A stretch of 37,524 nucleotides of DNA, taken from IMG/VR virus record IMGVR_UViG_3300045106_000019, positions 1-37,524 of that record; one strand, 5' to 3'. Below, one piece after another: positions 1 to 37,524 of this stretch. Each line of letters begins with the position of its first letter. Position 1 is the first letter of the stretch. The position numbers and the translations under genes were made by a program. This DNA comes from a virus (Duplodnaviria > Caudoviricetes). The notes below the pieces were generated by a model. The model was not told the origin of the DNA. It did no database searches and worked only from the letters and a program-made list of their open reading frames with translations.

Positions 1-162
1 GTGCGGGAACGCGAAGTTGCCCGGACCCGGAATGCACCGAGCATATCCTCTCCGTTCAAGCGCTCGGATAGTCCCGAGAGAACACCCCATCTCGTAGGCA
101 CTAGATGGCTCGCGCTCTAAGTCTGACAGGGCAGACAACATGGCCTCAGTCAGCTTAGCCAT
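1..162 (-). CDS. Small hypothetical protein, possible winged helix (truncated at window edge)
   Basis: Hand translation MAKLTEAMLSALSDLEREPSSAYEMGCSLGTIRALERRGYARC...; start overlaps the end of the upstream gene. Confidence 0.55.
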   Translation of the reverse strand, partial: MAKLTEAMLSALSDLEREPSSAYEMGCSLGTIRALERRGYARCIPGPGNFAFPH

Positions 163-439
163 CCCGCGCCTCCAGAGCTTTGAGGGCGGCACGTCCGGCA
201 GCCGTCAGAACATAGGCAGATCCGTAGGGCTCGCCGTCCTCTGTGAAGCATCCGCGCATGAATTCGAGATAACCGGCATCACGCAGACCGTGGACAAGTT
301 CGCGGATTTCTGCGCGCGACAGGCCAGTCCGCTGTTCCAAAGCCTTGAAGTGATACCCCATCCCTTCATCTTGTCCTGCCCACTCCTGAAACAGCTTTCG
401 CTGCGCATCTGGCATCTTGGCGATAAGGTCACTGTGCAT
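155..439 (-). CDS. Hypothetical winged-helix protein
   Basis: MHSDLIAK...TGLSRAEIRELVHGLRDAGYL...YVLTAAG; GGAGG SD before the ATG at 439. Confidence 0.7.
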   Translation of the reverse strand: MHSDLIAKMPDAQRKLFQEWAGQDEGMGYHFKALEQRTGLSRAEIRELVHGLRDAGYLEFMRGCFTEDGEPYGSAYVLTAAGRAALKALEARDG

Positions 440-602
440 CACGGCCTCCCAAAGCTGCCCGCAAGGTGCCTTCGGCCAATGCAAGCCACTTCTTTTTCGT
501 GGCTTTTGGAGTGCCTTCCCACGGCGTCAGGCGCTTTCCGGCCTGCAGCGTCTCGCGAAGATGCTTTGCGGCGCGGTCAATGGTGTCAGCGTCAATTTGC
601 AT
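429..602 (-). CDS. Hypothetical protein, 57 aa (below ORF-track cutoff)
   Basis: MQIDADTIDRAAKHLRETLQAGKRLTPWEGTPKATKKKWLALAEGTLRAALGGRDAQ; GGAGG SD; fills the gap and overlaps both neighbours. Confidence 0.7.
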   Translation of the reverse strand: MQIDADTIDRAAKHLRETLQAGKRLTPWEGTPKATKKKWLALAEGTLRAALGGRDAQ

Positions 603-612
603 CACGGCCTCC
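435..612. repeat. 15-bp direct repeat TGCATCACGGCCTCC at 435-449 and 598-612
   Basis: Identical copies; minus strand reads GGAGGCCGTGATGCA (SD plus start codon) at two consecutive gene junctions. Confidence 0.9.
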
Positions 613-867
613 TTTCAGGGAGCGGATGGCGGCTGCGAGAGCGTGCCAGTCGGATGGGCGAAGCTTTACAGCCTCTCGGGCTGGGGGAGTTCCCGCGCCT
701 TCCTCTGCCCTCGATAGTGCGAGCTCTATCCCTCGCACCTCGTCGGGAGACAGGATGGCGTAGCCGGAGGAACGGATCTGATCTAAGGCATGCTGGGCCA
801 TGCGACTTGATGAGTCTCTGAGGCCCCACTGCCGGAGAGCCCCTGCTATAACCTCCCGCGCGCTCAT
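592..867 (-). CDS. Hypothetical protein
   Basis: 91 aa ORF with ATGA coupling to the upstream gene. Confidence 0.65.
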   Translation of the reverse strand: MSAREVIAGALRQWGLRDSSSRMAQHALDQIRSSGYAILSPDEVRGIELALSRAEEGAGTPPAREAVKLRPSDWHALAAAIRSLKGGRDAN

Positions 868-1841
868 GGCTTGGCTCCTGCGAGTGCGGATCGAATAGAC
901 GGCAATCCGTGGACTTGATCGCCCTCGATGTAGAGGCGAATGAGCATCGCTATGGCCTGCTTGATCTCGGCGGCGACATGTTCGGCAGTATCGCGACCCT
1001 CAGCGAAGTGGATTGCAGCTTTGACGACTTCGCCGGCTTCCTCGGCCACCTTGGAAATCACGTAGTTTGGTTGCGGGAACTTGCGCATAGCCTTGTCGGC
1101 CTCTGCCCATGCGTCCACGAACAGTTCAGACACATCATCATCAGGAACCCCGACACCCCTTATCGCGCTCGCGTCGGACGGGGTGGCAATATGCGAACCG
1201 CATGTCACGCAAATCGTCTCACCTTCCGAGCGCGAAACAGAATGATCGCAGGCCCTCGGCCCCGCCTCTCCGGCAGGCTCGGCAAGGACGGAGATGCGCG
1301 CGGCAAGGCCGTTCTTCTGGGATGTCGAGTTGAACTTTTCGATGGCGGCGGCTTCTAAATCTATCCCTGCCGTTATGGCGCAGAGGATCGCCGTGTGAAC
1401 AACGTCCGCCAGTTCTTCGGCAAGCTGCTCCTTCGTGGCGCGCGAACCTCGCCAGCCCAGCCGTTCCCGCTCCAGCTTTTTAATAACGTTGCAGGCTTCT
1501 CCAACATCGCCCGCCATTTCGTTGCCCCGGAAAGACAGGTCGGGCTTCTGGTCCGGGCACCATTCTTCCTGCCGCTCGGCGTGGGCAGCCTGCAAATAAC
1601 CAAGCGTAAGCGCCTTCACCCGCGCCCAGGTAAGGCGCTCGGCGGCTATGCGTCCGTCGAGTTCTCTCTTGTAGGCTGCGCGATAGTCATCACGCTCCCG
1701 CCTCACCTGTTCAAGCTCGGTGCGGAGGGCTTCATAGTCTGAGTATCGAACGAAGCCGCCGGATGCGTGGGGGACTTTGTTGACGCATGGCGCATCCCAT
1801 TCAGGGTCGTGGCCTAGCGTGAATGTGAACCTGCTAACCAT
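864..1841 (-). CDS. Protein with two MazG-like (all-alpha NTP pyrophosphatase) domains
   Basis: NEMAGDVGEACNVIKK...EELADV and KVAEEAGEVVKA...AEIKQ motifs; start reassigned to MVSRF (GGAGG SD). Confidence 0.7.
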   Translation of the reverse strand: MVSRFTFTLGHDPEWDAPCVNKVPHASGGFVRYSDYEALRTELEQVRRERDDYRAAYKRELDGRIAAERLTWARVKALTLGYLQAAHAERQEEWCPDQKPDLSFRGNEMAGDVGEACNVIKKLERERLGWRGSRATKEQLAEELADVVHTAILCAITAGIDLEAAAIEKFNSTSQKNGLAARISVLAEPAGEAGPRACDHSVSRSEGETICVTCGSHIATPSDASAIRGVGVPDDDVSELFVDAWAEADKAMRKFPQPNYVISKVAEEAGEVVKAAIHFAEGRDTAEHVAAEIKQAIAMLIRLYIEGDQVHGLPSIRSALAGAKP

Positions 1842-2283
1842 CTGCGTTGCCTCCTTCACGGGCGCGGCGGGCAATTTCGGCATCAAGCATGGCCTGCGCG
1901 GCTTCTTCGGTTTCAGCCTCGACCCAGAAATCGTCGTCGCTGTCTGCGTCATCTGCGGGCGGCAGCGCGGCGCAATACATGACTTCCACGATGCCGCCAC
2001 GCGCGACGGCCACAATTCTCCCGGCGTTTTTCGATGACCAGTCGTAGGCGTTCTGGACGATTTCCTGTGCGCTCTCGCCGCAACAATCCTCGCTGGTATC
2101 GTCTTCCGGCCAATACCACTGACAGCCGTTCAACTTCTTGCGGAGTTCCGCATTATCGGCTTCCAAGGCTTCGAGGCGGGTGGCGGCATCATCCAAGAGC
2201 GCTGCTGTATGCTCAGATGAAGGCCCACCCATGCGGTAGCTTTCAGCGCGCTCGCGCAGCCGTTCCACCAGCTCACTCGACAT
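1834..2283 (-). CDS. Hypothetical phage protein with N-terminal coiled coil
   Basis: 149 aa, LVERLR...LLDDAATRLEALE pattern, SD GGAGG. Confidence 0.7.
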   Translation of the reverse strand: MSSELVERLRERAESYRMGGPSSEHTAALLDDAATRLEALEADNAELRKKLNGCQWYWPEDDTSEDCCGESAQEIVQNAYDWSSKNAGRIVAVARGGIVEVMYCAALPPADDADSDDDFWVEAETEEAAQAMLDAEIARRAREGGNADG

Positions 2284-2842
2284 GGCCAGCCTCCACGGTG
2301 GGGGATGCGGGCGGAAGCGGTAGGGGCTGCCAATGGGTAACCTCTCGCGCTATGCCTCCTGCTCGGAAACATTGTTTTTCCCCATCATAGAAACCGATAC
2401 GGACTCCCCACCCGCCACCTTTACGGCAATCCATGTCGTGAAGATCGCAGTGGCCATTCAAGAAGCAGAGCACGTTCTCGCTATCTTGGCCCTGCTCGCC
2501 CGGCAGCCTGTCACTGACACTGATCCAGCCATTACCCCCACCACCTGCGGAGAGACGGAGCGCGGTGGCGGCTTCCGTGAGCAGATCGGCATTCTCGCTG
2601 TCTTTCAGGTCGCGCCAGTCTGTGGCGGCATTATTCAGCCTCTCCAGTAGACCCGCCACATCAGGCGGCGTTGCGGCTTCGAGGTAGGCGCGGATGGCGG
2701 CTTGGGCTGTTACTCGACAATGATCCTGATAAGACTTCTCGGTTTCCGGGAACGGATAATCGCGGTTCGTACCATCTTCACTCCAACTGGTATCGATAGC
2801 GCTCGCTGCCGCTTCCAGCGCCTTTTCATTGAGATCGGTCAT
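2273..2842 (-). CDS. DUF551 domain protein
   Basis: WISVSDRLP...VTHWQPLPLPP signature. Confidence 0.85.
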   Translation of the reverse strand: MTDLNEKALEAAASAIDTSWSEDGTNRDYPFPETEKSYQDHCRVTAQAAIRAYLEAATPPDVAGLLERLNNAATDWRDLKDSENADLLTEAATALRLSAGGGGNGWISVSDRLPGEQGQDSENVLCFLNGHCDLHDMDCRKGGGWGVRIGFYDGEKQCFRAGGIAREVTHWQPLPLPPASPTVEAGHVE

Positions 2843-3225
2843 GCCCGCACCTTTCTGATGATCTGCTCGGCCGCGGCGATGTCGCCCGAAACCTCGTAGA
2901 GGCGGACGGCCAGTTCAAACGGGTCGATTTCGTGCCGGCGCCAGAAGGCGAGTTCGTCGCCCATAGCGTGCTGGGCTCGATGCTCTGCGGGTGTCATCGG
3001 AAGGACCCAGCAGTCGTCAGGCTTCCGGCCAGCGCCGGTCCAGACCTTTCGATGCAGCGCACTGCCCGCCCGGATATGGCAGGCCTCGCAATCGTAGACG
3101 CCCGAAATCACGCTTGGTAACCGGCGGATGAAGGCCAGATGCCTCGGGTCTTCCAGTCGGCGGGTCTTCTTGCTCGACGGGTCGAGGGTGAAGGCTTGAG
3201 GGTGACGGCGGACAGCATACATCAC
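2839..3225 (-). CDS. DUF968-like putative HNH-type nuclease
   Basis: HLAFIRRLP...EACHIR...KPDDCWVLPM...HRAQH. Confidence 0.75.
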   Translation of the reverse strand: MMYAVRRHPQAFTLDPSSKKTRRLEDPRHLAFIRRLPSVISGVYDCEACHIRAGSALHRKVWTGAGRKPDDCWVLPMTPAEHRAQHAMGDELAFWRRHEIDPFELAVRLYEVSGDIAAAEQIIRKVRA

Positions 3226-4682
3226 GCAATCTCCCCAGCCTCAACACCAACGATACCAGCGATAATCGGCAGCGTGTCGCCGGCCTCCTGCTCTCCGAAA
3301 CAGACCAGCTTGCACTGCTTGACGACGGACAGGGCCTTGTCGCGCGCCAACTGGGTGAGGTTGGCCGGCGCCGTCTTGCGAAGATCGGTAGCGATGGCCG
3401 AGACGAGCTCCTGCTCGCCAAGACCAGTCGCGGCCCAGAGCTGCTTTGCAAGGTCGAGCAACCATGCCCGGTCTTCGGGAGTGAGGTCGGAAGAAGGCGC
3501 GGCCGTTTCCGTGGTTACCTGACCGGTGTTGTCGCCTTCCTCCGAGGTGCCCGATTCATCATCAGGCTGTGAATTGGTGGCAGCAGCGGTTTGAGAGGAT
3601 GGCGTGTCCCCGCCGCTGCTGCCGTCGTCGGGAGAGGGCACCGACGATTGGGAATTGTCTTCGGTCTGGCCGCTGTCAGCCCCGCCAGTGAGCGCAGCTG
3701 TCTCGCGGGCCACAAAGGACTGGTCGAAGCCTTCGCGCGTCTGGAAGGCTTCCTCTGCCCGTGCTTGGGCAAGGCTGTCCCTGAGACTGCCGCCTCCAGC
3801 TTCGTTGATGTCTTCCTTCAACTGGTCGGCAGCGGTGGCTATCGACTTGAAGGTGTCTTTCATAGGCTCAAGCTTGGCCTGTCGCGGCCCGAGCGCTTTC
3901 CACCATTCCAGCAGGGCGCGCATACCGTTGTTGGCTGCAAGCAGGCCTTCGCGCTTTGCGGCTTCAAGCTCTTGGTCGATATCCACCCCTTGGTCAGCCC
4001 ACTGCGCTACCGATTTGCCGACTTCCGGCGTGATCTTTTTTCCGGCCGGAAAGGCGAACTCGAGGTCGCCGGGGCATTTCTGGATGGTCGGGACGTGGGT
4101 TCCCTCCGCCAGCATCATCGAGACAGTCATCTCGTAGATGAACATCTTCTCCTGAACGACAACGAAGCCTTCGTTCACAATCTCGGTTTTGCCGTTGACC
4201 TTGACCTGAGTGACCTTCTCCTTGACCCTGCAGCAGAAGATGAGATGAGCACGGGTCTGCAGAAGCTCGTTCATCAGCTTCTTGTGCCCAGCCTTCGGCT
4301 TAGCCCAGCAATGGAGCCCTGACCGCTTCGTCGATTGCTCGATAGCGTCGGCCTGCTCCAGAACGCCGCCGGTGCCCTCCCACTCATGAGAAATGCTGTC
4401 GACTATGATGGCCTTGTAGCCCGCGTCCTCGAATGTTTTGATCGCCTCGATGTAACGGGCGGACGTGAAAGGCGGGTCCAGATCGATGACATCGAAGCCG
4501 CCGGCCACATCGGCGTAGAACCGGGAGCGCTTGTTCTCAGTGTCGACAAAGCCGATCTTGCCGTTTGGGCCGACGAGCCCGCGAGCGTACAGGATAGCGG
4601 AATAGGTCTTACCGGAGCCCGAGGGGCCGGCAATCGATGTGAGGGTGAACGTCTTTTCGCGGACGGCGCGCTCGATCTTCAT
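3222..4682 (-). CDS. Sak4-like/AAA_24 P-loop ATPase (recombination) with acidic low-complexity linker
   Basis: Walker A GPSGSGKT, VDTE, Walker B IIVDS; adjacent to exonuclease; start MKIERAV overlaps the upstream stop. Confidence 0.8.
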   Translation of the reverse strand: MKIERAVREKTFTLTSIAGPSGSGKTYSAILYARGLVGPNGKIGFVDTENKRSRFYADVAGGFDVIDLDPPFTSARYIEAIKTFEDAGYKAIIVDSISHEWEGTGGVLEQADAIEQSTKRSGLHCWAKPKAGHKKLMNELLQTRAHLIFCCRVKEKVTQVKVNGKTEIVNEGFVVVQEKMFIYEMTVSMMLAEGTHVPTIQKCPGDLEFAFPAGKKITPEVGKSVAQWADQGVDIDQELEAAKREGLLAANNGMRALLEWWKALGPRQAKLEPMKDTFKSIATAADQLKEDINEAGGGSLRDSLAQARAEEAFQTREGFDQSFVARETAALTGGADSGQTEDNSQSSVPSPDDGSSGGDTPSSQTAAATNSQPDDESGTSEEGDNTGQVTTETAAPSSDLTPEDRAWLLDLAKQLWAATGLGEQELVSAIATDLRKTAPANLTQLARDKALSVVKQCKLVCFGEQEAGDTLPIIAGIVGVEAGEIA

Positions 4683-5680
4683 GCTGCGCTCCTGACTTGG
4701 GGAAGTGTGCTGTCTTTCTCGTGGCGGTCGCTCCACCACTGGGGGGCCGACCACGTGAACATGGAATCGCTATAGGTCGGCCAGTCGTTCTCGGCCAAGC
4801 AGCGGGCGAACGTATCGATCGCCCGACGATTGATGCGCATGGCGGTATAGATGTCGCCGTTATCGAGCGGCTTGATGTTGAAGGCGTAAGGCGGCTTCTT
4901 CTCAACGAATAAAAGCACTGCCTGATTGATGTGACCGGTGCCAACTTGCTCCAGCGACGTGATAGCCAGCGCCATCTGCAGAAGGTAGCCTTGGTCCAAG
5001 ATTGACCGGGCGATGCCGCGATGGGAAGCGTCGGCACAGGTCTTCAAGTCTGCGATCACCGTGTCCGACGGAATGCTGTCTGGACGCGACTTCACATAGA
5101 CGCCGGTCTTGTCCTTGACGACTATCGATCGCTCGATGCGACCACGCAGAAGATCGAGTGCGTCACGGTTTCGCGATAATTGCTCCGCGATGCCGTTGAT
5201 GGCCTCGACCTGCGATTTCAGAAGGACGGTCTTGCCTTCGGATTTACGCGCTGCAAGCCATTCCTTGCAGACCGTGGCATTGCCGTTCCACGGCTTCCAG
5301 TCGCCGTCATCGTTCTCATATTTGTCCGGTCGGATGACGTAATCGTCACGGAATCCGTCCTCGCCAAGCAACAGCGTATGTGCCGCTCGACCAAGGATCA
5401 TGGCCTCGGTGTCGTCATCATCCTCGACACGATCAGGGTTGAGATAAGACGTCGCCCAATAGTGAAGGGGCGATTTGTTCTCGATGGTGCGAAGCCCACT
5501 GGAGGAGATCGACGGCGCGATGGTCAACTGACTATGGTACGCCTCCATCGGTATTTTCCGATAGATGCCGGGCTCAGAAATCGGATTACCATCCCAGATG
5601 CGCTCACCGCGGTGACCATGAACAACGCTCTCGGCAATGGCGCCGACGGATTCGAAACGATCGGGTTCAATGCGTTCCAT
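4679..5680 (-). CDS. RecE/exonuclease VIII-like PD-(D/E)XK nuclease (DUF3799-like)
   Basis: YH...ISSSGL, GRAAH, KSRPD...IADLKT, YLLQMA. Confidence 0.85.
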   Translation of the reverse strand: MERIEPDRFESVGAIAESVVHGHRGERIWDGNPISEPGIYRKIPMEAYHSQLTIAPSISSSGLRTIENKSPLHYWATSYLNPDRVEDDDDTEAMILGRAAHTLLLGEDGFRDDYVIRPDKYENDDGDWKPWNGNATVCKEWLAARKSEGKTVLLKSQVEAINGIAEQLSRNRDALDLLRGRIERSIVVKDKTGVYVKSRPDSIPSDTVIADLKTCADASHRGIARSILDQGYLLQMALAITSLEQVGTGHINQAVLLFVEKKPPYAFNIKPLDNGDIYTAMRINRRAIDTFARCLAENDWPTYSDSMFTWSAPQWWSDRHEKDSTLPQVRSAA

Positions 5681-5869
5681 CTACGCAGCCTCCAATTCAT
5701 GTTGGGATTCAGCCTCTCGCGCCAGATCGGTGACGATCTGCGCCGCTTCCTCGCAGGACAGACCGGCAGTCAGGAGCAATTCGTAATCTCGGAACCGGCG
5801 AGCCCATTGACCGTCAGCGCGGGCAAGGCGGGCGAGTTCGATGGTGATGAGTTCGGGAGCGGGGAGCAT
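5681..5869 (-). CDS. Hypothetical protein
   Basis: MLPAPELITIEL..., TGATG coupling to the upstream gene. Confidence 0.55.
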   Translation of the reverse strand: MLPAPELITIELARLARADGQWARRFRDYELLLTAGLSCEEAAQIVTDLAREAESQHELEAA

Positions 5870-6633
5870 CAGAGTGACCCCTCCGGCTGATATTCCGGCT
5901 CGGGGAAGTACTCTTCCAAGCGTTTCCGCCAGAAATCGCGGCTCTCGTGCCACTGCGGTCCGACACTTTCTTTGACGACAGGATCGCGGTTCTGCTCGAT
6001 ATACTCGTCCAGCGCATCCGGCGTCGTGTGCAGCCCGAGCCGGCGCTGGACGCCGCCATCATCAAGCCTCCCGGCCTCGCGAAGTTCGTAAAGCGCCGTC
6101 TGGAAAGCTTCATAAAGGCCCCGATAGTGGCCGGTCTCGACTTTGCGCCATCGGTAATAATCGTCGCGAGCCCGATGGACTTCCTCAGCCTTATTCAGGC
6201 GCTCGACTGCACGGCCGATGGCAACTGCATAGATTTGCTGCTGCACCTTCGTCAGAAATTCGCGGCGGTCGCCATCGTTGAAACCGGGTGAAGCGTACTG
6301 CTCCGACATCTTGTAGACCAAGGCGGCGCGTGCCTCGTCGTCTGCCATGATGCCCTCGGCCAGTTCCTCCGCCGAAATGCGCTCAAGGATGAACCCGACA
6401 AGATCCTCAATCGGCAGGGTGATCGCGCCATCGCTAACGCTCATATTAGGGAAGTGCTTGCCGGGGTCGCTCGTTGCATAATATTTCCGGCGTGCCGTGA
6501 CCTCGCCATCTTCCCAGACGGTGATGTCGAAATCATTCAGAGAGTGGACCTTGCCCTTGCGCTCGCCATTGACGATCTCGTGGTCAACCTTGAGCGTAGA
6601 CGGGCGGTCCTGATAGCGGCTGAGGAACATCAC
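5869..6633 (-). CDS. Hypothetical protein
   Basis: 254 aa ORF coupled on both sides within the operon. Confidence 0.75.
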   Translation of the reverse strand: MMFLSRYQDRPSTLKVDHEIVNGERKGKVHSLNDFDITVWEDGEVTARRKYYATSDPGKHFPNMSVSDGAITLPIEDLVGFILERISAEELAEGIMADDEARAALVYKMSEQYASPGFNDGDRREFLTKVQQQIYAVAIGRAVERLNKAEEVHRARDDYYRWRKVETGHYRGLYEAFQTALYELREAGRLDDGGVQRRLGLHTTPDALDEYIEQNRDPVVKESVGPQWHESRDFWRKRLEEYFPEPEYQPEGSL

Positions 6634-6872
6634 GCTGCCCTTTCTTTGATCGCCAACGCCTGCTTCCGCTGCTCACGGCGGAACTTGTGGCGGGACCATT
6701 CCTTTGAAATCATGCGGTGTCGGACTTCCGCGATCAGGTCGTCGGAGAGCCAGGACAGGTCGAGTGCGCCGCGCCGGTACAGGACATCGAAAAGTGCGTC
6801 CTCGAACGTGTTTCGTCCGTTGTGGGTGTAGTTCGCCAGCTTGATCTGGTGTTCGTGGCGGGGGCGGGTCAT
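6630..6872 (-). CDS. Hypothetical protein
   Basis: 80 aa, ATGA/GTGA overlaps with neighbours. Confidence 0.7.
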   Translation of the reverse strand: MTRPRHEHQIKLANYTHNGRNTFEDALFDVLYRRGALDLSWLSDDLIAEVRHRMISKEWSRHKFRREQRKQALAIKERAA

Positions 6873-7117
6873 TCTGCGCTCTCCGACTCTGATACCCCAT
6901 GCAGATCGACAGATTTTCCGGCTTCCGTCACACGAAGCCGGCGGCGGTCGTAGCGCTCAACAAAGCCAAGCCGCTCCAGTTTCGACCATGTTCCGCGCAT
7001 GACTCCGGCGCGCTCACCGCCGGCGAGAAGAACTTGGCCGGGGCCGGCAAAGACACCGTCGCTGTTTCGATTGCGAAGCCACTTCAAAGCGGCGAGTTGG
7101 GAAGGTGTCGCGCTCAT
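6869..7117 (-). CDS. Hypothetical winged-helix-like protein
   Basis: TPSQLAALKWL...TWSKLERLGFVE...VTEAG. Confidence 0.7.
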   Translation of the reverse strand: MSATPSQLAALKWLRNRNSDGVFAGPGQVLLAGGERAGVMRGTWSKLERLGFVERYDRRRLRVTEAGKSVDLHGVSESESAE

Positions 7118-7518
7118 GCCGCCCTCCGCACGTCACGCACCCGGCGCTGCAAAAGCTCGTCCTCGTCCACCCAAGACCCGAACTTGGCATAGGCATTGGC
7201 CAGAGACATCGCCGCCTTGCGGTTGATCGGAACTATGGTGTCGAGCGCTTGCTGGCGGAGGAATTCCCGGCCCACATATGCCGCGTCGATCGCGTCAAGG
7301 ATCGGCTTGCCCCGATTAAGCTCGTACGGCAGGTCAGAAGCGCGGGCGGACGAATACGACGCGGTGGTCCAGTACACGGCCCGGCCCGAAGCTGCGGCCT
7401 CGATGGCCTGCTCCAGCATGATCGTGTCTTCGTTCTGATACACCGCCACCGCCGCCAGCAAGTCCCGGCGCACCTTCATCGGCGTATCGGCAAGGTAGTC
7501 CCGAGCGTGGATGTTCAT
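7114..7518 (-). CDS. Hypothetical protein
   Basis: 134 aa, GGAGG SD. Confidence 0.7.
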   Translation of the reverse strand: MNIHARDYLADTPMKVRRDLLAAVAVYQNEDTIMLEQAIEAAASGRAVYWTTASYSSARASDLPYELNRGKPILDAIDAAYVGREFLRQQALDTIVPINRKAAMSLANAYAKFGSWVDEDELLQRRVRDVRRAA

Positions 7519-7532
7519 CTGTCCATCCTCCG

Positions 7533-7811
7533 TCAGGCGTCGAGTGCGAATGCGCGATGCTCCGCCTGCTCACAGGCACGGAAGTCGCGATCAGCCTGCC
7601 GGCAGACAGCAGCCAAGTCGCGGTCGAAAGGAGCGTGCTGAACTTCGGCCATCACCTCATCGAGCAACGCCGCAAAGGCATCGTCGGACATCCCGTGCAA
7701 ACCAGTGCCGCAGGAAAATCCTATGTAGGCATCGCACAGTGCAGCTACGTCATCCGTGCCTGTGTGACCGCTGGATTTCGCGTAAATTGCGATTTTCTGG
7801 ATGAAGGTCAT
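7533..7811 (-). CDS. First gene of the leftward (pL) operon, hypothetical
   Basis: MTFIQKIAIY... with GAGG SD, about 60 nt downstream of the pL candidate. Confidence 0.65.
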   Translation of the reverse strand: MTFIQKIAIYAKSSGHTGTDDVAALCDAYIGFSCGTGLHGMSDDAFAALLDEVMAEVQHAPFDRDLAAVCRQADRDFRACEQAEHRAFALDA

Positions 7812-7872
7812 CGTTCTGTTTCCTCTCAAGTCCACCAGATCGGCCGGAGGCTTCTTCGTGGTGGGGATGAGC

Positions 7873-7903
7873 GGTATATCGCAGAAAATGCGATGACATG
7901 CAA
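7873..7903 (-). promoter_or_regulatory. pL-like promoter
   Basis: Minus strand TTGCAT-N17-GATATA(C) with an operator in the spacer; mirrors the pR architecture. Confidence 0.6.
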
Positions 7904-7927
7904 GAGGAGTATCGAAAAAAATGCGAT
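7878..7927. promoter_or_regulatory. OL operators (7878-7894 ATCGCAGAAAATGCGAT; 7911-7927 ATCGAAAAAAATGCGAT)
   Basis: 17-bp palindrome ATCGCA-N5-TGCGAT shared with three sites between cI and cro. Confidence 0.85.
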
Positions 7928-7957
7928 ACGGCATTGCGACGGATTTCGGGCCGTGGC

Positions 7958-7993
7958 AAAAGAAAAGCCCCGGCGGGATGATCCGACCGGGGC
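7958..7993 (-). terminator. Rho-independent terminator insulating pL (timm-like)
   Basis: GCCCCGG...CCGGGGC stem followed on the minus strand by TTTTCTTTT. Confidence 0.75.
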
Positions 7994-8029
7994 GCGCAGC
8001 ATATAGATAACTGACCGCTTATGTATCAG

Positions 8030-8490
8030 AACATGACCGGATCGACAACGAAAAACAGGCCTGCGCGGCGTGAAAATCGCAACATCTTGTGTCTGCTCGG
8101 AGGCTCCCGGCAAGACGTAGCGGTTCAAGCGCGCAAAGCGACGGTCTTCAGGGGATTTTGCCCCGTCGCGCCGATCATCCGGTGCATGAATTTCCCAACC
8201 GCTGCCGATGGCGGGAATCACCGGACGAACCTGACGGGGAGTGGAGCGCCCGTCCTCGATCAACGCTTGCTGCGTGAGGAATAAACCCAGCCACCTTTTC
8301 ACACCATTGTTGAGTTTCGATATCGGCGCGTTCCGTTCGCACCGCTGGACAGGCGGGAGGATGCCGGTGAAGGGCAGATGGGCACTGCCAAATCAAATGC
8401 TAGGCTGGGTGCATATCAGGTTCATGGATGCTTGGTCGGTGCGACGGACGCCGGCAGGAATGGACGGCCTTCGGTGTGTGAAGGACGCTC
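8030..8490. ncRNA. Candidate large structured non-coding RNA or cis element
   Basis: No protein-like ORF; many nested stems (8091-8116, 8138-44/8163-69, 8178-84/8219-25, 8233-38/8249-54, 8337-44/8437-44, 8373-77/8385-89) and a possible pseudoknot 8285-92/8403-10. Confidence 0.35.
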
Positions 8491-8531
8491 CTTTTCGAGA
8501 CCTATGGAGAAAACGTAGAAAGGAAGGCGCT

Positions 8532-8897
8532 ATGCGCGTGCTGATTTGCGGCGGAAGGGATTTCGGAACGAAAGAGCACGAGCGGCTTTGGGCGCTTTCC
8601 GAGCTTTCGCGCCTTCATTCCGAAATGCGGTTCACCGAGATTATCGAGGGCGGGGCTCCCGGTGCCGATGCCGGGGCGCGCATCTTCGGGGATATTGCGG
8701 GCGTGCCTGTCAAAACCTATCGCGCCAACTGGTTCAAGCACGGTCGAGCCGCCGGCCCGATCCGAAACCAACGCATGATCGATGAAGGCAAGCCCGATCT
8801 GGTTATTGCCTTTCCCGGCGGTCGCGGTACGGCCGACATGGTTGGGCGGGCGCGCAAGGCGGGGATTAGGGTCGTGGAGATTTCTCCCGCCAGATAG
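8532..8897 (+). CDS. SLOG superfamily protein (DUF2493/YspA-like)
   Basis: MRVLICGGRDF...IIEGGAPGAD...AGPIRNQRM...VIAFPGGRGTADM; AGGAAGG SD. Confidence 0.85.
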   Translation: MRVLICGGRDFGTKEHERLWALSELSRLHSEMRFTEIIEGGAPGADAGARIFGDIAGVPVKTYRANWFKHGRAAGPIRNQRMIDEGKPDLVIAFPGGRGTADMVGRARKAGIRVVEISPAR

Positions 8898-8990
8898 AGG
8901 CGGGACATCACGTTGGGTCGGATTACATAATATCCTATTGTAATTTTTGGCTTTTTCGTATCTGGCGACGAACGAGTTACATAAGGAGAA

Positions 8991-9176
8991 TCAGATTTTT
9001 TTCGGTGACTGGCTTGACCGAAATGTGAAGTAGAACCGTGCATCTACCTCGACTTTCATCAGGTCGCGAGTCTGCGGTTTCCGAGCTCCTTTCTCACCGT
9101 CCTTCTGGATGTAGGAAGGCCTCCCCGGCAGAGAGGATCGCTTTACGTATTCGCTCGGACGGTTCTTCACCTTCAT
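8991..9176 (-). CDS. Small basic hypothetical protein downstream of the kinase
   Basis: 61 aa; ATG lies 2 nt after the kinase stop. Confidence 0.4.
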   Translation of the reverse strand: MKVKNRPSEYVKRSSLPGRPSYIQKDGEKGARKPQTRDLMKVEVDARFYFTFRSSQSPKKI

Positions 9177-9178
9177 GA

Positions 9179-10222
9179 TCAGAAGTCCACGAAGAGCTTT
9201 TTAAGCTCCTTGTCGTTGATGCTGTCCCTACATAAGTCTCTCATACGACGTCGGGTTCCGCCACCCGTGGTTTTGTAGCCCACGCAACCTCCATCCGCGT
9301 TCAGGACGATTTCCAGCTCCGTCCCATCTATAACTTTGGTCCAGAGCTTCGAGCTGTCTTGTATTTGCAAACGCCAATCCAGGCAGGGTCCATCAATGCC
9401 AGCGATAGCATTCGCCACATCAATGGCTGACCCGTATCGGTTTGCTGGGTCGACTTCGAGGCAGCGCCTTATAACGTTGCGCAGAGTGGACGGGATATGT
9501 GGCAAAAATGAAGACCTGTCCGGAAACCTCCCATTCCTGACATCGAACTGGAAAGCGGCGCGGTCAAAATCGTCCGGAGGCCCGTATTTGGCGAACTGGT
9601 CGTTGAAGTGCGCGTTGCCATTCGCCATGCGGTAGAGTGTCAAACCTACCTGATAGATATCGAACCTGCGATCAAAATGGTCTGTCCTTGTCGCTTCTGG
9701 CGGGATCATCTTGCCGTAGAGTCTGTCCTGGGCGGCGATGCCAGAGAAGTTCATCTGCTTGGCCTGGCCGAAGTCGGATACCAGCGCCTCTCCCCTTTCT
9801 GACAGAAGGATGTTGTCGGGCTTGATGTCGAAGTGGATTAGGTTCTTCGAGTGGATGTTGTGAAGCCCGGCGAGAACTTGGCAGCCCATGGCTATGATCT
9901 CACGGACGGTGAGGTGCCGCTCAGCCATCAGATTTTTGACCGATCCGTTGCTGTAGTAAGGCATGGCGACATAGACATGATCGTCATCGAAGCATGCGTA
10001 GTGCACCTGCACGACATTAGGATGCGCGCTAGCATAAAGGGCTTTGGATTCCGCAAAGAATTCGTCAGGGGAGTTAAGGCTTGCCTTGCGTAGCCGCTTG
10101 GCGACGATTTCGGCGTTCAATTGATGGTCGTGTGCGACAAAGGTATGTGAGTTCTGGCCATCGTGGCCGATCTCCCGGATAATGTCGAACGTGAGTTCCG
10201 CCTTGTGGTAGGGCTTAAGCAT
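9179..10222 (-). CDS. Hanks-type Ser/Thr protein kinase (non-RD)
   Basis: VAK, alphaC Glu, HPNVV, IHFDIKPDN, DFG, PPE, DIYQVG, conserved Arg in PANRY; start MLKPYHK overlaps the upstream stop. Confidence 0.93.
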   Translation of the reverse strand: MLKPYHKAELTFDIIREIGHDGQNSHTFVAHDHQLNAEIVAKRLRKASLNSPDEFFAESKALYASAHPNVVQVHYACFDDDHVYVAMPYYSNGSVKNLMAERHLTVREIIAMGCQVLAGLHNIHSKNLIHFDIKPDNILLSERGEALVSDFGQAKQMNFSGIAAQDRLYGKMIPPEATRTDHFDRRFDIYQVGLTLYRMANGNAHFNDQFAKYGPPDDFDRAAFQFDVRNGRFPDRSSFLPHIPSTLRNVIRRCLEVDPANRYGSAIDVANAIAGIDGPCLDWRLQIQDSSKLWTKVIDGTELEIVLNADGGCVGYKTTGGGTRRRMRDLCRDSINDKELKKLFVDF

Positions 10223-10670
10223 GCTCAGCCCCCATAGCGCAGAGGATTGCTTCCCTTGCCGCTTTTGACATTTTTTCCCAGTTCTCGACGCCGGGATATT
10301 CATCCCCGTCTACTAACGGCCTGAATTGCTTCCTGTTGATGCCAAGGCGGCCAGAGATCGAAGCTATCTGGCCCACATAGTAAGAGTGGAGCGTTGAACT
10401 GGCGAAAGCTTCTTGGATGACGCCTTCGATCTGGATGCGCTCGATGTTCGCTGACTGAGCGATTGATTCTGTCACGCGTATTCCTGCGCGCTCAATTTCG
10501 TATTCGCGCATGATATCGAGCAGGTTTGAACGGATGTATTTGAGAGCGTCCGGTGTCGCGAAGGCAGCGGGCACTTTCAGTTCTTCGACATTCAGAACGG
10601 CTTTCGCCGCGGTGTCGAAGACCGCAAAGGTGACCGTCTTTGGCGCGGCACGAATTCCGATTGTCTTCAT
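10215..10670 (-). CDS. Putative RNase H/RuvC-like fold protein lacking the first catalytic Asp
   Basis: MKTIGIRAAPKTVTFAVFD three-strand start, LLDIMREYEIERAGIR, ERIQIEGVIQ, C-terminal REAILCA helix; starts 20 nt after the cI stop. Confidence 0.6.
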   Translation of the reverse strand: MKTIGIRAAPKTVTFAVFDTAAKAVLNVEELKVPAAFATPDALKYIRSNLLDIMREYEIERAGIRVTESIAQSANIERIQIEGVIQEAFASSTLHSYYVGQIASISGRLGINRKQFRPLVDGDEYPGVENWEKMSKAAREAILCAMGAEHA

Positions 10671-10690
10671 CCCCCAAGCCCTCCCCAGAG

Positions 10691-11356
10691 CTACGCTGTT
10701 TTTAAGCCAAGTTGCCCCTGAATGCCGCCTTGCCTTTCGACCTTCCTCAATGCGGCCGGCGGCAGTACCGCGAAAATCTCGCCTATCCATTCCAGTTTCT
10801 GATCCTCGATCGGCATGGGGTCGTTCCACGACGTGAGGGTAACCGTTCCCGGCCTGCTGCCCTTTGTGATCGTTTTGATGAAGCGCCGACCTTCCGCCGT
10901 CCGAACCGCCGCCTCCATACCGTAAAAGGATTCGATCGGCTTCTTTTGCTCGCGGTAGACGACGATCACGGTCCCGGGTTTGAACACTGGCATCATGGAA
11001 ATGCCGCTAACGATGAAGGCAACCATATCGTCGGGGACGGGAAAGGGGAGTAGAACCTGGTCCAGACCTTCCGGCGGCACCTGCTCGAAATCCGGCTCCA
11101 CTTCCGCGCCGGCGCCGAGATAGCCCATGATCGGGACTTCGGCGCTGCTCGGCTCGTCGGTGGCGTCTGGATTTCGATAGAGGTCGTCCGGCTCCACGCC
11201 TAGAGCGTCTGCCAGCGGGATTTCCCGCTTCGGCATAATGCGCGTGTGGCTGTTCTCGATTCGGCTGATCGTCTGCCACTGGACGCCGATGGCATCCCCT
11301 AGATCGGCTTGGGTCCAGCCCTTCGCCTCGCGCAACTCTTTCACCCGATTTTTCAT
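10691..11356 (-). CDS. cI: CI-like repressor (XRE HTH plus S24 autopeptidase)
   Basis: LREAKGWTQADLGDAIGV HTH; GAG cleavage site; GISMMP Ser and FIK Lys; divergent from cro. Confidence 0.92.
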   Translation of the reverse strand: MKNRVKELREAKGWTQADLGDAIGVQWQTISRIENSHTRIMPKREIPLADALGVEPDDLYRNPDATDEPSSAEVPIMGYLGAGAEVEPDFEQVPPEGLDQVLLPFPVPDDMVAFIVSGISMMPVFKPGTVIVVYREQKKPIESFYGMEAAVRTAEGRRFIKTITKGSRPGTVTLTSWNDPMPIEDQKLEWIGEIFAVLPPAALRKVERQGGIQGQLGLKTA

Positions 11357-11375
11357 GCGACTACCGATAGCAAGC

Positions 11376-11441
11376 ATCGCAAAAAATGCGTATCGCAGGA
11401 AATGTGATATTTGGCGTTGACGATATCGCATAAACTGCGAT
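11376..11441. promoter_or_regulatory. OR operators (11376-11392, 11392-11408, 11425-11441)
   Basis: ATCGCAAAAAATGCGTA, ATCGCAGGAAATGTGAT, ATCGCATAAACTGCGAT. Confidence 0.85.
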
Positions 11442-11445
11442 ATAC
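11417..11445 (+). promoter_or_regulatory. pR-like promoter
   Basis: TTGACG-N17-ATATAC with a perfect operator in the spacer, upstream of cro. Confidence 0.7.
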
Positions 11446-11470
11446 AGGCTTCGACAAACGGAGCCGATGC

Positions 11471-11716
11471 ATGTCTCTCACCCTCAAAGATTGGCGCGAA
11501 GCAAAGGGCTGGAATACCCAGCGCCTTGCGGAAGAGCTTGGCCTCGATGAGAAGGCCGGCCCCGGAACCGTCTGGCGTTGGGAGACTGGCCGCAGCCGCC
11601 CGGATGCCGACGTGATCGCCAAGATCGAGGAAATCACCGCGGGCGAAGTTACCGCCAGCGAGATGCATGAGACCCGGCTGGCATTCCTCCGCTCGAAAGA
11701 GGGAGAAGCCGCATGA
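11471..11716 (+). CDS. cro: Cro-like XRE HTH regulator
   Basis: LKDWREAKGWNTQRLAEELG...TVWRWETGRSRP; GGAG SD. Confidence 0.88.
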   Translation: MSLTLKDWREAKGWNTQRLAEELGLDEKAGPGTVWRWETGRSRPDADVIAKIEEITAGEVTASEMHETRLAFLRSKEGEAA

Positions 11717-12612
11717 GCATCCAGTTCGCAACCGATCCGGCACCGGTGGTTGATCGTGTCGAGCAAACTCCTCCGGTCGGCGTTCGTTGGCACGAATATG
11801 CCGACATATTCCCTTGGATTGAGGGACCGGCGTTTGAGGAATTGAAAGCCGACATCGCCAAGAACGGTGTTCTCGAGCCGATTGTGTTCCTCGACGGAGC
11901 GATCCTCGACGGTCGCAACCGCTATATGGCGGCGAGGGCGCTCGGCATCGAATACCCCCGTGTCGAATACACCGGCGGTGATCCACTTGGTTTCGTCATC
12001 AGCCACAACCTGCAACGCCGGCACCTGACCGAAAGTCAGCGGGCGATGGTGACGGCGAAACTGGCCAAGTTGCCAAAAGGTCGCCCGGCAGAAAATACCG
12101 AAATTTCGGTATTTAAACCAACGCAAACCGAAGCGGCGAAGATGCTGAATGTCAGTGTCGACAGCGTGCAGTTTGCGAGGAAGGTTCAGGAACAAGGTAC
12201 ACCAGAACTTGCCCGCGCAGTCGAGGAAGGCAAGGTCAGTGTCTCTGCTGCTGCCTCGATTGTCGATCAGCCGCCCGAGGTTCAACGAGAAGTCGTCGCG
12301 CAGCCGAACGTCAAGAAGGCCGTTTCCGAACTTCGGAAATCGGTTCTCGAAGCGGCGAAGCAGGGCGCGGCCGGCGGCTCGGAGCAGTCGAACAAAAACC
12401 CCCACTATCAGGCTCCGACAAAAGCGGGTGAGGCGTGGACCAAGCTCTACGGCTCCTGCCGCGCGCTCGCTGAATGGGCGTCTGACGAAAACATGCTGCT
12501 GGCACTGCATGGCAAGGCGGAGCGCACCGACGATCAGACCGCAAACGTTGCCGCGATCCAGAAGGCAGCCGACGCGCTCACCAAGTTCCTCGGAGACATC
12601 AATGCTCAGTGA
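11713..12612 (+). CDS. ParB/Srx N-terminal domain protein with HTH
   Basis: LKADIAKNGVLEPI...ILDGRNRYMAA; NLQRRHLT; TQTEAAKMLNVS. Confidence 0.85.
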   Translation: MSIQFATDPAPVVDRVEQTPPVGVRWHEYADIFPWIEGPAFEELKADIAKNGVLEPIVFLDGAILDGRNRYMAARALGIEYPRVEYTGGDPLGFVISHNLQRRHLTESQRAMVTAKLAKLPKGRPAENTEISVFKPTQTEAAKMLNVSVDSVQFARKVQEQGTPELARAVEEGKVSVSAAASIVDQPPEVQREVVAQPNVKKAVSELRKSVLEAAKQGAAGGSEQSNKNPHYQAPTKAGEAWTKLYGSCRALAEWASDENMLLALHGKAERTDDQTANVAAIQKAADALTKFLGDINAQ

Positions 12613-13045
12613 CAAGCTTTCCCTCTTCTATCAGAAGGTGAACGAAGCGGTTGCGATCTATGGCCTCGACGCCAAGTCCGTCGCGGACGCGGTAATCACG
12701 GAAGCCTTTCCCGACACTATGGCGGCCGCTGGCCATGAAGGCGCGGATACTATGCTGAGGAATGGCGTGATTGCCTTCCTGTCCGCGTATTTCAAGCGCG
12801 CGCCGAAGATGGACCCGGCACAGCTTGAATTCGATATCCCCGCAACCCTCACACCGATCGTTTCGAAGCTCAAGAAAGAGGCGCACTACGTCGAGAAGCT
12901 TGGGCAATACGTCCCGGTTCACCTGCTGATCGCTAACCTCGACTGGCTGGACGATGCCCGCCGCTACAAGCGTCGCAAGGGCAACGAGACGTTGGCGGAA
13001 GCGGACGTGCTGGACGAACTCTTTGAAGCCGTCTCGAAGGAATAG
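12602..13045 (+). CDS. Hypothetical protein
   Basis: MLSDKLSLFY..., GGAG SD, overlaps the end of the ParB-like gene. Confidence 0.7.
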   Translation: MLSDKLSLFYQKVNEAVAIYGLDAKSVADAVITEAFPDTMAAAGHEGADTMLRNGVIAFLSAYFKRAPKMDPAQLEFDIPATLTPIVSKLKKEAHYVEKLGQYVPVHLLIANLDWLDDARRYKRRKGNETLAEADVLDELFEAVSKE

Positions 13046-13051
13046 GCGGCC

Positions 13052-13513
13052 ATGATCGCTCCCATCCGCCGCGCCGGCCTGAAAGACGAGTTGCTGGCCT
13101 TTGTGGCCCGCTATCCGAAGGCAACCCCGCGTCAGGTCGCCAAGGCTCTGAACTGCCGGGAAGAATATGTGCGTGCCACGGCAAGCCGGCAGGGCATCAA
13201 GCTCAAGGTCAGGGCGAAGAAGAAGGCTGGAGCCAACTCCCCAGCGACTGTCTCTAAGCCCCGTGTCAGGATCAAAGAATTCCACGGGACCCCTGAGCAG
13301 TACGATGCCTTGGCTCGCAAGGTCTCGCTCATTGACCTCGGGCCGCGCGATTGCAAATGGCCGGTTGGCGATCTGAGGGATGCCGATTTCGGCTTCTGCG
13401 GACATGTGAGAACTCCGGGCAAACCCTATTGTGCTCACCATCAGAAGCGAAGCGAAGGGCCGGGAACGCGCGGTGAGCGTGCTGCGACCTCGATCAAGCG
13501 GGTGGCGGCATGA
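13052..13513 (+). CDS. gcrA: GcrA-like transcriptional regulator
   Basis: N-terminal HTH plus C-terminal LIDL...CKWPVGD...FCG...PYCAHH. Confidence 0.8.
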   Translation: MIAPIRRAGLKDELLAFVARYPKATPRQVAKALNCREEYVRATASRQGIKLKVRAKKKAGANSPATVSKPRVRIKEFHGTPEQYDALARKVSLIDLGPRDCKWPVGDLRDADFGFCGHVRTPGKPYCAHHQKRSEGPGTRGERAATSIKRVAA

Positions 13514-13713
13514 ACACACTCGTTCAATTCGCCGGCGACGATCAGCGCCCACGCGCCAAGCCATCGGCATACGCTCTGTTCCTAATGGGCCTCGATACCG
13601 TCGAGATTGCCGAGCGGATTGGTGTTTCAGAAGCCGTTGCTTCCCGGCGCGTCTATGTCCAGCGCTGCCGTGAAAAGGGCCTTCCGGTTGAGACGGAAAG
13701 GCGTTCGGCATGA
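13510..13713 (+). CDS. Small HTH protein
   Basis: GLDTVEIAERIGVSEA; coupled to neighbours. Confidence 0.7.
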   Translation: MNTLVQFAGDDQRPRAKPSAYALFLMGLDTVEIAERIGVSEAVASRRVYVQRCREKGLPVETERRSA

Positions 13714-13907
13714 GCGTCTGGATCGACCTGTTTATCGCCCTATCGCCGCTTGTATCCGGCGTTGCTGGCTATCTGCTCGGTGGGGCCGCAGCGCGCCGCC
13801 AGATCGGCAAGCGTGAGGCTGCCCGGCGCGATCTTTCTGCCGAGCTTCGGAGCCATGTTGACCTTGAGCAGTGCGAGTTCACCCGTGACTGGCGGGTGAG
13901 GCCATGA
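13710..13907 (+). CDS. Small membrane-anchored hypothetical protein
   Basis: Hydrophobic N-terminus, ATGA coupling. Confidence 0.55.
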   Translation: MSVWIDLFIALSPLVSGVAGYLLGGAAARRQIGKREAARRDLSAELRSHVDLEQCEFTRDWRVRP

Positions 13908-14094
13908 GAACGGGTCATCATCATTGTCAGCCCTTCGCCGTCCCCAATCGGGGAACGGCAGTACCAGTTGCCGCGCTCTCGTCTGTTCTTGGCGGTTCGG
14001 AAAAGAGCGCATTCATCATTCCCTTTCTTCCCTTCGAGATCGAGCCGTTCAGGCCTGACCTCCACGCTGATCAGACTACGCGTGGAGATGTTCT

Positions 14095-14487
14095 ATGTCC
14101 GACAAAAGATGTGTCGAAACCGACACGAAGCGTGGCGGAGGCGTCATGAGTACCGCAGTGCAAGAGAGCGTCGTGTTCCTCAACGCGCTCGCCAAGGCCC
14201 ATCACCGGGGCAGGGGCGATACGTGGGGCGCGGCGCGAGACAGGGCGGCGAAGTCGGCGGGTGTCGAGCCGTCCTACGCCAAACGCATATGGGACCGCTG
14301 GCAGACGATGAACGATGTGTCGGGCGAGGCATATCGCCGGCTTCGGACCGCGTACGAGCGAGCCTGTGAAGCCAACGAGGAAGCAGCCGACCGCAACGAC
14401 GCGGAACGGCTCGCAATGAGGAAATCCCATGCGGTTGATCAGAAGCCTGCTTCGGCGGGCCGTTTCGAGGACGAGGCTCGAAATTGA
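14095..14487 (+). CDS. Hypothetical protein, possible HTH regulator (alternative start 14146)
   Basis: RAAKSAGVEPSYAKRIW; SD-like motifs before both ATGs. Confidence 0.65.
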   Translation: MSDKRCVETDTKRGGGVMSTAVQESVVFLNALAKAHHRGRGDTWGAARDRAAKSAGVEPSYAKRIWDRWQTMNDVSGEAYRRLRTAYERACEANEEAADRNDAERLAMRKSHAVDQKPASAGRFEDEARN

Positions 14488-14637
14488 GCGGGCCCGGTAC
14501 ACGCCCCGGCGAATGATTATCGGGGCCGTAGCAGTCGCATCAGTTCTGTTCCTGGCTTCGGTTGTTTTCGGAGCCGACGAGTTCACCGGCCTGAGTGGCA
14601 GGCCAACAGTTCAACGAGCCAATGCAGGGTCTTGGTG

Positions 14638-15408
14638 ATGGCTGAAAACAGCAAGATCGAATGGACGGATCACACGTTCAACCCTTGGATCGGGTGCACG
14701 AAAGTCTCACCGGCCTGTGATGGTTGTTACGCCGAAAACCTCATGGCGAACCGCTATGGCCGGGTGCGGTGGGGCGCTGGCGAAGATCGGCAGCGGACCA
14801 GTCTTGCGAACTGGCGGAAGCCTCTGGCTTGGAACAAGGCCGCAGCGGGCAAAGCCGAGCCCACGTTCGTCTTCTGCGCCAGCCTCGCTGACGTGTTCGA
14901 CAATGAGGTCGATGATCGTTGGCGTCATGATCTGTTCGCCCTTATCGAAGAGACGCCGAACCTCACTTGGCTGCTTCTGACGAAACGGATCGGAAACGTC
15001 ATCAAGATGACCGATCCGGCGCGCGGGAATCCTGTGCTGCCACGCAACGCTGCCATCGGCGCCACCCTTCCCAACCAGTTCGAATACGACCGTGACCGCA
15101 TGAAACTCCGGGAGGTCAAGGAGCGGCTGGACCCGGCTTTCACCTTCGGAAGCTTCGAGCCTCTGCTTGGTCCCGTCATCCTCGACAAGTTCGCGCCTGA
15201 CTGGATCATCACGGGCGGCGAGACAGATCAGGGGCAGCATAAGGCGCGCGATGCCGACCCCGCATGGTTCCGATCCCTCATGCGCCAGTCGAGCGATCTC
15301 GGCCGTGCGTTCTTCATGAAGCAGATGACGCGCAAAGCGCCGATCCCGAACGATCTGCTCGTCCGGCAGTGGCCCGTCCTCAATTCAAAAGAAAGGACGC
15401 CAGCATGA
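14638..15408 (+). CDS. Phage Gp37/Gp68 (DUF5131) family protein
   Basis: SKIEWTDHTFNPWIGCTKVSPACDGCYAE, LLTKR, SFEPLL, WIITGGE, FFMKQ. Confidence 0.92.
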   Translation: MAENSKIEWTDHTFNPWIGCTKVSPACDGCYAENLMANRYGRVRWGAGEDRQRTSLANWRKPLAWNKAAAGKAEPTFVFCASLADVFDNEVDDRWRHDLFALIEETPNLTWLLLTKRIGNVIKMTDPARGNPVLPRNAAIGATLPNQFEYDRDRMKLREVKERLDPAFTFGSFEPLLGPVILDKFAPDWIITGGETDQGQHKARDADPAWFRSLMRQSSDLGRAFFMKQMTRKAPIPNDLLVRQWPVLNSKERTPA

Positions 15409-15626
15409 CCAGCGACCGTTTCTGGATGGTCTATGGCGCGGGGCAGGGTGCTCCCACGGCCAGACACAAGTCTTTCGACAGTGCGCGTACCGAAGCGGAG
15501 CGGCTGGCCCGAATGGTCCCGGGTGTCCGCTTCTTCATTCTCGAAACCGTCGGTGCCGTTGAGAAGGTCGATGTCCAATTCATCGATCTGCGGCCCCGCG
15601 ACCTTGATGACGAAATCCCATTCTGA
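15405..15626 (+). CDS. Hypothetical protein
   Basis: MTSDRFWMVY...DDEIPF acidic tail; AAGGA SD. Confidence 0.7.
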   Translation: MTSDRFWMVYGAGQGAPTARHKSFDSARTEAERLARMVPGVRFFILETVGAVEKVDVQFIDLRPRDLDDEIPF

Positions 15627-15637
15627 GGAGCCCCGAC

Positions 15638-16192
15638 ATGAACGCTGGACACAACAGCCGCGAACTGACCGAGCTTGAGGAAAAGGCTCTGTTCTTCGAT
15701 TGCGTGCGCAAGGACATCGCGCATCAGGCGAAGATCAAGGAACTGCAGGACGCGAGGAAGGCGGACCGCAAGATCGCCCAATCCTACAACATCGTCCTTG
15801 CCGATATGGATTACGCGATCCGCGCCATGAACGCGGACGACAAGGGCACCATCACCGCCCGCCATCTCCAGCAGTCCAAGATCAACTTCTGGCTCGGGCT
15901 CACCTCTGGATACCAGTCGGACCTCTTCGTCGATCGCGCTCCCGGTCTTGAGAAGATCGAGAAGGAAGGCGAGCGCGCAGGTTATCTCGCAGCGGAGCGT
16001 CCCGGCCCATACGCGAAGGGATCTGATGAGGCGGAGGCATGGGACCGCGGCTACGACCGAGCGCAGGCTGTCGTGCGGGACAATCTCGAAGCCGCAATGA
16101 CCAAGGCGAACACAGCGGCCGACCAGACTGGTTCGCAGGAGCACATAGCCGGCCACGACGCCGACGATCCGTTTGCCGAAGCTGCGGAGTAA
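15638..16192 (+). CDS. Hypothetical protein (GapR-like N-terminus and Rmf-like motif, tentative)
   Basis: GHNS start plus coiled coil; EGERAG...PY...AWDRGY; GAGGAG SD. Confidence 0.7.
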   Translation: MNAGHNSRELTELEEKALFFDCVRKDIAHQAKIKELQDARKADRKIAQSYNIVLADMDYAIRAMNADDKGTITARHLQQSKINFWLGLTSGYQSDLFVDRAPGLEKIEKEGERAGYLAAERPGPYAKGSDEAEAWDRGYDRAQAVVRDNLEAAMTKANTAADQTGSQEHIAGHDADDPFAEAAE

Positions 16193-16197
16193 GTCCT

Positions 16198-16299
16198 GTG
16201 TCTCCGCAAACCCGTCGCCTGTTCTTCATCAACTGCATCTGGGGGCTGGCCGTGACCTCGGCCTATGCCTTCGTGATTATCATGACGGTGGTGAGATGA
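16198..16299 (+). CDS. 33-aa single-TM microprotein
   Basis: GTG start after GGAG; hydrophobic; ATGA coupling to the helicase. Confidence 0.4.
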   Translation: MSPQTRRLFFINCIWGLAVTSAYAFVIIMTVVR

Positions 16300-17672
16300 G
16301 CATCCATCCCGATTATCGGCAGTTTTTGAGCCGAAAGGTTCATGAAGGCGCGGACACCGGTTTCGAGCCGACGTTCATGCCGTCCGATCTTTTCGACTTC
16401 CAGAAGGCAATGGTCACCTATGCAGTCGAGAAAGGCCGCGCAGCGCTTTTCGAGGATTGTGGCCTTGGCAAGACTGTCCAATTCCTGACTTGGTCGCAGA
16501 ATGTGGTGGAGCACACCAATCGGCCGGTGTTGGTGATCGCTCCGTTTGCAGTCGCTACGCAGATCGTGAGAGAGGCAGCGAAGTTCGGCATCGCGGCCGA
16601 GCGGTCTTCCGACGGCACATTCACAGGGAAGATCGTTGTCACCAACTATGAACGGTTGCCGGCCTTCAACCCTGCGGACTTCGCCGGCGTGGTGTGTGAC
16701 GAAAGCTCCATCCTGAAATCATTCGATGGCGCGCGTCGGGCAGAGATTACCGACTTCATGCGCAAGGTGCCGTATCGCCTTCTGGCGACCGCGACGGCCG
16801 CCCCGAACGACTATATCGAACTCGGCACGTCCTCCGAGGCCCTTGGATACATGGGCCACATGGACATGCTGAACCGGTTCTTCCGCAATGACCAGAACAA
16901 CAGCGCGACCCGACGCATGTACGGCGAGGCGCCCAAGTGGCGGTTTAAGGGGCATGCCGAGACGCCGTTCTGGCGGTGGGTGTGTTCGTGGGCACGGGCG
17001 ATGCGGAAGCCGTCCGATCTCGGGTTTGCTGACGGTGGTTTTGTCCTCCCGGCTTTGGTCGAAAACCAGCATCTGGTCGAGGTCGATAGCCTTCCGAACG
17101 GCATGCTGTTCAATCTGCCGGCTGCAACGCTCCCCGAACAGCGCGAAGAGAAGAAGCGGACGATCAAGGTTCGCTGCGAACGTGCGGCCGAGCTGGCCTC
17201 GCATGATCGCCCGGCCATCGTCTGGTGCCAATTCAACGAGGAAGCCGACCTTCTCGAGCAAATGATCCCCGGCGCAAAGCAAGTATCCGGGTCACAGGCC
17301 GACGATCTGAAGGAAGGTCGGTTGATGGGGTTCGTTGACGGCGACTTTCGCGTCCTTGTCACGAAGGCGCGCATCGCGGCGCTTGGCTTGAATTTCCAGC
17401 ACTGCGCGCATGTGGTCGATTTCCCGTCGCACTCCTACGAGCAGTATTACCAAGGCGTCCGCCGGTGCTGGCGCTTCGGCCAGTCGAAATCCGTCGTGGT
17501 CGATACCGTCCTGACGGAAGGCGAGCGCAAGATCATCGAGAACCGCCAGCGCAAGGCCGAAGCCGCGCGGGCGATGTTCGACAACCTGATTTCCGAAATG
17601 AACAACGCCATCGCCGTGGACACGTCGCGGGCGTTCGACAAGGCTATGGAGGTTCCGGCATGGGCGGCGTGA
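16296..17672 (+). CDS. SNF2/SF2-type helicase
   Basis: CGLGKT, DESS, TAT, GLNFQ, QGVRRCWRFGQ. Confidence 0.9.
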   Translation: MSIHPDYRQFLSRKVHEGADTGFEPTFMPSDLFDFQKAMVTYAVEKGRAALFEDCGLGKTVQFLTWSQNVVEHTNRPVLVIAPFAVATQIVREAAKFGIAAERSSDGTFTGKIVVTNYERLPAFNPADFAGVVCDESSILKSFDGARRAEITDFMRKVPYRLLATATAAPNDYIELGTSSEALGYMGHMDMLNRFFRNDQNNSATRRMYGEAPKWRFKGHAETPFWRWVCSWARAMRKPSDLGFADGGFVLPALVENQHLVEVDSLPNGMLFNLPAATLPEQREEKKRTIKVRCERAAELASHDRPAIVWCQFNEEADLLEQMIPGAKQVSGSQADDLKEGRLMGFVDGDFRVLVTKARIAALGLNFQHCAHVVDFPSHSYEQYYQGVRRCWRFGQSKSVVVDTVLTEGERKIIENRQRKAEAARAMFDNLISEMNNAIAVDTSRAFDKAMEVPAWAA

Positions 17673-18658
17673 TCGATCAGGTCATCGCGGACAATTACGC
17701 GATTTACAACGGCGATTGCGTCGACGTGATGCAGGGCCTTCCGGCGGAAACTGTGCACCTGTCGGTGTACTCGCCCCCCTTCGGCGGCCTTTACCACTAC
17801 TCCAGCGACGAGCGCGATCTGTCGAACTGCCGGGACTATGACCAGTTCTTCGAGCATTACGAATATGTCGTTCGTGAGATCGCCAGGATCACGATGAGAG
17901 GCCGGTGTTCGGCCGTGCACTGCATGGACGTTCCGACGGGAAACACGGGGTCGGATGCCTATATCGACTTCCCCGGCGACATAATCCGCCTTCACCAGCG
18001 CATGGGCTTCGATTTCATCTGCCGGCACGCGATCTGGAAAGAGCCGCTCTGGGTTCGCAACCGGACCATGCAGAAAAACCTCGCGCACAAGACGGCCGTG
18101 GACGATAGCACCAAGTGCGGAGTGGCGTCGGCCGACTATCTCCTGATTTTCCGAAAGCGCGGCGAAAACCCGATCCCTGTGTCTCATCCGACTGGCTTCC
18201 TCGAATATGCGGGCGACGACAGCAAGATGCCGGTGGACGTTCGTCGGCTTCGCGGCTTCGAAGGTGACCAGAAACGGAACAAGTTCTCGCACTGGATCTG
18301 GCGTCGCTATGCGTCCTCGATCTGGGACGACATCCGCATGGGGCACGTCTTGCCCTACGTCGAGGCGAAGGAAGAGGATGACGAAAAACACGTCCATCCG
18401 CTCCAACTCGACGTGATCGACCGTGTTGTGCAGATGCGCTGCAACCCCGGCGAGACGGTCTTCACCCCCTTCATGGGTGTTGGATCGGAAGTCTATTCCG
18501 CCGTTACTAAGGGTCGCCGCGGTATCGGCGCTGAGCTTAAGGCCAGCTATTTCAAGCAAGCAATGCGGAACTTGGCCGGTGCGAAATTCGGTGACCGCAT
18601 CGCGCCGCCTGTGCAGGAGGACATTTTCAGCGCCGCGCAGGATAGCGAGGCCGCGTGA
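17660..18658 (+). CDS. N4-C/N6-A DNA methyltransferase (beta class)
   Basis: GDC...SPPF catalytic motif before PFMGVGS...GAEL SAM-binding motif. Confidence 0.9.
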   Translation: MGGVIDQVIADNYAIYNGDCVDVMQGLPAETVHLSVYSPPFGGLYHYSSDERDLSNCRDYDQFFEHYEYVVREIARITMRGRCSAVHCMDVPTGNTGSDAYIDFPGDIIRLHQRMGFDFICRHAIWKEPLWVRNRTMQKNLAHKTAVDDSTKCGVASADYLLIFRKRGENPIPVSHPTGFLEYAGDDSKMPVDVRRLRGFEGDQKRNKFSHWIWRRYASSIWDDIRMGHVLPYVEAKEEDDEKHVHPLQLDVIDRVVQMRCNPGETVFTPFMGVGSEVYSAVTKGRRGIGAELKASYFKQAMRNLAGAKFGDRIAPPVQEDIFSAAQDSEAA

Positions 18659-19230
18659 TGCTCATCCTCGGCCTCGACGGAGCGCAGAATACCGGCTGGG
18701 CGCTGTACGATACAGCAGCCAATCTGGCGGCCATCCGCGCCGGCGTCATCAAGACAGCCGGCGACGACTACGAACACAAGGCCGCTTCCCTCGGGCTTGG
18801 GCTGGTACGTCTGATCAAAGCAGACCGCCCCGACTTCATCGTGATCGAAATGCCGATCCGGTCCCAGCCGGCCGCGCGCCAGAAGCGCACGGTCAAGTTC
18901 ATGGGCGAGGATCGCGTCGAGGAAGTGGCTAGCGGCGGGCTGAATGCCGTCATTTCTTCGAACCAAATGGTCGGTGCGTTGTCGGCAATCATCGGCGCCT
19001 TCCAGATTCCGTTTGAGACAATCGCGCCGGTGACATGGCGCAAGCAGTTTCTCGGCTTTGGAACGCGACCCGGCTGGCAGCGGAAGGATTGGAAGAAAGC
19101 CGTTCGCGATCGGTGCGCCCAGCTCAAGATCACGGTGACCAATGATGACATGGCCGACGCGGCAGGGATCGCATTCGCGGGCGCATCGCTCCAGACGTTC
19201 AAGATGATGCAGGCGCGGAGGGCGGCGTGA
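18655..19230 (+). CDS. ruvC: RuvC-like Holliday junction resolvase
   Basis: ILGLD...TGWA, IVIE, WRK, DDMADA. Confidence 0.8.
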   Translation: MMLILGLDGAQNTGWALYDTAANLAAIRAGVIKTAGDDYEHKAASLGLGLVRLIKADRPDFIVIEMPIRSQPAARQKRTVKFMGEDRVEEVASGGLNAVISSNQMVGALSAIIGAFQIPFETIAPVTWRKQFLGFGTRPGWQRKDWKKAVRDRCAQLKITVTNDDMADAAGIAFAGASLQTFKMMQARRAA

Positions 19231-20426
19231 TGGCCCGGGCCTATTACAACGAGATAGACCCTGCGGCTGCCCACATCCTTCGCGCCCTGATCGACGCTTA
19301 CGTGATCGCGCCCGGCGATGTCGACACCCGCTCAATCAAGGATGTCCAGCCAGATGACCTTTCAGGCTACACGCAATGCCATTTCTTCGCGGGAGGCGGT
19401 CTCTGGTCCGTCGCAGCTCGACTTGCTGGATGGCCTGACGACCGCCCGCTATGGACCGGATCGTGCCCCTGCCAACCGTTCTCGGCCGCCGGCAAAGGGC
19501 TCGGAACCGATGATCCAAGGCATCTGTGGCCGGACTTTCATCGCCTCATCCGTGCCAGACGGCCCGCTGTCGTCATGGGAGAGCAGGTTGCGGGAAAGGC
19601 TGGCCGCGGTTGGTTCGACGGAGTCGGCGCTGATCTGGAAGGAGACGGTTTCGCCGCAAGGACGGTCGATTTCCCGGCTTGCAGTGTCGACGCGCCACAC
19701 CAACGGAACCGCATGTACTGGATCGCTGTATCCGACGCCGACAACATCGAGGGGCGGGGACAACTCGAACAGCGCTGCGGTGAAGGACCGCGGACACGGG
19801 AACAACCTTCAGGGCGTGATGACGCATGTCCAGCGTGCGGTGGAAGCGGGCGGATGGGACCTTTCTTCCCAGGAGGGCTGTCCACCATCTGCGCCAACTG
19901 CACCCCCGTGCGCAGCGCACTGGATCACAGCGTCGGCAAGAGACTGGAAGGACACGCCGGGTATGGCGACGGAAGCTGGCGAAAGGAACCGGGTGGATCA
20001 GTTGCCGCGGCAGATGGCGCAGTCACCCCAAGCGTTTCATCCGACCCCGCTCTCACTATCATTCAAGGACAGTCATCAACCCGGCACGAACCGGACAATC
20101 GAGCAGATGCGAGCATACATGCCGACGCCGACCGTAGCGGACGTGCAGGGCGGTCGGAAAGCGAGATCGGGCGCTCGTTCGAACGAACCCCTGCTCAACG
20201 GCCTGTGCTTCGAAATGGAAGCTACTGGTCCGATGCCGACTGGATCAACTGCCACGACGGCAAAGCGCGGCGCGCCCAATCCGGTATTCGCTTTTTGGTT
20301 GATGGGCTTCCCGGACGAGTGGATCTCTGGCGCGTTGGAGGCAATGCGATCGTACCGGAAGCCGCGGCGGAAGTAATCGCCGCATTCATGGACGTTTACG
20401 GCGTTCCGAGGAGGGCAGCGGCATGA
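19230..20426 (+). CDS. C5-cytosine DNA methyltransferase, alpha chain (motifs I-VIII and X)
   Basis: FFAGGG, GSCPCQPFS, EQV, PHQRNR, GNAIVP; no motif IX in this frame. Confidence 0.88.
   Translation: MARAYYNEIDPAAAHILRALIDAYVIAPGDVDTRSIKDVQPDDLSGYTQCHFFAGGGLWSVAARLAGWPDDRPLWTGSCPCQPFSAAGKGLGTDDPRHLWPDFHRLIRARRPAVVMGEQVAGKAGRGWFDGVGADLEGDGFAARTVDFPACSVDAPHQRNRMYWIAVSDADNIEGRGQLEQRCGEGPRTREQPSGRDDACPACGGSGRMGPFFPGGLSTICANCTPVRSALDHSVGKRLEGHAGYGDGSWRKEPGGSVAAADGAVTPSVSSDPALTIIQGQSSTRHEPDNRADASIHADADRSGRAGRSESEIGRSFERTPAQRPVLRNGSYWSDADWINCHDGKARRAQSGIRFLVDGLPGRVDLWRVGGNAIVPEAAAEVIAAFMDVYGVPRRAAA
19318..20376 (+). CDS. Nested +1-frame beta chain of the C5-MTase (TRD-like PTP repeats plus motif IX); start uncertain (19318/19342)
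   Basis: 352-codon open frame wholly inside the alpha gene, ending NPVFAFWLMGFPDEW (motif IX-like). Confidence 0.72.
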   Translation: MSTPAQSRMSSQMTFQATRNAISSREAVSGPSQLDLLDGLTTARYGPDRAPANRSRPPAKGSEPMIQGICGRTFIASSVPDGPLSSWESRLRERLAAVGSTESALIWKETVSPQGRSISRLAVSTRHTNGTACTGSLYPTPTTSRGGDNSNSAAVKDRGHGNNLQGVMTHVQRAVEAGGWDLSSQEGCPPSAPTAPPCAAHWITASARDWKDTPGMATEAGERNRVDQLPRQMAQSPQAFHPTPLSLSFKDSHQPGTNRTIEQMRAYMPTPTVADVQGGRKARSGARSNEPLLNGLCFEMEATGPMPTGSTATTAKRGAPNPVFAFWLMGFPDEWISGALEAMRSYRKPRRK

Positions 20427-21856
20427 ACGCCTATTCCCGCGACATACGACCCGCGCTCCCCGATGCCGTCGAGGCCGAACAAGCCTTGCTGGGCAGCATC
20501 CTCACCAGCAACGAATCGTACTGGCGGGTAGCTGGGTTTCTGAAACCCTCCCATTTCATCGAAGGTGTGCACGGCAAGCTCTACGAGATCATGAGCATGA
20601 TGATTGCCGAGGGCAGGGCGGTGAACCCCATCACGGTCAAGCCTTACCTGCCCGAGCAGATGGTAGGTGAACTCACGCTGTTTCAGTACGTGGTGCGGCT
20701 TGCTGCGGAGGCCGTGACTGTTTCCGGCGCCTATGACTACGGCCGGGCAATCATCGAGATGTGGGCCAGATACCAGCTGATAGGTGTGGCTCAGGACCTC
20801 GACGCTCTGGCCCGCACCATGCCGGTGGACATGACGCCGGAGAAAATAATCACCGCGACCGCGGATCGGCTCACCCACATCGCTCAGGAGGGCAACGAGA
20901 GGGCTTCCTCGCTGAAGTATGGCGTTCTGCTTCCCAAGGCCATCGAGCGGGTCCAGAAGGCCAGCGAGGACGCATCGGCGCTGATTCCGTGGTTTCTGCC
21001 CGAAATCACGACTATCGCCGGCGATATCCGCCGGGGGAACTTGATTGGCTTCATGTCGGATTCGGGCGGGGGTAAGACCTCATTCAGCCTTCAACAGGTC
21101 CGCCACGCCGCCCTGGGCGGATACAAGGCAGCGTTCTTCTCGATCGAGATCACTGAGGAAGAGGCCGCACTACAGGCGGCGGCGCAGGCTTCAGGCATTT
21201 CCCTCGGACGGCTGGATGCTTTCACCCTGAACAACAAGGAGCAATCCGAGATCGAGGCAGAAATGGCCCGGTCGATGAATCTTCCATTCGATATCGTTCC
21301 GTTCTCGGACTGCACCCTTTCGGATATCCGCATTCGGGTGGAGGCGATGAAAAAGTCAACCGGGCTCGATCTCGTCGTCATCGACCATGCCAAGATGATC
21401 GCGCTGCCGGGTAAATCGGGCGACATTTTCGCAGAACGGATAAACGCCCTTTATCGTGGGTTGAAGGCCATCGCGAAGTCGCTGAACGTGGCCATGGTCA
21501 TCCTGATCCAGAGAAACGAGGAATGGAAATCGCGCGTCAAAGCGGGCGGTACGCCGCGCCCCATGATCGGAGACGCATATGGCGGCGGTTCCATCCGCCA
21601 GAATTTGGACGTCTGGTTTTCGCTCTACCGTCCCGAGCCGATTTTCCGCGAGTTGATGACCGCCGAACATAACGAGAAGAGGCGCGATGAGTGGGTGAGA
21701 AAATACGAAGAATCGAAAGGGAAGGCGGCCCTTATCAACCATAAGCGGCGTCGCGGAGAGCCGGGACAATCCAAGCTTATCAAATTCAACGCCGAGTTTA
21801 CTCGGTTCGAATCCGAACATTCGGAGATGCCACCTGCTTTCGAAGGGTTTTTCTAA
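20423..21856 (+). CDS. dnaB: DnaB-like replicative helicase
   Basis: AEQALLGSIL N-domain; SDSGGGKTS, FSIE, VVIDH, GSIRQNLD, KRRRG. Confidence 0.9.
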   Translation: MNAYSRDIRPALPDAVEAEQALLGSILTSNESYWRVAGFLKPSHFIEGVHGKLYEIMSMMIAEGRAVNPITVKPYLPEQMVGELTLFQYVVRLAAEAVTVSGAYDYGRAIIEMWARYQLIGVAQDLDALARTMPVDMTPEKIITATADRLTHIAQEGNERASSLKYGVLLPKAIERVQKASEDASALIPWFLPEITTIAGDIRRGNLIGFMSDSGGGKTSFSLQQVRHAALGGYKAAFFSIEITEEEAALQAAAQASGISLGRLDAFTLNNKEQSEIEAEMARSMNLPFDIVPFSDCTLSDIRIRVEAMKKSTGLDLVVIDHAKMIALPGKSGDIFAERINALYRGLKAIAKSLNVAMVILIQRNEEWKSRVKAGGTPRPMIGDAYGGGSIRQNLDVWFSLYRPEPIFRELMTAEHNEKRRDEWVRKYEESKGKAALINHKRRRGEPGQSKLIKFNAEFTRFESEHSEMPPAFEGFF

Positions 21857-22532
21857 TGCGTCCAGCTAAGGATTACACCGAGCACAGATTCGAGCGCTTG
21901 GTTGCGCTTCGCCGGATAGGTCGTGCGCCCAACGGTGTCGCAATTTGGTCGTGTCGATGTGACTGCGGAAATCTGAAAGAAGTTTCCCAATCAAATCTCG
22001 TTTCCGGTCAGGTTCGCAGTTGTGGGTGTCTGGCCATCGACGTCTCAACGAAACATGCAATGACCGAAAGTGCCGAGTATCGCGCTTGGCAGCACATGAA
22101 GGAGAGGTGCAGCAATCGGCGCGTTCACAACTATCACCGATATGGTGGGCGCGGGATTAAGGTCTGCGACCGTTGGCAGGAAAGCTTCGAGAATTTCTTT
22201 GCCGATATGGGGCCGCGGCCATCATCGGAATACTCGCTGGACCGTTACCCGAACCCTGACGGCGATTATGAACCCGGGAACTGCCGCTGGGCGACGGTTA
22301 GGCAACAGACCCGCAACCGGCGCACGAATAGGCTCCTTTCCTATATTGGCAGGGAGCAGACCCTCACAGATTGGTGTGAAGAGTTCGATCTTGTCCCAAG
22401 CATCGTGAGTACGCGGTTGCGGCGCGGCTGGACGGTAGAGCGCGCGCTCGCCACGCCGATGCCAGGATCGTATCCCAAATCCCGTCGGCGCGCAGCGGAC
22501 ATGCCTCCTGCATTTGAAGGGTTCATGTGATG
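21822..22532 (+). repeat. Diverged 37-nt direct repeat (21822-21858 and 22496-22532) bracketing the HNH gene
   Basis: 29/37 identical; both copies encode MPPAFEGF-x-stop followed by a coupled ATG. Confidence 0.9.
21856..22530 (+). CDS. Free-standing HNH homing-type endonuclease
   Basis: WSCRCDCG, RSCGC, YGGRGIKVCDRW, SLDR...DYEPGNCRWAT...QTRN. Confidence 0.9.
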   Translation: MRPAKDYTEHRFERLVALRRIGRAPNGVAIWSCRCDCGNLKEVSQSNLVSGQVRSCGCLAIDVSTKHAMTESAEYRAWQHMKERCSNRRVHNYHRYGGRGIKVCDRWQESFENFFADMGPRPSSEYSLDRYPNPDGDYEPGNCRWATVRQQTRNRRTNRLLSYIGREQTLTDWCEEFDLVPSIVSTRLRRGWTVERALATPMPGSYPKSRRRAADMPPAFEGFM

Positions 22533-22886
22533 GAGTTCCTGCCCGATTACAAATGGATGCAGGTCAACGGGCGCTATCGGCCGCTGTTCCGTCTGTTCTG
22601 CTCGGATCGCTGGAAGTTCGTCCGCAAGAACGGTGTGCCGGTCGAATGTGGAACCGCCTCCGAAGCCGTCGCCGCTGCGAAGGAATGCGTGAAGGCTATC
22701 CTCAACCCGAAGATCAGATCCGAACACGTGGAAGCAATTCCGGCCGTTCCTGACTTCCTCGATCCTGCAGCATGGAGCCGGGAAAGGACGGAGCGGCAAG
22801 CCCAGCAGCAAGAAGCAACGTTTGGCACGATCTTCGTGAAGCACCGGCCTGTGAAGGTCGAGAAGTTGAAAAGGAGGCGGGCATGA
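22530..22886 (+). CDS. Hypothetical protein
   Basis: Coupled ORF of about 118 aa. Confidence 0.65.
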   Translation: MEFLPDYKWMQVNGRYRPLFRLFCSDRWKFVRKNGVPVECGTASEAVAAAKECVKAILNPKIRSEHVEAIPAVPDFLDPAAWSRERTERQAQQQEATFGTIFVKHRPVKVEKLKRRRA

Positions 22887-23275
22887 CCAAGCGATGCGTG
22901 ATCTGCGACGCCAAGTTCGAGGCTAAGCCTCGCGTCATCACCTGTAGCCCAGACTGCAGGGCTGAAAACCGCCGCAGGAAAAGGCTTGAATATGATGCCG
23001 GGTACAGGGCGACAAATGCCGAAGCGATAAAGCAGAAACGGAAGTCCGATCCGGAACGAGCCCGCAGAAGATCAGCCGAATTGAGGGAGATGATCCGCGA
23101 GGTGGCGGAGAATATGGCTCTGGTGGGGATGGATCGTGTGACCGGCATTCCGCCCGAACATATCGAGCGGCGCCGGATATGGGACAGGTTCTCTGATCGG
23201 CGCTCTCTGACGGGGATCATCTTGGGCGATCCGATCCCTGAGCGCAGCGCCCTCGGCAGGGAGATGGCGGGATGA
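22883..23275 (+). CDS. Zinc-finger hypothetical protein
   Basis: CVIC...TCSPDC; AGGAGG SD. Confidence 0.7.
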   Translation: MTKRCVICDAKFEAKPRVITCSPDCRAENRRRKRLEYDAGYRATNAEAIKQKRKSDPERARRRSAELREMIREVAENMALVGMDRVTGIPPEHIERRRIWDRFSDRRSLTGIILGDPIPERSALGREMAG

Positions 23276-23469
23276 GCAAGCACCAGATGCGGCATGCTCG
23301 GGCTTATGCTGCAGGAGGTCGGGATGCATGTGAGCAGGTAAAGGCCACGCTCTCAAAGCTCGTGCCTGAAGACCGCCACAAAGCGGAACTGGGCCGCGTG
23401 ATCGACAACATCAGGCAGACCCTTTTCCCGATGCCGGCGCCCAATGATGCGAGGAAAGGCCGGGAATGA
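23272..23469 (+). CDS. Hypothetical protein
   Basis: 65 aa, ATGA coupling on both sides. Confidence 0.6.
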   Translation: MSKHQMRHARAYAAGGRDACEQVKATLSKLVPEDRHKAELGRVIDNIRQTLFPMPAPNDARKGRE

Positions 23470-23918
23470 GCAGAGAGGGCGGCCACAACGTCTACAAGGT
23501 TACACGGGCGCTAGGCGTCAAGGTGCTCGATGCCAGCCGGCATAGCCCGACCTCCGTGCGGCCCAAGCATTGTTACTGCATGCCAACGCTGCAGAAGGTG
23601 GTAAGGCACGGCGAGGGGCACCTGACCATGGTTCTGAGGCTTATCGTAGAGACCAGAGGCAACGCGACCGAGCTATGGGCCGCGACGATTACCGCTATAT
23701 CCGAGCTGCTTCTGACAATGCCGTGGCTAATCGAGCGCGGGCTGGATCTCTTCGATGAGTTCGACAGGATCGACCTCGGCGCCCTCCGCAGAAGGGCAAA
23801 GAAGGTTAAAGGCCGACACCAGCAGGTCTGGGAGGCGATGCTGAACCTTCTGGCCGACCATTTCTACAGCGAGGACCAGGGTGACATGTTCCCCGACGAC
23901 TGGAGGCGAGCGGCATGA
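23466..23918 (+). CDS. Hypothetical protein
   Basis: 150 aa, coupled to neighbours. Confidence 0.7.
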   Translation: MSREGGHNVYKVTRALGVKVLDASRHSPTSVRPKHCYCMPTLQKVVRHGEGHLTMVLRLIVETRGNATELWAATITAISELLLTMPWLIERGLDLFDEFDRIDLGALRRRAKKVKGRHQQVWEAMLNLLADHFYSEDQGDMFPDDWRRAA

Positions 23919-24616
23919 CCATTCACGTCACATATCAGGCATGGACCTACGATGCCGTGCGCGCCCGCATAGTCGAGGCGGCCGAAACGCTTCTGATGTC
24001 GCCCGCTGCTCTTGGTCCACGGATGATGGGCAGTATGTCCGAACTGTTTGACGAGTATCTGGATGACTATCGCCGCGGTGAGCCGACGCGGATCAAGCGT
24101 GTCCCCGCGCCCGGTGCTCTTTCCCGAATGGAAGAGACATGGACATGGATCAACACTTGGCTATGCGAGAAAGACCGCAAGCTGGTCTACGATTATGGCT
24201 TCATCGCCACACGGAAAGGCCTTACGCTGGCCAAGTGGTGCGACCGAAACGGTTGGGTAAAGCGAACTTTCGAACGCGCTGTAAACCGTTGCTGTCAACA
24301 GATTGCGGACAATCTGAACCGAAACCATGCAACTCGGTTGACGACGCCAGTTGACGAGGTGTCGCAAAATCAGTCAGAACGCGTGTCAACCGAGGTAGCC
24401 TCGGATAGCCGCGCACAGGTGAAGCGCACGCCTTACCACCGCGCGGATGACGCTATCCCGGTCCATATTCACGGCTCGGAAACCGAAATCGCCAAACACA
24501 TCGAGAAGGTGAACAAGCAGCGCCGCGAGGAAGCGGAGCGGCAACGACAGGCTGCGCTGAAGAAGGCCGAAGAGGCTGCCCGGCTCGCTGCCAAGCGGAA
24601 GAAAGAGGCGGCATAA
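23915..24616 (+). CDS. Putative late-gene regulator (DUF6362-like, Q-equivalent position)
   Basis: VRARIVEAAETL...PAPGALSRMEETWTW; last early gene before terS. Confidence 0.6.
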   Translation: MTIHVTYQAWTYDAVRARIVEAAETLLMSPAALGPRMMGSMSELFDEYLDDYRRGEPTRIKRVPAPGALSRMEETWTWINTWLCEKDRKLVYDYGFIATRKGLTLAKWCDRNGWVKRTFERAVNRCCQQIADNLNRNHATRLTTPVDEVSQNQSERVSTEVASDSRAQVKRTPYHRADDAIPVHIHGSETEIAKHIEKVNKQRREEAERQRQAALKKAEEAARLAAKRKKEAA

Positions 24617-24736
24617 CCATCCGATCGCAGGCGGACCCTGCGAGTAGGCGACGGCCGCCGAAGATAGCCGTGGTCGGTTAAGCGTGGCGCAAAGTCCTTG
24701 TGAGAGCCTGGCCTTCGGGTCCGACTAGGGCAGCAG

Positions 24737-25069
24737 TTATTTAAAGCACCCGAGGCGCGACATCAAATCCTTGACGGCATTTGCGGACACGAGTTGAGTT
24801 TTTGCCTCATGATCCGCAACGCGAAGAGCGAGAGCATGGCAGGTCGAAACGGAAGGGGCCACAGCGCCCCCGTCGCTTGCAGGATTATTACCTGGAATAG
24901 GTGAGGTGAGTGCGGCCTGTGTTTGGGCTCCAAGGGTGGATAGTCGCCACTCGATTGAGAAAATGTAGGCGCCAAATGCAAGCGAAGCGCTGATGATGGT
25001 CGCCGCAATGCCGACCTTATTCGCTGATTCCCACACCCTTGGCCCCTCCCCGAGTTTGAAAACAATCAA
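24737..25069 (-). CDS. Moron-like membrane protein (start uncertain)
   Basis: Antisense to the late operon, one TM segment, two Cys in the C-terminal part. Confidence 0.5.
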   Translation of the reverse strand: MIVFKLGEGPRVWESANKVGIAATIISASLAFGAYIFSIEWRLSTLGAQTQAALTSPIPGNNPASDGGAVAPSVSTCHALALRVADHEAKTQLVSANAVKDLMSRLGCFK

Positions 25070-25081
25070 AGGTAATCAAAC

Positions 25082-25465
25082 GTGGCACGCGGTGGCAAGA
25101 GAATAGGTGCTGGTCGGCCAAAGGGAGCCGTCACAAAGCGGACGCGAGCGATTGCGGACAGGGCTAGCGCTGAAGGGCTGACGCCGCTGGAGGTCATGCT
25201 GAAGGCAATGCGCAGCCATGCCGATAAAGATGAATGGGACGAGGCGGCTTCGATTGCCAAGGACGCCGCGCCCTACATGCATGCCAAACTGGCGTCGATC
25301 CAGCACACCGGCCGAAATGGTGGCCCGATCCAGACCGTGGACCTGACAAAGCTCAGTGGTGATGAACTCGCACAACTTGAAAGCATCTTCGGTCCGCTTG
25401 CCGGATCCAGCGACGATGATGCGTCTGATCAGGCAGGAGAAGGCGAGGCGGGCACAGGAGGCTGA
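25082..25465 (+). CDS. terS: Terminase small subunit
   Basis: RGGKRIGAGRPKG...TPLEVML...AAPYMHAKL; directly before terL. Confidence 0.8.
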   Translation: MARGGKRIGAGRPKGAVTKRTRAIADRASAEGLTPLEVMLKAMRSHADKDEWDEAASIAKDAAPYMHAKLASIQHTGRNGGPIQTVDLTKLSGDELAQLESIFGPLAGSSDDDASDQAGEGEAGTGG

Positions 25466-26909
25466 ACGTCAAAGGGTTGCCCATGACGCGGAGCGTATTC
25501 GGGCGCGCTGCCAGTCTCTCGCCGCTTTCGTCCGGGAAGCGTGGCATGTCCTTGAGCCAGGCAGTGAGTACATTCATGGGTGGCATATCGAGGCCATCTG
25601 CGCCCATCTCGAAGCGATCACCGACGGCAGGATTATCCGGCTCCTGATCAATGTGCCGCCGGGTACGATGAAATCGCTGATCGTGTCCGTGTTCTGGCCT
25701 GCGTGGGAGTGGGGGCCGCGCGGCATGGCTTGGATGCGCTACCTCACGACCTCCTATTCGGAGAGCTACGTCAAGCGTGACAGCCGACGCATGCGCGATC
25801 TGGTCCAGTCCGATTGGTATCAATCTCTGTGGCCCGAGGTGAAGCTGGTCCGGTCAGGCGAGGCTTCGTTCGCCAACTCGGCAACGGGTTTCCGCGAAGG
25901 TGTGCCGTTCCAGAGCCTTACCGGTGGGCGTGGGCATCGGGTTCTGATTGACGATCCCCACTCGACGGAAACCGCTGAAAGCCCGGCCGAGCGGCAAAGA
26001 ACTACCCGCATATTCCGCGAATCGGTCCCGTCGCGTCTCGTTGATCCGAAAACGTCGGCAATCGTCGTGATTATGCAGCGCCTGCATGAGGATGATGTCT
26101 CGGGCCAGATCGTAAAGCTCGGTCTGGGATATGATCACTTGATGCTCCCAATGGAGTACGAACCGGAGCGCCGGTGCCGGACATCAATTGGGTTTGAGGA
26201 CCCGCGTACGTACGAAAACGAATTGCTATTCCCGGAACGGTTCCCGAGGGAGGTGGTCGACCGGGACAAGAAGCCTATGGGGTCCTATGCCGTCGCGGGC
26301 CAGTTCCAGCAGCGGCCCGTTCCTCGCGAGGGTGGCCTCTTCAAGCGGGAATGGTTCGAAAGCAAGTTCATCGCAGCCGCCCCAGCGGGGACCAAATGGG
26401 TCAGGCACTGGGACTTGGCCGCGACTGCAAAGACGACCGCGGCGCGAACCGCTGGTGTGAAGCTTGGCCGGGCACCTGACGGACGGTTCATCGTCGGCCA
26501 TGTCGTGAAGACGCAGTCGGAAGGCAACGCGGTCCGGTCGATCATCAAGGCCACTGCTGAGCAAGACGGGAAAGACGTCGAGATCAGCCTTCCTCAGGAC
26601 CCGGGGCAGGCAGGCAAGGTGCAGGCAAGGGATTTCATTGCCATGCTCGCCGGCTATGTCGTGAAGGCCGAGCCCGAAACCGGCGACAAGGTGACAAGGG
26701 CCGAGCCGTTCTCTGCACAGTGCGAAGCCGGCAATGTGTTCATCGTTTCTGGCGATTGGAACGCCGACTACATCGATGAGCTGTGCCTGTTTCCCGGCGG
26801 CTCGTTCAAGGATCAGGTTGACGCGTCGTCCGGTGCATTCGGGCGTCTGTTGAAGCCGAGGGCTGTCCCGCCCGTATTCGGAACCTATGGCAGGATTGCA
26901 AATGGCTGA
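25416..26909 (+). CDS. terL: Terminase large subunit (start approximate)
   Basis: PPGTMKS Walker A, LIDDPH Walker B, WDLA and KDQVDA nuclease motifs. Confidence 0.93.
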   Translation: MMRLIRQEKARRAQEAERQRVAHDAERIRARCQSLAAFVREAWHVLEPGSEYIHGWHIEAICAHLEAITDGRIIRLLINVPPGTMKSLIVSVFWPAWEWGPRGMAWMRYLTTSYSESYVKRDSRRMRDLVQSDWYQSLWPEVKLVRSGEASFANSATGFREGVPFQSLTGGRGHRVLIDDPHSTETAESPAERQRTTRIFRESVPSRLVDPKTSAIVVIMQRLHEDDVSGQIVKLGLGYDHLMLPMEYEPERRCRTSIGFEDPRTYENELLFPERFPREVVDRDKKPMGSYAVAGQFQQRPVPREGGLFKREWFESKFIAAAPAGTKWVRHWDLAATAKTTAARTAGVKLGRAPDGRFIVGHVVKTQSEGNAVRSIIKATAEQDGKDVEISLPQDPGQAGKVQARDFIAMLAGYVVKAEPETGDKVTRAEPFSAQCEAGNVFIVSGDWNADYIDELCLFPGGSFKDQVDASSGAFGRLLKPRAVPPVFGTYGRIANG

Positions 26910-28371
26910 TACGCCTTACGCCACGTCCAGCGACTATGACGCCATGCTCCCATATTGGGAAATGGTCGAGACGATCCTCGACGGCGCCGATGCCATGCGG
27001 AAGGCGGGTGAAAAGTACCTGCCGAGATTTCCGAACGAAACGCAGGAGAACTACGATTACCGGCGCAAGAACGCCAAATTCACCAACATCTTCCGCGATC
27101 TGGTTGAAGGGCTGGCGTCAAAGCCATTCGCAAAGCAGGTGGATTTCGTGGAGGGCTCGGCCTCTGAGCGTGTGAAGGACCTTGGGGAGGATATCGACGG
27201 GGCAGGAAATCACGTCCACGTCTTCGCTGGCGATGTATTCTTCAATGGGATCGCCAGTGCGATTGACTGGATACTGGTCGACCACACGCCAGTGCCACAG
27301 GGTGCGACCCTGGCCGATGAAAAGGCCATGGGCGCGCGGCCCTATTGGGTTCGCATCCCGGCTATTCGCATGCTGTGGGTCGAAAGCGCCATGATCGCGG
27401 GCAAGGAGGCTTTCACTTACGCCGTGATCTACGAGCCGACGAAGGTTCGGGAAGGGTTCGAGGAAAAGACGAAGAAGCGCGTTCGGATCCTGATCCGAGA
27501 CAAGCAGGAAGATGGTTCCTACGCTCCAGCCCGATACGAGGTTTGGGAGGAGGCGAGCAAGGGCGGCACATGGGTCATGATCGAGCATGGCCCGATCAGC
27601 ATCGGCGTGATTGCTCTCGTCCCATTCCTCACTGGACGGCGGAAGGAAGGTTCGTGGCAGGTGCTCCCGCCCATGAAGGACGCCGCGTTCTTGCAGATCG
27701 AACATTTCCAGCAGGAAACAAACCTGAAGAGCGCCAAGGAACTCACCGCGTTTCCCATGCTCACCGGCAACGGCATCACCCCGCCGATAGATGAAAACGG
27801 CAATGCGGTCATGGCACCTATCGGCCCTTCGGTGGTGCTTTATGCTCCGCCCGGAGCGGACGGTGGTCAGCACGGCGAGTGGAAGTTCATAGAACCAACG
27901 GCTGCATCGTTGAAATTCCTTGCCGAGGAAGTCGACAAGACAGAGCAGCAGCTTCGCGAGCTTGGCCGCCAGCCTCTCACGGCCCAGACCGGGAATCTGA
28001 CCGTCGTCACCACGGCATTTGCGGCCCAGAAGGGCAACAGCGCCGTGCAGGCTTGGGCATTGAACTTGAAGGACTGCATCGAACAGGCATTGGCCTTCAC
28101 GTGCATGTGGCTGAAAGACCCGAGTGAGCCCGAGGTGTCGATCTATACCGACTTCGATGTCGAGACGGATTCGATCGATGGCATGCGTGTCGTGCTCGAC
28201 ATGAACAAGGAAGGACTTGTTTCGCGAGAGGCGACGATCACTGAAGCCAAGCGCCGCAACATCCTGTCGCCCGAGTATGACGAGGAAAAGGATCTCGACC
28301 TGATCCTTGCTGATCTGCCCGACGACGAGGCTGAGATTACGGCTGCTCTTCCACCGGCGCCCGCCGACTGA
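26902..28371 (+). CDS. Portal protein (DUF4055-like)
   Basis: Position after terL, size, MRKAGEKYLP...Y..R motif. Confidence 0.85.
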   Translation: MADTPYATSSDYDAMLPYWEMVETILDGADAMRKAGEKYLPRFPNETQENYDYRRKNAKFTNIFRDLVEGLASKPFAKQVDFVEGSASERVKDLGEDIDGAGNHVHVFAGDVFFNGIASAIDWILVDHTPVPQGATLADEKAMGARPYWVRIPAIRMLWVESAMIAGKEAFTYAVIYEPTKVREGFEEKTKKRVRILIRDKQEDGSYAPARYEVWEEASKGGTWVMIEHGPISIGVIALVPFLTGRRKEGSWQVLPPMKDAAFLQIEHFQQETNLKSAKELTAFPMLTGNGITPPIDENGNAVMAPIGPSVVLYAPPGADGGQHGEWKFIEPTAASLKFLAEEVDKTEQQLRELGRQPLTAQTGNLTVVTTAFAAQKGNSAVQAWALNLKDCIEQALAFTCMWLKDPSEPEVSIYTDFDVETDSIDGMRVVLDMNKEGLVSREATITEAKRRNILSPEYDEEKDLDLILADLPDDEAEITAALPPAPAD

Positions 28372-28465
28372 TCAGGAACAATTCGGCATCTAACCGGCTC
28401 GGCAGGGTGAACCTCCGGGCTATTCCAACGCGCGGGAAGCGCACCAAATCCGGGATGGATACAAC

Positions 28466-29239
28466 ATGGCACTCAAAGCAATTCTGGCATCGCTCGATGG
28501 CATAGATGATGCGGTCAAAGCCTTTTATGTCGAAAAGGACGGGAAGTTCATTCTCGACGTGGAAACGGTCGAGGGCTTCGCTCTTGAAGATGTATCGGGC
28601 TTGAAGACGGCGCTCGGTAAGGAGCGGACGGCCCGCGAGAACGCGGAACGCCTCACCGCCGCATTCAAGGACATCGATCCGGCGAAGGCCAAGGAAGCGC
28701 TGGCGAAGGTCGAGGAATGGGGCAATCTCGACCCATCGAAGGAAGCCGATAAGATCGCCAATTCGAAGTTCGAGGCCGCCAAGGCCCAGCTTCTGGAAAA
28801 GCATACCGGCGAGCTGACAAGCCGCGATGATCGGATCGGCCATCTGACAAAGACGGTGGAAAGCCTGCTTATCGACCAGGCCGCAACTGCAGCTCTTGCC
28901 GAGGCCAAGGGATCGGTCGATCTGCTCCTGCCTCACGTCAGGGCTCATACCCGCGTCAAAGAGGTCGACGGAAAGTTCGTGGTCGAGGTGGTCGACAAGG
29001 ACGGCAACGCCAAGATCGCGGACTCCAAGGGCACACCTATGGATATCAAGGGTCTCGTTGCCGAGATGCGCCAGTCCGACACTTTCGGCCGCGCCTTTGA
29101 GGGCAATGGCCAATCCGGTACCGGCAAGCAGCCGGGCAACGGTGGCGGTGGACTGCCACCGGCCAAGGGAAATTTCGGCGGAACGCGAGAGGAGCGGGCA
29201 GCGGCCATAGCCGCCAAGTTCCCGGACCTCGCACAGTAG
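28466..29239 (+). CDS. Capsid scaffolding protein
   Basis: FYVEKDGKFILDV...VSGLKTALGKER, coiled coil, Gly-rich C-terminus; precedes MCP. Confidence 0.8.
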   Translation: MALKAILASLDGIDDAVKAFYVEKDGKFILDVETVEGFALEDVSGLKTALGKERTARENAERLTAAFKDIDPAKAKEALAKVEEWGNLDPSKEADKIANSKFEAAKAQLLEKHTGELTSRDDRIGHLTKTVESLLIDQAATAALAEAKGSVDLLLPHVRAHTRVKEVDGKFVVEVVDKDGNAKIADSKGTPMDIKGLVAEMRQSDTFGRAFEGNGQSGTGKQPGNGGGGLPPAKGNFGGTREERAAAIAAKFPDLAQ

Positions 29240-29342
29240 TTCTGCAATCCATCCGCTGCTGTCTCGGGACGAGAAGCGGCATCCGGGGCGGGAAGCCTCC
29301 CACTGAACCAACAATCCCGAGACATCACGAAAGGAAAATCCC

Positions 29343-30332
29343 ATGTCTCTCTCGCAGATGCAGGTTTTCAACAAATACTTCATGCCGGCGACGATCGAGA
29401 CGCTGGCGCAGATGGTTGACAAGTTCAACGGCGCTTCGGGTGGTGCAATCCGCCTGACCACGGAAGGCTTCGAGGGCGATTTCCTTCAGGAGTCGTTCTA
29501 TGCCGCCATCCATTCGGCCCGTCGTCGTGTGGACCGCTACGCCTCCAACGCAGCGGCTTCGCCCACGGACCTGACGCAGCTCAAGCATTCTTCGGTCAAG
29601 GTGGCCGGCGGCTTCGGCCCGGTTCGTTACGAGCCGTCGCAGATGTCGTGGCTCAACAAGCCGACCGCCGAGGGTGTCGAGGTTGCATCGCGCAACTTCG
29701 CTGAGGCGCTGCTTCAGGACCAGCTCAACACGGCGATCGCTGCCCTTGTTGCGGCCATCGGCAACCAGGGCTCCGCGACCACGGTCGATGTCTCCACCGG
29801 CTCGGGCGCCAAGCGGGTCGATTACCTCGCGGTGAACGAGAGCCATGCGAAGTTCGGCGACCATTCCAGCCTGATCGTTGCTCAGGTCATGGATGGTGTT
29901 GCCTATCACAACTTCATCGGTCAGAACCTAGCGAACTCGAACACGCTGTTCCAGGCCGGCAACGTCCGCGTTGTCGACATTCTGGGCCGCGTGTCGGTCG
30001 TGACCGATGCTCCGGCGCTCTACTCGGCCGCCACGACCTCGCCGGTTGTCGCCGCCAAGCGCCGTGTCCTGTCCCTCGTCGCTGGTGCGGCGACCGTGAC
30101 CGACAGCCGCGACATCATCTCGAATATTGAGACGAGCAACGGCAAGGAGCGCATCGAGACCACGTTGCAGCTGGATTACAGCTTTGGCCTCGGGCTTAAA
30201 GGCTTCACATGGGATGAAGCCAACGGAGGCAAATCCCCCTCGGATGCTGAGCTCGCGACTGGCTCCAACTGGGACCTCGTTGCGTCCTCGGTGAAGCACA
30301 CCGCAGGAACCTTGGCCGTTGGCCTTGCATAA
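29343..30332 (+). CDS. Major capsid protein
   Basis: 329 aa, FNGASGGAIRL...GDF, NWD...KHTAG; strong codon bias; position. Confidence 0.88.
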   Translation: MSLSQMQVFNKYFMPATIETLAQMVDKFNGASGGAIRLTTEGFEGDFLQESFYAAIHSARRRVDRYASNAAASPTDLTQLKHSSVKVAGGFGPVRYEPSQMSWLNKPTAEGVEVASRNFAEALLQDQLNTAIAALVAAIGNQGSATTVDVSTGSGAKRVDYLAVNESHAKFGDHSSLIVAQVMDGVAYHNFIGQNLANSNTLFQAGNVRVVDILGRVSVVTDAPALYSAATTSPVVAAKRRVLSLVAGAATVTDSRDIISNIETSNGKERIETTLQLDYSFGLGLKGFTWDEANGGKSPSDAELATGSNWDLVASSVKHTAGTLAVGLA

Positions 30333-30356
30333 GGGCTGAAAGCCTTTAGAATCAAC

Positions 30357-30420
30357 GAGCCGCCATTGGTTTGCAGACCTCTGGCGGCTCTAACCATAAC
30401 CCGAACATTGGAGGTTCGAG
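30357..30420 (+). promoter_or_regulatory. Structured leader of the HNH-AP2 gene; second hairpin overlaps the SD
   Basis: GAGCCGCCA/TGGCGGCTC stem and CGAAC/GTTCG stem overlapping GGAGG. Confidence 0.55.
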
Positions 30421-30945
30421 GTGGCTAAGGCCAGAAATACAGCGCGTCCATCGCTGACGCAATCTCGTCTCAAGGAAGTTCTCTCATACGATCCAGAGGC
30501 CGGCGAGTTTCGTTGGCTGGTATGCACGTCAAATCGCGCACCGGCAGGCTCTCTTGCCGGCAGTGTGAGTAGTGCGCTCGGCTACCGCCTGATCGGCGTC
30601 GATGGGGTCAGATACTTCGCCCATAGGCTTGCATGGCTCTATATGACCGGCTCATTCCCGGCCGAGCAAATCGACCATGCCAATGCGGATCGATCCGATA
30701 ATAGGTGGGCGAACCTTCGGGCTGCTTCCAAGGCCGACAACATGCGCAACATTGGCATGAGGTCCGACAATAGCAGCGGACACACGGGCGTCGGCTGGCA
30801 TGCGCAGACGGGGAAGTGGCGTGCCTACATCGCGCAGGATGGGCGGACGATCCATCTAGGTCTTTTCGATACGAAGGATGCGGCGCTGGCGGCGCGTAAC
30901 GAAGCCGCAGCGAAAGCATACGGGGAGTTTCATATCCCCTCATAG
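30421..30945 (+). CDS. HNH endonuclease with C-terminal AP2 domain
   Basis: YDPEAGEF, AHRLAWLY, IDHANADRSDNRWANLR, SGHTGVGW...KWRAYI...HLGLF. Confidence 0.92.
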   Translation: MAKARNTARPSLTQSRLKEVLSYDPEAGEFRWLVCTSNRAPAGSLAGSVSSALGYRLIGVDGVRYFAHRLAWLYMTGSFPAEQIDHANADRSDNRWANLRAASKADNMRNIGMRSDNSSGHTGVGWHAQTGKWRAYIAQDGRTIHLGLFDTKDAALAARNEAAAKAYGEFHIPS

Positions 30946-30958
30946 TCGTCGGGGATTT

Positions 30959-31840
30959 ATGAAAACTGCACTTTGCCTTGGCGGCGCGGCTGGCGTTCAA
31001 GACGAATGGACCGCCGCGCTGGACTTGGCCGATTTTGATTTCATCGTTGCATGCAATGACGTGGGTGCGATCTGGCCGGGCAGGCTGGACGCGTGGGTTA
31101 CGCTGCACCCCGAACATATCACTCGCTGGCGGGATCAGCGCCGGGCGAACGGCTTTGCAGATGCAGCGCGCTACCTCGTTCACGGAGACTATCCGCCGAA
31201 ATGGGCCGAGTTGGTCGAATTCCGGTTCCCGGGGCAGGGTGACAGCGGATCGTCCGGGCTGTTCACAGCAAAGGCGGCGCTGATCGATCTGGGAGCCGAT
31301 AGGGCGGTGCTTGCAGGCATTCCGTTGGTTCGCAGCTCGCATTTCTTCGATGCCGTCCAGTGGGAGGCGGCTGGCGGTTATCGCGCGGTCTGGGAAGCAC
31401 TTCGGCCTGAATATCGCGCCCGTATCAGATCCATGAGCGGCTGGACCGCTCATTTCTTCGGACTTCCGACAACCGAATGGCTGACGACCGGCTCGACCGA
31501 TGCCGATGTGCCGTCACCAACTCTGGAGAGCACCAGAATGAGCAAGGTCAAACTGACGAAGATCGCCTATGAGCCGCATCCGGTTTCGCTGGAGCGCAAG
31601 CGCGAATTGAACCAGCAGGGCTACAAGATCGTCGACGTGCGATTTGCTCCGGCCGAAGCAAAGCCGTATGAGCCGGAGAAGATCGAACTCGGCACCGACA
31701 GTGGCGAAGGGCTGAGCGATGATCAGCTTCGCGCTGCCATCGAAGCCGCCACCGGCCAGAAGCCGCACCACCTGCTCGGCAGGGCAAAGCTGGTTGAGCA
31801 GTTCAACGCGCTGAACGCCGTGGCGGCTGGCGAGGAATGA
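30959..31840 (+). CDS. Rossmann/glycosyltransferase-like (MptE/Maf-like) domain fused to a small head-region protein; internal start 31538
   Basis: LCLGGA...IVACND...TLHPE...GSSGLF..KAAL..LG..AVLAGIP, then GGAGAG-preceded MSKVKLTKIAYEPHPVS. Confidence 0.6.
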   Translation: MKTALCLGGAAGVQDEWTAALDLADFDFIVACNDVGAIWPGRLDAWVTLHPEHITRWRDQRRANGFADAARYLVHGDYPPKWAELVEFRFPGQGDSGSSGLFTAKAALIDLGADRAVLAGIPLVRSSHFFDAVQWEAAGGYRAVWEALRPEYRARIRSMSGWTAHFFGLPTTEWLTTGSTDADVPSPTLESTRMSKVKLTKIAYEPHPVSLERKRELNQQGYKIVDVRFAPAEAKPYEPEKIELGTDSGEGLSDDQLRAAIEAATGQKPHHLLGRAKLVEQFNALNAVAAGEE

Positions 31841-31843
31841 CCA

Positions 31844-32365
31844 ATGGCCGATCACTACGGCGACCTTCCCGGCGCGTTGGCCTACAATGAGGCGCGGGGC
31901 AACACTGCCTGGTCAGCTGCTGGCGTCACTGATGCGCTGCGCACTGCCGCCCTTGTCCGCGCAAGCTCTGCTCTGGATGGCATCTATGGTGACCGCTTTG
32001 CCGGCCGTAAGACAGGAGGCCGCTCGCAGGCTCTGGCATGGCCCAGAACAGGCGCATACGACCACTGTGCAGGCGAAGACATACGGAGCGATGAAATCCC
32101 TCAGGAAGTCGTCAAAGCGGCCTATGAGCTTGCATTGGCGGAATTGCTTCAGCCGGGGTCATCGTCGCCAACGGTGACGCCGGGGCGGCTGGTCAAGCGG
32201 CAGAAGGTCGACACGATCGAGCGCGAGTTCTTCGGCCCGTATGACGGGGTACCGAGTGACGCCGATGACATGCGTCCCGTGCTGATGTCCGTCGAGGACG
32301 CTTTGCGCTGTATCCTTCGGCCTGCGTCCCGCGGTGCGCTGTATGGTTTTGTGGCGAGGGCCTGA
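31844..32365 (+). CDS. Head-tail connector/adaptor (DnaT-like family)
   Basis: AALVRAS..LD...FAG...QALAWPR...IPQEVVKAAYELAL. Confidence 0.8.
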   Translation: MADHYGDLPGALAYNEARGNTAWSAAGVTDALRTAALVRASSALDGIYGDRFAGRKTGGRSQALAWPRTGAYDHCAGEDIRSDEIPQEVVKAAYELALAELLQPGSSSPTVTPGRLVKRQKVDTIEREFFGPYDGVPSDADDMRPVLMSVEDALRCILRPASRGALYGFVARA

Positions 32366-32367
32366 CA

Positions 32368-32817
32368 TTGGCCGGCTTTTACGACGAAATGGCCGACATG
32401 GGGCGGGAACTGCTGGCGCCAGAGAGTGCCGGAGGCCTCGGGCAGGGCGTCATCACCGTGGAGCGCATTGAGCAAGAGCCGATGCCCCCCGACTGGCCCA
32501 CATGGGAGCCGTGGGAAGGCTCTATTACCATCAAGACCTACCTTCTGCGCGGCGCCGTGTCTGGCGTCAGCAAGGAGTTGGTAGACGGGAACACGATCCT
32601 TGCGTCAGACCAGATGCTGATTTGCGCCGACTGGATGGCGATGATCTCGACGCAGACGGGTGATGACGATCCGGTCACGTCGAACACGGAAGTTCCGTTC
32701 GACCTCGCCGTGCCGGAAGTCGTCAACGTCGATGGCCTCCCGTTCACGACGCTACAGCGGGTGCCGATACCGGGGGCGGGCGTAAAGGCCGCACACAAGT
32801 TCATCATTCGAGGCTGA
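32368..32817 (+). CDS. Head closure/head-tail joining protein
   Basis: Position; FYDEMA...LVDGNTILASD. Confidence 0.7.
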   Translation: MAGFYDEMADMGRELLAPESAGGLGQGVITVERIEQEPMPPDWPTWEPWEGSITIKTYLLRGAVSGVSKELVDGNTILASDQMLICADWMAMISTQTGDDDPVTSNTEVPFDLAVPEVVNVDGLPFTTLQRVPIPGAGVKAAHKFIIRG

Positions 32818-32820
32818 TAG

Positions 32821-33888
32821 ATGCTCAAGCGCCTTTCCGCCCGTGAATTGCTCGAGCAGGTCGCAGCCGACTTCGATCCGCAGGTTCGGCTTGCCTGGAT
32901 CGAGGCGATTGATCGCATCCGGTCGAACATCGTCCTGAAACGCATCGTCGAGCGACTGGAGCGCGGCGACGTGGCCGGCGTGGTTGCGGATCTCGGGATC
33001 GAGGACGGTGTTTTCGCCAAATTCGAGCAGTCGCTCTTGCAGGCATACCATGCCGGCGGCATTGCCACGGTGGACAGCATGCCGTCGCTGCGGGACCCCT
33101 CGGGCAACCGCGTTGTGTTTTCGTGGGGCGTGCGCAATCTGCCGGCCGAACAGGCCATGCGCGATCACGCCGCGCGGCTGGTCACGGGCATCGTCACCGA
33201 GGCGCGGGAGGGCATTCGCGACGTGCTGGTCGATAACCTCTCGCGCGGGCAGTCGCCTTATGATGCCGGAAGGCTGATCGCCGGCCGCGTGAACCGCGTG
33301 ACCGGACGCCGAGAGGGCGGCCTGATCGGCCTGTCGCGTCCGCAGATGGAGACAGTTGCCCGTATCGAGCGCGCCATGCGCGAGGGCGACACCGCCTACA
33401 TGCGGGAATACTTGGGCTTCGCCAACCGCGACAAGCGGCTGGACCGCACGGTTATGAAGGCGATCCGCGAGGGCAGGGCGCTTGCGCCAGAGGAAGCCGA
33501 GCGTGTGACGCGGCTCTATTCCAACAAGGCGCTGAAGTACCGGGCGGACACGATTTCCATTCTGGAGACGCATTCGGCGCTGGCCCGGTCGAAGCGCGAT
33601 GCGTTCCAGCAGCAGATTGATGACGGCAAGCTCGATGCCGATCTCGTCACCAAGAAGTGGCGGCGCACAGTCAGCCGGGAGCCGCGCATGGAGCATCTGG
33701 CGATGGCCTCGCAGCCCGCCATTCCGTTCAACGCGAAGTTCATCCTGCCTGACGGCATCCAGTGCGACGGCCCGCACGATCCCAGCCTACCGGTAAGGCA
33801 TGTCGTGGGCTGCAAGTGCAGCGTCGACTATTCGATCGACTTTACCGGCCAGGCGCTGCGCCGCTACCGCGAGCGCACCGGTGGCTAA
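32821..33888 (+). CDS. Head morphogenesis protein (SPP1 gp7/MuF-like)
   Basis: RADTISILET, KKWR...REPRMEH, PHDP...GCKC. Confidence 0.75.
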   Translation: MLKRLSARELLEQVAADFDPQVRLAWIEAIDRIRSNIVLKRIVERLERGDVAGVVADLGIEDGVFAKFEQSLLQAYHAGGIATVDSMPSLRDPSGNRVVFSWGVRNLPAEQAMRDHAARLVTGIVTEAREGIRDVLVDNLSRGQSPYDAGRLIAGRVNRVTGRREGGLIGLSRPQMETVARIERAMREGDTAYMREYLGFANRDKRLDRTVMKAIREGRALAPEEAERVTRLYSNKALKYRADTISILETHSALARSKRDAFQQQIDDGKLDADLVTKKWRRTVSREPRMEHLAMASQPAIPFNAKFILPDGIQCDGPHDPSLPVRHVVGCKCSVDYSIDFTGQALRRYRERTGG

Positions 33889-34339
33889 CCAGACATTCGC
33901 CGCCCAGATCGAGGGCTGGACCCGACGCGTAAAGGAAGCCGAGGAAGCAGTCTTCCGGGAGGCCGCTCAAGAGCTGGTAAAGCAGCTCAACGACCAGATC
34001 ACGGAAATGGTCTACGATACACCGGAGACGCCGAATTACCGGCGCACCGGCTTTCTTCGGGCATCTCTGGTGGCATCGACAGAGGCAATGCCTCGCCTGA
34101 TCCGCGATAATCCGGGGGTTCCGGTCAATGCGGACTATGGCGACGTGATCCTCGTCATCGCGGGCGCGGAACTCGGGGATACCGTGTTTTTGGGCTACAC
34201 GGCCGCCTACGGATTTTTCGTGCACGCGGGGTCGAACGGCCGGGCACCCCGACCTTGGGTTGACCTCGTTGCGATGAGGTGGCCCCAAATCGTCGCCGCA
34301 AAGGCCGCCGAAGTTGGGAAGAGGTTCGGCCTATTATGA
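33881..34339 (+). CDS. HK97 gp10-like tail completion protein
   Basis: RTGFLRAS...GYTAAYG...PRPWV. Confidence 0.75.
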   Translation: MANQTFAAQIEGWTRRVKEAEEAVFREAAQELVKQLNDQITEMVYDTPETPNYRRTGFLRASLVASTEAMPRLIRDNPGVPVNADYGDVILVIAGAELGDTVFLGYTAAYGFFVHAGSNGRAPRPWVDLVAMRWPQIVAAKAAEVGKRFGLL

Positions 34340-34791
34340 CCACGCCCACGATTGAAACGAAGATCAGCCAAGCCATACAGGCCCGCGTGGCGACTTGCCT
34401 GCCGGCCTACCCGAAGATCTGGACAGACGGCGAGCCTGCTTCGCTGCCGACCGCTGGCGGACAGCCCGCGCCTTATGTCGAGTGCCATTTCGAGCCGAAC
34501 AGGACGGTGCGCCGCTTTATCGGGTCTAATGATCCGCATGAGCGGCCCGGCCTGCTGCTGCTGACCTTGTGCTGGCCGCTGACGAAGGTTGGTACAGGCT
34601 CCGGCAAAACACACAAGGACGCGATCAGGGAGATTGCGGGGCAGATCGCAAGTCACTTCCAGGCCGATCTGCCGATGGATTTTGAAGGAGTCAGGGTCCG
34701 TGTGACCGCCGCGCCAAGCGTTCTCGGTGCATATCGCGATGACGCCTATCTGCGTACTCAGGTTCGCGTCACCTACACCTGCTTCGCCTGA
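34336..34791 (+). CDS. Tail terminator protein
   Basis: Position before the tail tube; PGLLLLTLCWP...IAGQIASHF. Confidence 0.7.
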   Translation: MTTPTIETKISQAIQARVATCLPAYPKIWTDGEPASLPTAGGQPAPYVECHFEPNRTVRRFIGSNDPHERPGLLLLTLCWPLTKVGTGSGKTHKDAIREIAGQIASHFQADLPMDFEGVRVRVTAAPSVLGAYRDDAYLRTQVRVTYTCFA

Positions 34792-34817
34792 CCAATTCCC
34801 GGCCATCCGGGTATTCC

Positions 34818-34840
34818 GGCTCGCTTCGGCGGGCCTTTTT
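34818..34840 (+). terminator. Intrinsic terminator-like hairpin inside the late operon
   Basis: GGCTCGC-TTCG-GCGGGCC-TTTTT. Confidence 0.75.
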
Positions 34841-34868
34841 CATGAGCCATTGAAAAGGAGCAACCGCG

Positions 34869-35633
34869 ATGGCGATTCACAAAACTGGCGGATCAAAACT
34901 CTGGGTCTCGCCCACAGAAGTTGACGTCGATGCGCTCGACGCCATGAGTGAGGGCAATCTGCTGTCCTTCTATGAAGGGATCAATGACTGGGTTGAGGTC
35001 GAGGAAAAGGAAAATCTCGGCACTGTTGGCGACAGCGCAGAATCCATCCCCTTCACGACCATCGGCCGCAATCGCGTCCGCAAACTGAAGGGGCCGCGTA
35101 ACGCCGGCACTCAAGAACTCGTCGTCGGGCGCGATCCGCTTGATGATGGCCAAGAAGTGCTGATCGCCGCTGAAGGCACCGACTTCAACTATCCCTTCAA
35201 GATCGAACTGAACGACGCGAAAACGTCAGGGCATTCAAAATCCGTGCTCTACTACGCGGGCCTTGTCCTGTCGCGGCCAACCAATATGGGGCCGAATGCG
35301 CAGGTCACGACACGGACATTCAGCATCGACATCAATACCGGGGTGCTTGAGGTCGCCAGTACGGCGCTTGCGGTTCCGGCAAATACCATCCCGCCGTCGA
35401 TTGTCTTCCTTGGAGGCGATACGTACCGCGCCAATCTCGGATCATGGACGAACAGCCCGACCTCCTATGCTTTTGCCTGGGAGGAAGACGACAGTGGCTG
35501 GACGGCCATCCCGAACAGCGACGTTCAGGAACTCGAATACGCCGGCAGCAATGCGCTCCGTGTCACGGTGACGCCGACCAACGGGGCTGGCGCAGGCGCT
35601 CCCGCAACTTCGCTACCGGTCGAGACCGCCTAG
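34869..35633 (+). CDS. Tail tube (major tail) protein with C-terminal Ig-like domain
   Basis: LGTVGD...RKLKGPRNAG...DDGQ; PANTIPPSI...GSWTNSPTSYAFAW. Confidence 0.85.
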   Translation: MAIHKTGGSKLWVSPTEVDVDALDAMSEGNLLSFYEGINDWVEVEEKENLGTVGDSAESIPFTTIGRNRVRKLKGPRNAGTQELVVGRDPLDDGQEVLIAAEGTDFNYPFKIELNDAKTSGHSKSVLYYAGLVLSRPTNMGPNAQVTTRTFSIDINTGVLEVASTALAVPANTIPPSIVFLGGDTYRANLGSWTNSPTSYAFAWEEDDSGWTAIPNSDVQELEYAGSNALRVTVTPTNGAGAGAPATSLPVETA

Positions 35634-35716
35634 CATCGCGCTTCTGCGCAGAAACGGGGCGGCGTGTTGTCGGGATGCGCCGCCCCTCCCGACATTCCGA
35701 CATCAGGTGAGAAAAC

Positions 35717-36172
35717 ATGAGCAAGGAACAAGTGGCTGCTGCTGGCAGCTTCGATCTTTCGTCTTTCGATGCCGTCGATGAAGCAGAGATGGAAGTCTAC
35801 GCGAATGGGCAGCCGACCGGCTGGAAGTTCCGCATCGCCGGGCCGGGACACCCGAAGACCATCGAGCAGTCGAACAAGCTCGCCAAGGAACGCCTTCGTC
35901 GCGAGAAAGAACAGGAACAGGCCCGCATCAACGGCAAGCGCTGGAAAGCCCCTGACGAGTCCGTGGACGAGGTTCTGGAGCGCAACGTCAATCTGGTGGT
36001 GGACCGCCTGCTTGGTTGGTCGCCGGTGACCATGGATGGAAAGGATTATCCGTTCAGCGTGGAGAACGCGCGGGCGCTGCTTCTGGATCGGCGCAAAGGC
36101 CAGCTTCTGATCCAGGCGCTGGAATTCCTCGGCGACGAACAGTCTTTTGGGAAGCGCTCGGCGAGCAACTGA
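35717..36172 (+). CDS. Tail assembly chaperone (gpG-like)
   Basis: Between tail tube and tape measure; LLGWS...PFSVENARALL. Confidence 0.85.
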   Translation: MSKEQVAAAGSFDLSSFDAVDEAEMEVYANGQPTGWKFRIAGPGHPKTIEQSNKLAKERLRREKEQEQARINGKRWKAPDESVDEVLERNVNLVVDRLLGWSPVTMDGKDYPFSVENARALLLDRRKGQLLIQALEFLGDEQSFGKRSASN

Positions 36173-36603
36173 CCGGGTACGCCGAGCGCAGTTTTGAACT
36201 CGACCGCGACGAGGAAGGGCGGACACGGCGGGATCGGTTGGAAAGCAGGTTGGAGCGGGCGATCCGCAAGAACCGGCAGGACGTGGCGGACGAGCTTCTG
36301 GCCGAGCTGGAATGCCCTCCTTTCCCGCTGGCGCTGAATTACGTCTGGCAGGCGTGGGTGAGATTGCGCCGCCGGACGCCGGCCGGTTTCAATGGACCGA
36401 ACCCCATCACCATAGAGGCAATCGACGCCTTCATTCGCAGAACCGGGCTTCGGCTTGATCCCCGCGACATCGATCTGATCGAGGCGGTGGACGACTTATA
36501 CCTGCAAAAGATGGCTGAACATCAGGCTTCGGAGCGTGATCGCCAGCAGGCGATCAAGGACGGTTTGGGGCAGGCGAGCAAGCAGGGGCTTAAGACCGCA
36601 TAA
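36143..36603 (+). CDS. gpT-like segment of the G-T frameshift chaperone (-1 frame)
   Basis: Overlapping -1 ORF without a good start; candidate slip at TCT TTT GGG; PPFP...VWQAWVRL...GPNPIT. Confidence 0.7.
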
Positions 36604-36605
36604 CC

Positions 36606-36625
36606 AGGGAGGCTTCGGCCTCCCT
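36606..36625. terminator. Hairpin between convergent genes
   Basis: AGGGAGGC-TTCG-GCCTCCCT perfect stem. Confidence 0.65.
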
Positions 36626-36626
36626 A

Positions 36627-37022
36627 TTACTTGAATTCCTCCTTGGCGCCGTCGTCGTAGACGATCGACCAAACGCAGGTGCGAATGCTTACGTCATCTC
36701 TGTGAATTGTGGCTAGACGGATGGCGTCTTGAAAAGTGGCAGAGACGGTGAATTTGTCACCCGGCTGAACGCTGGCATCCCGTTCTAGGCGAGGCGACAC
36801 TAGAGCATTGCCGATGGCATCTGAGAACATGACTGCGGCGTTGATCATTCGATAGCCGTGTTTGCCATCATATCGAAGATCGACCTCAACGATTGTGCTT
36901 GTTCCGCTTTGCCCCTTATCCACTGTGGCGCGCCAATCGATAACACTGAATAGCGTATCGTTGCACGCTGCGGCTGGCGTAGCCAGAATCCCGGAAATCG
37001 CCCCAATCAATAGAAAGCGCAC
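36627..37022 (-). CDS. Secreted/periplasmic moron protein
   Basis: Signal peptide MRFLLIGAISGILATPAAA, beta-rich mature part, GGAGG SD, antisense to tail genes. Confidence 0.75.
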   Translation of the reverse strand: MRFLLIGAISGILATPAAACNDTLFSVIDWRATVDKGQSGTSTIVEVDLRYDGKHGYRMINAAVMFSDAIGNALVSPRLERDASVQPGDKFTVSATFQDAIRLATIHRDDVSIRTCVWSIVYDDGAKEEFK

Positions 37023-37083
37023 GCTGTTCCTCCCGCCGAAAAGGCAGGAAGGTTAGCTCGCAGGCGCCTATGAGGTAAAGCCC

Positions 37084-37524
37084 ATGGCTGACATCGCCCA
37101 CCTCGGTCTTTCCGTCGAATATCAGGATGCAGAAAAGGCCGCCCTGGCCCTGACCAAGATGTCGGCCGCTGCCAAGAAGGCTGAAGATGCAGCGGTTGGA
37201 GTAGCTGGCGCTTCCGGCAAGGCTGCAAAGGCAACGGCGAACATCACAGCTGGTACTTCGAAATCTCGCATTCAATGGGAGAGCTACGACGAGGTCGTCG
37301 CTCGGACGGGCGCCAAGATCAAGGATGCGGCTCAGTCTGCGGATGATGCTGCCAAGAGCATAAAAGGGCATGGCGAGGCCGCTAATGACGCGGGCAAGGG
37401 CATGGAGAATGCTTCGCTGGCGGCACAGGGCTTTTCGGTGGCGCTGGGGAAAGTCAAAGAGGTGATTGCCGGCTTCATCCTGAACGCTGTCACGGTCGCC
37501 GTGGGCGTCCTCATTGCGGAACTG
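37084..37524 (+). CDS. Tape measure protein (5' part, truncated)
   Basis: MADIAHLGLSVEYQDAEKAALALTKMSAAAKKAEDAA..., GAGG SD, frame open to the window end. Confidence 0.85.
   Translation, partial: MADIAHLGLSVEYQDAEKAALALTKMSAAAKKAEDAAVGVAGASGKAAKATANITAGTSKSRIQWESYDEVVARTGAKIKDAAQSADDAAKSIKGHGEAANDAGKGMENASLAAQGFSVALGKVKEVIAGFILNAVTVAVGVLIAEL

Follow-up and report, generated by a model that had tools for sequence, protein, structure and literature searches.

A three-gene kinase module behind cI in a lambdoid phage, a very probable ortholog of the phage 933W Stk operon

The three-gene cassette identified here between the cI repressor gene and the left operator of a lambdoid phage is an added member of a known, under-described system. 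Its first two genes encode a 151-aa protein of RuvC fold (A) and a 347-aa Hanks-type kinase (K) which, on sequence evidence, are almost certainly orthologs of L0083 and Stk of phage 933W, and a small basic protein (C) is encoded behind them. An earlier interpretation of the same DNA from its letters alone (the sequence-only reading) had rightly proposed that a kinase cassette of the anti-phage kind is linked to cI, but had recognized no named system in the pairing and cited the 933W kinase as a positional analogy only; given the orthology to L0083-stk, the pair largely matches a system already described. Exclusion by Stk reportedly dates from 2011 and was described in a single phage; Stk has hitherto been cited as a single-gene system. 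The three-gene linkage names two candidate regulators, and what is new here is the three-gene view across phyla together with a motif map of C, which make the regulation of Stk testable in harmless hosts.

Locus layout and comparison with phage 933W

The window (the whole stretch analyzed, a virus record of 37.5 kb that is 67% complete) has a lambdoid layout with exonuclease, cI/cro, helicase, terminase, portal, head and tail genes, and no DNA-level match was found in annotated phages. The cI gene (10691..11356, minus strand; HTH_3 and Peptidase_S24 domains, start read off the sequence) stands at the head of the presumed pRM transcript and is divergent from a cro-like HTH gene (11471..11716, plus strand; start codon picked by eye). 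It is followed on the minus strand by gene A (10215..10670; phrog_3875), gene K (9179..10222; phrog_2361) and gene C (8991..9176; 61 aa). The positions and spacings given in the sequence-only reading were all correct, with a gap of 20 nt between cI and A, an overlap of 8 nt between A and K and the start of C 2 nt past the K stop. An operator-like palindrome, ATCGCA-N5-TGCGAT, was derived from repeats in the window, and a repeat and palindrome scan located three copies between cI and cro (OR, 11376..11441), two at the left operator (OL, 7878..7927) and a third, weaker one at 7777-7793. These clusters hold six of the eight matches; chance alone would give 3.2 matches, and eight were reached by 2 of 100 shuffles. 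The cassette thus sits between cI and OL, as previously read, with operator-like palindromes on both sides. Its GC content, correctly perceived as lower than that of the flanks, is 53.6% versus 60.2% in the rest of the window, and 2 of 359 same-size windows were equally low.

On the strand of the cassette, a scan for sigma-70 promoters and terminators came up empty both at pRM and past C. Contigs from four of six RNA-labelled ant-metagenome runs span most of positions 2000-21900, with coverage alike over the early, immunity and replication regions, a pattern that speaks neither for nor against transcription. A SLOG gene (YAcAr, PF10686, E 8.5e-13; 8532-8897, plus strand) occupies part of the interval from the cassette to OL, in convergent orientation to the cassette, and was absent among the homolog neighbors scanned at 33 loci. 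The host of the virus is probably alphaproteobacterial; the kinases nearest to K in the family tree are mostly from this class.

When 50,697 annotated phage records were searched with A, 41 matched, namely 39 Escherichia/Stx phages and two SPbeta-like Bacillus phages, and the 41 best phage matches of K fell in the same 41 records (E <=1e-64; next match 2e-30). The same 10 plasmid records were likewise the top matches for both proteins. The matches in 933W are L0083 for A (37% identity over 150 aa, E 4e-36) and stk for K (38% over 336 columns covering residues 1-330, E 9e-79, C-terminal domain included), in the order cI-L0084-L0083-stk-L0081-tM. The A/K junction is overlapping in both loci, by 8 nt here and 7 nt in 933W, and the TGA-TC-ATG junction ahead of the small ORF, with its 2-nt gap, is identical. 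In a midpoint-rooted tree of 41 family kinases, built with no outgroup, Stk was nested within the family. Full-length matches of A and K, gene order, junctions and tree nesting all argue that the cassette is orthologous to the L0083 (res)-stk-L0081 operon of 933W and phi24B, beyond the analogy of their common site between cI and the left operator. It differs from the 933W operon in belonging to a different phage, in an identity of just 37-38%, in the absence of L0084 from the interval between cI and A, in its Gly-loop (GHDGQNS here, EEQGCFS in Stk) and in a third gene product without significant similarity to L0081. C resembles L0081, of which it is the positional equivalent, in position, size, charge and junction; homology to L0081 was not significant (HMM score matched by 106 of 200 shuffles; hhalign E 0.069, with 9 of 60 shuffles as high), nor was homology to SPbeta gp71.

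Excerpts of the published work describe Stk as a eukaryote-like tyrosine kinase that is activated on HK97 infection and is barely active, if at all, in uninfected cells (PMC3681748), that shares a transcript with cI and causes infections by HK97 to abort (PMC3564112, PMC6356687), and whose gene is expressed under the control of pRM (PMC3430580). The corresponding excerpts on phi24B report a protein P2 of 17,096 Da in lysogens, identified from 2D-PAGE gels at a modest score, which displayed a cI-like pattern with differences that were not significant by ANOVA (PMC3342100), and levels of res and stk that were unaltered by induction (PMC4651098). Since the mass calculated for L0083 is also 17,096 Da, P2 would be L0083, the ortholog of A. 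Among the listings and starts of abstracts covered by a literature search, none pointed to a study of L0083, of L0081 or of the three genes as a unit.

Linkage, selection and distribution of the three genes

The co-occurrence of the pair was confirmed by survey, as K directly follows A in 126 of 126 loci with room downstream (129 loci with A in all). Past K, an ATG-initiated ORF of 40-85 aa was present in 103 of the 112 loci with sufficient room (one of them spurious), and the remaining nine comprised six with a small ORF starting at GTG, recognized by eye, and three with broken kinases. From the kinase side, among the best 80 of 93 viral loci, many of them 933W-like duplicates, A was found upstream in 78/78 and a small ORF downstream in 79/79 (36 distinct). 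All three genes are under purifying selection, with pN lower than pS for each of them in 14 of 14 pairs examined, which makes C a real gene and upholds the earlier inclusion of the 61-aa ORF in the unit. The pairwise distances of the three genes correlate across 34 loci (r 0.77-0.91, a value that ignores relatedness). The unit is a three-gene module. As weak evidence, the 7,997 candidates of 308-2000 aa that were scored included no fusion of A.

Homologs of A grouped into 614 clusters at 90% identity, a number that fell to 441 at 50%, and the module was found in prophages, Tn7-like elements and plasmids of Pseudomonadota, Cyanobacteriota and Bacillota, a linkage that supplies conserved residues for mutation. 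Its distribution is patchy, as 401 genomes of the class to which one seed genome (G003) belongs yielded just that genome and one weak match, and two distant A homologs used as queries retrieved no viral loci. Looking up to 1.5 kb upstream, we detected a cI gene at 55 of 81 viral loci, compared with 1 of 33 loci from genomes and none of 42 from metagenomes, using a cI profile built from the window and six of the surveyed loci. The 150 ORFs scanned around 33 loci were mostly housekeeping genes or genes without assigned function; in a raw tally without background set, defense-type genes occurred near L002, L012, L016, L024, L026, L027 and L034, and HipA at L011. Tn7-like TniQ/TniB genes lie beside the module at L010, L027 and L034.

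Several individual loci are worth recording. The module adjoins a type I-F CRISPR-associated transposon module at L034 and a type I restriction-modification system at L027, and on a Mesorhizobium plasmid (L048, 1221-4486) it follows, in the same orientation, a DUF4433 and macro-domain pair that we take to be DarTG-like. The B. subtilis phages SPbetaL6 and SPbetaL7 carry the A-K pair, annotated as hypothetical (L039, 4001-5759), with a 60-aa ORF behind it in SPbetaL7.

The kinase, the small basic protein and related systems

K is a non-RD kinase (Pkinase, E 3.4e-37) with intact catalytic motifs, GHDGQNS, VAK Lys42, Glu58, HFDxKPDN and DFG all being present. The Gly-loop had been read correctly but is not unusual, since its key residues G19, G22, N24 and S25 are invariant in 32 K homologs; judged from these alignments, it is a family signature. 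Tyr169 occupies, in 144 of 145 distinct family kinases, the GT-motif Thr position of Ser/Thr kinases; this fits a non-canonical specificity and makes Tyr169 a candidate autophosphorylation site. With that substitution, and with an ortholog reported as a tyrosine kinase, the Ser/Thr label attached to K in the sequence-only reading is doubtful. The additional C-terminal domain that it had noticed was recovered at residues about 283-347 as a small beta domain, confidently predicted to have four strands plus a helix. Neither this domain nor C could be assigned to a named family in the ESM Atlas, and Foldseek with the whole kinase returned generic kinases only. Atlas proteins of 120-186 aa that resemble the C-terminal domain (window 9179-9385; TM 0.82-0.85) may be fragments or stand-alone forms.

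C is basic (pI 10.4) and carries two motifs, KxKNxPxxYxxRS and FxxAxIDxxxYxxF, joined by a variable linker. Among 109 distinct non-enterobacterial C proteins, Arg13 is conserved in 104, Tyr49 in 91, Asn5 in 87 and Tyr10 in 82. The Atlas model of C has low confidence (pLDDT 0.46), as expected for a disordered peptide, and C is probably largely disordered. Prediction of a complex of K, A and C scored 0.77 with C as the partner and 0.69 for a control, values too close to speak for or against binding.

The rexAB genes of phage lambda form a lysogen-expressed exclusion system located behind cI. The cassette shares this position and, presumably, the logic of exclusion expressed in the lysogen, and differs in that the effector is a membrane channel in Rex and a kinase here; A, K and C had no match to the Rex family in Pfam, NCBIfam or PHROGs. 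Hanks-type kinases also operate in phage defense in Stk2 of Staphylococcus, KKP, PD-T4-6 and MADS6. K resembles Stk2, a single gene according to the available excerpt (PMC11341870), in the kinase domain only (E 1.8e-10 over 92 aa), and scored 105 bits against the NCBIfam MADS6 model, whose cut-off is 460. The models of Stk2, PD-T4-6 and MADS gave kinase-domain matches only, with neither a full-length match nor the partners. The cassette contains no phosphatase, second kinase or MADS partners, and A and C had no match to a phosphatase family, so that the two kinases plus phosphatase of KKP were not found. In PADLOC the first gene has no model, with 0 of 112 A homologs matching below E 0.001, and surveys with that library would miss the family.

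The RuvC-fold protein and the proposed mechanism

A begins with MKTIGIR and has a model of high confidence (pLDDT 93.7) for which RuvC is the best match (Foldseek E 2e-9; Z 18.8, rmsd 2.6, 147 aligned), in agreement with the RuvC-like topology read from its sequence, although sequence searches with A gave no match in PDB, Pfam or PADLOC. The strand-1 Asp is essential in RNase H-fold nucleases. We located this and the other RuvC motifs in A at presumed positions, which agree with those of the phage's own resolvase, and found the Asp replaced by Arg7 in 139 of 141 distant homologs, so the suspected loss of the catalytic Asp was real; Arg7 likely fills the metal site. Glu68 and Glu140, placed at RuvC acidic positions by motif and secondary structure, are kept in 144 of 148 and 127 of 135 homologs, position 137 is variable, and the acidic tetrad that starts at the strand-1 Asp of RuvC is absent. 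A therefore has in common with RuvC the full-length fold, the strand-4 Glu and one helix acid, and departs from it in the first catalytic residue, in an acidic pI (6.15; 6.6 in L0083) and in standing always upstream of a kinase.

The phage also has a RuvC-like resolvase of its own (18655-19230, plus strand) with intact-looking LGLD, IVIE and DDMADA motifs, flanked by two DNA methyltransferase genes (17465-20426, plus strand). A profile comparison of A with this protein was not significant, and the link between A and resolvases is structural only, as modeled. The presence of a separate resolvase with normal motifs, along with the non-basic pI of A, makes it unlikely that A serves the phage in that role. 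We infer that A has lost nuclease activity and acts as a regulatory subunit or as a scaffold.

The reading that we favor, and consider reasonably probable, is that the cassette causes abortive infection through its kinase, with A, a dead nuclease, as regulator, C as a labile brake or bridge, and a rival phage bringing about release. An anti-phage function is likely by analogy with 933W. The specific gating scheme of a toxic kinase restrained by two partners is offered more tentatively. The cassette would likely be co-transcribed with cI in the lysogen, and toxic K would be held off by A and C until a protein of a rival phage acts. C, a short and presumably labile two-motif peptide, may serve as a bridge within the complex or as its inhibitor; once C is displaced or decays, or once the phage protein binds, K would be released, and freed K would phosphorylate host proteins and arrest the cell. 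Expression, activation and killing would be as in 933W, by extrapolation, and the gating roles of A and C are our deduction. Against the favored reading, non-viral copies mostly do not lie behind cI, most of the neighboring ORFs scanned are not defense genes, the similarity of C to L0081 is not significant, and cloned stk reportedly may suffice for exclusion, in which case the partners would be accessory. The MAG locus L037, with a frameshifted A and an intact kinase, counts against an indispensable antitoxin role of A, an antitoxin having been among the suggestions of the sequence-only reading, unless the frameshift is an artifact of assembly. A more ambitious version, as a joint claim rather doubtful, would see in Stk no lone kinase but the effector within a widespread immune complex of three parts, in which the dead RuvC senses intermediates of phage recombination or replication, or phage proteins bound to them, and the disordered two-motif C acts as a pseudo-substrate brake on a bacterial Hanks-type tyrosine kinase.

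The structures closest to A are true RuvC resolvases, junction-bound ones included, and Arg7, Arg47 and Arg78 are almost invariant among its homologs, as might suit a nuclease-dead sensor of Holliday junctions or branched DNA, of the sort suggested in the sequence-only reading, that activates K when an invading phage replicates or recombines, with C as inhibitor. We regard such a sensor as unlikely, however, since A is not basic, four Glu are conserved along with these Arg, as would fit buried salt bridges, and a shared fold proves no function; moreover, the trigger of 933W Stk is said to be a phage protein, HK97 Orf41.

A different role, that of a toxin-antitoxin or signaling unit that stabilizes its element or tunes lysogeny and host physiology, with exclusion as a side effect, would accord with the tight translational coupling of the genes, their patchy distribution and their carriage on plasmids and Tn7-like elements, and KKP offers a parallel in a kinase module that, in the excerpt available, joins prophage control to defense (PMC11341870). 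Such a unit is nonetheless quite improbable, as abortive infection is the sole reported phenotype of the ortholog and the pattern of broken genes gives no sign of addiction: both genes were intact at 146 of the 155 distinct loci, the kinase alone was broken at seven, both genes at one and A alone at one, counts that fit gene length and are thus uninformative on addiction, by a criterion that overlooked end frameshifts in L020 and L026. Least probable is an active effector nuclease switched by phosphorylation, with a rearranged site built from the well-kept Glu68 and Glu140 and perhaps Glu82/Glu87, given the Arg at the strand-1 Asp site and the variability of the other helix acid.

Abortive infection by a restrained kinase, the favored reading, can be pursued in versions of the module outside pathogens, namely those of this phage, of Bradyrhizobium and of the B. 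subtilis phages SPbetaL6 and SPbetaL7. Elsewhere in the window, two HNH endonuclease genes (21856-22530 and 30421-30945) and a 383-aa ORF with a weak MazG match (864-2015, minus strand; E 8.5e-4) were observed.

Follow-up and report, generated by a model that had tools for sequence, protein, structure and literature searches.

Between the genes for a RuvC-like Holliday junction resolvase and a DnaB-like replicative helicase lie two open reading frames on the same strand, one nested wholly within the other (Table 1). The stretch of DNA analysed, referred to here as the window (37,524 nucleotides), is a 37.5-kb tailed-phage record with an estimated completeness of 67%. Terminase, portal and capsid genes form its right side, and the nested pair belongs to a replication module of SNF2-like helicase, N6/N4 methyltransferase, RuvC-like resolvase, C5 methyltransferase and DnaB-like helicase genes (assignments from Pfam and PHROG). 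The longer frame, alpha, overlaps both neighbouring genes at its ends, with its start on the RuvC-like stop and its stop on the DnaB-like start. Two genes upstream, after the SNF2-like helicase gene, is a second DNA methyltransferase of the N6/N4 family (17465–18658, plus strand; Pfam E 3e-15). No restriction enzyme was found among the 24 window ORFs scanned against Pfam, out of 168 ORFs of at least 80 amino acids that are mostly shadows. The closest named relatives of the shorter frame, beta, are in Aminobacter (62% identical) and Nitratireductor (59%) genomes, which points to an alphaproteobacterial host.

Table 1. Features of the nested methyltransferase locus, in window coordinates.
Feature	Position	Strand	Description
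RuvC-like Holliday junction resolvase	18658..19230	+	Upstream neighbour; Pfam/PHROG
Alpha chain, C5 cytosine methyltransferase	19230..20426	+	398 aa; Pfam DNA_methylase E 3e-13; PHROG 363 E 3e-69
Beta ORF, +1 frame, wholly within alpha	19318..20376	+	352 codons from first ATG; PHROG 1008 E 1.5e-18
Likely beta ribosome-binding site and start codon	19338..19356	+	AAGGA, 11-nt spacer; putative
Conserved beta block, residues 82–123	19561..19686	+	Helix and hairpin; overlaps alpha motifs VI–VIII; invariant L91, G99, S100, W107
Beta cassette 1 (YPTPTT...)	19729..19824	+	Rare type; cassette profile
Four-cysteine CxxC...CxxC module, alpha frame	19827..19904	+	Inside cassette array; conserved in alpha frame
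Beta cassette 2 (WITASARDWKD...)	19921..20025	+	Commonest type, 84 of 554 cassettes
Beta cassette 3 (HPTPLSLSFKDSHQPG...)	20038..20118	+	Missed by profile; blastp matches in 12 other fetched betas
Beta cassette 4 (MPTPTVAD...)	20119..20208	+	Type with 47 of 554 cassettes
Motif IX, NPVFAFWLMGFPDEW, beta frame	20278..20322	+	Invariant P322, W327, M329, G330, P332
DnaB-like replicative helicase	20423..21856	+	Downstream neighbour; Pfam/PHROG

Alpha has M.HhaI as the best PDB match to its profile. In the usual numbering of C5-methyltransferase motifs it carries the PF00145 motifs I (FFAGGG, 19383), IV (PCQPFS, with PC; 19467), VI (19581; E, as EQV instead of ENV), VIII (HQRNR, with RxR; 19698) and X (GNAIVP, 20340) in order, without motif IX. 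Motif IX is found in beta, which shares 1,059 nt with alpha; 17 further beta codons follow the segment NPVFAFWLMGFPDEW, which overlaps a conserved alpha stretch just ahead of motif X. This segment was assigned by position, as opposed to a residue-level match with HhaI: in single-frame actinophage relatives the same segment precedes motif X, with both in one frame, and the model of such a relative fits M.HhaI over its full length. The initial annotation had described the two nested ORFs and this distribution of motifs, and both are present as it placed them. Beta matches no Pfam or NCBIfam family and, by sequence, no solved structure (best E 0.47).

An assembly slip and a chance opening were both considered as origins of the second frame and rejected. 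Two DNA assemblies, which may themselves be the source of the window, span the locus with no differing or missing letter. The region also occurs in six RNA runs, with contigs from two covering most of the gene; contigs cannot show transcription or frame. When alpha was randomly recoded by phage codon usage, the +1 frame stayed open in 1.4% of 5,000 trials, and alpha stayed open in fewer than 0.01% of 5,000 trials when beta was recoded. The longest open +1 run in ten other window genes was 51–130 codons; these results, with the counts in homologues, dispose of a chance open frame.

In hundreds of phages and prophages, selection acts on both frames and neither is closed. A search from alpha gave 85 sequences (80 IMG/VR loci, four GenBank loci and the window), from which 18 were dropped (15 duplicates, two cut by a contig end and one, L027, without motif X in the alpha frame), leaving 67 distinct loci. 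In all 67, no stop interrupts beta between motifs IV and IX (66 by script, L055 on reading); the third (+2) frame is open in none and each of the three reverse frames in one. Because these loci had been kept for an open alpha, a reverse search was made from beta: 80 GTDB loci were found through motif IX, three of them cut by an edge, and 73 of the remaining 77 keep alpha open between motifs IV and X (69 by script and four variant-motif loci on reading), with the third frame open in none of the 69 confirmed by script. The check suggested in the initial annotation, whether both frames remain open in homologues, thus comes out positive from either side.

Exceptions are few. Alpha is broken in four of the 77 beta-found loci (L159, L161, L165 and L202), and in L165 the cause is one stop, in the middle spacer, while beta is undamaged. 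L189, counted above among the variant-motif loci with an open IV–X stretch, carries a stop at motif I, and the dropped L027 has a one-base shift in both frames. In L016 (3001–4610) an insert of several hundred bases interrupts the alpha N terminus near codon 38, and the motifs resume downstream. Counted over 66 loci, which are related so that the counts are not independent, +1-frame stops number 49 against 46 expected before the beta start, none against 35 expected in alpha codons ~44–105 and none against 109 expected in alpha codons ~106–166. Phage relatives of low G+C content in Paenibacillus and Lactobacillus also keep the +1 frame open. Of 50,697 phage records 423 match alpha and 97 match beta, and 382 confirmed stretches were found across GTDB.

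Standard annotation, which had been expected to miss beta, does so in part. PHROG 363 (alpha) and PHROG 1008 (beta) represent this same family and are both labelled DNA methyltransferase, the latter matching the window's beta, and three of 11 GenBank relatives annotate both frames; others call one frame or the wrong one. Records with both frames annotated include those of coliphage K1G (ORF30/31), Xanthomonas PhiXhv-28 and Paenibacillus BN12. In these records and in the two PHROG entries we found labels only, with no account of cassettes or of any test.

Selection acts on the same bases in both readings at two places. Divergence at four-fold sites of alpha is 0.61–0.67 elsewhere and falls to 0.38 over alpha residues 106–166, opposite the beta block, and to 0.19 over residues 333–365, opposite motif IX. 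On these bases alpha itself keeps residues that are invariant or near-invariant, catalytic or conserved.

Beta is open for 352 codons from its first ATG, as had been reported, but it most likely starts at the third of three candidates (19318, 19342 and 19354), giving a chain of 340 residues. The predicted ribosome pairing energy is −5.5 at 19354 against +0.5 and +0.4 at the two upstream ATGs, and a public gene caller gives the 340-residue product (P0099) from the same codon. Across loci, the beta ATGs cluster 38–52 codons before motif IV, and where GGAG precedes one particular site, that site is an ATG in all 20 loci, compared with 20 of the 46 loci lacking GGAG; the start-site signal is weak and its position differs between loci.

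Prediction of the alpha–beta complex, which the initial annotation had put forward as a check, came out in favour of a pairing. Built from both alignments, the model scores 0.90, with 0.00 for the best of three controls; the mark set on this score is reached by 116 of 157 solved complexes and two of 215 mismatched pairs, and halves of a split gene can pass because they resemble solved single-chain enzymes. At least 52% of contacts are common to the runs, with a partner pLDDT of 51–52, and the interface falls exactly on the two conserved stretches of beta, the block and motif IX. Folded alone, beta is mostly of low confidence (pLDDT 55, pTM 0.24). Alpha and beta are thus predicted to bind each other, which the model supports and does not show.

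Taken together, alpha and beta very probably form one DNA cytosine-C5 methyltransferase of two chains, its activity being a prediction. Alpha would be translated by coupling to the upstream RuvC-like gene, and beta would start internally, ~40 codons in, from its own ribosome-binding site. In the predicted model, the beta block (residues 82–123) clamps on alpha residues 121–167 and the motif X helix, and beta motif IX (residues 316–349) clamps on the first helix of alpha and residues 329–390; the middle of alpha would loop out as a mostly unconstrained spacer.

Between the block and motif IX, beta consists of an array of modules, referred to here as cassettes, with a median length of 34 residues, starting with W-P-T-P-x-x-x-D (‘WPTP’) and ending in a leucine-containing turn. 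This array, which did not figure in the initial annotation, explains the length of beta. Four cassettes lie in the window. Cassette 1 has no close relative among the fetched proteins, the matches to cassette 3 leave out the window's own two entries, and cassette 4 is of a type that mycobacteriophage Wachhund gp69 also has, in its main frame and between motifs VIII and IX. A profile built from 83 seeds, which misses some cassettes including the window's third, finds 554 cassettes in 190 chains, with zero to seven per chain and most often three. They fall into 120 clusters, 34 of them with three or more members, and 169 distinct arrangements occur among 188 chains.

Judged by their substitutions, the cassettes are under selection in the beta frame. 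Changes within a type concentrate on beta third positions (0.35/0.26/0.51), and identity within a type is 62% in beta, 35% in alpha and 39% in the third frame. One to seven cassettes stand between the beta anchors, and their number, type and order change far more quickly than the catalytic core does: just two of 31 pairs with at least 90% alpha-core identity have the same cassette set. Among pairs with alpha-core identity below 62%, none has a cassette in common at 75% identity or above, so that recent exchange between distant lineages is not demonstrated. Each cassette is a whole number of codons and stop-free in both frames.

The opposite reading of the array, the middle of alpha, had been described as low in information. 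For the most part it is indeed unconserved, with no conserved segment that could be a target-recognition domain (TRD), but it holds the conserved four-cysteine module. In the window and in L004, L129 and L034, 21–24 of 26 residues of this module are identical in alpha against 10–19 of 26 in beta, and the differences are mostly at alpha third positions. As the module is conserved in alpha inside beta's array, selection switches frame along the overlap. It likely binds zinc, a reading taken from its CxxC pattern; the match to Pfam zinc ribbons reaches only E 0.15–0.5. In L034 (3859–3936) the module stands after motif X in an extended alpha tail, outside the cassette array, so that it moves as a unit.

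A further insertion occurs directly after the beta stop in six of the 67 loci (L030:4232–4621, L071:3881–4354, L052, L055, L069 and L073) and in the dropped L027, as an HNH-like endonuclease ORF whose Pfam HNH match (E 1e-4 to 3e-3) does not reach the curated cut-off. In the six loci it occupies the +1 frame and alpha reads across it to motif X. Behind it is a duplicated beta tail, with three ORFs on one stretch; in L083 (Cy-LDV1) only a duplication scar is left.

In actinophage relatives (L085–L086 and L093–L125) the same parts are arranged differently. The main frame has motifs IX and X, and cassettes are found there, in the +1 frame or in both; where they share the main frame, motif VIII is followed in that frame by cassettes and then by motifs IX and X (profile match probability 96%), and one actinophage cassette type is common to the window. 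A short +1 ORF with the beta block is kept in 29 of 29 intact actinophage loci, and in L122 and L123 the block occurs a second time, ~1.3 kb upstream. A model of a single-frame actinophage protein matches M.HhaI end to end (Z 22.4, r.m.s.d. of 3.4, 249 aligned), with pLDDT below 50 in the cassette region at residues 175–185 and 198–235. In C5 methyltransferases the TRD lies between motifs VIII and IX, according to the available text of PMC3404938; the cassettes occupy that place, which supports a role in target recognition.

M.EcoHK31I of E. coli belongs to a restriction–modification system. By the available descriptions, this enzyme (target YGGCCR) has its beta chain encoded wholly within alpha in another frame, with motifs I–VIII and X on alpha and motif IX on beta (PMC2836561, PMC3404938); alpha is inactive without beta, alpha and beta from separate genes complement, and the predicted TRD is on alpha (PMC2836561). 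The parallel drawn in the initial annotation holds as far as these descriptions go: the window enzyme has the same division of motifs, with IX on beta and X on alpha, and the same nesting on one strand. The predicted TRD of M.EcoHK31I is placed on alpha, with one known target; here the middle of alpha is unconserved and the candidate modules are on beta. The window enzyme is unlike M.EcoHK31I in the 340–352 residues of beta with their cassette array and in its neighbours, which are phage replication genes.

Overlapping C5 methyltransferase ORFs are also described for Streptococcus phage MM1 (ORF13/ORF14), the S. thermophilus 5093-group phages and Tn5252, in the available text of PMC5601072. 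As in the window, the C5 methyltransferase gene of phage MM1 fully encloses a +1 ORF (PMC5601072), but ORF14 has 141 residues without cassettes or motif IX, and ORF13 has its own motifs IX and X. Direct profile comparison of beta with ORF14 gave a probability of 0.2%, and the link through intermediate betas is weak (E about 0.003, in a small database). A profile trained on distant betas finds 50 of the 67 betas, with the window's beta not reached at E 0.001. M.AquI is, by the account available, another C5 methyltransferase that is naturally made of two chains, the small one bearing part of the variable region; a single split puts both IX and X on the small chain (PMC3404938), whereas in the window motif X is back on alpha.

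The array itself is most like the tandem TRDs that, by the available accounts, make Bacillus phage enzymes multispecific (PMC8936443). Those of SPR, SPbeta, phi3T, rho11 and H2 share with the window tandem exchangeable modules of 30–45 residues between motifs VIII and IX, a conserved P-T core and an orphan status (PMC8936443, PMC2413257). They are, on the same accounts, single chains with no dual coding and a canonical TL motif, unlike the window. Several tandem modules between motifs VIII and IX, variable between relatives, occur here on beta and in actinophages in the main frame.

Given a two-chain enzyme, the cassettes are probably target-recognition modules, an assignment made by analogy. 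We say that the array works like a multispecific enzyme and do not claim membership in the Bacillus SPR/SPbeta type. The TL consensus of that type, PT(ILV)(TASV) in the available text of PMC2413257, does not describe the cassettes: in 463 of 551 the residue after T is P. The distance from the start of the last cassette to motif IX is 42–107 residues, against 10–50 for TL. The cassette profile finds no match in SPbeta MtbP, and cassettes have a pLDDT of ~50 or below in both folds (beta alone and the single-frame actinophage relative). These points and the reported TRD on alpha of M.EcoHK31I are the reasons for the narrower wording.

The same observations are what favours a two-chain enzyme in which the cassettes are not specificity modules, its specificity being single, relaxed or set by one cassette, and the rest being spares, linkers or protein-binding sites. 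The missed TL consensus, the absent MtbP match and the low model confidence over the cassettes would all fit, and inactive TRDs do occur in Bacillus phage enzymes. The predicted TRD on alpha of M.EcoHK31I, in the available text of PMC2836561, also fits. We nevertheless hold this account to be unlikely, if a serious one: there are dozens of cassette types, every one of them conserved in the beta frame and found in shuffled order, and mere linkers would call for nothing of the kind; the middle of alpha has no conserved segment able to serve as TRD, and single-frame relatives have their cassettes in the VIII–IX region.

That beta is a regulator or accessory factor, with alpha methylating alone or the pair acting on non-phage DNA or another substrate, we regard as improbable. 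Its best support is from the actinophages, whose main frame has cassettes, IX and X and yet keeps the +1 beta block in every intact locus; the block may therefore have a role beyond supplying motif IX. In the window, by contrast, alpha is without motif IX and beta has it, and both conserved parts of beta are buried on alpha in the predicted complex. The inactivity of M.EcoHK31I alpha without beta, as described in PMC2836561, argues in the same direction.

A single chain made by two programmed frameshifts, from alpha motifs I–VIII by +1 into the cassettes and motif IX and by −1 back to motif X, had been raised in the initial annotation and is very improbable. It would restore the canonical motif order, and it could accommodate the weak beta start signals and L165, in which the alpha spacer is stopped with beta intact. 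Such a chain needs neither the first 137 codons of beta nor the middle of alpha, yet both stay open; the beta block over motifs VI–VIII is constrained, and the alpha-frame module inside the array is selected. Alpha residues 333–365 are conserved on the motif IX bases, and since the same bases are selected in both frames and one chain cannot use both readings, double frameshifting is disfavoured. An untranslated +1 frame, kept open as a by-product of 63% G+C and of alpha codon use, is scarcely credible: single segments of the window gene do open by chance in 13% of recodings, but the +1 frame is open in 67 of 67 loci against none for the third frame, cassette substitutions follow the beta-frame pattern, and beta is open in the low-G+C Paenibacillus and Lactobacillus phage relatives.

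On balance we lean towards a two-chain C5 enzyme whose beta cassettes serve as target-recognition modules. Each cassette would be an alternative module, like the tandem TRDs of Bacillus phage multispecific methyltransferases, and the enzyme would methylate several sequences and so shield replicating phage DNA from host restriction. Whether it represents a widespread multispecific class we judge to be evenly balanced. Such a class would carry a combinatorial cassette array, drawn from a library of at least 34 recurring types, on a hidden +1 subunit; every cassette gained would have to make sense in both frames, and either chain could have modules of its own (zinc-like in alpha, a whole HNH gene in relatives) slotted into the same stretch.

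The nested layout is already known; the surprising part is the shuffled cassette library on the nested chain. Our literature search brought up M.EcoHK31I, M.AquI and the streptococcal overlaps but no description of cassettes arrayed on a nested chain, and as most subscription papers and REBASE notes lay outside it, absence from print is not established; the available text of PMC4982283 and PMC12707154 holds nothing on such an array. If the two-chain reading with recognition cassettes is true, many phage genes now listed as a single cytosine methyltransferase encode two-chain enzymes with a specificity that is unreadable from the annotated protein, and M.EcoHK31I is a member of a large group and no curiosity. 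The cassettes would then be a natural library of recognition modules of 30–45 residues, which could help in working out a recognition code and in building programmable methylases. The locus also offers a clean example of dual coding on one strand over more than 1 kb, with selection alternating between frames along the gene.

Across the whole window CCWGG is strongly depleted (27 occurrences against 100 expected), as are GAWTC, GASTC, CGATCG and CTCGAG. None of the depleted words (CCWGG, GANTC, CGATCG and CTCGAG) is attributable to any cassette. Depletion of GANTC is presumably linked to CcrM.

Elsewhere in the window, a 383-residue ORF on the minus strand (864–2015) has a weak MazG-like match (Pfam E 8.5e-4). 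A Ser/Thr protein kinase gene (9179–10303, minus strand; Pfam Pkinase E 4e-37, PHROG 2361) adjoins a CI-like repressor gene (10691–11986) and is reminiscent of the Stk kinase of phage 933W.
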